Part shown: positions 1-64,000 of the stretch, one piece after another
Layout: each line of letters opens with the position of its first letter
Position numbering within the stretch: the first letter of the stretch is position 1
DNA from: Trypanosoma brucei
Taxonomy: Eukaryota
NCBI GenBank assembly: GCA_000002445.1
Contig: CP000067.1
Coordinates: 1-64,000 of the forward strand
Reading direction: 5' to 3'
Length of the DNA stretch: 64,000 nt
Notes under the pieces: model-generated
Databases searched by the model: none
What the model was told of the DNA's origin: nothing
Seen by the model: only the letters and a program-made list of their open reading frames with translations
Program-made: the position numbers and the translations under genes

Positions 1-1681
1 GAATTCCCTATCGCTCACATGTTTTAGTCCTCAGCCACACTCACTTTGCTATTCTGTGGGCTCCTGAAACCAATGCCATGATGTACGGATGGCTTTGTGT
101 TTGGGAACTGCAATAAAAATAAGAATAATAATAATAACTCCTTTCACCAATGAGTTTACTATTGGTTGTAAAAGTGCTCTTGGTGTCACCCCATTATTCT
201 TTTTTGAGTCCCCAGCTGTTGAGAGCCGCTGTATTTTTTAAAAAGAGTGATGCACCGTTTTATTCCCCACCCCTTTCAGGCGACTTTCTCCTGCACGGTT
301 GATACTTTCCCATTGTAGAATGTTTCTCAAGGTGTTTCTTTTGTGAAGCTTTGGTTATGCTATAATTAAAGACCACTCAACTCCATGCTTCCGGGACCTG
401 TTGTTGCATTTATTCCCCTTTAATTGCTGCAAATTTGTTCACTTGACAAGTTGTACTGCAATACTTCACTTGACCATATGTGTAACATCGTGTCTCGTTG
501 CTTTATTTAAAATTCAAAAAGAACACATCAGGTGATATTCTTCTGTTCTTACTTCGTACATTCACGCCTCTTCCCGTCAGTTCGGAAACTCCCACTCAAA
601 CTCACCACTCTGTGAATATTTGTAGTTTCCGTTAGTGATGGGTGTACTGAAGTGGACATGTTTGGCACTTCAAAACTAAGTTTTTTAAACTTACACCTTC
701 CTTCCTGCATACAGCTTCAGTGCGAGAGTAAAAGAATAGTTGAGCACCATGAGAAAACATAAGCCCAAAACATTCTCAACGCAAGCTTTCAATAAAAACA
801 AACACATTAAGATGGTTTCGTGAACACATGCAGTATAGTCCCTAGCAAAGGTATTATTCACACCCAATAAACAACTCAAACAAATAACACCACCATACAT
901 ATCGCAGACATATAAGTTGCACCTGCACAAATAAATAAAGGCTGCTGTAACTCATCATGTGTAAAATATTATGAGCACAAAAACACAAATGTCCTTGATC
1001 TTCCATAAATGTATAGCACAATATTATTTTGCATTATCATCGGAAAAAAAATGTATATTGATATATATATTCAGCCAAAAGTCAAGGGCGTGGTCTGGCC
1101 TATTATAACTGTAAATGCGTGCATGTTCTGTTATTATTGTTTCCCATTGTAAAATAAAGATACTTGCAGATGTGGAGAAACGTCTCCCTTAATGCTTATG
1201 ATGCATCAAATAATTCTCTCGTAAAGAAAGGAGCGAGCAAATGCTCAGTACACGTGTCCCTATTTGTATCTTTCAATGAAGGTTCTCTTGAGTGGAGTAA
1301 AGAAAAAAACAAAGAAAAAGCAAGAAGTATATGATGTAATTGGTGAGACATAATGAAATGACCCAACAAGAGGGAAAGGAAGTTACATGCCTTCACTACA
1401 GTCATACAAATAAAGCCAGACCCTTCACACTCGTTTTACAATGTTCTGTCGTATCGCTCTGCATAAACAAAAAATTACTAATAGGAAATGGAAATGTAAG
1501 AAGAGAGTAAAAAAGTATCAAGTAGCTTGAGGATTATCGACACTCAGCTACGTGGAATGATACGCATCGCAAATTTGTGTTTGAAATGCTCACCATCCTA
1601 ATGAACTTACTCGTGTGTTACTTAATCCTGGGAAATACTTCTCTGTTCGCTCAAGTTACCTGACAACTCTCCTTCCACACC
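1..1681. repeat. RHS 3'-flank dispersed repeat, copy A; near-identical to 33231..34906
   Basis: Direct reading: 1..1681 and 33231..34906 align base for base with only scattered substitutions. Both start at GAATTCCCTATCGCTCACATG, and the shadow ORFs 691..930 and 33920..34159 are identical. Each copy lies immediately 3' of a minus-strand RHS CDS. Confidence 0.9.
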
Positions 1682-3120
1682 CTATGCATTGTTACCACCT
1701 CTATTGTTAACTCCGTTGTTATTGTTACCTCTTGCTTTCAATTCAACGTATAGTGCAGTAATGTGGTTACTAAGAGAAACTGAGAATTGACGCACCTCCT
1801 GTTCCCAAAACCTTTTTTCACCTTCATTATCTTGTCCATCTTCTCTGTTTGTCATGCTGCAAGGTTGTGGTTTCGTAATTTTTTCGCTATCAACCCTTTG
1901 AACATATATTATTTCCCATACCATATCATTGGAAAAATTGTCCCAACCTTGGAAGTAACTTCGCAAATACCTTTTCATCTTCAATAACCCTCCGACGCTG
2001 CAGGGATGTTTATCGGAAATTGTGAATTGTAGTCCCACAAAAGTCTTCTGGTTCTCAACAAAAAAGAACGCATCAACAACTGGGAAACTCCTTGATTGCG
2101 GCTTGTACAATTTCATGTATTGAATTTCAGCTCCAGCAACAATTGAAACATCCTTGGGAACCACAATCGAAGGACCAATGAGTCTTGGTTCTTGCAGCAC
2201 CTGCAGCACACTTTGTGGAATTTGATTCCTAGCAAATGAGAGGCCCTGCAACTCCCTTGCCAACTCAATTAGCGTATCCTCATGCGACAATGCTTCAATG
2301 CCACTCTTCTCAAACAGGTGGGCAGTGAGAGCGCGGTTAGACAGCAAAGCAGACATTGCAGCATATTTATTCAGTAACCAAGGTCTCAGAAAGTCTAAAA
2401 TAGCTTGTCCCGTGTAAGATGAAAGCGGTCTGCAGCGATACGTATCACTCAGAAGCTCCTCCTCCTTCACTCGAACAACCCTCACCAACTTGTGTGATGC
2501 TTTGTCTGTTTGCCACATAGCTGCGTTTTGGAAAATTTCTGCGTAATCATTCATATATGTATCATTCAATTTGTTAATGTATCCCCGAATTAGTGTCCAC
2601 TGACTGTCATACGAAACCAAATTACCTATATGACGGAGCAGTGGACCAACGAAAAGAATTCGACCTTGAATTTCTTGCCATTCTCTTTCAATTTTCTCTT
2701 TCGCAACTGGAGGACTCCAACCGTAAGCAGGAGCAATTTTCCCCCACCTCGATATGTGTATGGCTTCCAAATCCTTCAATGTATCACAGTTTACGTAAAT
2801 ATGTGAGGCGGTGTTTTGCTTGGACCATTCATGGAATTGTCTGACGTCTGGAGAGCTCAAAGCAATACCGGCACAACCAACAGGAGGTTTCACTGGAGCA
2901 GGATGATCCTTGTCCACGTCGAATATAAGGTATCCCTTGATATCCTCACCGCCACTCGATTCTCCGATTATCTGCTTAACAGCGGTGAATGCACTCTTAT
3001 AATTACTGTAAAACGTAACATATCCTGCTCGATCGCCTTTGGGTTTACGAAACACGTACGCCTCGCCCTCCACAACGTATATGATAATCTGAAGTTGACT
3101 CGCTTCATAATGCAGTAGTT

Positions 3121-3132
3121 TGTATAACAGTA
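3121..3132. repeat. Target-site duplication TGTATAACAGTA (left copy) of RIME #1
   Basis: The identical 12-mer is at 3641..3652. Its reverse complement TACTGTTATACA matches what I recall as the canonical RHS insertion hot-spot 12-mer. Confidence 0.85.
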
Positions 3133-3640
3133 TTTTTTTTTTTTTTTAGAATTTTCTTCGTGCCTTCGTGAGAGTTTCCCCCCACTGGCGCGGCCATCAG
3201 CCATCACCGTAGAGCCCTGAAATGCTATCGGTCTGGCGACTGTGGCAGAGTCTCCCTTTTTCATTCATCCTAATACACACCCTCTATAATTTTTGTTGTA
3301 TTTCCGCATATGAACGGAATACAGCAGATGGGGCGAGAAGCCTCCCACCCCGGACTCTCCAAAGGATGCCAATTAGCAATCCTTTTTTGGAGTTCCACAT
3401 CACCGGACAGCAGCATCTTAGTGCGGATGATACTGCTGATGGCACGCTGGCACGTGCCCAGGGACCGACAAATGAAAAACGGTGTCCCAGCAAGACGCTG
3501 CTGATCCCTGTGCTGTATGATGCCGTAGCCGGAGCACAGCAGTGTTCCCCATGAAAGGAACTCTGCTGGCTCTTGGCTTCCCCCGATGATACGGGGTACT
3601 GGACCCTGGCACCACGTTGAGGTGGCCGGCATCGCCAGGG
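3133..3640 (-). mobile_element. RIME: RIME non-LTR retroposon, full length (about 493 bp body plus 15 nt poly(A) at 3133..3147)
   Basis: The reverse complement of 3562..3640 reads CCCTGGCGATGCCGGCCACCTCAACGTGGTGCCAGGGTCCAGTACCCCGTATCATCGGGGGAAGCCAAGAGCCAGCAG. This is the conserved 5' 79-mer of ingi/RIME-type elements, recalled from memory. A poly(T) run on the plus strand at 3133..3147 is the poly(A) tail. The flanks are a 12 bp direct repeat. Confidence 0.85.
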
Positions 3641-3652
3641 TGTATAACAGTA
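3641..3652. repeat. Target-site duplication TGTATAACAGTA (right copy) of RIME #1
   Basis: Identical to 3121..3132 and directly abuts the RIME 5' end at 3640. Confidence 0.85.
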
Positions 3653-4715
3653 GGGATCCCACGGAAAAGGATTTACCAATACCAGGCGTACCAATAACAA
3701 CATGAAACATCGGATTGATAGCCACTTCACCCATAAGCCACTGGTTAAGCCGTTCCTCAACCTTATGCCACACCCTCAGTGTTTCCCTGCGGATATAAAC
3801 ATCACTATTAAAAACGTACCCCACTCCCTTCTTGTGATTAATATCATAATCATTTGGGTTCGCTTTACACGACGTGTATGGCCAACCCACTTGAGATGTG
3901 AGCACAGCAATCTCCAAGTTACCGTGACGAGGAAGTGGTTCGTTCATAGTTTTCGGAACGTGACTTACATCAACTTCCTCCTTTGTCCACATGCGCGGCG
4001 GTCTTCCATCGAACACTTTCAATCCAAGTGGCTCTTCATCACAGCCCGACATCACATAGCTCCATTTCGCATTGCAAATGGAATCATACAATCCTCTCAG
4101 TTCGCTACCATCAGCTGCTAGGACAGCTCGCTTTTCCGCTCTCTTGGCGGCTATCACTGCAGCATCCAACCTTCCCCTCGCCACGGGACCAACAAATTCC
4201 CTTATTTCCACTGTCCCCTTCTCCTCCCACTGACTGAGGGTGCTAATTTCCTTTTCGTCAAGATACCTTGCTTTCCGCTTCATTTCAGAGAATTGGTTAT
4301 ATAATTCTTTATATTCCTCAAACTCATCAAGCCCCCGTATCATTCCTAGAAGCCTTGCATCCAAAATATAATCCTCCGGGCTCTGAACAAAAATGGGCAT
4401 CCTAACATTTTCTGCCTCAGCCACCGCAAAAGTCCCGCCAACGAACTCCTGAATAAAGTCGTTCACTGTCATTTTACGCAGAACCTCATACCGTTGCAGC
4501 AATACATCTTCCAGCAGCACATCCCTCACCTTACTATCCATTGTCCAGTTGGGCCCCCCTTCAGTTCTCTGCCGTATTTGTGGAGGCTGAGCAGCAGCAG
4601 GCGGTGGCGGTACATTTTCATCCCGCGGTCTCCTCATGGGCCCTTCAATATTATCTGCCACTTGTTGGTTTGCATTATTTCCTTGTGGAGCTGCGGGACT
4701 ATTTGCTCTTGACAT

Positions 4716-5330
4716 AACTCCCTTAATATTATTAACTTAACTTCCTTTCCTTTTCTTTTTTCTCTGAAATTATAAATAACTGAAGTAAAATAATAGATAA
4801 GAAAACAATAGCGGGTGAACAGTGTAACACAATATCAAATGTAATATAGCGCGCTAATGTTTACTCACTATAGTTTGTATAATATGATATCATAGTGCAT
4901 TTGGTATTGAGAGGAACAATTTCAAAATATAGCAGCTGTATAAATATTTCCCTTGCTTCATTATTATGTGCTAAATATAATTAATTTCCTGTATTATTCT
5001 TCTTACCGATAACATGCAGACAAAAAAAATTACTGCCTCATACATCTGCGTAAACACTTTCTGTAGGGCTTACAATTATAAAGAGTCAAATTCTATTGAT
5101 TAAAATCAAGTAAAACAATAAACAAAAATATAAGGATATTAATGAAACGAAGAAAAAGAGTATCGGCACAACACATAGATATATACACACATGAATACGC
5201 ACTACACAATTGCTTCTTTGTATATCCTCCCCATTATTAAAATACGTAACATTCACTTGCATTGAATAAACTCATTGAAATATAAATCGCTTATCCCCTC
5301 ATGTATTCACTTACTTCTAAAGGAGAATAT
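4716..5330. repeat. Conserved RHS 5' flank, type A (MSRANSP/MPNNIEG-type N-terminus); related copies at 56543..57160 and 61975..62600
   Basis: Direct reading: long runs of similarity, for example ...ctgaaattataaata.ctgaagtaaa... and ...caatttcaaaatatag.agctgt.taaata.ttcccttgcttcat..attatgtgc.aaatataattaatttcctgtat.... Confidence 0.7.
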
Positions 5331-6149
5331 TAAATAATGTCTGTAGGACAGGTAAAAAACTGATAGTCTTTTTGCATCAGATAACCAGAGAGTATTTCTG
5401 TTTACTTTCATAATAAACAAAAACATCATTTTGCCTTCAGTTAAAATAAAATTTAATTACTTGCCTCCTTACTGTTCACAACTGTCAACAACTAATTCAG
5501 CCCCAGAAATTCACATGAATCTTATGTGCCATCGTTGCTTGATGAATTCACACACCTTTTATGATGGTGATTATACAACATATTGTAAAAAATTGGAATA
5601 AAATTAACACAATTAATTGAGGAAACCGTAAAAGATTATCATAACATATCTTTTATTTTCCCTCCCTTCATTTACGCAAATTAAATATGTAATGATACAA
5701 TTCCCTTTCAGTACGTGTCCACACCTATTGTATCATCATTGTAAGTTTCCTACTGCTCATATACGCGAAGCTACTGGAATAACAAAAACATAAAACAACA
5801 CATCTAAACAACTAAAAAATATATAATAAATAAAGGTAATAAAGAGAATAAGCGTGAACTGACAGATAATAAAATGAAACACGTCTCGCACTTTCCTTAT
5901 AAATATTCAATAGTTGGTATGTTACAAATAAAAACAATTACACATTATAGAAAGGAAGGGATATAATTACATTATACACCTGCATGTGGATATGTAACAG
6001 TGAGTCATAGTAGAAATAAATTGCCTAAACACAATAGTTATGGAAGATAAAATAATTCAAAATATCAATAATATTATTCTATCAACATTCCCTTCCTTCT
6101 CCATTAAGTTTTCAATGGTTTCAAATAATAATTCACATAATTCCATACA

Positions 6150-6900
6150 TATGTTACGATGGGCATTGCATGCAGTACAATTGAAAGAAAGTGTAACTCA
6201 TATAACATTTTCAAAAAAAAAGGTATTGAATGGTTGTTTGCTACCATCAATTACATTTCCAATGCCTAATTACACTTTTATATGCATGAAGGAAGTTACT
6301 GATGATAACTTTGACATGCTCGAGAATCCATAACACAAAGCGACTGCTTCATGCAATTAAAAATATAAATATAAATAACATCCGAATTCATTTACTGACA
6401 GATGAGTGCAATCCTTTCATCCAAACTTCATAGCTGTAAACATAAACTTGATGCTGCCAATAGGAAATAATCCCGCATAAATATTGAGTATCTGAAAATG
6501 ATAGCAACGGGTTTCCATTTTTGAAATATATGCATAAACTACATGAGGTATATGAAGCCATATTGGTGAAGTGTCACTACGCATGTTGCAATTTACTATC
6601 AAAAGTGTCTGCCTTATTTTATTTCTTTTGTTACTGTAACTCATGAGCATTATTCATTATTCTTTACAATACAACTGTAAGTCATTTTGCATTTTTACAT
6701 ATTTCCTTATTCTCTCATACTGGAAGTATTCCACATATGAGATTCCTCAATATCGTTCACAAAATAAAAATAATTTTATTTACTTCTGCATTCAGTTTCT
6801 TGTGCAGCAGTGTGTACACTCATCATCCATAAAGTTTTTAATTTGCCAAATACATCATTACGAAACTATTTTCATACCCACACATGCACAAACAAACCGT
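6150..6900. repeat. Dispersed repeat about 750 bp; a second copy lies at 37570..38300, upstream of another RHS gene
   Basis: Direct reading: ...gcattgcatgcagtacaat..aaag.aagtgtaactcatataacattttcaaaaaaaaaggtattgaatggttgtttgctaccatcaattacatttcc... continues for roughly 750 bp in both copies with few differences. Confidence 0.8.
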
Positions 6901-9900
6901 TGGGACAATATCTTTGAGGAATTTCCTTCACTATATTTGCAGTTCAGCAGTGATTAAAATACACTTTTTGTATAATTCAACACATGGTGGAATTGCAAAG
7001 AAATGTGATGGTACTTACAATCAATAAGTTCCCAATTTTCCTCACATGGTCTCCTTTCATGCCTTTACATCCTTATATAATTCACAGATAATTACTGCAA
7101 TATCCTTCACATGCTTTCAGGATTCCATATGTCACAATACAAATTATATATATATATATTTGCTTCTACATTAATTTGGACATAATATTGCTTAACATAT
7201 AAATTATCACAAACCTATGATATTACACTCTTCCTAAGAATAATAGAAACAAATTATTTCTATTTTGCATCATTACATGAAGCTTTGGAAAAGGAAAAAA
7301 AAGAATCAAACAAAGGGTAATGTAAAGAACACAGTTTTTTAATACAGATTATAACTTGTTTGTGAATTTCAGATGCAAACACAAAATGTTCAAACAGGGA
7401 AACAGTAAAGGATGTTACTGGTGATGTAAGCACAAATTAACCAAAAATAGAAACATAAATAAAATTGAAACTTATAAAAACACAAAAATATATGACACAA
7501 ATATTTACCACATATTATAATTCGCCACCCTCACACTTAAATTACAAAGGGTACATAACGCGCATATGTGGTAAAACTAATACAACTCGAATATACGTAT
7601 GTGCCATCTTCTTAACATAATCATTCTAATATTTAGTATGTATGTCTGTGTGTGTCTGTGTGTGTATAGAAATGATGATATGTAATCGGCAGTCCCTTGA
7701 CTCGGAATGCGGTATTAACATGTCTCAGATGTTAAGCATTCTTGCACTATAGGGGAAGTCATTCTCCTTTTTTTCCTTTTTGCGCAAACAAAAAATAAAA
7801 AGAAGAATACAGGGGTTTGTAGCGGATAACTAGCTTTTTGAATCGTAGCAATATATTATGAAGCATGTACCACAGTCTACTCAGTATTTTTTTTATTTTT
7901 TTGACTCTATCTATTTTTATCCATGTTTATAAACGATACTTTTTGTGAAAGTTATAACAAGAAACTAACTCGTATTTTTACTCACCGTCTTCCTTATTTC
8001 TAAATTTCGCAATTGTACCATGGCAAAATATCATTCTTGTTTCCTATTTTATTGAGGAGTTACTCTCACAGAAGATAGCAAGGTGAAAATACTCAAGACC
8101 ACACCAACAGAGGCCAGACATCCTTAAAAAAAAAAAGACGAACAAAGGAGTTAACTACGCAACCCTTCTTACAAATGAGCGTCTGTCAATGTGCAAGAAA
8201 AAACAATGGCTCTTCAACTGCATGCAACACGAGAAACGGTATCAGCGGCTTCAATCCCACAGTTAAAGCCACTTGACGAAACACTCAGCATACGAAACCT
8301 TTGCAAAGCAATGTATTGGTTATTTAAAGAAAAAGAAAAAAATGTATTCCTTCACGTGCCGTTTCAACAAACTGCTAGCCGAGAACTAAGAGTATCAACA
8401 CACACGCATGTGATATCTACGCGTCGAATATTTGCTGCCCAGCTGACTCCAAACTCACAAAGAGGGAACCAGACGTAACCACTTACAGCCCAGCCGCTAG
8501 TGTCCTTTAAGTGCATACAAATACACAACAGCAATCATTGTCACCCCACTAACTTTAGGTATCATTTAATGCGTATTTAACAAGCATGATGCCCGACTCC
8601 AAATGTGAAAGGCACTCGTCACGCACCCGCCCCGCCAATTCCACAGGATGGTGGAGGCAAGGCAGCAAAGGAGCGGCGCAGCGCTGTTAAATCGAATAGC
8701 TGCGCATCGGTTGCATTGAGTTTGTGGAACGCAGAGAAACCACCAGTTGAGTTTAGAGTAAGTGATGCCTCTCACAGAGCCGTGGCGGCAGAATATGATG
8801 TAGACGTCGCGATTCTTTTTTTTTTCTTTTGCTGCAACCTCCCGAAATGCCTTGAAAGGCCAAGCACTACCGTCACCCCCAGAGCAAAAACGTTGGGGAG
8901 AAAAGACGAAACAATGCGTGGGTTGTGGCGCTGAAACCGCAATTACCAACTGGCAAGGTGGATGGACCGCGACATGTGAGCGAGCAAGGGAGGCATCGCT
9001 GTTTGTGGAATGTGGGGAAATGTAAGAAAAGAGACCACTAAATATGATAACGATGTTAGAGCAACGAATATGAGCAGCGTCCAATTCCGTTTAGAAACCC
9101 TGCCCGGAATTTTTGTCCGTAAAACAACAACTAGCAGCACCGACGAATTCGAGGCAGAGGATTGCGGGATGCCAACCAAAAAAAAAACCAACAACAGGCC
9201 ACAACCACACCGAATCAGAAAGTCCATGTAAAAGTAACCAAATACTCGCAGTTCAAACGCTCAAATGTTGGATACGCAGCAGGTGACACGACGGAAGGAA
9301 TGTTATCCGGCGCTTGGAAGCATGTCACCACCGCAACGACTCCTCAGAAACTGGGCAACTTCAAGTGTGGAGTGGCGGCTTGCACATGAACGTAGTGAGT
9401 GTCAGAAAAGGGGTGAAAGGCACAGCGGGAGGAATGGCAAAGCAAAAAATGCAGGGAGGCAGTGCCAAGGCTCCCGAGCAGACATCCGCTAAGACCTACG
9501 GCATATGACATGTGTGGTATGGCGGCACGGCACAGGAGGAACTGTTGCAACGAATCAGACATGGCTGTTATAGGCCCGTCACAGCCTTCAGAGACTTTTC
9601 CAAACGAAAGGAAAGAGCGCAATGCGACAGAGTGATGCTGACGTGTGCAGAAGTCTCGAAGCATTGTATCAGCGAGGTCTGTGGTGACTAAGAGTCAGAG
9701 ATGGATACATGGTTAGAAGGGTGGTGGATCCTGTGAATAGTTGAAAGTAGGGTGCCTGTACTTTATTTCTCATATACTCGCGTGCTCCGTATACAAAATA
9801 TAAATGAGAAATGGATCTCACAAACGCGCCAGCAAAGTGACTCTGTTCCTTTGCAAGGTCCAGACAATTCGTACTAAGACTCTTAAAGCTATTGGACCGA

Positions 9901-12900
9901 AGGAACCTCACGACCATGTGCAGCTGTCAAACGTACGAAAATGGAGAGCTGGCCGGCATCCCACCCTCCACTTGGCAGCTGCTCTCAACTGGAATATCGG
10001 GGATTATGGATGGTGCGGAAAGCTCATCATTTCGTGGATTCTTCTGAATAGCAATGGAATCTGAGGTTAACCCAAAGAATTAAACCGTTGAAAAGACCTG
10101 GTGACCTACGTAGTCTTTTTTTTGTGTAAAAAGTGTCGGACTGACTTACTGCATCCCTTCGCGTGCATGCAAACTGAGCATAACGCAATGTCTCCTTTAT
10201 TATTTGAAGCATGAAAGCTCATGGATTATAGCCATGTGACAGAAAGCCTTGATTACGTTAGACTGATAGGACCGCTGTGTATTTTTCGTTGTTTATGTTG
10301 GGATGGCCATTTGATAGTAGCATCTGCTAGTGTGCAATCATTCTAGTGAATTCGGAACATTACAGTGATTTCTGTTGGGAGTTCCTCTTCCCCCTCACTC
10401 TGAGTAGATGTGGGGTAACTGGTTACCTTTCTGACGCTAACATGGTATGCCAGCTCTGTTTGGGAATGTTACGGTTTCCTCATAGACAGTTTCGAAAATT
10501 GTCCGTAAAGCTGCTTTGAATCCATGCTGCGGTTGTCACGAATCCGAAAAATTATAACGGAGACGGGTCTGCAATAAGACATTGTGAGTTAGCGACAATA
10601 CTGCGTATCAAATAATGTCACATCATGATGATTACAGTGCTGCTTCATAACTTCAGCATGGGGGAATGGCGGAATCGTTTCAAATGCGGAACAAATAATG
10701 AGAGTCCAAATCTCCCTTCTTAAATTCCCGTGGCTACATAAACTGTATGCAGGTGAAACATTTATCAAGGAAACTGTATTTACGAGACTTAATCCAAGGA
10801 GAGATTAGGAATGCAGATACTTCATGCCTTCAATGAACAGTCGTACATCAGACCTGTCAACATTAAGTGACTGAGGAGTTAACCTATTGTAAGGTGTATG
10901 GACATGGAGACATGGTTTGAGCAACCAACAGCCAGTATTCAGTATAGTTGGCTTATGTGAAACCAAAACATCTGCATCTGTGTATGTTCAACCTGACAGC
11001 TTCGCTTACCCTTTTGTTAAGCTATACGACACTCTTCCAGGTGTGTACAACAAAATACAGTTATGCGCGTGATCTTGCGAGTGAGGATGATAGTCTACAG
11101 GAAACATGCGAAACAGGAAAAATATATATTGAGCTGCTCTGAATCCATTTCATGCAGAATGTAAGAGCACAACCCAGCTGATATTTTCGTATTAACCAAC
11201 ACACTGAATAATGATTTAAGAAGCAGGAAAAAGTTGATCCAAACAGCACTTAGCCTGGAGTTATTTCTAATGCTCCTAGATAATATTGTGTATGATGCGT
11301 ATGGGGATTCATTACTTTTTGAGGGAGTATGAAAAAGGATGAGGAGCAGAAACTGTTCGGAAGATGACAATCTTTACCATTCTTATTATTAGGTTGATAT
11401 CCTTTTTGTGATGGTTTAATGGTTTAGTATGTATGAGTGCTTTATAGTCGCTTTATTTGAACACAAACTCATGCATGCGCGCAAGTTGTGAAGCTGCATA
11501 CCCACAGATATCAATTAAGGGCATCAAACTTTTGGTGTATGATAGTCATTTTCATATGAAGTTAGCATTCCGAAACAGCTACCTGGGAAAGGAAATTGAA
11601 GGTCCACCGCCCTTGCCAACACGCGTTTCGTGTGTATTTGTGGTCAAAACGGAGGTCGCATGTAGTCGCACCATTTCATTGACCGCTGCGTAATATATTC
11701 CCTTACTTATACTCATTAATACCCACTGACGCCTCTCTTTTCTCTTTGTGTGCGGGAAGCACTGCCGTCGTGAAGAGAGAATCGCAATATTGGATCAGAG
11801 AATGGATCTCGAGTGTGTTAGGAGGCAGTCAGAGACAACAGCAGTTGTGACGGTTGTGGTGTTCTGGGTGAATTTGGATTTGATTAATGATGAACCTCCT
11901 CGTGTAGCGGTAAGAGACCCTGATGAAACTGCACAAAAAGAAACTGGAGGAAGGGCTTACGATGGTCATAAACACGTCTTATGGATGTGATAATGTATGG
12001 AATGAAAGTGTGGAAACAAGGTTGAGAGAAATCGTGTGTGAGACTGTATTGGCCAATTTTTACAAAATGGGGATGAATTCTCTCCGTGCATGAATGCTGC
12101 GTTGGAGAGTGCAAATGACACGTTACATGTACAAGCTGGAGAGGATGGCGACTGACGTCTGAACTTGGAATGGATGTAGAAGACATAAAGCATTGTACCG
12201 ATGCGAAAGCAAAGGGCGCATGCATATCAACGATAGAAAACTAGTTTAGAGGCTTTTTATTCGGATATGTTGTGGTGGAAACAGTGTGCATGCAGAAACT
12301 CCGAGCATCCGACAACGGGATATAGAAGCGTTAACGATAGTGTCCAACTCATGGAAATCCGGCAGACATCAACTCCTCTCAATTGTAAGTTACTTCGAGC
12401 TTATCAATTTCTTCCTTATGAGGTCCCATTTCCTCCACACACTTTTGCATCACAACAATGGAGAGAAGGAGAAAATGTTGAAGTGCATTATGCACTGTAT
12501 CAAACTTGTTTGTGTATGTATTTGACCTCTCCTGATATGAGTCTAACCGTTACCAACATGTTACCGACTCTGGGAATCCATGAGCATGATGTACATAAAA
12601 TATCACGAACTTTGTGCACGTCCTGGCGTTCCACTTAGTGAGCGTCATCAAACTCAATGAGCAGAACCACATGGAAGGAGGAAATTGTGTATTTGTATGC
12701 ATACATGTGTGTCAATATGTTGGTTTGTAACACTGTGGTGAGAGTAAATGGAAGTATCTTTTAATATGGAGAATACCACACATAAACACACCTCAGTGTA
12801 TCACCAAGAAATAATGGCGGAAACGGGTCAGACAAAGTTTCAGAGATATTAGTCTCAAATATATACATATGACAGTAGCCGTTCTCTGGTCACAACAAGA

Positions 12901-13689
12901 AAGAGCAAGGTGTAGCGTTGATTGGATGTAACGGCAGGATGAATCATTTCCTTTAAAGGACAAATGAGCAGATGCGCGTGTGCTGTCCAAACCGGCCAAC
13001 TGTGAATTGCATTTCATTGAGAAATATTTTGTTGATTCAGCAGGCAGAGCGCCTTCTTTTTTCACTTTCATTTTACGCAGACATGACGGTCGATAGAGGT
13101 TAGTACCAGCTGATGCATTTACAACCGTGCACAGTGATAAATGTTAACTGATTATTCCTGTCGTGTGACTCTCGAGACGTTACCAGGTGACCATGGAATT
13201 ATCTTAAAGGTGTTTGGATAGAAGGGCGTCTAATAGGTGCCGGTCTTCTAATACAGCGAAAAGCTTGTAATGCACGCGTATGTTTGGTAAGATGCGAGGA
13301 AGCCATTGATTGTACTGTTGTAGTTAGCTGTTGCGCGCCGGATTGACTGGGTCTGGTTGTAGCACATCTCAGTAATGAAATACAGAAACCTATCATCCAT
13401 CGCAGTGATCGACAAATATGTCTTAATTAAGTTGAATGGCAGGTGGTGTCTATGCATATGTTGGGTTGCTCGACTCCCAGAAACCTGGATTAAAGTAACG
13501 AAAGGTGTTGTCGTTTGTTTTTATCCATGCATTTGTTCAAAATGTCTGTGCATCAATGCGTACTATCATTGTCTTTCAGTATAACCAACCTTTCTATACC
13601 ATCACTAGCAACTCTCTTCCATCCATCATTGCTAAACAAGATAACTTTCTTGATTAATTTCATTCATGATCGCACGCAAATGCCGCCTG

Positions 13690-16565
13690 ACGAAGCACAG
13701 CAAGCTCCACCACCTCCCCAATTACCTTTACGACGCCAACACTTTTCCTGTTGCTGTTAGTGTTACTTCAACTTTATCAAATATGTGTTCTTTTTAACGC
13801 AGATGATGGTGGGAGAGTTACAGTGAAGGCAATATCTCTGTTATACAGTCGAAAATGGAACCTACAAGTTATCAATGACGTGAATGCCGGTTTCAATGCC
13901 TCCCTGGTTGCTCGGAACTGGACGGTGGCACTCGGAGTGAATGTTGAAGTTGCCCGCTCTCCCTCATACGTCATCAATTTGGTCCAGTTTCTGAATGATT
14001 GCCCGAAGGCACTAAATGGCGATGACGCGAACAAGCTGTGCAATACATTAGAAGGGAACCAACTTGTTGGCTTCGGTTCCATGACTGAGTATCAACAGGG
14101 CATGAGGGATATCTGCCGCATCTTTGCTTCCTGCTCCTTGAGGCCACTGGCGAACTTATTACCCCAGTACGTTATGCGGTGAGTCACTTACGTGTGCCAA
14201 AGCAGGGTTTCATGTATCTTGATGGGCTCCCGGGAGGTAGTGAGGCATATAATCAGGCAGTGGATTTCATATAGCGCATGGGGTACAGTTTCTGTTGTGT
14301 TTTCACGGTGGAAGACAAAGCGGGTGGCCAAGGTGGATCACCTGAGGAATCCGACGCTGTATGGGATGACTTTGCTGGGGGAAATCCGCAGGCTGTGACT
14401 ATGTTTGCCGCCATGAAGCCTGATGCCAAAAAAATTCTCGTGAGGTTGGTGTCTGATCCGCGTACGGAAGATACGTTCGTGCTAACTCCGATCTTATTGC
14501 AGAAATCAATCGTGAGCATCTGGAAGGAGACATTGGAGGAAGCGAATGTTCCGTTTGTTCCCCATCGTGTGATTCAGACGGGGTCAAATCCTCTCGCTGA
14601 GGAAGATTATATCGATGCGGTAAAACGCTTTCAGACTGAAATGAGGAACTATTTGACAGAATACAGGGAGTGGAGTGACTTCAATGATGCGGATCACTTT
14701 CTAAAGAGTGACGCGGATGGGGAGCTGACGATCAATGGCTGGATTACTGGAGAGGTGTTGGCGCGGGCACTGCGTAGTCATGGCTGGATGAAAAATCGCA
14801 CAGCCGTCATTGAGTCGCCGTTACGTGATTGATGGCATCGTGATCGGTGATTTTGGAGGTGAGTGCGATAGCTTTACCACTGCAAATGATGCCACTTGCC
14901 GCTGCAACCGTGGCAGGAAGAACGTCTACATGAGGGAGATTGCTGAAAATTACCGCCTGCAACCGCTTGTTGGCAGGCATATTATGACAACTTCCTTACA
15001 GTGTTATATCGATCCCTCATTCCTATAGACACCACTCATCGGCCTCACCGTTGATATGGAAGATCACGAAGAGCTTCTGAGAGAGGTTCCACACAGTTTG
15101 AAACTGGTGTGTCCACCACGACCTCATCTGGGAAAGCTGGCGAGATGAACAGTTTCTTCCTTCAGAAGGTTGCCACGGATATGCAGAAGGTTTCCGACGG
15201 TCTCAACACATTGTGACGGGAAAGGATAGTCGCTGCTGTGTTCGGCATCGTGACAAAAGCGGTGCTCGGTCTGATATTCATTGACCCTATGACACCAATC
15301 CCCCATCTGAACAGTTTCAGCAGGAATGTGATCCACTTGTCCCTAACAATGGAACAACAGCTATGCATGTTAGCGAGCTCCCTCTCCAGCATTCGTGCTG
15401 ACTTCCACCAATCGCGTTGTAAGGGGCGGTGAGGCGTCCGCTTTCATTGATGCACTAAGAAAGACACTGCTCACATTTGGCTTGAACCTCAGCTCTACCG
15501 TTGTGTTGACTGCAGGGGACTCTGTTGGAGAGTATCTTTCGAAAAGTGGTAGCACTTTTATCATTGGACTTGCTGTTGATGGCATTGTGGCAATTGAAGA
15601 GCATCTACGTATCCGCAACAAGGCGCGCGTATTTGTCCAGTTCTCTGACGTTGCGCTGCTGTACAATGAGTTTGTGCAAGCCTTCGACAATAGCGATGGC
15701 ACCAAGCACCTTTTGCTCGCAACAAGTTTGCTTTGCTACCCAGACATCAACGCGACATCGTAGACTGTGCAACGGTTCCACGAGGCGGTACGTGAGGTGG
15801 AAAAGTGGACGCTGCTGTCGCTACTGGGTTTCGCCACGGGTAGACTAATACAAGAGGATCTGCAAAACATGGAAAGGGTAACGTCCGGCCTGCTGGTCGA
15901 CCTTTTCTTCAACCAAACAGTAATCACCGTTGATGGCATGCATTATATGGGCCGTACAAACATTACGATTGCATAACCAACGTTGTTGTTACCACTGATG
16001 ACTGCGTGACAAACTTCGGTGCTACGGATATAAGTCTGTGTGTGTGTGTGTGTGATCAGTGGCACGTGCGCTACGGTCAGATGCACCAATACTACAGAAT
16101 CCGATGTCGCCGTCGTTGGTGTCCGGTGTCCCCAACGGTAATGCCCTCAACCCCGCACAACTTGCTGGTGTGGTTGGTGACTCTTTATTCGTTGTGGCTC
16201 TCGCAATATGTCTAAGCTTGCTTGCGTGATTCCCTCTCCGCGGCACCCGTGATAACGACAGCGCGCCGAAGGAGCCAACGGACCCTGTGACACTAATATT
16301 TACTGACATTGAGAGCAGCACTGCGTTGTGGGCTGCACACCCTCACCTGATGCCTGATGCCGTTGCGACACATCACCGTCTGAGTCGTTCACTGATTGGG
16401 AGGTATAAGTGCTACGAGGTGAAAACTGTTGGGGATTTGTTCACAATAGTGAGCAAGAGTCCCTTCGCTGCCGTCCACCTCGCACAGAAACTGCAGCTGC
16501 GTTTCTTGCATCATTCTTTCCGAAGGGGCTGCACAATTTCTGACAGCGCCGAATGGACAAATGCA
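13690..16565 (+). pseudogene. GRESAG4: Receptor-type adenylate cyclase (GRESAG4/ESAG4 family) pseudogene: extracellular domain, TM segment and the first ~90 aa of the catalytic domain, with multiple frameshifts
   Basis: Translation of 16240..16540 gives RDNDSAPKEPTDPVTLIFTDIESSTALWAAHPHLMPDAVATHHRLSRSLIGRYKCYEVKTVGDLFTIVSKSPFAAVHLAQKLQLRFLHH. This is the hallmark start of the T. brucei adenylate cyclase catalytic domain (established family knowledge). It is preceded by a hydrophobic TM-like LLVWLVTLYSLWL at about 16150..16215. Upstream ORFs (13751.., 14278.., 14810.., 15395.., 15767..) sit in different frames and read as extracellular-domain pieces. The ORF stops at 16565, so the rest of the catalytic domain is absent. 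Confidence 0.75.
16037..16054. repeat. (TG)9 microsatellite
   Basis: gtgtgtgtgtgtgtgtg read directly; similar short (TG)n runs at 7640..7675 and (AT)n runs at 25070..25090. Confidence 0.9.
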
Positions 16566-18595
16566 TAATATTACGGAGCGCTGCTTACGCACGCAGCTTA
16601 TATAATGTCACATGCGTTGTGATTTGTAGAGGGGAGTGGGCCACCAGAAATTGGGCCATTTAATGTCAATAAGTTTTTACCGCTTGTTGGAGCCGTAATT
16701 CCCCGCACTTAACCTTTTCGAACCGAGGAGTTGGTAAAAGACGGCCAATCAACGGTATTGTCGACACCGTGGCCATCAGTACGGGATTTTACATACGGTA
16801 ACGAAGCGTGGGCATATGTTTTTCTTTAAACGTCATTTTTTAAATTTTTCTGTACATTGTTGCTGCCACTTCTATGAAGTATGGCCAGAATGTCAGAGTA
16901 GTGCATTTGTGTGCAAAACGAAGAAAATAATACTCCCCTTGTTTTTCTTTCCCTCTTGGGTTGTATGAAAAGAGGGGGCTCCTGTTTGTAGGATGACAAG
17001 AGCTGTTTTGTTTCTTTCCTCAAAAAAAATTACATGCTCCATAGTTGCTCCAATATTCCCATCCCTTCATTGGAAAATGACCCGACGGCTCCGTCCATGT
17101 GAGTGAAGCGGTGTCCCTGATATTTGCCCTGATGCTTTTTCTTTTTTCCACCGTGAAACCTGCACTGCACTGCACTTGCGTTCCCTCATCCCCTCTTACA
17201 GTTATCCGTTTCACTTCCCCTGTTGAGGAATGCGTATTTCCAACCGCGCGAGATATCAAACAGTAAATCTGTCGGACAAACAAAAGGCTAAGAAATTCGT
17301 CACATAAACTTATGAGCTTTCACCACTGAGGCACGCACGCTCACCAACACCAACAAAGTCAAGCAAAAGGCGCTGTATATTAATACTCAATGGCGCCATA
17401 ATGTTCCCTTTCGTGTTCCCTTTTCCTTTTTCCTTCCGTTGGGGTTACACAACACTTGTGGGAACCCGCTTCACTTCCTCCTTTTCCAATTATGAAGGTA
17501 ACTGTGTTTTGTTTGCCACACTTCCGCTTGTTATTTCTCCAACTGGTTTCACTCCCAGAAGTCGCGTGTACACCACTTGTGGAGGAAATATTACATTAGG
17601 CAAAACCAACTATGAAAAAAATGGCAATACATTCCAAAATATTCCCTCATCATTGCAGAACTCATGAAAGGAATCATGGTTACTGCCGCCAGGTTAAGCA
17701 AAGACCGAAAGGCTTTTGAAATGTGTTTTCGAATCGAATGCATCACTGGTATTTCTTTAACATGCAAACACAACACAAATCACGGCATGCACAAACACGC
17801 ATTCCGGGCTTCTTATAGAGATATTTCAATACCTGAAAAAGGGACCGGGACGCAAAGCTTGGGAATGGAATTTCCCCGCCCGTTACGCTGATTATCTAAG
17901 ACATTCAATCAACACATTTCCGCCTGTCCACAGTTAATCGGAAACCGTGGTGCCCATATGTCTCCCTAATTACTGTTGTTCCTTCAGTTTTCACAGTAGA
18001 TGTTTCAATTGGTTTCTGCGGCCGAGGTAAATAAAGCGCATGTGTCATATCCGGGAGGTGTTTCCATGTGTCTTCGCTTTCCGTTTTGTCACTGCGTTTG
18101 GGCTCACGCAATGACATTAATTGAAATTTCAGGCCAGTACCATAGATGGGTGGCTCGTGGAGAGAATGAAGATTGGGATTATTCTAACAATTTTGTGGTT
18201 GCGTGTGTCGTGCTTTTGGAAAATATTGCAACCAATGAAAGGGAAGGCAAGTGTCACCTTACTTTCCATGCTGCGACATCAATGCATAAGAATTATATGC
18301 TAGTTGCTCTGCAAGGGAAGGTCGTGAAGGCGAAGGTTAGCTTCCGGTTTAGGGAAGTGCAAAGACTTCCTGATACTACTGTCAGAAACTACTGTTGTTG
18401 CGTGCTTCAGGCACTGGGTCAGTAATTCATAAACACAACAACGAGAATAAAATTAATCCCTTGTGGCTGCTAAGCGTGTAAGCAACTGAAAATAATAAAC
18501 AGTATATTTTTGCCACACTTTATTGATTTCTATATATATACAAAACAACCTCATTACATTTATCATTTCTTTTGTGCCCAAAGACTGCTGAATGA

Positions 18596-20155
18596 ATGTT
18601 AGGATTACTGACCATAACACATTTTGGCATGCACCTCAATTACTTCCTTATAACACTTCCCCCCCCTCGTTTGATTCATCGCTTAGCTCTATTATTAAAA
18701 AAGAAAAAGCATTTCGTCAACACTCAGCACCTCAAGGAATCGGAAATGGGAACTACAATGTCAGGAAACCAAGGAAGAAAGCGACAGTGCAGCTCATCTC
18801 CTGAGCAGTCAGAAGCTTTAAAGGAATCATCAACTACTGGACAAAATAAACTCACCACCGTTACAATCACCGAAGAGACGCGTGACGCCAGTAATGATGA
18901 AACTGTGATATCATTACTGAATGAGCATGAGAAATTGATTAAACAAACGACACGGCTGGAAAGCAGTGTGAAGGCACTTAAATGTTTCATGAGTAATCTC
19001 ACAGCTATGAGTGGCGAAAGGCAAGGTGGTGTGTGTGATGGCACCGAATGCATACATAGAGTAACATTATATAATGCTGCTGATAATGCCTTCAGTGACG
19101 AAGGACTATGTGAAGGTGCTCTTTCCTCACTCTGTGGCCGTATTCAAGCTAAGAAATTAACCATTGCGCTATCAAAGGGTTGGAAATTTAACTCACGACA
19201 AGTCAGTAAGCTAAAGCAGTTAGAAGAGTTACGCATTGAATATCCGCGTGGAAAACTTGTGAATATGATATCTTTGAAGAGACTGCACATGTTGAAAAGG
19301 CTTTGTCTCAGGAGCAACAATATTGACAACAATGACGCCCGTCACTTATTCAATATTGGAACATTGGAAGAGTTGGCTATTACTGACACCATGCAACTGA
19401 CAAATATCAGAGGAATCTCTCGCTTGACTAACCTGATGTGTCTTGATTTAAATTCCACAAACATTGACGACAACTGTGTGAGGAGAATATGTGCATGTGT
19501 TAAACTGTCCAAATTGAGTGTATCCGAATGCAACAATATCACAGACGCGACACCAATTTCACAGCTTGAAGCACTGGAAGAGTTGAATCTAAACAGCTGT
19601 TACCACATAACGAAGGGAATAGGAACACTTGGCATGTTGTTACGATTGCGTATACTTGATTTGAGTGGTGTTCCTGTGGAAGATAATTGTCTGAAGGATT
19701 TGTGTGACTGTGGATCGCTTGAAAGGTTGAACATTTCTTATTGTATTCAGCTGAAAGATATCAATCCACTCTCCAATGCCACTGCTATTGAGGAATTGAA
19801 CCTTAACGGTTGTCGCCGAATCACACGGGGGATAGGCGTTGTGTGGGCATTACCAAAGCTCCGTGTATTGCACATGAAGGATGTGCACCTGAGTGAGCCA
19901 TCTCTCGATTCAGTTGGGACTGGTGGATCACTTGTAAAGGTCAGTCTTGATAACTGCGCAGGCTTTGGTGATATGACACTCTTATCCAGCATTGTTACAC
20001 TCGAGGAGCTGAATATTCAAAAATGTGCTGGCATCATTAGTGATGTGGGTTGCCTTGGTACACTACCATACCTGCGTGTGCTTAACATAAAGGAGGCACA
20101 CATCTTGTCCCTTGACTTTATTGGTATTGGTGCCTCGAAATCCCTTTACAGTTAA
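18596..20155 (+). CDS. LRRP: Leucine-rich repeat protein (ESAG8-like/LRRP family), N-terminal segment. It is probably the 5' part of one gene that continues in 20116..22941.
   Basis: Repeated about 24-aa LRR units with the recurring motif L..LEELNL..C..IT....LS.L. ATG codons occur at 18596, 18629 and 18746. A polypyrimidine tract at 18640..18700 suggests the real start may be the ATG at 18746 (MGTTMSGNQ...). Confidence 0.7.
   Translation: MLGLLTITHFGMHLNYFLITLPPPRLIHRLALLLKKKKHFVNTQHLKESEMGTTMSGNQGRKRQCSSSPEQSEALKESSTTGQNKLTTVTITEETRDASNDETVISLLNEHEKLIKQTTRLESSVKALKCFMSNLTAMSGERQGGVCDGTECIHRVTLYNAADNAFSDEGLCEGALSSLCGRIQAKKLTIALSKGWKFNSRQVSKLKQLEELRIEYPRGKLVNMISLKRLHMLKRLCLRSNNIDNNDARHLFNIGTLEELAITDTMQLTNIRGISRLTNLMCLDLNSTNIDDNCVRRICACVKLSKLSVSECNNITDATPISQLEALEELNLNSCYHITKGIGTLGMLLRLRILDLSGVPVEDNCLKDLCDCGSLERLNISYCIQLKDINPLSNATAIEELNLNGCRRITRGIGVVWALPKLRVLHMKDVHLSEPSLDSVGTGGSLVKVSLDNCAGFGDMTLLSSIVTLEELNIQKCAGIISDVGCLGTLPYLRVLNIKEAHILSLDFIGIGASKSLYS
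18640..18700 (+). promoter_or_regulatory. Polypyrimidine tract plus AG: candidate trans-splice acceptor region for the LRRP gene
   Basis: cttccttataacacttcccccccctcgtttgattc followed by AG dinucleotides, upstream of the ATG at 18746. Trypanosomatid mRNAs are trans-spliced downstream of polyY tracts (established knowledge). This is inference only. Confidence 0.25.
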
Positions 20156-22941
20156 CTCTGGAGAGTATCACGGGACTGAGTAATGTGGAAGCACTCGCCA
20201 ACATTTTAACTCTGGAAAAACTAAGCCTTCACGGCTGCACGGGTATTGACGCAGGAATTGGATGTCTTGGAAGACTGCCACAGCTTAAAATGTTGGACCT
20301 GTCTGGCACAAATACCGACAATGAGTCTCTCAGAAGTTTATGCCTATCGCAGACAATGGTGTCCCTCAACCTTTCCCATTGTTGGAAAATGACAAATGTG
20401 TCCCATATTTCAAGCCTCGAAGCATTGAATGAACTGAATCTGAGCAACTGTTTTGGAATAAATGCAGGATGGGAAGCATTTGAAAAACTTCAGCAGCTAC
20501 ATGTGGCAATCCTCTCGAATACACATATTACTGACAGAGACATATCCCATTTCAGCAAGTGCAAAAACCTTGTTACGCTTGATCTTTCTTTCTGCAATAA
20601 GTTACTTGATGTTACAACTCTCTCTAACATCACCACGCTTGAGGAGTTGAATCTTGATAGTTGTTCAAACATCAGAAAAGGGCTGAGCGTTCTTGGAGAG
20701 TTGCCACGGCTTTGTGTGTTGAACATAAAGGGTGTACAGTTGGAAGATTCAGTTATTGTTTCACTAGGGAATGGTAACTCATTTGTAAAGCTCAGTCTTG
20801 TGAATTGCAAAGGTTTTGGTGATGTCACGCCCCTCTCGAACCTTGTTACACTTGAGGAACTGAATCTCCACTACTGTGACAAATTAACCTCTGGAATGGG
20901 AACGCTGGGCAGGCTACTGCAGCTTCGTGTACTGGATTTGGGACGGACACAAGTTGATAATAATTCCCTTGAGAATATCTGCACAAGCTCAATCCCACTT
21001 GTGTCATTAAATCTTTCGCATTGCAAGAAAATAACATCTATTTCTACAATAGCTTCCCTTACAGCATTGGAGGAACTCAACATTGACAACTGCTGTAATG
21101 TAACATCCGGCTGGAATGTATTTGGTACACTTCACCAACTGCGTGTAGCCACACTGTCGAATACACGCATTAATGATGAAAACATACGACACGTTAGCGA
21201 GTGCAAGTCTTTGAATACACTCAACCTTGCGTTTTGCAAAGATATAACAGACGTCACAGCACTTTCTAAAATTACTATGCTTGAGGAGTTGAACCTTGAT
21301 TGCTGCCCTAACATCAGAAAAGGTATTGAAACTCTTGGAACGCTTCCCAAGGTACGTATCCTAAGCATGAAGGAATGTTACATGGGAGACGGATATGCGC
21401 AACAATGTTCCATCCTTGGGAATAGTAAGTTACTTGTGAAACTGAATCTTGAGAGGTCAATGGGATTCATATCTGTGAAAGCTCTCTCTAACATTGCGAC
21501 ACTGGAGGAGTTGGTACTTGATCATGCACAGGAAGTATGTTGCATACCGTCATTTTCCTGTCTACCGCGTCTTCGAGTGCTGAATCTGAAATATACAGAT
21601 ATTAATGGTGATGTAACTAAAAATATTTCCGAATCAAAATCGCTGCAGTCACTCAACTTATCACATTGCAAATGGGTAACCGATATATCAGTATTATCTT
21701 CCTTACCAACACTGGAGGAACTGAATCTCAACTGCTGCAATGGAATAAAAAAAGGTTGGGAGTCGCTCGGAAAGCTGCCTCTACTACGTGTAGCAATTCT
21801 ATCTGATACCAACATCACCGCTAAAGATATAGCTTGCCTTAGCAGTTGCAAAACACTTGTGAAACTGCAGTTTTTTTGGTGTGAGGAGTTGTCAGATGTT
21901 ACGGTGGTGTATGAGATTCAATCACTGGAGGAACTGATGGTCAGGAGCTGTTCAGACGGCCTCAAGGGACTGAATGCCCTTGGTACACTCCCACGGCTGC
22001 GTTTTTTGCTTCTGCGAAATTTGAAAGGTAGTGATATATCTGTTGAATCTATTGGGACGAGCAAATCTCTCGTGAGGCTTCATATTGAATTTTGCGAGAA
22101 GTTAACAGACGCAACACCCCTCTCCAACATCACGTCCCTTGAGGAATTGTCATTGCGGAAATGCGGTGATAGCCCGGAAGGAGTCGGAACACTTGGGAAA
22201 CTGCCACGGCTTAGATCGCTGGATCTGGATTTATCTGACATTAGCAATAGCGCACTTAATGATATTTTTCTGTCTCGGTCCATTACGTCACTTAACCTAA
22301 CCTCCAGTTGGAAACTAACAGACATATCTCATATATCAAACCTTACGGCACTGGAGGAATTGAATCTGAGCGGATGTTACCTCATAATTTCAGGCTGGGA
22401 AGCACTTAGCGAATTACCACGACTTCGTGTGCTCAACTTGGTATCTGTCAGAGTTACGACGCGTTACGGTGGATATTATATCAGCAGATGCAAATCCCTC
22501 GTCACACTGAATATTCAATTGAGTGATATGACCGATGCTTCATTTCTTGCTAATATCAAAACACTGGAGGAGTTGCATATAGGAGGATGCAAAGAGCTAA
22601 CGCAGGGGTTTAGTGCACTTTTCACTCTTCCGAGGTTACGCATTCTTGACTTGATTTGTTCTTTCATTACAGATGAAGATCTCAGGGAAATTCAACCACC
22701 CCATACCATTGAGGAGCTCAATCTTTCTTATTGCGAAAATATTAATGATATTACACCACTTGGGAGGATAAAATCAATTAAAAAATTGCATCTCCACCGG
22801 AGCTATGAAGAAAGGGGGCCCACACAAGGATTCAGAAGTCTTTTGGAATTGCCATGTCTTTCTTGGGTGGATCTCAAAAATGCTTCTGTCAGTTCTGATA
22901 TCCTGCGTGAACTGGGAAAAAGGAGGGTAAATATCCGTTAA
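20116..22941 (+). CDS. LRRP: Leucine-rich repeat protein, C-terminal about 940 codons. The frame opens at 20116 with no ATG; the track's M at 20185 is a GTG.
   Basis: Same LRR super-repeat as 18596..20155, for example VTPLSNLVTLEELNLHYCDKLTSGMGTLGRLLQLRVLDL repeated about 8 times. The frame-1 ORF overlaps the end of the frame-2 ORF across 20116..20155. Confidence 0.75.
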   Translation, partial: LYWYWCLEIPLQLTLESITGLSNVEALANILTLEKLSLHGCTGIDAGIGCLGRLPQLKMLDLSGTNTDNESLRSLCLSQTMVSLNLSHCWKMTNVSHISSLEALNELNLSNCFGINAGWEAFEKLQQLHVAILSNTHITDRDISHFSKCKNLVTLDLSFCNKLLDVTTLSNITTLEELNLDSCSNIRKGLSVLGELPRLCVLNIKGVQLEDSVIVSLGNGNSFVKLSLVNCKGFGDVTPLSNLVTLEELNLHYCDKLTSGMGTLGRLLQLRVLDLGRTQVDNNSLENICTSSIPLVSLNLSHCKKITSISTIASLTALEELNIDNCCNVTSGWNVFGTLHQLRVATLSNTRINDENIRHVSECKSLNTLNLAFCKDITDVTALSKITMLEELNLDCCPNIRKGIETLGTLPKVRILSMKECYMGDGYAQQCSILGNSKLLVKLNLERSMGFISVKALSNIATLEELVLDHAQEVCCIPSFSCLPRLRVLNLKYTDINGDVTKNISESKSLQSLNLSHCKWVTDISVLSSLPTLEELNLNCCNGIKKGWESLGKLPLLRVAILSDTNITAKDIACLSSCKTLVKLQFFWCEELSDVTVVYEIQSLEELMVRSCSDGLKGLNALGTLPRLRFLLLRNLKGSDISVESIGTSKSLVRLHIEFCEKLTDATPLSNITSLEELSLRKCGDSPEGVGTLGKLPRLRSLDLDLSDISNSALNDIFLSRSITSLNLTSSWKLTDISHISNLTALEELNLSGCYLIISGWEALSELPRLRVLNLVSVRVTTRYGGYYISRCKSLVTLNIQLSDMTDASFLANIKTLEELHIGGCKELTQGFSALFTLPRLRILDLICSFITDEDLREIQPPHTIEELNLSYCENINDITPLGRIKSIKKLHLHRSYEERGPTQGFRSLLELPCLSWVDLKNASVSSDILRELGKRRVNIR

Positions 22942-25900
22942 TATTTGATCCATTGCTTCACTTTGTATAATTTAATAACTTATTGCTGAGAACACGTTAC
23001 TAAATTTAACAGCCAGTTCGAGTGGTTCGCTAACTGTAGGCACCATTATTCGGACAGATACCAGTAACAATTCACATGGATGATATTGTATGTTACACTA
23101 TCTTAAATACGAGAAATACGAGGATTTCATTACAGTTATTTGAGTGCTTCGTATTTTACTAAGTCATACCAATCATATATTGTGAAGAATAAAGAACAGT
23201 TAGGAAGGTGTGTGCGTGTGTGTGTATATGCAAAAGGCTTTTTTCTCAGTGGAAACTTGTATTTTAGTTGCAAGCGTAGTAATTATTATATTACGCTCAT
23301 TTATACTACAGCCATATCAAATAAATATCTCATTTCCTGTATGTTTTTCTGTCTTTACAGCCACATACTCTCACCCAAATATCGAATGAAATATTACCGT
23401 TATTATTATTATTTCTATCGTTCTTATTGTTATTACGTGAAACACAACATTCACATTTAATTTTTACTCATAGCCACACCTGAAAAGTAAAAGCACTCAA
23501 CATTCTGCAGTACTGTATACCTGTCGATGATATGAGGGGGTGAAGTTTATATACCATTAAAGTATAGTGAATATATTTCATTATCCTTATTATTATTTGC
23601 TTTACTGAAAGAAATGACAGAGTTACTTTACAATAAATTATATCAGAGCAGCATCTTGACCACCAAGTTCTTACATGGGAGAGGATAATAAAACACATTA
23701 CGTGTCTCGTGATTCTTTTTTACACTTGCCACTGGTATATATCTATATTCTCAAACAGTGCGATTGAATATTCTCTTTTCATTAAAATATTATATTATAA
23801 CTTGTTGTATTTGTTTGGTTTTGTAATAACATAATTTATTTTATTACATTTCCTTTCAGAATTATTTGGGCCAAATATTTGTGAAGATGTCATACATTCC
23901 GAATACCCTTGCACAGCAAAGGGTTGTGTACCACATTAATTCATTAACATTTGTGCTACATGTGCATGGGAAAGTGTATTAAACATTTCACTGGTTCTGG
24001 GAAATATTATTTTCTTTCTTACAACATGATGCCTCAGAAGAACTGAAGGCGAGAGCAAATCCTTTCATTCATTTTATTTTCCTTTTCTCACCGTATCCGT
24101 ATATGTTTATGACTTTCCAGAAAACACTGCTGAGGTAAATTATGTATTCCTTCATATTTACTTTTTATTTGACAATAACAAGAAAAGGATTTCCTCCTCA
24201 CACACTTAAATTAATTAGACACTGCTGTTAGCTGATAAGTTATGGACAGCCGCACATTTAAGTTATACAAATCCACACCGATTCGAAATAGCAAAATATC
24301 AAATATTATGTATTTATTTGAGGAAAAAAAAAGAGACGAAAAGAAGCGCTGCATCTCAAGGGAGATGCATGTGAAATCGAAGAACAACTGTCATTTGAAT
24401 ATCATATCCCCAAATTGTTTTGATTACATTATTAGCAGTAAATGCTTACGGAACTTGGGAAGTGAATGACTACTGAAATTAAAAGCATGAGGACGCACTG
24501 CGATGGCACATGAGAGAAACATGGGTGGGATTTTTATATATTGGAAAGTGGAGTGGCTTTAAGGTGTTTTACATGATGTTTAGTTGGAGATTGAAATAGT
24601 TCAGGAAATAGTGAAAGACTGTTATGATACAGGAATCTTTTCGTTTACTTATTTCAAGCTCACTCCCGCGACGCACTATTTTCGGTTTGCATTGCAAGAA
24701 GTGGTATGATATATGCAACCGCTTATTTCTTATTTATTTATTTTTGCGAGTTTATATAAGTGTGGTTTGGTGACGTGGAAAATTTTCGCATATGGTTAAT
24801 GTCTTTACGACAAGCAAATGCTCTGCTCGAGCTATGGTATTGGAAGGTTAAATATAAAGTATATGTTTTATGAGTTATCAAATGCTGAATGCTTCAACTG
24901 ACTCGCTCTTTAAACAAAAACACTTTCTCAGCTTTTCCACTCTGAGCTAAAAATGTAGTTTAGTTTCTAAACAGCACGCCACATCTCATTCACCATCGGG
25001 TAAAGAGATATTTGTTGTATGGTCAACACGAAAGTGGAGAAGTGCAGAAAGTAGAAATAAAATAAAGAATATATATATATATATATCGAATTATGTTGGA
25101 ACTGCAGCTATCATTCAACCTAAGAGTAAAAGACACCTTTCCTTCTGTTGTGAGCCGCAACCATGCCGTGACGAAGTTACAAGTGGAAGGAGTTGATTCA
25201 AATCATTCATCACCTAATCTCTGTAATGTGAATATTTTTGTTTAGAGATATTCGTATGTTAATGAGAGACCACTATGCAGAGGGAAGAACAGCCGACGAC
25301 TGCAACCTAAAACCCGTAATATGCGGACTGTTATAAACTTTAATAGTTTCATTTAATTATGTAAAGATGGCATCAGCAGATTACACTTGTAAGCTGTTTG
25401 AAGTCAAAACAACGATAGACGGAAGGGAATGTGCAAGTGGTGATTTAAATTGTATGTTTATGAGAAATTTGTAGTGTGAATCAACTGTTGAAATATGTTG
25501 CGCGGCATTGACAGCAGATGTTTTTTTTTCATATTATTCTCCTTTTCTTTTTTTGCTTGTCTGTCGAACAATCTGAGGTTTAGTTGATATATTCCTGAGT
25601 TTCATCACATGTGTTTCTGTTTATATAATACCAATCGTTACAAACTAAATATCTGCAGTAAGTATATTAAAAACATACGATTTGTCACCACCTCTTGTTT
25701 AATTTCTCTTTATTCAAACGGCACTTTCTTTTAATCTTGTAAATAATGTTTTTATCGTTGTTTCATTTGTTTGCACACTTAATCCTCTGCGCACGCTGTT
25801 GTATTAATTTGCTTCTACACGCTCGCAAAATATATATATATATCATTTTGAAACAAATCGCGGTTGTAACTGATGTTTCTCCGGTTTGCATCGTATTATA

Positions 25901-27787
25901 AGGGGAATGTAAGTTTCGTTGATTAAACATTTCATGGCGCATCATTACCGAGTTTTTTGTTATGAACCCATAATTAACCATGAGACAGGTTTTTACGACT
26001 CATAATCCCTGCATAAATGCAATGCACTGAAGGAATGTAATTTTATTTATTTTTTATTACTACCATTTTTATTATCAGTATTAATATTCAGGTTTTCATT
26101 CATCACTATTTTATTATTTATATTTTCTTTCCAACATCTGTTTCAAGCAACATGGTCGATTGGAATTAATGTAGACATCAATGGTTAGAGAAACTTTGAT
26201 TTGCTTTGACCGTGCAGATGCGCAAAGTTCAAAAGGTTTCAGAAAGGTGTTGGGGAACTTTAACCATATTTTTTTATTACTGAATTATTTCTCTAAAATG
26301 CTTTTTTTCTTTTGTATTGCACTTACATTCAAAACCATTTGGACAGCGCTTTGAAGGCAGTCAAGTGGCGTATGGAAATATTTGCGTATTGGCGTTTTTT
26401 TAACGTATGAGTGTTACGTTCCTAACGGTGATGGAAAAAAGTAACATATGAATGTGTGTTCAATAATAATAATAATAATTAAATGCCAAGTTCTCTTACT
26501 TTCTGTATCAAATAGTGAGTCTTTTTTCTAATATCATTTTTTCAAATGCGTATCGAGGTTTAGGAGGCACAATGTTGCTTAAAACTCAACTCTCACGAAA
26601 ATGAGACAAATTAAGGGAAGCTTCTATCGCAGCCACCATTTCCATGTGTGCAACAGTAAGCGAGTCATCGTAACAATTTTTTTTTTTGCGCGTGTGAAGT
26701 GTGAAATCCTCATGAGAACTCAAAATTTACCACAATAATACTCATTATGCAAGGTGCTTTGAGTGGGGAAGGCGGCGCAGACTCAAATATCCAAAACAAT
26801 TTATTTTCCCATATGGCGGAACGAACGGATGCTGTAGTGAAACATACACTACAAAGCGAGAAAAGTATATCTCCGGGTGCCGACACTCTCCAACGATGTG
26901 AACACAAAACCCTTCATTTACGAACAGGAGGCTTCAGTTTGTTTATTTGTTTGTTTGTTTTTGAATCCATTCCTCACATCAGCGTCCAACATTAAATACA
27001 GGGAATTCAGAAACTTTATCATGACCATTATTGTTGTGTCTTGTAAGATGATACATATTTTATGATAGGAACTTACTGGTCACCAGCAGTCAACAAAGAA
27101 ATACGAAAGAATACAACAGTGATAAACATATATTACCTTGAAGTCACATGTGTACATTTGCACGGAATTAGCTCAGTGGTGTTTGCGAACTCAGAGAATA
27201 AGGAAAAGCGGCAGTCAGATGAAATGAATAAAATACCAAATTTCGTGCATCAATTAATATATTTGAAAATAGAATCTCATGCTGTATGGTCCTTAGAGGC
27301 ATGAAAATAGATTCAATAACGCTAAGGTGTGACAGTGTTGAGGCATCTGTTAATCAACATGCGTTGAAAGTGGGGGAAATGTCAGTGAATATCTGAGGTA
27401 GCGCCAAACTATTTTTTTTTAATGGCCACAAAATGCTGCAGTAGAGCAGTGTGGAAATAATTTCATTGGATAGAAAAATGTGTGAGGAAAGTTTATTAAA
27501 TTTGTTTGAGATTTATAACTGTTCTACCTGAGTAACTGTGTGCGTGCTTTAGTACAGGAATCCCTTTGCGATAAAGCTTCTGTATCCTTTACAAAGGAAA
27601 CGGTAAGAAGTTACATTAGTTAAAAGAGTAAAACAAATATTTTAATCAAGAACAATATTCAATGTTTTGCTTCAGGACAAAAAAACACTTATTCTGGGAA
27701 AAAAGCGTCTGAGGGAACGTGAAGCAAGGGTTGATAATGTTTTCAGTTTATATGGCTCCCTATGCAATGCAAAGTGAAGTCACATTA

Positions 27788-28255
27788 TAATGGACAACGA
27801 AACTCAACCATTGGGAATGAGGATGGTTGATGGAACGCGTGGTGATGATGTAATGTGGAAGAATGAAGAACTTAATCTTGTCCCTAAAATTGAGGAAGCT
27901 GTTGAGAAGAAACCAGAACGCAGGGAAGAAGTTGAAGCAATGGTTCTAACATCTCAAATGTGGTGATAATAAGCTAAGTTTACCAACGGAAGTAACAAAA
28001 ACATATTCATCCATAGAGAAGAGCTCCGTGTATGGAATGTTGTAAGGAATGGAATTGAATTATGGCGTACACAGCGTGCTTTACCGAGATGTCTTTATTT
28101 TCCACGAGCATACGCTGCCATTGTTGACCCTGGGATTGGTAAATCTCAGAATTTTGGTTTTTTCATCCTTTACAAGTTATTGCATTGCGATGCGGAAGAG
28201 TTGCCTATTGTTGCGTATTTCTGCGGTGTAGCCGCATATGTATTTGAAACCAACT
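27788..28255 (+). pseudogene. RHS: RHS gene fragment (about aa 58-215 of a 49436-type RHS) on the opposite strand to all other RHS copies, truncated at both ends and frameshifted
   Basis: Translation MDNETQPLGMRMVDGTRGDDVMWKNEELNLVPKIEEAVEKKPERREEVEAMVLTSQMW and then, in another frame, ...IFIHREELRVWNVVRNGIELWRTQRALPRCLYFPRAYAAIVDPGIGKSQNFGFFILYKLLHCDAEELPIVAYFCGVAAYVFE. This parallels IIDDGTQPLGMTLVDG...FIRREELRVWNVVRSGIELWRTQRVIPGCLYLPRSYVAIGNPGIGKSQNLGSFILYKLLHYDAEELPVVAYFRGVAAYIFE of the ORF 49436..51463. Confidence 0.75.
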
Positions 28256-31200
28256 GACGGACCCTTCGGCATGATCAAGGGAGATAGAAGGTACGCAGCT
28301 TTCATGCTGGACGGAAGCTTCCCAAGCATTAGTCATTTTTTCTGCTACGCGTTTAATGAAAGTGTGCGTTTATCTGAGTTGTCTGTGAATTGGGGAAGCG
28401 CTTCGACCAGTTCGTTTAATGAGCAAACTCCCATGGCAGAGTGTTGAACACACCTCATTGCGATGTCGGAATCCGGTGCATCTTTGAGAGGGGGGGGGAG
28501 ATTAAATGTTTGCGCGCATCCCCTCTTAAGGATTGCGGCAGTCGGACAGTAACGGACTGCCAGGGGGAGCAGGAAAAGCGGTGAAACCGTCGGTTTTCGG
28601 GACGGTGGGAAGCATCGGTGTGATCCTCCACGTGTGCAAACATGATTCTTTCGGTATCTTTAGAGCGCTCTCAATGTTGAGATTGGTTGTGATGAGCAGA
28701 ATACAGGTCTGATCTCAGGTGAGTCGCAGCGGAATTCCAGGGAACTCTCCCGGCCGAAAAGGATCACCTAAGCAAATAACTGCGCGAGAAAAGGGTAACT
28801 GCCACATTTTGCACGAAACGTTATCATCAGAGTCGGAGGCGGATTCCACAGTGATGACCGGATGTCGGAAGATTGATATAGCATGACCCCTTAAGGGTCC
28901 ATAAGCGTGGAGATTGGCAAAGGATGGGATCAGTGTGTCGAAGGTTCGCAGAAAAAACAAACGAGCGAGTACTAAATACGATCGGTTGTTCCAATTGTCA
29001 CACTGGAGCTGCTAATTGCATCTGTATCAGCGTTTTTACACAAACGAAAACAATAACAAAGAGAGAATCTGTCATACGCTGACCGACGGAACGTTTCAAA
29101 ACAGCCGGGCACGGGATCCAACTACAACATCTGTCAACGGATGATGATGTGCTGTGCAATGGCCCTCGCGGTACATGATGGAAATAGCCGGTACGAGGAA
29201 TGACGCGAGAACGTCCCATGTGTAACTGGTTTTCACCTCAAGTCATGGTCATCTACAGGTTATGTGGAATAGATGAAAATAATAGGGAATTGTGAAAAAA
29301 AGAGTTTGAAAAGAGTTTTTCGCTGTCATCGTCATTATTCTTCGGAAAGTCAGCGTATGGGTTGTTATTATGGCGGCGCGAACTAAACCAGTCCGACGAC
29401 GGTCACTGCATTTTCCTCCCTCGCGACTACTGATATTTTCTCCGCTTTGTCCTTTTCCAAACATTTTTAATTCGTGAAGGTCTCACCATCTTTCCACTTC
29501 TTCCGGTAATACTCTCTGCACCTGCGTGTTTGCCTCCACACTCGCTGCGGTTTTCCACTTCAGATTGTGGCCAGTAGCCTTCTCAGCTCGTCTTGCCATT
29601 TGTTTGGCTGTGCTCGCGCCTTCCGGCATTCTGTTGAAAGCTGCGTCTTCCTTCTGTTCCCGATGTCAACGACTGCTGTCCTTTTTACCTTTGCAGAATT
29701 CGCACGCTCTCAAGAATTTCCTGACATTTTGCACCTCTTCCCAGTTCTCTCACCCGCGTCGTGATCACCCCAATACCTGCGCTACGATAGCGTGACGGTT
29801 TTTACCATGCGCCTCGTCACCGAATCTAGCGCCGGTGTTTCCCGCGCCTGTGAACTTTCGCCCATGGTGCCCACGGCAAGTCGTTTCTCAACGATCCTTA
29901 TTTCGCTGCATTTGCAAGTTGCCGTTGGCTCTCTTTCCCGCTTGGCGTCATGACAACAATGGCTGCGTTCGGCTTTGGCATATGGCTTGTGTACAGCATC
30001 TCTTTTTTCGTTTATTCCTTCCGTGTGTCGAGAGAATGCTGCCGTTGGCATTGACGTTCCTGAACTCAGCAAGCTCCTGCGATCACTCACTTTCGTGAGT
30101 TCCATCAGCCGTAACTGTTGTGCTCTCGAGCTTGGCGTTGTGCTTTCGGTTGCTTAGCGTCCAATTAAACTGCCACGGCCATGGGCGTTTCCTGAGCAAC
30201 AATGCGTTTCTTCATACAAGCAACATTAGACTTACATTGTTGTGTCGTATGTGACGGAGGAAGACGCAGCTACGGTTTCAGGGTGGTGAACTCCGTTCGT
30301 TTGTTTTTATCATCGGTGGCAAATTCGATTACGCAGTTGTTTTACCCTTCTGTAGCTTTCCCTTCCCCAGTTTCAACTGTACATGTTTTCCTCAAAGTCA
30401 TTCCCATCTGACAAGTTTGTTTTTTTTTCCTTCCTTTACCACTTCCAACAAACAGAACGCCGTCCGCGACACAACTACACCTCTTTTCCCCTTTCCTTCC
30501 CGACCAAAGAACATCGTTGAAAGTTCAATACTTTCAATGCAACTTTAACGTAAGAAGTTTTTTGGCAGCGATGCCTGAGAATAGTCAAGTCTCACTTCTC
30601 CACAACACAGTAATAGAAAAAATATACCATAATTATAAAGAGTGCCTTCGTACAAACGAGTTTTACTGAAATATAAGTCACATCGTAAACGAAATTTATT
30701 GATACTTATCTAACCGCCTCTATTACTTACGAAGCGAAAGTGTCTGAAAGTGTCCTTAACCCGCTTCCCGTGCTCCCCTTTACTTGCTCTTTGGACACCC
30801 ATGGGGTTATCTTTCTGAGATCACGTGAAACTCCATGAAGAATTAATCTTTCCATCTCGCAGCACACTCCATCTATGGCTAAAGCCTCATGAATCATGGC
30901 ATTGGAATGTGTGTTGCAATTCCCACCATATTTTTAAAAAAAATAATATGCATCATACTTGTGTTGACTACTCATACATGTAAGAGACTCTTCAATCTCT
31001 TTCATAAGGCAAATATTCACAAGTGGACCGCAGTTTCACAAGTAGCACTTGCAGTAAAGAACTTCTCTTCCGAATTGATAAATAATAAAACCACTCCCAT
31101 CATCTTTGCATGGAAGCGTCCGCTATCATCATGGCCACAGTTGCAGCAACTCGCTACTTGCTCACTGGTTTTTTCTCTACAAAAATGCACATCCATTGTT

Positions 31201-32425
31201 GTGTCAGCTGTAACGCATATGTGTGTGTGTCTGTGTGTGGTGGCACGGTTAAATTATTGGGTCGCATCAGGACCGTATTGCATCATGACAAATATGATGT
31301 TACCATTTAAAAAACAAGTAGCAGTAGTAGCAAGGAGAAAGCTATTGTTTTTTCTCACTGCTGCCACGTACATCATGCGTGATACAACAGTTTTCATTTA
31401 TTCTATGGTAGATTTTTTCATATAGCAAGGGATACTCCTAATTGTTGTGTCACTTTCGTTGTCCTAGCCATACTGTCTGCTTTTCATGGTTAAACTAAAA
31501 CTCCAATGAAATCGCATTGTTGTGTCATCTTTTGCAGATCAACAATGATTGTGCCCCATATTCCTCCATGGTGGTAACTATTTTGTTTCCACGACATTTA
31601 ACCACTTTACGTGGCTCACCGATACATATGTTGCATATCCATGTTTGAGTCCTCAATATTTCAGGGTTCGATTGCTGCAACTTTACGACATCGGCGCCAT
31701 CTGAAAAAACTCTTGTAATGGTGTGTAAAACTCCAGTGCTTCCTTTATTAACTGATGGGGAGTCGATTCAAATTCACTAATTCCTCATTTTAGTTAAGGC
31801 ATCGGAACCCTGCCCGAATATTCTCAGGTAACTTCACTTGGGAGAGGAACGACTTTAGATCAAACAATTCCACCGACTGGTCATGGAGAGTATTTAAATA
31901 CTGGGAAAAGTGACACAATGGGAGATATGCCTCATAATCATCCCTGCTCTTTTTAGCCTTTGGTCATGCAATAAATCAACGCCTTCTTCCAAATCTGTGT
32001 TTCCTCCATCACAAAGAATAGCACATAACCCATCCTGTCGTATGTCTCTCTGAAACTGTGCTAATGATACGCGGCTGCTTAATTATTTGGGCATCCTTTT
32101 CTACAATGGGCAATTCAGATTTCCCTGTTTGATACTTTCTTTCTTTCCACATCATCTGTGCTATTCATGATGCTCCAAAACCTCATCAAATCGTTTACTC
32201 ACTGCTTACATCATCCTCTGTCGTATCCACGAAAAGGAAATTATTCCCACATTCATTTCCTATTGGAAAGGTGAAGTCTTTTTTCCTCCACTTTCCGTGA
32301 GGTCACCTTTATTTCCCCTTGTGAGTGTCAAGGAATGCTGTGCAATCGATAATTTGGGAAGATATTCCCTGTTATAAGTCCCGGCTTCCCTCACACTGAG
32401 TCCGCCCATTCCTTCAAATTGTATC

Positions 32426-32902
32426 TTACATCAAAAACATTAAAAGAATCGACTTGCTGACGGCAGCTGTCACATATCTGAGATACCACACTGTGCTTCG
32501 TTGGAGTTCTATTGTGTAGATGTGCTTTCCCAATTGTATTAATAATATGTTGTCAATGTCGTGTTCCATTGCAACTACTTCCGCTGCGCGTGTCAGCAGT
32601 GCTCTTCTCTTTATGGGATGTTCTATCATTACGTATGGTCTTTTCAGTATGGTGTCATTTTCCGCTTTGTGGTAATGGCTATGAACTTCTTCCCCTTTCC
32701 TCCAGAGGTTCCTCCCTATGACTTTTCTCACACTGGCAATATCCTTTTCCCAGTTGATAATTACGCATCGTGCGATTCTTTGGGTATCGCTTTTGAATTT
32801 CTTTGAAAGTTTCCCTCCAAACCCACTATTGAGGCTTGCTTTTCGTATGAGTGTGGTATAACATTTTCCTTTTTGGGGAGCTGTATAATTTCTTTTTGCC
32901 AT
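32426..32902 (-). CDS. Hypothetical ORF (158 aa, basic) in the convergent strand-switch region; no recognisable family
   Basis: This is the longest ORF in the AT-rich interval 23000..33200. It has no motif I recognise and could be spurious. Confidence 0.15.
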   Translation of the reverse strand: MAKRNYTAPQKGKCYTTLIRKASLNSGFGGKLSKKFKSDTQRIARCVIINWEKDIASVRKVIGRNLWRKGEEVHSHYHKAENDTILKRPYVMIEHPIKRRALLTRAAEVVAMEHDIDNILLIQLGKHIYTIELQRSTVWYLRYVTAAVSKSILLMFLM

Positions 32903-33230
32903 CGCATGGCTGGGTGTAATTCAGGTCACTACTCATATTGCAACTGGATACCACTCTGGACGGAACTTCCTGCAAGATATTATCGAATCCCCATTACAAC
33001 ATGTGTTGTGTTTGTTTGATGGGTTCACCTGTTACCGTATTGTAAAGACGGACCCAAAAACAACATCCGCGTCGGTGTGTCCAATAGAAATGATGGAAGA
33101 ACTCTCCTGTACTGAAATGGCAATGCTCTTTGCTAGTCGTAAACTTACAACAACAAATAGAAGTGTAGTTGCATCCTATGCTGGCATGCGGTAATGATTT
33201 TCTGCCAATGCATAAAAACTCCACATGATG

Positions 33231-34906
33231 AATTCCCTATCGCTCACATGTTTTAGTCCTCAGCCACACTCACTTTGCTATTCTGTGGGCTCCTGAAACC
33301 AATGCCATGATGTACAGACAGCTTTGTATTTGGGAACTGCAATAAAAATAAGAATAATAATAATAACTCCTTTCACCAATGAGTTTACTATTGGTTGTAA
33401 AAGTGCTCTTGGTGTCACCCCATTATTCTTTTTTGAGTCCCCACCTGTTGAGAGCCGCTGTATTTTTTAAAAAGAGTGATGCACCGTTTTATTCCCCACC
33501 CCTTTCAGGCGACTTTCTCCCGCACAGTTGATACTTTCCCATTGTAGAATGTTTCTCAATGTGTTTCCTTTGTGAAGCTTTGGTTATGCTATAATTAAAG
33601 ACCACTCAACTCCCTGCTTCCGGGACCTGTTGTTGCATTTATTCCCCTTTAGTTGCTGCAAATTTGTTTACTTGACAAGTTGTACTGCAATACTTCACTT
33701 GACCATATGTGTAACATCGTGTCTCGTTGCTTTATTTAAAATTCAAAAAGAACACATCAGGTGATATTCTTCTGTTCTTACTTCGTACATTCACGCCTCT
33801 TCCCGTCAGTTCGGAAACTCCCACTCAAACTCACCACTCTGTGAAGATTTGTAGTTTCCGTTAGTGATGGGTGTACTGAAGTGGACATGTTTGGCACTTC
33901 AAAACTAAGTTTTTTAAACTTACACCTTCCTTCCTGCATACAGCTTCAGTGCGAGAGTAAAAGAATAGTTGAGCACCATGAGAAAACATAAGCCCAAAAC
34001 ATTCTCAACGCAAGCTTTCAATAAAAACAAACACATTAAGATGGTTTCGTGAACACATGCAGTATAGTCCCTAGCAAAGGTATTATTCACACCCAATAAA
34101 CAACTCAAACAAATAACACCACCATACATATCGCAGACATATAAGTTGCACCTGCACAAATAAATAAAGGCTGCTGTAACTCATCATGTGTAAAATATTA
34201 TGAGCACAAAAACACAAATGTCCTTGATCTTCCATAAATGTATAGCACAATATTATTTTGCATTATCATCGGAAAAAAAATGTATATTGATATATATATT
34301 CAGCCAAAAGTCAAGGGCGTGGTCTGGCCTATTATAACTGTAAATGCGTGCATGTTCTGTTATTATTGTTTCCCATTGTAAAATGAAGATACCTGAAGAT
34401 GTGAGGAAACGTCTCCATAAATGCTTATGATGCATCAAATAATTCTCTCGTAAAGAAAGGAGCGAGCAAATGCTCAGTACACGTGTCCCTATTTGTGTCT
34501 GTCAATGAAGGTCCTCTTGAGTGGAGTAAAGAAAAAACAAAGAAAAATCAAGAAGCATATGATGTAATTGGTGAGACATAATGAAATGACCCAACAAGAG
34601 GGAAAGGAAGTTACATGCCTTCACTACAGTCATACAAATAAAGCCAGACCCTTCACACTCGTTTCACAATGTTCTGTCGTATCGCTCTGTATAAACAAAA
34701 TACTAGTAGGAAAGGGAAATGTAAGAAGAGAGCAAAAAAGTATCAAATAGTTCGAGGGTTATCGACACTCAGCTACGTGGAATGATACGTATCGTCAATG
34801 TGTGTTTGAAATGCTCACCATCCTAATGAACTTACTCGTGTGTTACTTAATCCTGGGAAATACTTCTCTGTTCGCTCAAGTTACCTGACAACTCTCCTTC
34901 CGCACC
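33231..34906. repeat. RHS 3'-flank dispersed repeat, copy B (see 1..1681)
   Basis: Near-identical to 1..1681 and begins with the same GAATTCCC. Confidence 0.9.
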
Positions 34907-36946
34907 CTATGCATTGTTACCACCTCTATTGTTAACTCCATTGTTATTGTTACCTCTTACTTGCAATTCAACGTATAGTGCAGTAATGTGGTTACTAAGA
35001 GAAACTGAGAATTGACGCACTTTCTCTCTCCAAAATCTTTCCTCAACCTTATTATTTTGTCCTTCACCTTCGATTGTCCCCTCACAACATTGTGGCTTCG
35101 TAATTTTTTCACTGTCAACCCTTTGGACATATATTATTTCCCATACCATATCATTGGAAAAATTGTCCCAATGTTTGAAGTAACTTCGCAAATACTTCTT
35201 CATCTTAAATAACCCACTGGTGCTGCAGTATTGTTTATCGGAAATTGTGAATTGTAGTCCCACAAAAGTCTTCTGGTTCTCAACAAAAAAAAACGCATCA
35301 ACAACTGGGAAATTTCCTGATTGCGGCTTGCACAAAATCATGTATTGAATTTCAGTTCCAGCTACAATTGGAACATCCTCAGGAACCACAATCGAAGGAC
35401 CAATGAGTCTTGGTTCTTGCAGCACCTGCAGCACACTTTGTGGAATTTGATCCTCAGAAAGTGAGAGGCCCCGTAACTCCTTTGCCAGCTCAATTAGTGC
35501 ATCCTCATGTGACAATACTTCAATGCCACTCTGCTTGAAACGATAAGCAGCAAGGGTACGGTTAGACAGCAGTTCAGATACTAAAGCAGACTTTTCCTGT
35601 ATAAAAGGTTTCAGTCGATCTGAAATAGCTTCCCCCGTGCAAGATGAAAGTGGCTTGCAGCGATACGTATCACACAGGAGAAAATCCTCTTCCTTCACTC
35701 GAACAACCATCACCAACTTGTGTGATGCTTCATGTGTTTCCCAAAAGGCTCGGTTTCGAATAACGGAACGAAAATACTCAGTATCTCCACGTTCAAGTTT
35801 CAAAATAGTATTTTGCATTGCTTGAGCACGCTTTTCGTACGAACGTAAATCAACAATGTGACAAAGCAGTGGACCAACGATACGAATGCGAGCTTGAATT
35901 TCTTGCCATTCTCTTTCAATTTTCTCTTTCGCATCTGAAGGACTCCACTTGTAAGCAGGAGCAATTTTCCCCCACCTCGATATGTGTATGGCTTCCAAAT
36001 CCTTCAATGTGTCACAGTTTATGTAAATATGTGTGGCGCCGTTTTGCTTGGACCATTCATGGAATTGTCTGGCGTCTGGAAAACTCAAAGCAATACCGGA
36101 AAAATCAACAGGTGGTTTCACTGGAGCATGATGGTCCTTGTCCACGACGAATATAAGGTATCCCTTGATATCCTCTGCGCCACATGAATCTCTGACTATA
36201 TGGTCAATATATGTTGAAGCTTGCTCATAATTACTGTAAAACGTAACATATCCTGCTCGACCGCCTTTGGGTTTATGAAACACATACGCCTTACCCCTCA
36301 CAACGTATATGATAATCTGAAGTTGACTCGATTCATAATGCAGTAGTTTGTATAACAGAAAGGGTGCTGTGGAAAACGATTTACCAATACCAGGTGTACC
36401 AATAAGAACATGAAACATCGGGTTGACAGTCACTTCACCCATAAGCCACTTGTTAAGCCGTTCCTCAACCTTATGCCACACCCTCAGTGTTTCCCTGCGG
36501 ATATAAACATCACTTTTAAAAACATACTCCACACCCTTCTTGTGATTGATATCATAATCTTTTTCTTGTGGTTGGAAAGACGTGTATGGCCAACCCACTT
36601 GAGATGTGAGCACAGCAATCTCCAAGTTACCGTGACGAGGAAGAGGTTCGTTCATAGTTTCCAGAGTGTGACTGACATCAACCTCCTCCTTCGTCCACAT
36701 GCGCGGTGGCCTTCCATCGAACACTTTCATTCCAAGTGGCTCTTCATTATAACCCGACATTACATAGCTCCACGTCGCATTATAAATGTAATCGTATAAT
36801 TTCTCTTCGAGAGACTTGCCCTTTCCGGTTTCTGATGGGTTCTCGTTTTCTCGGCTGGCTTGTCTCTTCATTGGGCGGTACGCACCATTCAACCATCCAT
36901 TTAAAATATTCCGAGTATCTCCTACACTACCGCCGTTCTGATTCAT
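34907..36946 (-). CDS. RHS: RHS (retrotransposon hot spot) protein, apparently intact (679 aa); type B N-terminus (MNQNGGS...) joined to a core close to that of the 1682..4715 copy
   Basis: Uninterrupted ORF with the P-loop GTPGIGKSFS followed by an intact, uninserted hot-spot 12-mer (tgtataacag at 36346..36355). The conserved C-terminus ...HITALYVELQVRGNNNNGVNNRGGNNA is shared with the 1682.. copy. Confidence 0.85.
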   Translation of the reverse strand: MNQNGGSVGDTRNILNGWLNGAYRPMKRQASRENENPSETGKGKSLEEKLYDYIYNATWSYVMSGYNEEPLGMKVFDGRPPRMWTKEEVDVSHTLETMNEPLPRHGNLEIAVLTSQVGWPYTSFQPQEKDYDINHKKGVEYVFKSDVYIRRETLRVWHKVEERLNKWLMGEVTVNPMFHVLIGTPGIGKSFSTAPFLLYKLLHYESSQLQIIIYVVRGKAYVFHKPKGGRAGYVTFYSNYEQASTYIDHIVRDSCGAEDIKGYLIFVVDKDHHAPVKPPVDFSGIALSFPDARQFHEWSKQNGATHIYINCDTLKDLEAIHISRWGKIAPAYKWSPSDAKEKIEREWQEIQARIRIVGPLLCHIVDLRSYEKRAQAMQNTILKLERGDTEYFRSVIRNRAFWETHEASHKLVMVVRVKEEDFLLCDTYRCKPLSSCTGEAISDRLKPFIQEKSALVSELLSNRTLAAYRFKQSGIEVLSHEDALIELAKELRGLSLSEDQIPQSVLQVLQEPRLIGPSIVVPEDVPIVAGTEIQYMILCKPQSGNFPVVDAFFFVENQKTFVGLQFTISDKQYCSTSGLFKMKKYLRSYFKHWDNFSNDMVWEIIYVQRVDSEKITKPQCCEGTIEGEGQNNKVEERFWREKVRQFSVSLSNHITALYVELQVRGNNNNGVNNRGGNNA

Positions 36947-37390
36947 TTCACTGTCCGAATAATAGCCTTAATTGAGTGTGTTGTGTTATTTCCTTTCTTT
37001 GTAACATAAATTAAAAAAAGAGATTAAAAATAGGGGAATATAAAAAGATACACTTCTAAACCAAATTACAATCAATGAATATTAGGAATTAATATGGAAG
37101 ATGAAAACTATTTATTGAAATTAGGATTCAATACAAATCTTATCATGTGTTGGGGTGTCACAGCAACTTAAGCACAAATAAGGTATGACAGTATGAATAA
37201 ACATTTCTGTTGGGAGTAAAACTCAAACAACAATTCCCAGTTACTGCACACAATCATTTCAGAAAAAATAATATACTTACATATATATGGGTATGGAAAA
37301 GCAAAAAAAATAAATAAATGTGGCATTGCCATGAAAAACAGCATATAATAGCTTTACTGATAAGCTATGCAAAACGTAGAATACTCGGTT
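36947..37390. repeat. Conserved RHS 5' flank, type B; almost identical copy at 51464..51905 and a more diverged copy at 42103..42520
   Basis: Direct reading: cactgtccgaataata.ccttaattgagtgtgttgtgttatttcctttctttgtaacataaattaaaaaaagagattaaaaataggggaatataaaaagatacacttctaaaccaaattacaatcaatgaatattaggaattaatatgg... appears in both copies. Confidence 0.85.
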
Positions 37391-37569
37391 GCATACAAAA
37401 TAGTAAGTGCCTTACTTACCTTACAAAATTAAAAAAATACTAAAAGTAACGATAAATATAAAACATTATCTTCACAATTCAAAACAGACGCGTATTAAGC
37501 AAGAGAAAATAATGCATATAATCTCATACATATGTGACGATGAGTTTTACATATGATAATACAAATGTG

Positions 37570-38300
37570 TCACATCATATGGGTATTGCATGCAGTACAA
37601 TTTAAAGGAAGTGTAACTCATATAACATTTTCAAAAAAAAAGGTATTGAATGGTTGTTTGCTACCATCAATTACATTTCCAACGCCTGATTACACTTTTA
37701 TATGCATGAAGGAAGTTACTGATCATAACTTTGACATGCTCGAGAATTCATAACACAAAGCGACTGCTGCATGCAATAAAAAATAAAAATAAAAATAACA
37801 TCCGAATTAATTTACTGACAGATGAGTGCAATTCATTCATCCAAACTTCATAGCTGTAAACATAAACTCGCTGTTGCCAATAGGAAATAATCCCGCATAA
37901 ATATTGAGTATCTGAAAATGATAGCAACGGGTTTCCATTTTTGAAATATATGCATAAAATACATGAGGTATATGAAGCCATATTGGTAAAGTGTCACTAC
38001 ACATGTTGCAATTTACTATCAGAAGTGTCTGCCTTATTTTATTTCTTGTGTTACTGTAACTCATGAGTATTATTCATTATTCTGTACAATACAACTGTAA
38101 GTCATTTTGCATTTTTACATATTTTATTATTCTCTCATACTGGAAGTGTTCCACATATAAGATTCCTCAATATCGTTCACAAAATAAAAATAATTTCATT
38201 TCCTTCTGCATTCAGTTTCTCGTGTAGCAGTGTGTACAGTAATCATCCATAAAGTCTTTAATTTGCCAAATACATCATTACGAAACTATTTTCATACACA
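37570..38300. repeat. Second copy of the approximately 750 bp dispersed repeat seen at 6150..6900
   Basis: See 6150..6900. Confidence 0.8.
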
Positions 38301-40556
38301 AACACAAACACAAACAAATAAACAACCAAACATTTTTAAATGTTGCTGTGAAACGGAAATTTAATCACGGAAAATTGTGGGGCGCACACGTAATGGGCAC
38401 CATGAATGCCTCTTTGAATATTCCTCAATGGATTTTCACCAGCATCATCAACTTACTTTTTGTGTAAAAAAATAATAGAAACAAGACAGAACAGAAAAAA
38501 GAAATAAAGGTACAAATGCATTAATAAACCCAACTCCTCAGCAGGAAATCAAGAACAGGAAGTCACGAAAAGCGTATGGCACATATGATTTTCACCTCTC
38601 AGTTACTTAAGGTGGATCGCATGATTTACCCACCTTCTAAGAACACACCCTCCGAGAGGCCCGATTAAAAGAAAAAAAAACGCTATGACGGTTGAAAAGA
38701 CGTTTTTCATAAACCTTCACTTTATACGTGAGGATGCATAAATAAACAGTGATAACGATGAGAATGCTAACGGAAACAATGACGAACCGTGAGGATTCTA
38801 GAAAAAAAACACATACTTTTACATTAAGGAAACTTAATAAACAACAAAATATAAATATTCCCTACACAGAGGTATAGGGGGTGTTCGCCAACTTTGCAAC
38901 GTTGGCCAAAAAGTATTTAAATGTATCGATCATTCGTGTAGTCAATCAAATAAGAAGTAACATGTACTACACGCACAAAAGCACACTTATAAAGCCTACA
39001 AACCCACTTGCCCCCTTTTAGAGAATACCACTCTCTCGTCAGTGATAAGAGAGGTGATATTAAAAGTATTCCCTTTATAATTATTTCTGGTTCCTCAATT
39101 CGTTGCAACATAACATAACATGCAAAGATGTCGCATCAGGCAGCGGGGCCACCAGCAATAGCGTTTGGTTCATCCTGGGTGATCTCCTTAACAATATCCT
39201 TTTCCATCTTCACTTGAAACTGGTTGATTCTATTCCACAACTCTGTAGTATAATCGCCTCTGCCCCCAACTGGTTCGCACTTCTGCCTCTCCTCGATTGG
39301 CTTGCTGTCACTGTACTGTATGTAAATCAGCTCCCATTTCAAGTTTATTGCGAGCTCATCCCATTCACCAAACAATTGTTTCATTGCCTTGATAAACTTA
39401 TCTACCTTCGTTCGTGTCGTGTGATGCGTTGGTGCCACTGTCGTCTGGAGCAGAACAATTGTTGTTGTAATGATCGCTCTTCCTTCTGTATCAACAGCTG
39501 GCTCAGTTACAAAGAAAAAGGCGTCCACAACGGGGAAATTTCCCTGTGCAGGTCGGTAGAAGCACCCGACCTCGATGTCTTGGCCTGTCGTTTCGGGGTA
39601 AATATGACGAAGTGAAGTTGGAACACGTCCCACGGCATTACCACTTGCCAGAACGGATACATTTGAATCCATTTCTTCTCCAACGCGAGGGAGATACCGC
39701 AGGTGCGTCACAATCGTCTGCACAACATTTCCCATCGTGAAGGCATATACGCCCACATTTTCAAATTCATCAGCGGCCTGCTCTTTTTTCCCACGAAAAC
39801 CCTTTCGAAGGTAATTGTCTCGCATACATGCTGTGTCCGCCCACACTCTCAATTTCTGCTCAATATCAATGGAAACAGCTCTGTTTCTGCATTCTTCTCC
39901 ATTCTCAGTTACAACCCGGACCAATTTAGCCAACCTGTATGTAGTCCCGTCCTCGCGCCATTCAACTTGACCATTCAGCACCTGCATATAGTAACCATCA
40001 TCGCCTCTACTGATTTCTGCCAGTGCCTCATTTATTTCTCTAACGCGGCCCTTGTAGCGTTCGTCACCTTCCAGTACGTGGCGGGCAGTGGGCCCACCTT
40101 CTTAATCCATCCTTATATTTTCTGCCATTCATTCTCAAGGTTTATGATGTGAGCTTCGGTGATTTTACTTTCCTCCAACTTCGACAGCCGCCTCCACGCA
40201 ACCGCAGCCTTCAGTTCCACCTCTTCATAGCAATTGATGCAAAGGAACTCGCAACCCCGTGGTTCCTTCCACTCTTTGTAGTTATTTGGATCTGGAGATG
40301 TCAACACAATTACGGGCCACGTTTCCGGCAAGTCTGCGGGTATGGGTTGGTGCCTGTCTTTCGAAAAGTCGTATATAATATAACCAAGAAGCCATTCGTC
40401 AGCCAAGGCATTGACAGCATCCACTCCATCATTTTCTTTTTCATAGAATACAACCCTTCCCGGATGATCGTTTGTCGCCATGAAGAAAATATATGCCCTA
40501 CCCTTCACAAAATAAGCGATAATCCGCAACAGCTCCGAATCGTAATGCAGCAACCC

Positions 40557-40567
40557 TTGGAGCAGGA
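40557..40567. repeat. Target-site duplication TTGGAGCAGGA (left copy) of RIME #2
   Basis: The identical 11-mer is at 41078..41088. Confidence 0.8.
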
Positions 40568-41077
40568 TTTTTTTTTAGAATTTTCTTCGTGCCTTCGTGA
40601 GAGTTTCCCCCCACTGGCGCGGCCATCAGCCATCACCGTAGAGCCCTGAGATGCTATCGGTCTGGCGACTGTGGCAGAGTCTCCCTTTTTTATTCATCCT
40701 AACACACCCTCTATAATTTTTGTTGTATTTCCGCATATGAACGGAATACAGCAGATGGGGCGAGAAGCCTCCCACCCTGGACTCTCCCAAAGATGCCAAT
40801 TGGCAATCCTTTTTTGGAGGTCCACATCACCGGACAGCAGCATCTTAGTGCGGATGATACTGCTGATGGCACGCTGGCACGTGCCCAGGGACCGACAAAT
40901 GAAAAACGGTGTCCCAGCAAGACGCTGCTGATCCCTGTGCTGTATGATGCCGTAGCCGGAGCACAGCAGTGTTCCCCATGAAAGGAACGCTGCTGGCTCT
41001 TGGCTTCCCCCGATGATACGGGGTACTGGACCCTGGCACCACGTTGAGGTGGCCGGCATCGCCAGGGTTGGAGCAGG
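40568..41077 (-). mobile_element. RIME: RIME retroposon, full length (body about 501 bp plus 9 nt poly(A) at 40568..40576)
   Basis: About 97% identical to RIME #1 along its whole length. It ends with the same CCCTGGCGATGCCGGCCACCTCAACGTGG 5' 79-mer (reverse complement at 41049..41077). It is flanked by an 11 bp direct repeat. Confidence 0.85.
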
Positions 41078-41088
41078 AACGAGCCAAC
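41078..41088. repeat. Target-site duplication TTGGAGCAGGA (right copy) of RIME #2
   Basis: Identical to 40557..40567. Confidence 0.8.
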
Positions 41089-43158
41089 ACCAACTGATTT
41101 CCCAATACCTGCAGTGCCGACGAGGACGCAAGGAATCTGTTTTTCGATCAGCCCTGACTCCAGCCACAAATCCAGCCTCTGCTTCACAAGATACCACACT
41201 CTCATTACCTCTCGACGAATGTACACATCCAGGTCAAACACGTAGTCTCCTGGTTTTTCCGCATCCTCTTGAATTACACTTCGCGGAATGCGGAAACGAT
41301 GATATGGCCAACCCTTCTGTGAGGTGAGCACAGCAATCTCTAAATTACCACGTCAAGGCAGTGGGTCGCACAAATCGTAAGGCGTTTTACTGACATTCAC
41401 CTCCTCTTCTGTCCACAGCTCAGGCTCGCCGTCACAATTACCCACCACCTTCAGGCCAAGAGGTAAATCATTGTGACCCGACTCCACATAACCCCACGTC
41501 GCGCTATAAATGGAGTCGTATACTCCTTTCAGTTCGGCACCACCAGCTGTTTGAGCAGCTCCTCCCAATGCTTCATCGAGTGCATTATTCAACATGTTAG
41601 TGACAATAATTCAAGTCTGCTCTCCATTTCTCAGTCCACGAATATTCACCTGTAACCTGGCCTTTACTTCCTCATTTGCTTGTTTCCAGCGCACGAGATT
41701 CAATATTCCCTCATTCTCATAAAAACCATAGACGCTGACAAAACGTTTGTACACTTGATACTCTGTTGTCGCGAATATTCGATTGAGCGCATTAACGTCA
41801 TTAATATACTCTTCACATCGTTGTACAAACACAGATATTGATACATTATTTTCTTCTTTCACATTGTATCTTGTGCCAAAATTACTTCTCAAAAAATCAT
41901 TCAACATCACATTTCCAGGATGTGGCAGACCATTCAGCAAAACTGCTTCAATGCAGCTGAAAAGTCTCCATTGTGGTTGGTTGTTATTCTCCACTCGTTG
42001 CTGCACTGCTGGAGGTTCCGCATCGTTACGCGCAGCCTCCTCACGCTCTCGTCTCCTTCCCTCAATGTCACCCCTTCCTTCAATAGGAACCTGTTGATTC
42101 ATTTCACTCTCTGAATAATAATCTTAACTGAGTGCGTTGTGTTATTTCCTTTCTTTGTAATATAAATAAAGAATTAAGATGAGGGAATTTAAAATGGACA
42201 CACTTCTAAACCAAATCAAATATACAATCAATGAATATTAGGAATTAATATGGCAGGTGGAAACTATTTATTGAAATTAGGATTCAATACAAATCTTATC
42301 ATGTGTTGGGGCGCCACAGCAACTTAAGCACAGATAAGGTATGACAGTATGAATAAACATTTCTGTTGAGAGGAAAACTCAAACAACAATTCCCAGTTAC
42401 TTCACACCATCATTCCAAAAAAAATAATATACTTATATATATGTATGTATGGAAAAGCAAAAAATAAATAAATGTGGCATTGCCATGAAAAAAAAACAGT
42501 TTCACACGTGTGGTCCAAAAGCTGCATCAGCCAATACGATATCTTGACAGCTTGTCATGCAGTCTTGTCTCAAGAAGAAAATAAAACATTCATCTCTGCT
42601 TTCCGTTAATTGATAAATGAGATCCCATGCTGTGTTAACTCACGTCTCCATTCAAATAGTTGACTCAACGTTGTGACGAAGCAGTGACCAAAAACAATCC
42701 AAATGCAATTCCAAATTTCTTCATATTACGCTTTCAGTTTTATTACACATTTCCCCAACCATTCCGAGTACTAACAGGAATAATTTGGTTCTATCCTAAT
42801 GCATGTGCTTTCTACAGCTCTTTCATTTTGTTATGATCCGCACAAAAATTATATATGTGGTTGTTGATTCGTCCTGTCAATCAAAGTAACAATCATAATA
42901 ATTAATTTTCCCCTTTTCTTCATTTTTTCTATTAGCACATGTGCACCTTGGTGAGATCACTTTCACTCATTTGCACTGATTGGTCAACACCATTTAGTTC
43001 GTCATTCAACACACTCCCTTACATGTCCTCTTCTCACCATTTATAACCCACACGAGCAGCATCAAATATAAATTGTGAAGAGGTATGAGATCACAAGAAC
43101 TCGCTCTCATTGAGAAGGTTGGATGCGTCATATATATATATAATCATGTAATCCCTTT

Positions 43159-44933
43159 TCATTTCAACAATACGCAAACCTCAACTGCGGAATCGACTTT
43201 GAATGAGTTGACCTCGTCAGCATGAAACGGAGTCCGCCCAGTGGCATGAACATTAATCTTATCAGTAAACATGTGTTTGAGGTGTTGGTAATAAATGGGG
43301 TCAAAGAAAACATAAGTGCGTATCATCTTCCCCGTTATGCCCGAGTGGAAAATATGCATCATCTCCTTGAAGATAATTGTATCCATGTTGTATCAATTCC
43401 TCATCCAGCTCCTCATCCTTATCGGTACCCAAAGGCATTGCCATCGCCGACTTTTTTCATGAATGCACTCACGCCTTTGAGCTAACAAGTTCCAGCAACT
43501 TTCCATCTGTCATACGGCTCGGGAATCCATGAGAATTTATGATCATATCTGTGCAAATGCCTTTACTCATTGAAGGGCATGTTAATACACCATCAATCAT
43601 GAGACCCACTACTCCCTCAAGCCAGTGCCGTGAGGAAAACTTATTTCAGAGCTCGTGATCGCGAACTTCTCTCGTAGAAACTTTAACTTTATTGTTCTAC
43701 ATTCATTGATATATCCGAGTCACTGGAAGGTGAGAGATGACCACATTTGGTCCACAACAGCAGGCTGAGGGTATTTATTATATTCAAGAAAATTAGGTAT
43801 TGGTTCCTTGAAAGGCACGGGAGTTTATTTGTTTACAAAAATATCAAACTGACGAATAACCGCACCTTTACTACTGGCAATACCATCACTATTAAAGGCA
43901 CTGTGTCTCGCAACATTTCAATCTGTTGGAAGAATTATATCATACTCACCGTTGGGAAGTCTTTCCAGTTCCATCTCATGCTTACAAAAAACAACACACC
44001 ACCCATAGCCACAATTGAGCGAACTGCGGTTGTGTACACCTTTGAGTCTTCAATATTGTAACCTCTATAGCTCATAACGCATACCATCGTATTAATTCCT
44101 GCACCTGATATTTCGTAGTTGCTTAGGTTCATAGCCTTCGTCCAGCAAAGGGATCGTTGAGAGTAAGCACTCAACATAAGTACTGTGTCCATTTCTAATG
44201 TACTGAATATACGCAATGGTTCCAACAGCTTGCTTGCCCATGGCTGACTGTAATGTGTTTTGTGCAAATTGATTGTGATGTGTAAAGGAGAATAATGCTA
44301 GCGACAACTCCAAGTGAGTCTCGTGTACTGCTCAATGTCTCTATGGTGAACTGCTAAAAGATAGTCATTCGCTTCGTCATATAAGTCAATGAATTCCACA
44401 ACAAACCTTCAGCTAAAATATCGTTAATCGATCACTTGCTTGAACTCAAGTTATCCAGATGTTAAGAAATTACAGCGTGTTTCCCATCGCCAACGACAAC
44501 ATACAATCTCACGATCCTTCCGCCAACACAAACAATTTGAACACTATTCTGACGGTCATTTATCACAATAGAAACATGTGGATGCAAGTGGCCTGACCTC
44601 CTCAGGGTTCGTAATACATCCCGACACAAACGGCTCATGTACCGGTAAACGCACATCAGCACTTCATTGGGGAAAACTGTGTAGTATTTAAGAAATTCGT
44701 TGTGGCTGATATAATCTATTTCCTCCACTTCAATATTGTACGCATCCGCGTGTAAAAAAAAACGAATTATCCATGTCGAGTGTTACCTGACTAAGAATAG
44801 CAAAATTATTAACCAAACAGCAACAACTTTCACCCTCTGGGGTATCGCAAGGAGGGACATACACCATTCCCCCATTGACTTGAATAGAGAAATAAGTTCG
44901 CACATGTGGGTCAATACACGAGGTCATGACCAC
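43159..44933 (-). pseudogene. Degenerate fragment of an RNA polymerase second-largest subunit (RPB2/RPA2/RPC2 family) gene, roughly yeast RPB2 residues 640-1030, spread over at least 4 frames
   Basis: Minus-strand ORFs carry universal RPB2 motifs in the correct N-to-C order. 44462..44728 has ...LRTLRRSGHLHPHVSIVINDRQNSVQIVCVGGRIVRLYVVVGDG (cf. [44 protein letters not shown]). 44092..44313 has HNQFAQNTLQSAMGKQAVG (cf. HNQSPRNTYQSAMGKQAMG). 43935..44267 has VCVMSYRGYNIEDS (cf. IACYSGYNQEDS). 43159..43386 has ITGKMIRTYVFFDPIYYQHLKHMFTDKINVHATGRTP (cf. [25 protein letters not shown]). Which polymerase class is not determinable by eye. Confidence 0.6.
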
Positions 44934-46047
44934 TCCACTGCTGCCGTTACATATGATTACTGCATGGTTTTCGTATCAATGTTGATGATGATATGGGATT
45001 TGCTGCTGGAGGCAACCAACAACATAAGTTTAAGGTTCCCACGTGTGGAGAGAGGCCCAACTGCCAACCCTCAACCAGGAGAACAGAAGTGATTATAAGG
45101 AAAGAGAAGACAACATATCATAGCATGTTTACCCACCGACAAATAATTGAAGAAAGAAAGAGAGAGGAAAATGGACACAATCAGGTCACCAGCTGCGTGT
45201 CTGCGAAGAACACCATCAAGAGCTGCTCCATAACTCTAATCATAACTAACATGTATAATATAATTATAACAGCTCGTATATAAAAGAGCACATCCAGTAA
45301 CTGCTTCTAATGTTTGCATATTTCACTCCGTCACAATTTTTCTCCCATGACACCTACTGGAAATACAACTCAGAGGAGTTATAGTTGAGGCATGTTTCCA
45401 ATGCGCCCTCTCTACCACGGATGGCGAAGAAGCAAAAAGTACTATTACATTTTTGTTCCTTTTATCATTGGCCTATAGATTCCTATCTCTACACGGATGT
45501 AAAATTTAAATTGTATAAATGAAAAGAAGATGTGAAGAGTTAGTTTAGTATAATCCAATTCTTTAGTTAGTAACAGCACAAATGAAAACAAAACGTTACA
45601 ATGTTTTCTTACGCCCGTTGATAACATTATATCTGTCTTTCTTTGTGCCCCTTAAGATTACGATGTGGCTTAACTCCAGTTATGCGTTAGCCTATAAAAT
45701 ACTGCACTCCTTCTACTTCCTTCACTACGTTGTCGTCTCGCCACGTTTCCTTGGAACCTTCATTACATTCATACCATGGCGTCCTTGCTGCACCCGAAAA
45801 AAAAAAGCAGCCACACCTCCTTGCCCGCTGTGAGGTTACTGAATATACTTCGGACGTCACTGATTATGTGCACCTCTGTGCTACTCTTGTTTTGACAGCA
45901 GTCCGCTGAACTTGGTTTCCTTTCAGACTGCCGCACCCCAAGCGCTGCCCACTGCTGAGGAAATTGAACCGCATGTATTCACCGTGGTCGTACCTGCATT
46001 TGTTGCGTGTCAAACAACAGCGACTGGCCTTACTCCAGCTATTGGGT

Positions 46048-48337
46048 TCACCTTCGCTTTGCTTTCATCGCTCGCCTCCCCTGTGCCTTTTCTGCCTCCT
46101 GAAGATCTACCATCAGATGAGCATTCATTTCGTCCCCAAACGTTACTTGGAATTGTTCAATCATTTCCCAAAATGTTTGAAGTTGTTTCGCCTTCCTGGC
46201 AGGGATAACTTTGTCGTCGTTCGCCTCACATTTTTGCCAATTGGTAATCACACCGCCATTAACTCCATTCATGTATATCATCTCCCAAGCCATGTTACCC
46301 GAAAACGTGTTCCAGTCCGAAAAATATCCTTTAATTCTCTCCGTGAACGCATTCAACTTTGTCGCAGTGGTGGAGTGACAGTCCGACTTGGTCACGTGTA
46401 AAAGGACAAGTGTCTTTGGTTTTGGCGTTTTTTTCGCTTGCCTTCCAGGTGACATCGTGAAGCGCCCCTCAACGAAAAAAAAGCCATCCACCAAGGGTTC
46501 ATAGGCTGTGGCGGGAGTGTAGAGCACCATGTATTCGCAGCGTTCAATTGGGTTCTGCCTGGCTGCTGGTAAGACTTCCCATCCAGTGAGGCACAACTGC
46601 TGAGGAGTCATGCTACTCAGTATACTTTGTGTTCCCCTCAGCTTCTCAGGCGGATGGAGGTGTCTCAAGTTCTTTGCCATCATCTCGAGAACTCGAGGAT
46701 TGAGCACCGCAAACAACGCATGGCTTTCAAATGAAATGAAAGCGGCACTTCTGTTTCTCATCATGAGCTGGGACTCTGCTACTTTTCGCGCAGTAAAGCC
46801 AAGCACCGCCCAAAGTAGCAAGGTCCTTATGTGCCCGGAAAGCTCTTTGCTGCGATATGAATCTCCGGAAACTCCATTTCCACGCGAACGGACTATCTGT
46901 ACCATCTGGTACGACACCTTTTCAGTTTGCCAGTTCATTGATGACCTAAAAAGATCCTCGCAGCCATTTTTATCATTAGCATCGAGGCCTCTTATTTTTT
47001 TTGCCACCGCCTCCATTCGCCCTCCGTGCCCCACAGCGTCGTAAACGGCACGAGGCACCGGGCCGGCCACTGCAATACGCTGCTTTACAGTTTCCCATTC
47101 GTCCTCAAGATCTCCTTTTAACTTTTCTTTTGCTGTGTTGGATACCTTTTTACCTAATGCTACTGATAAATTCTTCCATGCCACAAATGCCTTCATGTCA
47201 CCCACATCATCGTAGTTTATAATAATATGGCGGCTTCCCATGTCCTTTTCCCACTCCTCATAATGTGCCGTATCCGGGGAAGTGAGGACAGTTATACCCC
47301 AACCCAAATGGCACAGCTCATCAGGCGGTATAAGTAGTTCGTTACCGATGTCGACAATGATGTGACCTCTTTTTTTTCTTATTGTTTTTATGAAGGTAAC
47401 GGCGGAATCGGTGCTTCTGTCTTCCTCAACCCTCCCCTCTTCTCCGGGTTTCTTGTTATGTATTAGGTAAGCGATTTTTCCCACGAAATATGCAACAACA
47501 TCAAGCATTCCTTCATTGAAGTGAAGCAGTGAATGAAGCAAAAATGATCCAAGGCCACATGTTTTACCAATACCAGGTGTACCAATAACAATATGTATCG
47601 GTGGTCTCTGTGCTTTTTCCACCCACCTTCCTTGCAGCCCTCGTTGAATTATATACCACACGCGCATAATTTCACGACGGATGTATACATGTTTAAGTTT
47701 TTCCCCGCACCTCTCAGTGTGGCCCAATGCAAACCTGTTGTATGGCCAACCTTTCTCCGAAGTGAGAACAAAAATCTCCAAACCATCAGGCCTCTCCTCA
47801 ATATCTGCATCGACATTCGTAGGATCAGGAGTTACATCCACCTCCTCCTTCGTCCACATGCGCGGTGGTCTTCCATCAAACACTTTCATTCCAAGTGGCT
47901 CCGCATCATAACCCGACATCACATAACTCCATTTTGCATTATAAATGGAATCGTATAATTTCTCTTTGAGAGACTTGCCCTCTCCGGTTTCTGATGGGTT
48001 CTCGTTTTTCCGCTCTCTTGGCGGCTATCACTGCAGCATCCAACATTCCCCTCGCCACGGGACCAACAAATTCCCTTATTTGCGCTGTTGCCCTCTCTTC
48101 CCATTGCTGTATGTCGCTAATCTCATTACGAGGCAGATAAATAACTGCCCTCAGTAATTGAAACTCCTCAAGCCGCTGTATTCTTCCTAGAATCCTGGCA
48201 TCTAAAATAAATCTTTTGTGATTCTTAACAAGCAAAAACATGGCTACATTCTGTGTGTCATACGTGTTTGAGAAGTATTGATCCAAAAAGTCATGCAGTT
48301 TTATTTCATCCAAACTCGCATAATCTTCCAGCAGCAC
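46048..48337 (-). pseudogene. RHS: Chimeric RHS pseudogene: N-terminally truncated type-A leader, a type-B leader segment, then a type-D core, with a frameshift at the junction
   Basis: ORF 47939..48337 ends ...VGPVARGMLDAAVIAAKRAEKRE (type A, cf. 4120..4160). It then switches frame at about 48000 into NENPSETGEGKSLKEKLYDSIYNAKWSYVMSGYDAEPLG (type-B leader, cf. 51310..51370), and continues as ORF 46048..47922 with P-loop IGTPGIGKTCG. Confidence 0.8.
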
Positions 48338-49435
48338 ATTCGCAATAGAGCTGTTAATTGACCAAGTTGACCCTTTTTCGCCTCCACGCAGTCAATTCAA
48401 AAAATATATTGCCGCATGCAACCTATTACTATGGAAACGCCTTATTGAATTCCACACTTCTGAAAACTTGCCCCCTGATTCTTCACAAGCTTGCGATAAA
48501 AGCATAAACAAAAATAGAATCAGAAACAGAGACAGAGACAGTTTACACTGTAGGAAAGGACATCACAGTGAGTCACTCATTCTAGGAAGATAATCACAAA
48601 AGCGAACACCAACAAAAAGACAGCTCAGCGCCATAAAGCAGAACCTACTTACTACTAATAAGGAGTTGTGCCCCTTCCCTGCCAGTAAAGACACAACATT
48701 CCCCAACAAACACAGTGGAAGATCACAAGACTTATGACCCCTCCATACTAACCTAAACAAGACATCGTGAATCACAATTGCATGCAATGCGCTAAGAACC
48801 CAAAACGGTTCCACACATTTGCCTCTGAAGATCCCTACTCAATCGCACCCCTACGCGGGAATCAATATTCTGCCTGTCACAAAATAACACAGCGGACGGC
48901 AGAGGGAAAGGGGGAAAATAAAGAAAGCCACCACAACACATAAGGATTTTAATGGGAACTTAAAGGAAACCTTCTAGATGAGAATGCTAACACCCATACC
49001 ACAACAGTGCTCACAATCCTCTTGTATATCAGTGTTTAATTAGTTTTTCACAAAATGATTTGATAATCGTAACGATTCAAGGAATAAAAAAATGTAAATG
49101 ATAAGACACGACGCAACAAGCTGCCACATTGCCATTAATGGATGTATGTAATACCATTGTTACTATCCATTTCATTGTGACAACACACGCAAAATACAAT
49201 CGATACCACGGATTTCGTACGCCTTCCGTCGTGCGGTGAATCGCAGAGTGGATGTAAACAGTTGCGAAAGGATTACACCAACGCAACCGTAAGTTCGTTA
49301 CGCTACCAGGAGCCTGTCCAGGATATACGATGAGTGAACTTCATTACTCCAACACAAAATGTGACGCCTCCTCTTGCCCTTTCATTCGTTCTTCACAGTG
49401 CTTACTTAATTGTTGGCTTGCTCGAGGTTCGCCAA

Positions 49436-51463
49436 TTACCTTCGGCCCGCAGCAGCCACCGCAAGCATTTTGATAACTATGTTATCCTCATACTGCACAT
49501 GGTACTGCTGCACATTGTTCTTCCAGAATCCCTTCACAAACTGGTGACTGCGGTGCTTTGCCTTACCCTGTGTAATTTCACACTTCTGCTCAGACCTCAT
49601 CGCTGTGGATTCGAAGTGCTGAACGTAAATGATTTCCCAGTGAAACATCTCAGTAATTTCCTCCAACTGCTCAACGGTAGCCTCATTCTGGTGACCCCCT
49701 CCCTCCGCACTTGGCAAGAGGGATTGTAACAAATGAATGAATTCGTCGGTTTTTGTGTCATGTCTGCTGGCAACAGTAAACTGCAACAACACAATAGTTT
49801 TCTTTCCTGTGGTTCCTGAAGCCTGTGCAGCCTCCTTGTCATCAACAATAAAGAATGCATCCGCTACGGGGTAGTTGGGAATGCACGGCACATATAATTC
49901 CACCGGAGCCCCCTCCGACTCAGCCCAGTTGATGTCACCTGGCACTGTGTTTGTTCGACCAACTTTGAGGAGGTCATCCCTTACGTGTTGCAAAATGCTT
50001 TTGCGTGTCCTCATGCGTCTGGCCCTTTCATTTGCTGGAAGTTTCGTTATTAAACTTACGAAGCAAGTTAACACTCTGGGGGAACACAAATATTTAATTG
50101 CATTCTCCTCAAAATAAAGCCCGATGGCAGATGCATTCCGCATCATACCAGTTGTCAGTGCCCACTCCTCAGCAATGCCGGAAAACACTACATTCAAAAT
50201 TCTTTTCTTTATAGATTCAGAATGCGCCACGCAGACATACGTGTCAAAGGAGTTTCCTTCTCGAGCTTTGATACGAACGATCTTCACGAGCTTATGTGAT
50301 GCATCATTGTCCCTCCATTCCCCACAGTTGTCCAGTACCTTAGTATATATTCCGTACTTGTTACCTGCTACGATACTCCCCAATTCCCCGTCCACTGCAG
50401 TAAGCTCCTGTCCATACATTACTTCGTCAAACACATAACGAAGTGAAGGTCCGACACGCTCCACACGGTTCTCATACATGTTCCACTTTTCCCTCAACTC
50501 AACATGCGTGGCTTGAGGAAACAGCTTGAGTCCCATACGTGAGAAGAAAGCCCGCATTTCACTCATTTCCCAGCAGTTAACAACAATAAAAGCGCCTTTA
50601 CGTTGCTTTTGCCAGCTGTCAAAATTTCTCAAATTGGGTGAACTGATCAAAATGCTTCCCCATTTTGGAGCCACATCTGCCGGTGGCTGCTCGCCTTTGT
50701 TGACGAAGTCATAAATAATATAACCACGTGTATTAGATGATATAACCTTCATAAACGTTATAGCCGCTTCTTTACTGTACTCCCTAACTCTGCCAACGCC
50801 ACCATTATCCGATTTTTCAAATATATATGCGGCTACACCACGGAAATACGCAACAACAGGCAACTCTTCCGCATCATAATGCAATAACTTGTAGAGGATA
50901 AAAGAACCCAAATTCTGAGATTTGCCAATCCCAGGATTACCAATGGCAACGTATGATCGTGGTAAATAAAGACATCCCGGTATAACACGCTGGGTACGCC
51001 ATAATTCAATTCCACTCCTTACAACATTCCATACGCGGAGCTCCTCTCTGCGAATGAATATGTCACTGTTACTTCCCCGGGCAAAGCCTGTATATGGCCA
51101 ACCCATTTCTGAGGTAAGAACCAACAGCTCAACTCCTTCCGTGCGTTCCGGCTTCTGTTCAAGAGTTTCCTCAATTTTGGGGACAACATTAAGTTCCTCA
51201 TCTTTCCACATCAAACCTTCATTGGGCATTCCATCAACCAACGTCATTCCCAATGGTTGAGTTCCATCGTCGATAATAATATAACTCCATTTCGCATTAT
51301 AGGTGGAATCGTATAATTTCTCTTCGAGAGACTTGCCCTCTCCGGTTTCTGATGGGTTCTCGTTTTCTCGGCTGGCTTGTCTCTTCATTGGGCGGTACGC
51401 ACCATTCAACCATCCATTTAAAACATTCCGAGTATCTCCCACACTACCGCCGTTCTGATTCAT
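49436..51463 (-). CDS. RHS: RHS protein, apparently intact (675 aa); type B N-terminus with a distinct core
   Basis: Uninterrupted ORF with P-loop IGNPGIGKSQNLGSFILYKLLHYDAEE. Its first 50 aa and about 440 bp upstream are nearly identical to the 34907..36946 copy. Confidence 0.85.
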   Translation of the reverse strand: MNQNGGSVGDTRNVLNGWLNGAYRPMKRQASRENENPSETGEGKSLEEKLYDSTYNAKWSYIIIDDGTQPLGMTLVDGMPNEGLMWKDEELNVVPKIEETLEQKPERTEGVELLVLTSEMGWPYTGFARGSNSDIFIRREELRVWNVVRSGIELWRTQRVIPGCLYLPRSYVAIGNPGIGKSQNLGSFILYKLLHYDAEELPVVAYFRGVAAYIFEKSDNGGVGRVREYSKEAAITFMKVISSNTRGYIIYDFVNKGEQPPADVAPKWGSILISSPNLRNFDSWQKQRKGAFIVVNCWEMSEMRAFFSRMGLKLFPQATHVELREKWNMYENRVERVGPSLRYVFDEVMYGQELTAVDGELGSIVAGNKYGIYTKVLDNCGEWRDNDASHKLVKIVRIKAREGNSFDTYVCVAHSESIKKRILNVVFSGIAEEWALTTGMMRNASAIGLYFEENAIKYLCSPRVLTCFVSLITKLPANERARRMRTRKSILQHVRDDLLKVGRTNTVPGDINWAESEGAPVELYVPCIPNYPVADAFFIVDDKEAAQASGTTGKKTIVLLQFTVASRHDTKTDEFIHLLQSLLPSAEGGGHQNEATVEQLEEITEMFHWEIIYVQHFESTAMRSEQKCEITQGKAKHRSHQFVKGFWKNNVQQYHVQYEDNIVIKMLAVAAAGRR

Positions 51464-51905
51464 TTCACTGTCCGAATAATAATCTTAATTGAGTGTGTTG
51501 TGTTATTTCCTTTCTTTGTAACATAAATTAAAAAAGAGATTAAAAATAGGGGAATATAAAAAGATACACTTCTAAACCAAATTACAATCAATGAATATTA
51601 GGAATTAATATGGAAGATGAAAACTATTTATTGAAATTAGGATTCAATACAAATCTTATCATGTGTTGGGGTGTCACAGCAACTTAAGCACAAATAAGGT
51701 ATGACAGTATGAATAAACATTTCTGTTGGGAGTAAAACTCAAACAACAATTCCCAGTTACTGCACACAATCATTTCAGAAAAAATAATATACTTACATAT
51801 ATATGGGTATGGAAAAGCAAAAAAAATAAATAAATGTGGCATTGCCATGAAAAACAGCATATAATAGCTTTACTGATAAGCTATGCAAAACGTAGAATAC
51901 TCGGT
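51464..51905. repeat. Conserved RHS 5' flank, type B (copy of 36947..37390)
   Basis: Almost base-for-base identical to 36953..37390, through ...gcatataatagctttactgataagctatgcaaaacgtagaatactcggtt. Confidence 0.85.
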
Positions 51906-54844
51906 TAAAGGTATTCATGCGCATGGTGAAGGATCTTTACATTAAGAAATAATACAAACAACTATCAGAACTTGCGCATAATCTCACATGAGCCGTCACT
52001 CGGAATGACGTTTCCATTACTTATTAACTTTGCAACAACAATTTTAATACATACTCTCACACTCCTAATCAGTACACAGTGTGCAAATGAAAGTACGAGA
52101 TATCAAAACATATACAATAATAATCGCCGTAAAAAGTAAAACCAATGAAAATAAAATCTTATACATCAAAGAGGAACCTCTCTCACCTGACGAACAAATG
52201 CTGCTCACTTTCTTTATTCTTTAAGTGATCCTGTGTTTTTTTTCTTGCGGCCATGGAACCATGAATACAAAGAACATATGAAGGCATGAAAGGTATTTGT
52301 TTTTGTTTTGGTATTGGAGCACCTTGCCATGCGTCTGATCTTGTGCCTTGGTGAAACTCAAAAGAAACGAAAGGCTCACGGAAGGGAACAAATATATTTG
52401 TGGGAATAACAATCCAATATTAGGCCTCTTTTAAGGAGTGTGCTGAGTGGAATAATGGTGAAAAAGAAGTATTGAAAATGTATGCTATATGGACAAATGC
52501 CTTACAATGTTTTCTCTCTATCTGAAACATATGGAATATATGGAATATATAAGGAACAAGAAACATAGGGAATATATGAAGAATAAGGAAATATATGATA
52601 TATTCTGAAGTGCCGGATGTGCTTGTGCGTGTCTTCGTATGTGTTCTCTGCTTTATATATCACTAAATATTTTACACATTTCATTTTACTTTGCGTATGC
52701 TAATAGCTTGTTTTTCCTTGCATCAATTCATGGAAATATCTATTAGAGAAATAATAATTTACTTTTTCTCTTCCTTTCCCGCTAATGTTTCACCGCCTAT
52801 TTTCATTCCTTATAAATACTGTAAATTTCTTTTGTTACTGTAACTATTTCCAAAAAAAATGTAATGGAGACACTTTAAGCATTACATATCATAATATCTC
52901 TAAACTCCTTCTATGTTATGTTAAGTTACAAATATTTTCATTCCCATTAATTTTATTCAGCAGAACATACAAAACACCCTCAAAAGTCCTTCCTTCCTTT
53001 CTTTTTCTTCAACATCATAATATACCTTGTGGAATATACAAATATATAATAACCATAAATGTGTTATATATCTTCACAACATCAGAAGCTATACAACAGA
53101 ATTGTGTTCCTCAAGAAGCAGTGGTTGTGTTTCCTTTTACTTTCTCTCAGAGTCAAACTAATTAATTAATTACTAATAACATCCTCCAAAGATATTGCTT
53201 CTATTTTCTTGGATCACTCAGCAGCGTAACACCGGAGTATTGAAATAAAGAGTCACAGTTCAAAGAAAATAAAACAGTAAAAAAAATAAACAGAGGCTCG
53301 CACCTTCACAATTGGTTGCATTTGGATATATCAAACGCATTTATACACTTGCATTCCTTGTGTTTCTTTTTTGGGGGAGGGTAAATGCAAAATGCAAAAT
53401 GTATCAAGTTGACGAGTAGAAGAAATACAACACTTGATATAATTTCACTTACATATAAGCTTTCGTTTCCCACTTTATTCTAATTCATAATATTTAGATA
53501 GCAATGTAATGGAGCATTCAGCCATAAACATTTTAACCATAAATATAGTAACTAATGTGTGAATGGTAACCCATGGTGATACATTCCATATGGAACAATA
53601 CCACATTGTTAAATATACGCATGGAATTAAAACTATAGCACTAAATTGAAAATGAAAAATTAGAAGAGAGAAAGATATGAATTATCAAAAGAGGCATATT
53701 CTTCACTAACATGCACTTGTTTCAATACAATCATAATTTCAAATTACTTTAAATGATAAGTGGCCCAATGTCCTGAAACGACACAATAACAATGATTTCA
53801 TTATAACAACTGTAAAATAATGATATGCAATAAAGTAAATAATATAAATAAATAAAAATACAGCAAGCACTGCAGAATATATTTTACTGCTATAACCATT
53901 TGCAAACAAATGAATAGCTTTGCTCATTGGAAGAAAATAATTAAATTCAAACTTCCTATGATTCTGCCAGTGTTGGTGAGCTACGTGTGGGACTCAAAAA
54001 AAACAAAAGTTTATTTTAAATAAATATAAAGAAAAGAAAAACTTCTCATGAAACCATAAGGGTACCCCTGTGAGTTATGTGCTGCTGTAAAACATAGTTA
54101 ACTTCACAACCCTCAAGAAAGAAAGAAATAATAAAAGTAAAATGTAAACAAAAATAAAGTTAAGATATATAATACACTTATGCTTAACTAAATGTAACGT
54201 GTCATACGTAAAGGTGATAAAATAATAATCACAATGTAATGTTATCAATGCTTTCCTTCGCAAACGAAAACTGTCACATCTCAATGTGTTCTTCCAAATT
54301 AATATAAAGGAACCAGCTGTGTTTGTATAATATTCTACAATGTCATTTGGCATTGTCCAATGCTCACTCAAAAAACTCCTTCGTTTTGTTGCGATGTAGC
54401 TGTTGACAGTGTTGTGCTCTTTTTCTTTTTTATTTTTTAACATACAACTATGGGTTTCCGTAATCCTCTCAATATTGCTGCAGTTCCCATCATTAAAAAA
54501 AAAACAAAAGAAATCCATCAAAATAGCGTAACTGGAGTATAAGATGTTGTAGAGAACAATGTATTTATTTTGAGTAATGGAACTCTGTGAGGTCGAAGAC
54601 AATAATCCGAAACGATTGAACCGAAACTTTCATTGCCCCATGCCTGTAAAATAATAATTTAATTGCTCAACGCATATTCTCATCCTGCAGTAAGTAGTTC
54701 AAACAATTTCGTACACACATGAAACACTGGAAGGAAAAGAAAACATATACATTGCATAAACCTTTACTAAATGAAAATACTATTTTTGGTATCGAGTTCA
54801 CCATGTGTTACAGAGCCACATTTCACTAACATGCTAAAGCATAA

Positions 54845-56542
54845 TTAATTCATCATCATATTTCTGATCATCAGCGATAGGGCTTGACATTTGTATGATT
54901 CGACTCCTCCAACATTTCCTTTTACTCTTACAATCTTCACCAACTTGTTCATAACTTCATCGTTCCGCCAGTCAGCCGTGTGTTCAATAATATCATTATA
55001 GCAATATTTATCAGATTTCTTCATAGCTCTCAACGCATCATACACACTTTTCAGATGCCACTCATAACAACCTAAACCAAATATATAACGAGGCAGCGGT
55101 CCAATTAAATTAATGCGTTCCTCCACTATTTTCCACTCATCTTCAATTTCTCTCTTCAATTCGTATCTTCTTCTGTTGGACACCTTTTCTCCTGTATGTA
55201 TTGACAGCTTTTTCCATGCCATAAATGCCTTCATGTCACGCACATCATCGCAGTTCATAATAATTTGGTGGCCTCCCTTATTTGCACTCCACTCATCAAA
55301 ATGGTCACTTTTAGGGAAAGTGAGGAAAGTTACACTCCAAACATCAGAGGGAAGTTGAGTGTATAGTTGCTCCATTGCATACCTTGTGTCCATAACAATG
55401 TGCCCTTTGCTTTCAGATTTCATTTTATTTATGGCAGCAACGGCAGACTCCCAGCGTTCGTATTCATCAACAGTCCCTCTTTCCTCACCCTCTCGGTTGT
55501 ATATCAGGAAGGCAGAATCCTCCAAGAAATATGCAACAACATCAAGCATTCCTTCATTGAAGTGAAGCAGTGAATAAAATAAAAATGATCCAAGGCCACA
55601 TGTTTTACCAATTCCAGACGTGCCAATAATAATATGTATTGGTGGACCCTCAGCTGTTGCTTCCATCCACCATGCTTTCAGACCTCGTTGGATTATATAC
55701 CACACGCGCATAATTTCACGACGGATATATACATGCTTGCAAATTGTCTTGCATCTCTCAGTGTAACCCAATACAAACCTGTTGTATGGCCAACCCTTCT
55801 CCGACGTAAGAACAAAAATCTCCAAACCATTGGATCCTTCCTTTACTCTTGCATCAACATCGGCAGTTTTAGGAGTTATATTCAATTCTGCCTCCGTCCA
55901 TATGCGCTGCGGCCTTCCATCGAATACCTTCATTCCAAGTGGCTCCGCATCATAACCCGACATCACATAACTCCATTTCGCATTGTAAAAAGAATCGTAA
56001 ACATCTCGACAACTTTTGACAGAAACACGCGGCAGAAACCATACTTCTGATTCCGTGACAGCATATTGTACTGCATTCAACCTTCCCCTTGCTACAGGGC
56101 TAATGGAGTTTTTCACCTCTGGAGTTGCACCGTTCACCCAATCGCTGATGGTATAAATTTTTTCCTCTTTAAGGTAGTTTATCCACATTTCTGTTTCAGG
56201 CAGTTTCTCAACAATCCTTTTGTACTCCCTGAACTCATAAAGCCCCTGTATATCCTCAAGAATCTCGGCATCCTTAATATAATCTTCAGGATTCTTAACA
56301 AACGTTTCCATTGACACATTCACTGTGTTATACGTGTTTGAGAAGCATTGATTCAAAAAGTCATGCAGATTCATTTTGGGCAATGTCGCATATTCTTCCA
56401 GCAAAAAATCCCTCACTGTACTGTTCATTTTACAATCAGAAAATCTTTTATATCTCTGCGGCATCTGTGGAGGCTGAGCAGGAGGAGGTGCTACATGTTC
56501 ATCCCGTGGCCTCCTCATGGCTCCTTCAATGTTATTTGGCAC
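54845..56542 (-). CDS. RHS: RHS protein copy, C-terminally truncated (565 aa; stop falls about 250-290 codons before the position where the 46048-type core continues). It is likely a pseudogene or truncated variant.
   Basis: Type-A-like N-terminus MPNNIEGAMRRPRDEHVAPPP..., P-loop IGTSGIGKTCG, and it ends ...LVKIVRVKGNVGGVESYKCQALSLMIRNMMMN* at a TAA. The ancestral upstream ATG (cf. ATGTCAAGAGCAAAT at 4715) reads ATATCAAGAGCCAAT here. Confidence 0.7.
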   Translation of the reverse strand: MPNNIEGAMRRPRDEHVAPPPAQPPQMPQRYKRFSDCKMNSTVRDFLLEEYATLPKMNLHDFLNQCFSNTYNTVNVSMETFVKNPEDYIKDAEILEDIQGLYEFREYKRIVEKLPETEMWINYLKEEKIYTISDWVNGATPEVKNSISPVARGRLNAVQYAVTESEVWFLPRVSVKSCRDVYDSFYNAKWSYVMSGYDAEPLGMKVFDGRPQRIWTEAELNITPKTADVDARVKEGSNGLEIFVLTSEKGWPYNRFVLGYTERCKTICKHVYIRREIMRVWYIIQRGLKAWWMEATAEGPPIHIIIGTSGIGKTCGLGSFLFYSLLHFNEGMLDVVAYFLEDSAFLIYNREGEERGTVDEYERWESAVAAINKMKSESKGHIVMDTRYAMEQLYTQLPSDVWSVTFLTFPKSDHFDEWSANKGGHQIIMNCDDVRDMKAFMAWKKLSIHTGEKVSNRRRYELKREIEDEWKIVEERINLIGPLPRYIFGLGCYEWHLKSVYDALRAMKKSDKYCYNDIIEHTADWRNDEVMNKLVKIVRVKGNVGGVESYKCQALSLMIRNMMMN

Positions 56543-59500
56543 TTGTGGGTTTGCGTTATTTCCTTGTGGAGCTGCGGGGCTATTGGCTCTTGATATAACT
56601 ATTTTAACAACCGTTATTAACTTAACTATCTTTTCTTAACTTTACTTTTTTAACTGAAATTATAAATAGCTGAAGTAAAGCAGCCGATGAGGAAAACAAA
56701 AGTGTGTGAATTGTGTAACATAATATCAAATGTGATAGAGCAAGATAATATTTATTTACCGCTGTTTGCATAATATGATATCATAATGTATTTGATATTA
56801 AGGAAAACAATTTCAAAATATAGTAGCTGTTAATAAATTATTTCCCTTGCTTCATCATTATGTGCCAAATATAATTAATTTCCTGTATCATTCTTTTTAA
56901 ACCATATATAATATGGAAACAAAAAATATTACTGCCTCATACACCTGAATAAACACTTTGTATAGAGTTGACAGTTGTGAAAGGTCAAATTCTATTAATT
57001 AAAATCATTTTTTAAAAATAAACAATAAGCAGAAATATATATGGATATTAATGAAAGGGGAAAAGAATATCGGCACGAGGTATGGATATACACACATTAG
57101 TACAGACACATGAATACACAACTGTTTTCCTGCTATTTCCTCCTTTCTGCCAATACGAGGCATTCAGTTGTATTGAAGGAACTCGTTGAAATATAAATCA
57201 TTTTTCTAACCCATATACTTACCACCGGAATAACGTATTGAATAATCTCTGTATGATATTTATGGAATTGATAATTCTTTTTTCCCCTTTTATAACGTGG
57301 AATGCTGATGCAGCTCTTGGTAGTGTTTCACCAGCAGTCTTCATTGAGATTCCATGCGGTGTCGTAGCATTGTGAGGAGAGTTCTGGGCAGAGGAGACCC
57401 GGGTTCCGCAATGTTGGATTCAGTGTGGGGCCGACATTGGCTCACGATAGGACTCATGAAGGAGCTTGTGAGAGTTCTCTTTTCATGCGCAATCCGAAAG
57501 AGTAGAGGACAATGAATTTATGTCTCCGGTAAAAGAGAGGTTCATCACGTTGTTCACTATATTTGCTTCCGCCTCGTTCATTTAGTGGTTGTTGTGACCC
57601 TTTTTTCTGGGGTGGGGGATTTCTGTCCCTCTTTTCCTCAATGCTACCGCTTTGTCTCGAGTTTTGTGTGTCTGCTTTTGTGCCTTGGTGAAACTCAAAA
57701 GAAACGCTAGCGAAAGGCTCACAGAAGTTAATAAATATATTTGTAGAAATAATCCAATAATGGACCTCTTTTGAGGAATGGTGAGTGAAAAAAATGGTGC
57801 AAAAAAACATTGAAAATTTATGCCACATGGACAAGTGCTTTATAATGTTCCCACTGTGTGGAAATATGGAATATATAAGGAACATATGAGAGGCAGTGAA
57901 TAGTTATAGAACAAACGGAATATATGGAGAACAAGAAACGTAGGGAATATATCAAATGTATGGTATATATGGAATGTATGAGAGGCAAAAAGTATGGAAA
58001 AACTTTGTTAATTGAATATACATTCATGTATTCTCAGGTGCTGGATGTGTTTGTGCGTGTATTTATATGTATGTGTTCTCTGCTTTATATATCACTAAAT
58101 ATTTTACACATTTCATTTTACTTTGCGTATGCTAATAGCTTGTTTTTCCTTGCATCAATTCATGGAAATATCTATTAGAGAAATAATAATTTACTTTTTC
58201 TCTTCCTTTCCCGCTAATGTTTCACCGCCTATTTCCATTCCTTATAAATACTGTAAATTTCTTTTGTTACTGTAACTATTTCCAAAAAAAATGTAAGTAA
58301 GACAGTTTAAGCATTACACATCATAATATCTCCAAACTCCTTCTATGTTATGTTAAGCTACAAATATTTTCATTCCCATTAATTTTATTCAGCAGAACAT
58401 ACAAAACACCCTCAAAAGTCCTTCCTTCCTTTCTTTATTTTTTTTTTTGAAATCATAATATATCTTGTGGAATATACAAATATATAATAACCATAAATGT
58501 GTTATATATCATCAAAACATCAGCAGCTTCACGACATAATTGTGTCCTTCAATAAGCAGTGGTTGTGTTTCCTTTTATTTTATCTCAGAGTCAAACTAAT
58601 TAATTAATTACTAACAGCATCCTCCAAAAATGTTTCTTCTATTTTCTTGGATCACTCAGCAGCGTAACACCGGAGTATTGAAATAAAGAGTCACAGTTCA
58701 AAGAATACAAAACAGTAAAAAAAATAAACAGAGGCTCGCACCTTCACAATTGGTTGCATTTGGATATATCAAACGCATTTATACACTTGCATTCCTTGTG
58801 TTTCTTTTTTGGGGGAGGGTAAATGCAAAATGTATCAAGTTGACGAGTAGAAGAAATACAGCACTTGATATAATTTCACTTACATATAAGCTTTCGTTTC
58901 CCACTTTATTCTAATTCATAATATTTAGATAGCAATGTAATGCAGTATTCAGCAATAAACATTTTAACCATAAATATAGTAACTAATGTGTGAATGGTAG
59001 CCCATGGCGATACATTCCATATGGAACAATACCACATTGTTAAATATATACATCGAATTAAAACTATAGCACTAAATTGAAAATGAAAAATTAGAAGAGA
59101 GAAAGATATGAATTATCAAAAGAGGCATATTCTTCACTAACATGCACTTGTTTCAATACAATCATAATTTCAAATTACTTTAAATGATAAGTGGCCCAAT
59201 GTCCTGAAATGACACAATAACAATGATTTCATTATAGCACCTGTAAAATAATGATATGAAATAAAATAAATAATAAAAATAAATAAAAATACAGCAAGCA
59301 CTGCAGAATATATTTTACTGCTATAACCATTTGCCAACAGATGAATAGCTTTGCTCATTGGAAGAAAATAATTAAATTCAAACTTCCTATGACTATGCCA
59401 GTGTTAATGAGCTACGTGTGGGACTCAAAAAAAAAAACAAAAAGTTTATTTTAAATAAACATGAAGAAAAGAAAAACTTCTCATGAAACCATAAGGGTAT

Positions 59501-60276
59501 CCGTGTGAGTTATGTGCTGCTGTCAAACATAGTTAACTTCACAACCCTTAAGAAAGAGAGAAATAATAAAAGTAAAATGTAAACAAAAATAAAGGTAAGA
59601 TATATAATACACTTATGCTTAACTAAATGTAACATGTCATACGTAAAGGTGATAAAATAATAATCACAATGTAATGTTATCAATGCTTTCCTTCGCAAAC
59701 GAAAACTGTCACATCTCAATGTGTTCTTTCAAATTAATATAAAGGAACCAGCTGTGTTTGTATAATATTCTACAATGTCATTTGGCATTGTCCAATGCTC
59801 ACTCAAAAAACTCCTTCGTTTTGTTGCGATGTAGCTGTTGTCAGTTGTGCTCTTTTTTTATTTTATTTTTTAACATACAACTATGGGTTTCCGTAATCCT
59901 CTCAATATTGCTGCAGTTCCCATCATTAAAAAAAAACAAAAGAAATCCATCAAAATAGCGTAACTGGAGTATAAGATGTTGTAGAGAACAATGTATTTAT
60001 TTTGAGTAATGGAACTCTGTGAGGTCGAAGACAATAATCCTAAACGATTGAACCGAAACTTTCATTGCCCCATGCCTGTAAAATAATAATTTAATTGCTC
60101 AACGCATATTCTCATCCTGCAGTAAGTAGTTCAAACAATTTCGTACACACATGAAACACTGGAAGGAAAAGAAAACATATACATTGCATAAACCTTTACT
60201 AAATGAAAATACTATTTTTGGTATCGAGTTCACCATGTGTTACAGAGCCACATTTCACTAACATGCTAAAGCATAA

Positions 60277-61974
60277 TTAATTCATCATCATATTTCTGAT
60301 CATCAGCGATAGGGCTTGACATTTGTATGATTCGACTCCTCCAACATTTCCTTTTACTCTTACAATCTTCACCAACTTGTTCATAACTTCATCGTTCCGC
60401 CAGTCAGCCGTGTGTTCAATAATATCATTATAGCAATATTTATCAGATTTCTTCATAGCTCTCAACGCATCATACACACTTTTCAGATGCCACTCATAAC
60501 AACCTAAACCAAATATATAACGAGGCAGCGGTCCAATTAAATTAATGCGTCCCTCCACTATTTTCCACTCATCTTCAATTTCTCTCTTCAATTCGTATCT
60601 TCTTCTGTTGGACACCTTTTCTCCTGTATGTATTGACAGCTTTTTCCATGCCATAAATGCCTTCATGTCACGCACATCATCGCAGTTTATAATAATATGG
60701 TGGCCTCCCTTATTTGCACTCCACTCATCAAAATGGGCACTTTTAGGGAAAGTGAGGAAAGTTACACTCCAAACATCAGAGGGAAGTTGAGTGTATAGTT
60801 CCTCCATTGCATACCTTGTGTCCATAACAATGTGCCCTTTGCTTTCAGATTTCATTTTATTTATGGCAGAAACGGCAGACTCCCAGCGTTTGTATTCATC
60901 AACAGTCCCTCTTCCCTCACCCTCTCGGTTGTATATCAGGAAGGCAGCATCCTCCAAGAAATATGCAACAACATCAAGCATTCCTTCATTGAAGTGAAGC
61001 AGTGAATAAAATAAAAATGATCCAAGGCCACATGTTTTACCAATTCCAGACGTGCCAATAATAATATGTATTGGTGGACCCTCAGCTGTTGCTTCCATCC
61101 ACCATGCTTTCAGACCTCGTTGGATTATATACCACACGCGCATAATTTCACGACGGATATATACATGCTTGCAAATTGTCTTGCATCTCTCAGTGTAACC
61201 CAATACAAACCTGTTGTATGGCCAACCCTTCTCCGACGTAAGAACAAAAATCTCCAAACCATTGGATCCTTCCTTTACTCTTGCATCAACATCGGCAGTT
61301 TTAGGAGTTATATTCAATTCTGCCTCCGTCCATATGCGCTGCGGCCTTCCATCGAATACCTTCATTCCAAGTGGCTCCGCATCATAACCCGACATCACAT
61401 AACTCCATTTCGCATTGTAAAAAGAATCGTAAACATCTCGACAACTTTTGACAGAAACACGCGGCAGAAACCATACTTCTGATTCCGTGACAGCATGTTG
61501 TACTGCATTCAACCTTCCCCTTGCTACGGGGCTAATGGAGTTTTTCACCTCTGGAGTTGCACCGTTCACCCAATCGCTGATGGTAAAAATTTTTTCCTCT
61601 TTTAGGTAGTTTATCCACATTTCTGTTTCAGGCAGTTTCTCAACAATCCTTTTGTACTCCCTGAACTCATAAAGCCCCTGTATATCCTCAAGAATCTCGG
61701 CATCCTTAATATAATCTTCAGGATTCTTAACAAACGTTTCCATTGACACATTCACTGTGTTATACGTGTTTGAGAAGCATTGATTCAAAAAGTCATGCAG
61801 ATTCATTTTGGGCAATGTCGCATATCTTTCCAGCAAAAAATCCCTCACTGTACTGTTCATTTTCCAATCAGAAAATCTTTTATATCTCTGCGGCATCTGT
61901 GGAGGCTGAGCAGGAGGAGGTGCTACATGTTCATCCCGTGGCCTCCTCATGGGCCCTTCAATGTTATTTGGCAC
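60277..61974 (-). CDS. RHS: RHS protein copy, C-terminally truncated (565 aa); tandem duplicate of 54845..56542
   Basis: About 98% identical to 54845..56542 and shares the same premature TAA. Confidence 0.7.
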   Translation of the reverse strand: MPNNIEGPMRRPRDEHVAPPPAQPPQMPQRYKRFSDWKMNSTVRDFLLERYATLPKMNLHDFLNQCFSNTYNTVNVSMETFVKNPEDYIKDAEILEDIQGLYEFREYKRIVEKLPETEMWINYLKEEKIFTISDWVNGATPEVKNSISPVARGRLNAVQHAVTESEVWFLPRVSVKSCRDVYDSFYNAKWSYVMSGYDAEPLGMKVFDGRPQRIWTEAELNITPKTADVDARVKEGSNGLEIFVLTSEKGWPYNRFVLGYTERCKTICKHVYIRREIMRVWYIIQRGLKAWWMEATAEGPPIHIIIGTSGIGKTCGLGSFLFYSLLHFNEGMLDVVAYFLEDAAFLIYNREGEGRGTVDEYKRWESAVSAINKMKSESKGHIVMDTRYAMEELYTQLPSDVWSVTFLTFPKSAHFDEWSANKGGHHIIINCDDVRDMKAFMAWKKLSIHTGEKVSNRRRYELKREIEDEWKIVEGRINLIGPLPRYIFGLGCYEWHLKSVYDALRAMKKSDKYCYNDIIEHTADWRNDEVMNKLVKIVRVKGNVGGVESYKCQALSLMIRNMMMN

Positions 61975-64000
61975 TTGTGGGTTTGCGTTATTTCCTTGTG
62001 GAGCTGCGGGGCTATTGGCTTTTGATATTACAATTATAATAATAATTATTATCTTAACTATCTTTTCTTAACTTTACTTTTTTAACTGAAATTATAAATA
62101 GCTGAAGTAAAGCAGCCGATGAGGAAAACAAAAGTGTGTGAATTGTGTAACATAATATCAAAAGTAATAGAGCAAGATAATATTTATTTACCGCTGTTTG
62201 CATAATATGATATCATAATGTATTTGATATTAAGGAAAACAATTTCAAAATATAGTAGCTGTTAATAAATATTTCCCTTACTTCATTATCATGTGCCAAA
62301 TATAATTAATTTCATGTATCATTTCTTTTTAAACAACGAATAATATGGAAACAAAAAATATTACTGCCTCATACACCTGAATAAACACTTTGTATAGAGT
62401 TGACAGTTGTGAAAGGTCAAATTCTATTAATTAAAATCATTTTTTAAAAATAAACAATAAGCAGAAAAATATATGGATATTAATGAAAGGGGAAAAGAAT
62501 ATCGGCACGAGGTATGGATATACACACATTAGTACAGACACATGAATACACAACTGTTTTCCTGCTATTTCCTCCTTTCTGCCAATACGAGGCATTCAGT
62601 TGTATTGAAGGAACTCGTTGAAATATAAATCATTTTTCTAACCCATATACTTACCACCGGAATAACGTATTGAATAATCTCTGTATGATATTTATGGAAT
62701 TGATAATTCTTTTTTCCCCTTTTATAACGTGGAATGCTGATGCAGCTCTTGGTAGTGTTTCACCAGCAGTCTTCATTGAGATTCCATGCGGTGTCGTAGC
62801 ATTGTGAGGAGAGTTCTGGGCAGAGGAGACCCGGGTTCCGCAATGTTGGATTCAGTGTGGGGCCGACATTGGCTCACGATAGGACTCATGAAGGAGCTTG
62901 TGAGAGTTCTCTTTTCATGCGCAATCCGAAAGAGTAGAGGACAATGAAGTTATGTCTCCGGTAAAAGAGAGGTTCATCACGTTGTTCACTATATTTGCTT
63001 CCGCCTCGTTCATTTAGTGGTTGTTGTGACCTTTTTTTTTTCTGGGGTGGGGGATTTCTGTCCCTCTTTTCCTCAATGCTACCGCTTTGTCTCGAGTTTT
63101 GTGTGTCTGCGTTTGTGCCTTGGTGAAACTCAAAAGAAACGCTAGCGAAAGGCTCACAGAAGGTAATAAATATATTTGTAGAAATAATCCAATAATGGAC
63201 CTCTTTTGAGGAATGGTGAGTGAAAAAAATGGTGCAAAAAAACATTGAAAATTTATGCCACATGGACAAGTGCTTTATAATGTTCCCACTGTATAGAAAT
63301 ATGGAATATATAAGGAACATATGGGAGGCAGTGAATATTTATAGAACAAACGGAATATATGGAGAACAAGAAACGTAGGGAATATATCAAATGTATGGTA
63401 TATATGGAATGTATGAGAGGCAAAAAGTATGGAAAAACTTTGTTAATTGAATATACATTCATGTATTCTCAGGTGCTGGATGTGTTTGTGCGTGTATTTG
63501 TATGTATGTGTTCTCTGCTTTATATATCACTAAATATTTTACACATTTCATTTTACTTTGCGTATGCTAATAGCTTGTTTTTCCTTGCATCAATTCATGG
63601 AAATATCTATTAGAGAAATAATAATTTACTTTTTCTCTTTCTTTCCCGCTAATGTTTCACCGCCTATTTTCATTCCTTATAAATACTGTAAATTTCTTTT
63701 TGTTACTGTAACTATTTCCAAAAAAAATGTAATGGAGACACTTTAAGCATTACATATCATAATATCTCTAAACTCCTTCTATGTTATGTTAAGTTACTAA
63801 TATTTTCATTCCCATTAATTTTATTCAGCAGAACATACAAAACACCCTCAAAAGTCCTTCCTTCCTTTCTTTATTTTTTTTTTGAAATCATAATATATCT
63901 TGTGGAATATACAAATATATAATAACCATAAATGTGTTATATATCTTCACAACATCAGAAGCTTCACGACATAATTGTGTTCCTCAAGAAGCAGTGGTTG

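What the first reader, a model, noticed from the sequence alone, without database searches (positions are those of the whole stretch)
47960..48020. Recombination junction creating a chimeric, frameshifted RHS at a 9-10 bp microhomology
Reading the minus strand, type-A leader coding sequence gccgccaagagagcggaaaa (AAKRAEK; cf. 4128..4147) abruptly continues as acgagaacccatcagaaaccggagagggcaag (ENENPSETGEGK; cf. 51335..51365), the type-B leader. The switch lies inside GAAAA(A/G)CGAG, which is present in both parents, and it shifts the frame by 1. This looks like the direct footprint of the segmental exchange that generates RHS mosaics.
Basis: seen in the sequence. Interest (0 to 1): 0.6.

Follow-up and report, generated by a model that had tools for sequence, protein, structure and literature searches.

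The report
Frameshifted chimeric RHS pseudogene junction
A Trypanosoma brucei "retrotransposon hot spot" (RHS4) gene copy had its start replaced by a fragment of another RHS gene's leader, joined out of frame at a few shared bases; this is a real but ordinary pseudogene-making repair scar.

Summary
The window is T. b. brucei TREU927 DNA carrying a minus-strand array of RHS genes. Read on the minus strand, 48081-48006 is 75/76 identical to the long ("type A") leader at 4207-4132. From 48008 to 47959 it is 49/50 identical to the short ("type B") leaders at 51366-51317 and 36849-36800. Each side is at random-level identity to the other parent. The switch lies in AAA 48008-48006, inside a 12-nt imperfect microhomology (48012-48001, 9/12). 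The two reading frames differ by one base there, so the leader frame stops at 47941-47939.

The interpretation needs correcting. The body is an RHS4 gene (91% to CAD53013), whose native leader is the short type. The foreign piece is a 5'-truncated long-leader fragment (48388-48006) with no start codon. The window copies cited as parents are paralogues, not donors. None of 77 RHS homologues combines the two leader motifs.

The junction best fits microhomology-mediated illegitimate recombination, possibly one-sided MMEJ gene conversion. That pathway is documented experimentally in T. brucei. About two thirds of TREU927 RHS copies are already classed as pseudogenes, and chimeric RHS were described in 2002. 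It is a clean natural example of a known process, of low novelty.

The parts
48006..48388 (-). 5'-truncated long-leader fragment, corresponding to about residues 51-178 of long-leader RHS proteins and including a DUF7578 domain. It has no start codon. An in-frame TGA lies just upstream at 48394-48392, and there is no homology to any RHS 5' flank upstream of it.
   Evidence: Pfam DUF7578 hit on ORF 47939-48337. tblastn of P0008 (RHS3) residues 51-179 matches 48388-48002 at 68% identity; P0020, P0003 and P0002 match at 50-56%. The upstream alignment fades at about 48390-48400. Region 48300-49500 has no other match in the window.
48001..48012 (-). Junction microhomology: chimera CGGAAAAACGAG, long-leader parent type CGGAAAAGCGAG, short-leader parent type CGAGAAAACGAG (9/12 shared). 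The crossover is confined to AAA at 48008-48006. The last A-specific sites are 48010 and 48009, and the first B-specific site is 48005.
   Evidence: The rarity of such registers (7e-4) is.
47959..48005 (-). Distal part of the short ('MNQNGG...') RHS leader, equivalent to codons 34-49 of RHS4 (NENPSETGEGKSLKEK). It is read here in the frame of the downstream body and is out of frame with the upstream leader fragment.
   Evidence: 49/50 identity to 51366-51317. tblastn of P0001 residues 32-260 matches 48012-47326 at 88% identity in the body frame.
47939..47941 (-). TAA stop that ends the leader-frame ORF 21 codons after the junction (tail REPIRNRRGQVSQREIIRFHL*).
46048..47958 (-). RHS4-type body, still an open frame. 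RHS_N is at about 47919-47629, the P-loop domain at about 47592-46657, the Walker A motif GTPGIGKT at 47583-47560, and the stop TGA at 46050-46048. The first ATG in this frame is at 47919-47917. The retroelement hot spot just 3' of the P-loop is unoccupied.
   Evidence: Pfam RHS_N 6e-26 and RHSP 1.7e-56. 91% identity to RHS4 P0001, with 97-100% in the C-terminal half. Names and accessions are; coordinates are.

Best explanation
The locus 46048-48388 (minus strand) is an RHS4 pseudogene in a tandem RHS array of T. b. brucei TREU927. It was made by one illegitimate, microhomology-mediated recombination.

Shown:
- A start-less fragment of a long RHS leader was joined to codon 32-34 of a short-leader RHS4 gene.
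- The join lies within the imperfect microhomology CGGAAAA(G/A)CGAG.
- The two parental reading frames are offset by 1 nt in that register.
- RHS4's own 5' flank and first 31 codons are gone.
- The leader frame terminates 21 codons after the join, and the RHS4 body is left without its initiation codon.

Inferred:
- The join arose during repair of a DNA break by the MMEJ machinery that dominates end joining in T. brucei.
- The most likely form is 'one-sided' MMEJ gene conversion. Homologous pairing in the conserved RHS_N/P-loop sequence just downstream would anchor one end, and the 12-nt microhomology would resolve the other.
- An MMEJ (micro-SSA) deletion between two neighbouring tandem copies would leave the same scar.

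The junction has no function. It is a repair scar that inactivated a gene copy.
For: - Sharp switch of best match at 48009/48005, with 75/76 identity on the left and 49/50 on the right, and random-level identity to the other parent on each side.
- The observed sequence is exactly what one crossover in the 9/12 register gives, with no extra mutation, and that register offsets the frames by one.
- Registers this good make up 7e-4 of all possibilities.
- Long and short leaders show no detectable homology at DNA level (p about 0.08-0.26) or protein level (z <= 1.6). This is therefore microhomology, not homeologous pairing.
- The body is RHS4 throughout. Intact RHS4 proteins (P0001, P0079) carry the short leader.
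- The conserved 444-bp 5' flank of short-leader genes (51464-51906 = 36947-37390) is absent upstream of the chimera.
- None of 77 RHS homologues combines the long-leader motif KRAEK with the short-leader motif NPSxTG. In intact proteins NPSxTG always sits at residue 36.
- In T. brucei, MMEJ uses 5-20 bp microhomologies and tolerates mismatches. NHEJ has not been found. RAD51-dependent one-sided MMEJ gene conversion (HR at one end, microhomology at the other, 28-1084 bp copied) has been shown experimentally (PMC3045614).
Against: - The true parental copies were not available. DNA of RHS4 on the 1.06-Mb contig could not be fetched. The crossover interval (3 nt with the window's B copies, up to 7 nt if the parent read CGG AAA AAC like P0001's RKN) and the direction of transfer are therefore inferred.
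- The repair pathway cannot be read from a scar. A replication template switch would look identical.
- The leader fragment has a second, unexplained boundary at about 48390, so more than one event shaped the locus.
- Only intact annotated proteins were surveyed for the same junction. Pseudogenes were not.
Confidence: 0.72

Rival explanations
1. Short-patch templated gene conversion into a long-leader RHS4-like gene. The recipient was a gene like P0002 (long leader plus RHS4-like body). Only about 50-65 nt (48005 to about 47941) were copied from a short-leader RHS. The right end resolved in the homologous LYDSIYNAKWSY region and the left end in the microhomology.
For: Relative to the long-leader copy A, the B-specific sites form a bounded patch from 48005 to 47941, after which the sequence is again A/B2/C-like. 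A long-leader RHS4-like protein exists (P0002, 75% identity). Break-induced VSG mosaics in T. brucei are typically short templated insertions (mean about 46-55 bp) flanked by short shared sequence (PMC13233330). Other roughly 45-nt patches of different affinity occur in the same gene, for example 47884-47841.
Against: The body matches short-leader RHS4 P0001 better than P0002 in nearly every 40-residue window, and at 97-100% versus 65-87% in the C-terminal half. The leader fragment is 5'-truncated, which this model does not explain. The junction chemistry at the left end (microhomology, out of frame) is the same as in the best explanation, so this is a variant of it rather than a different mechanism.
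Confidence: 0.15
2. An in-frame exchange followed by homopolymer slippage. Recombination in the GAAAA register, where both parents read GAA AA- in the same codon phase, first gave an in-frame GCG GAA AAC GAG. A later +1 slip in the A-run (A4 to A5) then produced the frameshift.
For: Both parents carry GAAAA in the same codon phase. Insertions or deletions of 1 nt in A-runs are the commonest indels (general knowledge).
Against: It needs two events where one suffices. The observed sequence equals the direct product of a single crossover in the better (9/12) register. No in-frame version was seen among 77 homologues. Even in frame, the gene would lack a start codon and its 5' flank.
Confidence: 0.08
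3. Assembly or sequencing artefact: a chimeric join of two RHS copies, or a miscounted A-run, in a repetitive region of the reference.
For: RHS arrays are repetitive and hard to assemble. The frameshift depends on one base of an A5 run.
Against: Mis-assembly joins at long identical repeats, not at a 3-12 nt microhomology between non-homologous leaders. Flanking ORFs in the window are identical to annotated TREU927 proteins. The locus also lacks its 5' flank and start independently of the A-run. No reads were available to test this directly.
Confidence: 0.03
4. Ancient family architecture: 'ENENPSETGEGKSL' is simply an alternative linker of some long-leader RHS subfamily, so no recombination occurred at this position.
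For: The linker between KRAEK and LYDS is variable among long-leader subfamilies.
Against: In 77 homologues the two motifs are mutually exclusive. The junction is out of frame. The switch is abrupt at nucleotide level, with near-identity to different paralogues on each side.
Confidence: 0.02

Closest known systems
RHS (retrotransposon hot spot) pseudogenes and chimeric RHS of Trypanosoma brucei (Bringaud et al. 2002, Eukaryot Cell 1:137; counts in Florini et al. 2019, PMC6393297)
   Same: It has the same family domains (RHS_N, P-loop RHSP, DUF7578 leader). It has an RHS4 C-terminal subfamily body and sits in a tandem same-strand array. The ORF is disrupted by a frameshift or truncation, and modules from different subfamilies are combined by recombination in the 5' region.
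   Different: This copy is not disrupted by RIME/ingi, and its hot spot is empty. The disruption is a leader-to-leader join at microhomology about 420 nt upstream of the hot spot. I could not read the 2002 paper (not held), so whether this particular copy or junction was described is unknown.
[quoted passage not shown] 2008, PMC2377438)
   Same: The junction lies in a 5-20 bp microhomology with tolerated mismatches, and the template switch falls inside the largest perfect patch. Extended homology is available on one side only, and the outcome is non-conservative and can be gene-destroying.
   Different: Those junctions were induced by I-SceI at engineered loci and the pathway was shown genetically. 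Here only the natural scar is seen. The break site, donor and RAD51 dependence are unknown.
Segmental gene conversion forming mosaic VSGs in T. brucei (PMC13233330; Hall et al. 2013)
   Same: It involves short templated tracts (tens of bp) exchanged among paralogues of a large subtelomeric family, with boundaries at short shared sequences. Pseudogenes take part.
   Different: VSG mosaics are selected for function and form in frame between related family members. This RHS junction joins non-homologous leaders, is out of frame, and has no evident selective value.
Mosaic RHS genes of Trypanosoma cruzi (Bernardo et al. 2020, PMC7563717)
   Same: Recombination among RHS paralogues gives mosaics of up to three donor fragments, often in the N-terminal coding region.
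   Different: Those were transcribed, mostly intact genes detected statistically (RDP4), without base-level junction anatomy. It is a different species with different subfamilies.

Membership tests
RHS (retrotransposon hot spot) gene family, T. brucei | RHS_N domain followed by the RHS P-loop (ATP/GTP-binding) domain | tested here: met
   Pfam RHS_N 6.1e-26 and RHSP 1.7e-56 on ORF 46048-47922. Walker A motif GTPGIGKT at 47583-47560.
RHS (retrotransposon hot spot) gene family, T. brucei | Subfamily assignment by the divergent C-terminal region (RHS1-6) | tested here: met
   91% identity overall, and 97-100% in the C-terminal half, to the protein that its sources name RHS4 (CAD53013.1 / XP_846380.1).
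RHS (retrotransposon hot spot) gene family, T. brucei | RIME/ingi insertion at the hot spot a few codons 3' of the P-loop. This feature names the family but is not required of each member. | tested here: not met
   There is no insertion in this copy; the ORF is continuous through 47583-47400. Neighbouring copies do carry one: 3133-3640, flanked by the 12-bp duplication TGTATAACAGTA, and 40568-41109.
RHS pseudogene | Coding frame disrupted or start lost, relative to intact family members | tested here: met
   A frameshift at 48005-48009 leads to a stop at 47941-47939. There is no ATG at the head of the leader fragment, an in-frame TGA lies at 48394-48392, and the native RHS4 start and 5' flank are absent.
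MMEJ / micro-SSA junction | The breakpoint lies within a 5-20 bp (possibly mismatched) microhomology shared by otherwise non-homologous partners | tested here: met
   12-nt stretch with 9/12 shared and a 3-nt perfect crossover patch; 7 nt and 11/12 if the parent was P0001-like. The register falls in the top 7e-4. The leaders are otherwise non-homologous.
MMEJ / micro-SSA junction | Loss of the sequence between the two microhomology copies on one chromosome; RAD51 independence | not testable with these tools
   The pre-event arrangement and the parents are not available, and no genetics is possible.
One-sided MMEJ gene conversion (Glover et al. 2011) | Extended homology at one end of the copied tract and microhomology at the other | tested here: inconclusive
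   Downstream of 47958 the RHS_N/P-loop region is 75-90% identical among paralogues over hundreds of nt, and the upstream end is the microhomology. The geometry therefore fits. The homologous end of a tract cannot be located without the recipient and donor sequences.
One-sided MMEJ gene conversion (Glover et al. 2011) | Donor left intact; RAD51 dependence | not testable with these tools
   This needs the donor locus and genetic experiments.

The most novel reading that the evidence does not exclude
RHS arrays may preserve a natural, base-resolution record of microhomology-mediated module swapping. This out-of-frame junction would be a failed instance of the same process that created the working leader classes. 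In support, short-leader genes share their 5' flank and ATG AAT CA with RHS2-type long-leader genes and then diverge abruptly. MMEJ or one-sided conversion, rather than only homologous exchange, would then be a main engine of RHS domain shuffling.
Probability: 0.2. Interest if true: 0.35.

Novelty: new member of a known kind. Interest (0 to 1): 0.15.

Why it matters
It matters little on its own. The finding documents, at base resolution, how one of the many RHS pseudogenes of T. brucei was inactivated. It also gives a natural example of the microhomology-type junctions that have been produced experimentally in this organism. A genome-wide catalogue of such junctions in RHS, VSG and other subtelomeric families could show how much MMEJ contributes to their evolution compared with homologous conversion. 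That question is already posed in the literature, and this single scar does not answer it.

Tried and rejected
- Fetching parental or orthologous DNA failed. The look-up of encoding contigs has no record for P0001 (RHS4) or P0043. An exact-pattern scan of metagenome contigs with the shared 26-mer found nothing. The bacterial/archaeal, phage, plasmid and E. coli collections are irrelevant to a trypanosome and were not used.
- A protein search with the leader-frame ORF, including its frameshifted tail, was run to find the same junction annotated in other subspecies. It returned one unrelated 115-aa DUF7578 protein (P0078, 59% identity).
- An exact look-up of the 623-aa and 624-aa body ORF found neither in the collection.
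- I tested whether the short and long leaders are diverged homologues, which would make the 'microhomology' residual homology. The DNA local alignment was not better than shuffles (80/1000 to 131/500 shuffles reach it). Protein Smith-Waterman z-scores ranged from -0.7 to 1.6. This idea was rejected.
- I tested whether the junction coincides with the RIME/ingi hot spot. It does not. The hot spot is just 3' of the P-loop (47583-47560), about 420 nt downstream, and is empty here.
- The family-wide architecture idea was rejected by the motif survey.
- The 2002 RHS paper (PMC118050 / PMID 12455980) is not held. Its content is cited only as summarised in PMC7563717.

Full report
**What the window is.** All the large minus-strand ORFs carry the trypanosome-specific Pfam domains RHS_N and RHSP (retrotransposon hot spot protein, P-loop domain). 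Some also carry the leader domain DUF7578. Two of them (34907-36946 and 49436-51463) are identical, residue for residue, to proteins annotated in Trypanosoma brucei brucei TREU927 on a 1,590,432-bp contig. "RHS" here is therefore the trypanosome retrotransposon-hot-spot family, not bacterial Rhs.

The window holds a same-strand array of RHS copies:
- an RHS1-type long-leader pseudogene (1682-4715, "type A");
- a short-leader gene (34907-36946, "B2");
- an RHS2-type pseudogene (about 38900-42102);
- the copy under study (46048-48388);
- a short-leader gene (49436-51463, "type B");
- two truncated long-leader copies (54845-56542 and 60277-61974, "C").

**Checking the observation.** On the minus strand the sequence reads ...GTGATAGCCGCCAAGAGAGCGGAAAAACGAGAACCCATCAGAAACCGGAGAGGGCAAG....
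- The 24 nt to the left of the A-run recur only in the type-A leader at 4132-4155.
- The 24 nt to the right recur only in the two short leaders, at 51341-51364 and 36824-36847.
- The 30-mer spanning the join is unique in the window.

In gapless register:
- 48081-48006 is 75/76 identical to A, while B scores 17/69 over 48081-48013;
- 48008-47959 is 49/50 identical to B and 48/50 to B2, while A scores 14/46 over 48005-47960.

Sites that discriminate A from B read 65 A: 5 B up to 48009, followed by 33 consecutive B from 48005 (best split Fisher p = 2.6e-9). The switch is abrupt.

The cited parental coordinates are a few bases off. The motif GAAAA(A/G)CGAG is not literally present in the window's type-B copies, which read GAGAAAACGAG. 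These are small corrections.

**Anatomy of the junction.** Over 48012-48001 the three sequences are:
- chimera: CGGAAAAACGAG
- type A: CGGAAAAGCGAG
- type B: CGAGAAAACGAG

The chimera equals A down to 48006 and equals B from 48008 onward. One crossover inside AAA (48008-48006) therefore yields the observed sequence with no further mutation. A and B share 9 of these 12 positions. Of all 83,368 possible 12-nt registers between the A leader and the B leader, only 59 (7e-4) are this good. A random blunt join would very rarely land on one.

In this register the A codons (GCG GAA AAG) and the B codons (CGA GAA AAC GAG) are offset by one base. The leader frame therefore runs into REPIRNRRGQVSQREIIRFHL and stops at TAA 47941-47939. 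The downstream frame (...RKNENPSETGEGKSLKEKLYDSIYNAKWSYVMSG...) stays open to TGA 46050-46048.

**What the two halves really are.** A search with the frame-corrected protein found 77 RHS homologues. The best is 91% identical and is the protein its sources name RHS4 (CAD53013.1 / XP_846380.1).
- RHS4 is the best match in essentially every 40-residue window of the body, reaching 97-100% in the C-terminal half.
- Intact RHS4 proteins are 685 aa and start with the short leader MNQNGG...RQAGRKNENPSETGEGKSLEEKLYDS.
- Homology of the chimera to RHS4 begins at residue 32 (RKNENP), which is 48012.

The "type-B" part is therefore simply this gene's own leader. What is foreign is the upstream piece, 48388-48006.
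- It matches residues 51-179 of long-leader proteins, best to an RHS3 protein (P0008, 68%).
- It is RHS3-like through ...ARGMLDAA and then RHS1-like through VIAAKRAEK.
- It has no start codon, and an in-frame TGA lies at 48394-48392.
- Upstream of about 48390 it has no similarity to the 5' flanks of any RHS copy in the window.
- The 444-bp 5' flank that the two short-leader genes share at 99.3% identity is absent.

The locus is thus an RHS4 copy whose 5' flank and first 31 codons were replaced by a truncated, start-less long-leader fragment. It is a pseudogene on two counts.

**Is it a family architecture or residual homology?** It is neither.
- Among the 77 homologues, the long-leader motif KRAEK and the short-leader motif NPSxTG never occur together. 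In intact proteins NPSxTG is always at residue 36.
- The short and long leaders show no significant similarity at DNA level (best local score reached by 80/1000 to 131/500 shuffles) or at protein level (z between -0.7 and 1.6).

The shared 12-mer is therefore microhomology between unrelated sequences.

**Mechanism.** The shown facts are a single abrupt join, a short mismatched microhomology, an out-of-frame product, and loss of the native 5' end. The rest is inferred.

In T. brucei, non-homologous end joining has not been detected. [quoted passage not shown] A RAD51-dependent "one-sided" variant copies 28-1084 bp, with homology at one end and microhomology at the other (PMC3045614). The geometry here fits that variant. 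Immediately downstream, the RHS_N/P-loop region is 75-90% identical among paralogues, and the upstream end sits in the microhomology.

An MMEJ deletion between adjacent tandem copies, or a replication template switch, would leave the same scar, and the scar alone cannot separate them.

One variant reading has a long-leader RHS4-like gene (compare P0002) receiving only a 50-65-nt patch from a short-leader copy.
- For it: the bounded run of B-specific sites (48005-47941), and the short tract lengths of break-induced VSG mosaics (PMC13233330).
- Against it: the body is consistently closer to short-leader RHS4 than to P0002.

A two-step model, an in-frame exchange in the GAAAA register followed by a +1 slip in the A-run, is possible but unnecessary. 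An assembly artefact is unlikely, because mis-assemblies join at long repeats rather than at a 3-12-nt overlap between non-homologous leaders. I had no reads to test this.

**Comparison with what is known.** RHS genes were defined in 2002 as a family with six C-terminal subfamilies and a RIME/ingi insertion hot spot just 3' of the P-loop codons. Pseudogenes arising by crossing-over between variants in the 5' region were already proposed then (as summarised in PMC7563717; the original paper is not held). In TREU927, 78 of 118 annotated RHS are considered pseudogenes because of retroelement insertion or truncated ORFs (PMC6393297). Mosaic RHS have been catalogued in T. cruzi (PMC7563717).

The present junction is a further instance of this known class. 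Its only distinctive point is that the base-level scar can be read cleanly and matches the experimentally defined MMEJ signature. It is unrelated to the retroelement hot spot, which is about 420 nt downstream and empty in this copy.

**Verdict.** The finding is ordinary for this genome. Novelty: a new member of a known kind. Interest: 0.15.

Noticed in passing
window 3121-3652 (and 40568-41109): A 508-bp RIME-like element lies at 3133-3640 in minus orientation, with its poly(A) seen as T15 at 3133-3147. It sits inside the RHS1-type pseudogene a few codons 3' of the P-loop and is flanked by a perfect 12-bp duplication, TGTATAACAGTA (3121-3132 and 3641-3652). This is the textbook RHS hot-spot insertion. 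A 95%-identical copy sits at the same relative position in the RHS2-type pseudogene.
   Followed up: partly
window 51464-51906, 36947-37390, 42103-42492: The 5' flank of the two short-leader genes is 99.3% identical over 444 bp. It is 89% identical to the flank of the RHS2-type long-leader gene. The homology ends right after ATG AAT CA, and the next roughly 135 nt of the short leader match nothing else. The short-leader class itself looks like the product of an older 5' module replacement.
   Followed up: partly
window 47841-47933 and 48006-48050: The chimera is finely mosaic. The leader fragment is RHS3-like (ARGMLDAA) and then RHS1-like (VIAAKRAEK). In the RHS4 body, 47884-47841 (RPPRMWTKEEVDV) follows the RHS1/B2 type and 47933-47902 follows the type-C copies. 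This suggests several short conversion tracts.
   Followed up: partly
window 48389-49435: The roughly 1-kb spacer between the stop of the upstream gene (49436) and the leader fragment has no match elsewhere in the window. It is shorter than other inter-RHS spacers here. The boundary at about 48390, where long-leader homology ends, is a second, unexplained junction.
   Followed up: partly
window 52330-64000: There is a tandem duplication of a roughly 5.4-kb unit. ORFs 54845-56542 and 60277-61974 are both 565 aa with the P-loop domain truncated. Spacers 52330-54000, 57667-59431 and 63102-64000 are 81-88% identical.
   Followed up: no
window 18596-22941 (+) and 14278-14832 (+): Two adjacent leucine-rich-repeat ORFs (519 and 918 aa) lie in different frames. 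They may be one interrupted LRR protein gene. There is also a 184-aa ORF matching the receptor-type adenylate cyclase periplasmic-binding-like domain. Both lie on the strand opposite to the RHS array.
   Followed up: no
window 6159-6896 and 37579-38318: A 740-bp intergenic repeat, 94.6% identical, lies upstream of two different RHS copies.
   Followed up: no

Follow-up and report, generated by a model that had tools for sequence, protein, structure and literature searches.

A tandem array of short RHS3-subfamily genes close to the left end of chromosome 4 in Trypanosoma brucei brucei

The first 64,000 nucleotides of contig CP000067.1 (hereafter the window) end inside a repeat whose RHS genes stop early and have lost the ATG of their relatives, which raises the question of whether a damaged gene was amplified here or whether the copies represent a distinct short form of RHS. 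The locus forms part of the RHS cluster close to the left end of chromosome 4 of T. brucei brucei TREU927, and it is very probably a known, annotated tandem array of short RHS3-subfamily genes. The array and its proteins are already present in the reference annotation, and nothing about them is out of the ordinary.

The repeat is arranged head to tail with a period of 5.43 kb, beginning near 52335 and continuing past the end of the window at 64000, so that the window holds 2.15 units ((64000-52335)/5432). In a self-BLASTN alignment of 6069 columns, 52519-58565 and 57948-64000 were 96.7% identical, while ungapped repeat families gave a start-to-start spacing of 5431-5438 bp, a tandem repetition far beyond chance. 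There are thus at least two units of the same orientation and constant period, each with a gene (one 557-aa RHS3-type gene plus ~3.7 kb of AT-rich spacer), and a third has begun. Unit 1 (52335-57947, minus strand) lies at the 3'-terminal edge of the array and is delimited by the edge of homology, its alignment to units 2 and 3 beginning at ~52333-52340. Unit 2 (57948-63382, minus strand), placed by repeat spacing and self-BLASTN, is complete at 5435 bp, and unit 3 (63383-64000, minus strand), placed by self-BLASTN and the three-way overlap, is cut by the window end and contributes only its distal 3' flank. The original prediction of a 5.43 kb tandem amplification starting at 52340, visible as a 5.4 kb periodicity on self-comparison and with an incomplete third unit, was therefore correct in each of these respects.

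Divergence is greatest in this edge unit. Over the final ~190 bp (52335-52518) its identity to the other units is only ~75%, and 45 of the 61 sites that vary in the three-way overlap of 618 bp are private to unit 1, with unit 3 being 97.2% identical to unit 2 and 92.3% identical to unit 1. Close to this edge lies a degenerate GGAATATAT-type short repeat block, located by TRF and alignment at 52527-52597 in unit 1 and at about 57863-58025 and 63298-63460 in units 2 and 3. The block of unit 1 is shorter by 37+8+45 = 90 bp, in agreement with the predicted difference of about 100 bp between units, although the absolute lengths first given for the blocks were too generous. The remainder of the 3' flank of copy 1 (52598-54844, minus strand) is AT-rich and non-coding. 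Spacer ORFs of 175 aa (54075-54602), 126 aa and 84 aa had no Pfam match, and the longest of them, absent from unit 2, was taken as spurious; the spacer contains no ORF of reverse-transcriptase size, and no Rfam family matched 51400-64000 at E <= 0.1.

The window covers the 3' part of the array, namely two complete CDSs and the start of the third unit. RHS copy 1 is 100% identical to the annotated protein XP_844176 (P0054), and copy 2 to XP_844177 (P0053). Both fall in one 90% cluster with XP_844178-180, all five being labeled 'RHS protein, putative' by NCBI, with consecutive accession numbers, lengths of 557, 557, 557, 557 and 572 aa, intact ORFs and distinct protein sequences. Because XP_844178-180 cluster with the two proteins encoded here and the accession numbers run on consecutively, the array probably has five copies, presumably adjacent to one another. 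The chromosome 4 gene Tb927.4.300 is annotated as RHS3 and its transcript appears in RNA-seq tables (PMC7952579); we infer that the array proteins are linked to this identifier. Matches to 'Tb927.4.300' in papers on cullins are irrelevant, as the string is merely the prefix of Tb927.4.3000.

Subtelomeric repeats misassemble easily, and an array of this kind could have been collapsed or over-expanded in the reference. Such an artefact is extremely improbable here, even though the T. b. equiperdum contig that offers a comparison itself ends within the array. With differences at 3.3% of sites, indels and the 90-bp length difference between them, the units are distinct loci rather than duplicated reads; the annotation holds five different proteins; and the T. 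b. equiperdum sequence (L001), an independent assembly from another subspecies, has two copies with the same spacing of ~5.4 kb, adjoining a HECT gene, and the same alternation of ATG and ATA at the former start.

The minus-strand ORFs at 54845-56542 and 60277-61974 encode 565 aa when counted from a GTG. From the first ATG, the RHS3-type CDS of copy 1 occupies 54845-56518 (stop TAA at 54847-54845) and that of copy 2 occupies 60277-61950 (stop TAA at 60279-60277), and each is unbroken over 557 codons, with no frameshift or internal stop relative to the RHS3 subfamily. Their membership of the RHS family follows from Pfam matches above the gathering score, to RHSP (PF07999; 6.8e-55, 187 bits against a cut-off of 25), RHS_N (PF20445; 1.8e-31, 109 bits against 21) and DUF7578 (7e-19, 67.7 bits against 27), together with a Walker A motif, GTSGIGKT, at residues 299-306, of which G299, G302, G304 and K305 are invariant in 50 family members.

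The reading frames of both copies end in ...SLMIRNMMMN followed by TAA, as had been predicted, and the full-length RHS genes of the window do extend past this point, by ~236-252 residues, the end of the short copies being equivalent to residue ~443 of 679. What does not follow is that the stop is premature. It is the C-terminus that defines an RHS subfamily (PMC6393297, PMC3683921), with RHS1-6 classed in this way and RHS7 added later (PMC6393297). Proteins from other contigs (P0002, P0003, which is Q8WPQ6 and is named RHS3, P0004 and P0006) end at the same residue, in ...LSLMIRNMMM[N/S], at 57-63% identity to the array copies. As the same terminus is found in RHS3 proteins this distant, the stop predates the array and defines the subfamily: judged from these comparisons, it is the native end of RHS3, far older than the array, and is not to be counted as a lesion. 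Assignment of the copies to RHS3 rests on this C-terminus and on their greater closeness to RHS3-named proteins, namely 57-61% identity at 100% coverage compared with 36-52% to RHS1-, RHS2- and RHS4-type proteins. Downstream of the stop, neither tblastn nor a six-frame reading of the 3' flank revealed a remnant of the C-terminal domain; a resemblance of ~23 read-through codons to the RHS gene at 49436-51463 was too weak for interpretation.

The alternative is that the copies are dead pseudogenes, RHS genes deprived of C-terminal domain and start codon, amplified passively by subtelomeric recombination and encoding nothing functional. This is unlikely, if less so than an assembly error. It would suit a family in which, among 118 annotated genes, 40 are full length and about two thirds are pseudogenes (PMC6393297), and the Pfam RHSP match does end at model position 248 of 312, so that part of the Pfam-defined P-loop domain is missing. 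On the other hand, the array copies keep the Walker A motif and all residues that are invariant in the family, the ORFs of all five TREU927 copies are intact, and the predicted fold is confident right up to the terminus. The copies retain the N-terminal domains, the P-loop NTPase and a helix-rich module ending in a β-hairpin, and inspection of the AF2 model gave helices at 482-511 and a hairpin at 527-546 of winged-helix-like appearance. In this model the terminus would coincide with a domain boundary, and the short form would be without just one part of the longer RHS proteins, their C-terminal α/β domain, which the literature describes as restriction-endonuclease-like. Further support for a living gene comes from reports of RHS3 transcripts (PMC7952579, PMC3683921), including those of Tb927.2.1180, an expressed RHS3 gene and siRNA target (PMC3683921).

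Selection points the same way with respect to the stop. Against an RHS3 paralogue gene in L002 (P0005), dN/dS was 0.46 at a dS of 0.56, from 135.5 synonymous and 281.5 non-synonymous changes; P0005 is itself a differently truncated RHS3 fragment adjoining a VSG-like gene and is of no use for comparison of the 3' flank. Of the two possibilities raised initially, a distinct short RHS isoform is therefore the one that stands, whereas the amplification of a truncated, possibly dead RHS after its lesions arose finds no support as regards the stop, given this ratio and the terminus shared with 57-63% identical paralogues.

The start codon is a different matter, since here the predicted mutation is real. 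The ancestral start, ATGTCAAGAGC at 4715, corresponds to ATATCAAGAGCC at 56596 and ATATCAAAAGCC at 62028, and both window copies have ATA (56596-56594 and 62028-62026) where related RHS genes have ATG; the two copies thus carry the same start change and the same stop, not different lesions. The former first 26 codons of copy 1 (56519-56596, minus strand), recognized by comparison with the gene at 4715, are still open and in frame and are presumably now 5' UTR; those of copy 2 lie at 61951-62028 on the same strand. Self-BLASTN also showed, for a stretch of copy 1 that takes in the 5' flank, the former leader and ~125 nt at the beginning of the CDS (56394-57199, minus strand; 61828-62631 in unit 2), 76.7% identity to the matching part of the RHS gene at 4507-5288. 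For the 557-aa proteins, the start in the reference annotation is the next ATG in frame, 26 codons further downstream. A polypyrimidine tract with AG dinucleotides at ~56700-56650 marks a likely trans-splice acceptor region, and the 181 nt from there to the in-frame ATG (56699-56519) contain no ATG.

The loss of ATG in the internal units counts for the pseudogene explanation, and the in-frame ATG preceded by 181 ATG-free nucleotides counts against it: as read from the open frame, the change need not inactivate the gene. Initiation would move to this downstream ATG and the product would lose 26 N-terminal residues. In TREU927, as in T. b. equiperdum, the ATG survives in the 5'-most array copy; the equiperdum sequence L001 has ATG in its first copy and ATA in its second. 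That first equiperdum copy also carries a frameshift, which would favor decay but could be a long-read indel error. Because the ATA is common to the internal units, it spread with, or within, the amplification, and the contrast between ATA in the internal copies and ATG in the 5'-most copy is a small marker of array homogenization.

How the copies diverge bears on the origin of the array. A comparison of units 1 and 2 gives 16 mismatches over the 1674 bp of the CDS, which has no indels, as against 134 mismatches and 10 indel events over the 3755 bp of non-coding sequence; the missing CDS indels were tried as a sign of constraint, and calculation found them not significant once the lower overall CDS divergence was allowed for. 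Copies 1 and 2 differ by 14 non-synonymous and 2 synonymous changes, and over four DNA copies 19 codons have amino-acid-changing and 7 have silent differences. Substitutions within the array look near neutral, and the corresponding dN/dS of about 0.7-1.8, indistinguishable from neutrality, is a point for the pseudogene reading. Mosaic patches occur among the copies. The CDS varies less than the spacer, silent divergence is far below that of the spacer, and the edge unit has diverged most, all of which fits the most likely origin of the array, unequal recombination followed by homogenization through gene conversion, in the course of which the ATG-to-ATA change would have spread among the internal units and left the 5'-most unit with its ATG.

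The same numbers can be read as the mark of a new functional variant. The internal copies would then be neofunctionalized RHS3 proteins, starting at Met27, lacking the nuclease-like domain and evolving fast under diversifying selection, for example as modulators (regulators or antagonists) of the full-length RHS NTPase-nuclease proteins; if so, the ATA would be a fixed, conserved feature shared by T. b. brucei and T. b. equiperdum. This is improbable, more so than pseudogenes. The 14:2 ratio exceeds the ~64% of non-synonymous changes expected at the family-level dN/dS (binomial P ~0.04), identity to other RHS3 proteins is only ~60%, and the ATA is conserved in two subspecies. However, the numbers are small, pooling over four copies brings the ratio near neutral, and the mosaic patches indicate gene conversion over selection. 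For an annotated RHS3 array, the preferred reading, the locus matters little beyond correct bookkeeping.

The RHS multigene family of T. brucei, its RHS3 subfamily included, was reportedly set out by Bringaud et al. in 2002, and the short RHS3 form is said to have been described since then. Members of this subfamily (e.g., UniProt Q8WPQ6) share with the array copies the Pfam domain set, the identical C-terminal end ...QALSLMIRNMMM[N/S] and a length class of 557-590 aa, compared with 670-860 aa in other subfamilies, and RHS3-labeled proteins are their best matches. The array copies differ in that their identity to these proteins makes them a divergent RHS3 clade, and in that the change from ATG to ATA has cost the internal copies their first 26 residues (MSRANSPAAPQGNNANPQ...). 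A parallel in organization is the RHS7 array Tb55 on chromosome 7 (Tb927.7.2010/2030; Jackson 2007, PMC1855330), likewise a single-subfamily tandem array in a polycistronic unit. In both arrays coding and flanking histories differ, indicating gene conversion, although Tb55 belongs to another subfamily and chromosome and expression of RHS7 is reportedly confined to the salivary glands of the tsetse fly. Tandem arrays have been discussed as a dosage device, with the RHS7 array as an example (PMC1855330), and because trypanosome transcription is polycistronic, copy number would be a likely means of setting dosage at chromosome 4 too.

The Crinkler-RHS (CR) architecture, as summarized in PMC5289972 from Zhang et al. 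2016, combines a P-loop NTPase, an HTH and a restriction-endonuclease-fold domain. The RHS3 copies have the P-loop NTPase core, the winged-helix-like segment of their AF2 model would be a candidate for the HTH, and they stop before the α/β (REase-type) domain, so that, if the CR model holds, they would lack the proposed nuclease module.

The 5.43 kb head-to-tail repeat at the right end of the window is a known, annotated tandem array of RHS3, a known short subfamily of the retrotransposon hot spot (RHS) proteins. Self-BLASTN of the window aligned 52519-58565 with 57948-64000 at 96.7% identity over 6069 columns, and ungapped repeat families gave a start-to-start spacing of 5431-5438 bp between units, in line with the 5.4-kb periodicity described in the original prediction. 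That description placed the start of the array at 52340, which was matched by a three-way alignment of the left ends, where the homology of unit 1 to units 2 and 3 starts at about 52333-52340; it also proposed at least 2.2 units with the window ending inside the third, and 2.15 were measured. A short repeat block was said to differ in length between units, and indeed 90 bp (37+8+45) of the degenerate GGAATATAT-type block are missing from unit 1 (three-way alignment and TRF rows). Both spacer copies keep an ORF of 143/144 aa (57454-57885 and 62886-63320, minus strand), which includes an in-frame one-codon indel; the Pfam scan of the 143-aa copy gave no match, and the ORF is low-complexity and probably not a gene.

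Two minus-strand ORFs in units 1 and 2 (54845-56542 and 60277-61974, 565 aa each when counted from a GTG) encode the RHS copies of the array, which match the Pfam models RHSP (PF07999, 6.8e-55), RHS_N (PF20445) and DUF7578 (PF24466). The protein search yielded a T. brucei brucei TREU927 protein of 557 aa with 98% identity, whose 90% cluster takes in five TREU927 proteins numbered consecutively from XP_844176 to XP_844180 (557, 557, 557, 557 and 572 aa). Translated from the first ATG, copy 1 (54845-56518) is 100% identical to XP_844176 and copy 2 (60277-61950) to XP_844177; thus, the window is the reference genome itself, and both copies are annotated protein-coding genes of TREU927. The accession order makes three more units past the window end very probable. 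The particulars reported in the original prediction all stood as observations, and its interpretation held only in part.

Both ORFs close with ...SLMIRNMMMN and then the same TAA, as had been noticed, and this stop had been taken either for a lesion that preceded the amplification or for the end of a distinct short RHS isoform. The nearest relatives beyond the array are four RHS3-type proteins (P0002, P0003, P0004 and P0006 of the protein search, P0003 being UniProt Q8WPQ6, named RHS3), which are 576-590 aa long, are located on other contigs, share 57-63% identity over the full length and stop at the identical alignment position, ...QALSLMIRNMMM[N/S]; such an end point speaks against the lesion and for the isoform. 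The same C-terminal end occurs in 5/5 array copies and in both copies from T. b. equiperdum. Because C-termini define the RHS subfamilies (PMC6393297; PMC3683921) and the RHS3-type relatives share this one, the short end is the hallmark of RHS3 rather than damage that arose in this unit. Other RHS subfamilies do continue beyond it, as claimed, for about 236-252 residues in the alignment. No remnant of the C-terminal domain was found 3' of the TAA in any frame, where there is AT-rich non-coding sequence alone; a read-through likeness of about 23 codons to one full-length RHS was dismissed as too weak. Comparison with the gene of P0005, an RHS3 paralogue (locus L002), gave a dS of 0.56 and a dN/dS of 0.46, with 135.5 synonymous changes observed and about 88 expected under neutrality, which places the short ORF under purifying selection through most of its history.

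The AF2 model of a full-length RHS of the window (34907-36946, pLDDT 72) consists, in order, of an N-terminal module, the P-loop core, a helical region, a beta-hairpin (412-432), long helices and a C-terminal alpha/beta domain (about residues 490-650), and the RHS3 terminus corresponds to residue ~443, directly past the hairpin. The model of copy 1 (pLDDT 77) is confident up to the final residues and ends with helices (482-511), a hairpin (527-546) and a short helix; the terminal helices and hairpin look like a winged helix. Crinkler-RHS proteins combine an NTPase, an HTH and a restriction-endonuclease-fold domain, according to Zhang et al. (2016) as cited in PMC5289972, and on that reading RHS3 would be an NTPase plus a putative HTH that, unlike them, is without the nuclease-type domain. 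By eye, the C-terminal domains of full-length RHS proteins (34907-36946, 39136-39987, 46048-47922 and 49436-51463) share a conserved ...P(V/L)VD(A/G)FFFV ... LLQ(F/T)T... motif, which would fit the restriction-endonuclease (PD-(D/E)xK) fold proposed for Crinkler-RHS.

The loss of the ancestral start codon in both units was likewise genuine: ATGTCAAGAGC at 4715, in another RHS gene, has its counterparts in ATATCAAGAGCC at 56596 and ATATCAAAAGCC at 62028, so that copies 1 and 2 share an ATG-to-ATA change. The 26 former codons downstream are still open and in frame. The stretch between the polypyrimidine/AG region (~56700-56650) and the in-frame ATG at 56518 (181 nt, 56699-56519) is free of ATG triplets, and it is at 56518 that the annotation places the start of the 557-aa proteins. 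XP_844180 (572 aa) begins MSRANSPAAPQGNNANPQ... and has therefore kept the ATG. In T. b. equiperdum (locus L001), two copies about 5.4 kb apart adjoin a HECT ligase gene, of which the HECT-adjacent one reads ATGTCAAGAGCC and the following one ATATCAAGAGCC; homology of the first to the array units begins only ~65 bp upstream of its start codon, and the DNA farther upstream is unique. Thus, the ancestral start survives in the 5'-most copy, and ATA is the allele of the internal units in two subspecies, as expected if one variant spread via unequal exchange or gene conversion. This split is the sole detail for which we know of no earlier description, and a minor one. A frameshift interrupts the ATG-bearing equiperdum copy (L001 4486-6236) after ~95 codons, and its gene call therefore begins at an internal Met (447 aa); either a genuine pseudogene or an indel error of long-read sequencing could account for this. 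The L001 contig ends within the array.

Units 1 and 2 differ by 16 mismatches in 1674 bp of CDS, with 0 indels, and by 134 mismatches and 10 indel events in 3755 bp of non-coding sequence. At synonymous sites they diverge far less than in the spacer (2 changes in 341 sites), a sign that the coding part was homogenised more recently, rather than of constraint on the protein. In keeping with this, most changes within the array are non-synonymous: copies 1 and 2 are separated by 14 non-synonymous and 2 synonymous changes, and four array copies by 19 amino-acid-changing codons versus 7 silent, a within-array ratio that is indistinguishable from neutrality. Such near-neutral substitution is what would favor reading these particular copies as pseudogenes, but this reading is disfavoured by the five intact ORFs, the retained NTPase motifs, the conserved subfamily terminus and the reference annotation as genes. 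Where the three units overlap, the outlier is the terminal unit 1 (45/61 variable sites are private to it), and XP_844180 shares an 11-residue indel patch with canonical RHS3 and one equiperdum copy, which indicates mosaic conversion. Both features fit concerted evolution, which has also been described for the chromosome 7 array of RHS7 genes (PMC1855330).

Tb927.4.300 on chromosome 4, annotated as RHS3, has a transcript in the RNA-seq tables of RBP6-induced development (PMC7952579), and expression is documented for another RHS3, Tb927.2.1180, a major target of siRNAs (PMC3683921). RHS2, RHS4 and RHS6 have been tied to transcription by RNA polymerase II and to the export of mRNA (PMC6393297), and tandem arrays of T. 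brucei are read as a means to higher dosage where transcription is polycistronic (PMC1855330).

The array lies in surroundings typical of T. brucei RHS clusters, with intact and broken RHS genes, an LRR-protein gene split into two ORFs, an adenylate-cyclase fragment and large segmental duplications; Pfam found RHS domains in four other ORFs or ORF groups of the window. Two independent RHS pseudogenes on the minus strand (1682-4715 and 39136-42102) share a break point just past the RHSP model start: their N-terminal ORFs stop at model positions ~20-22, and the next ORF resumes at position 38 and 209, respectively. This common site may correspond to the known hot spot of RIME/ingi insertion or to a footprint of it. 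Large dispersed duplications inside the cluster relate 1-3130 to 33230-36358 (3.1 kb, 91% identity) and 36764-37390 to 51281-51906 (0.6 kb, 98% identity), and different RHS subfamilies have common 5' flanks. On the plus strand, the adjacent ORFs of 519 and 918 aa at 18596-22941, both rich in leucine-rich repeats, probably represent a single ESAG8/LRRP-like gene with one interruption. The 184-aa ORF at 14278-14832 on that strand matches receptor adenylate cyclases in their periplasmic-binding-protein-like domain alone and is probably a fragment of a GRESAG4-type pseudogene.
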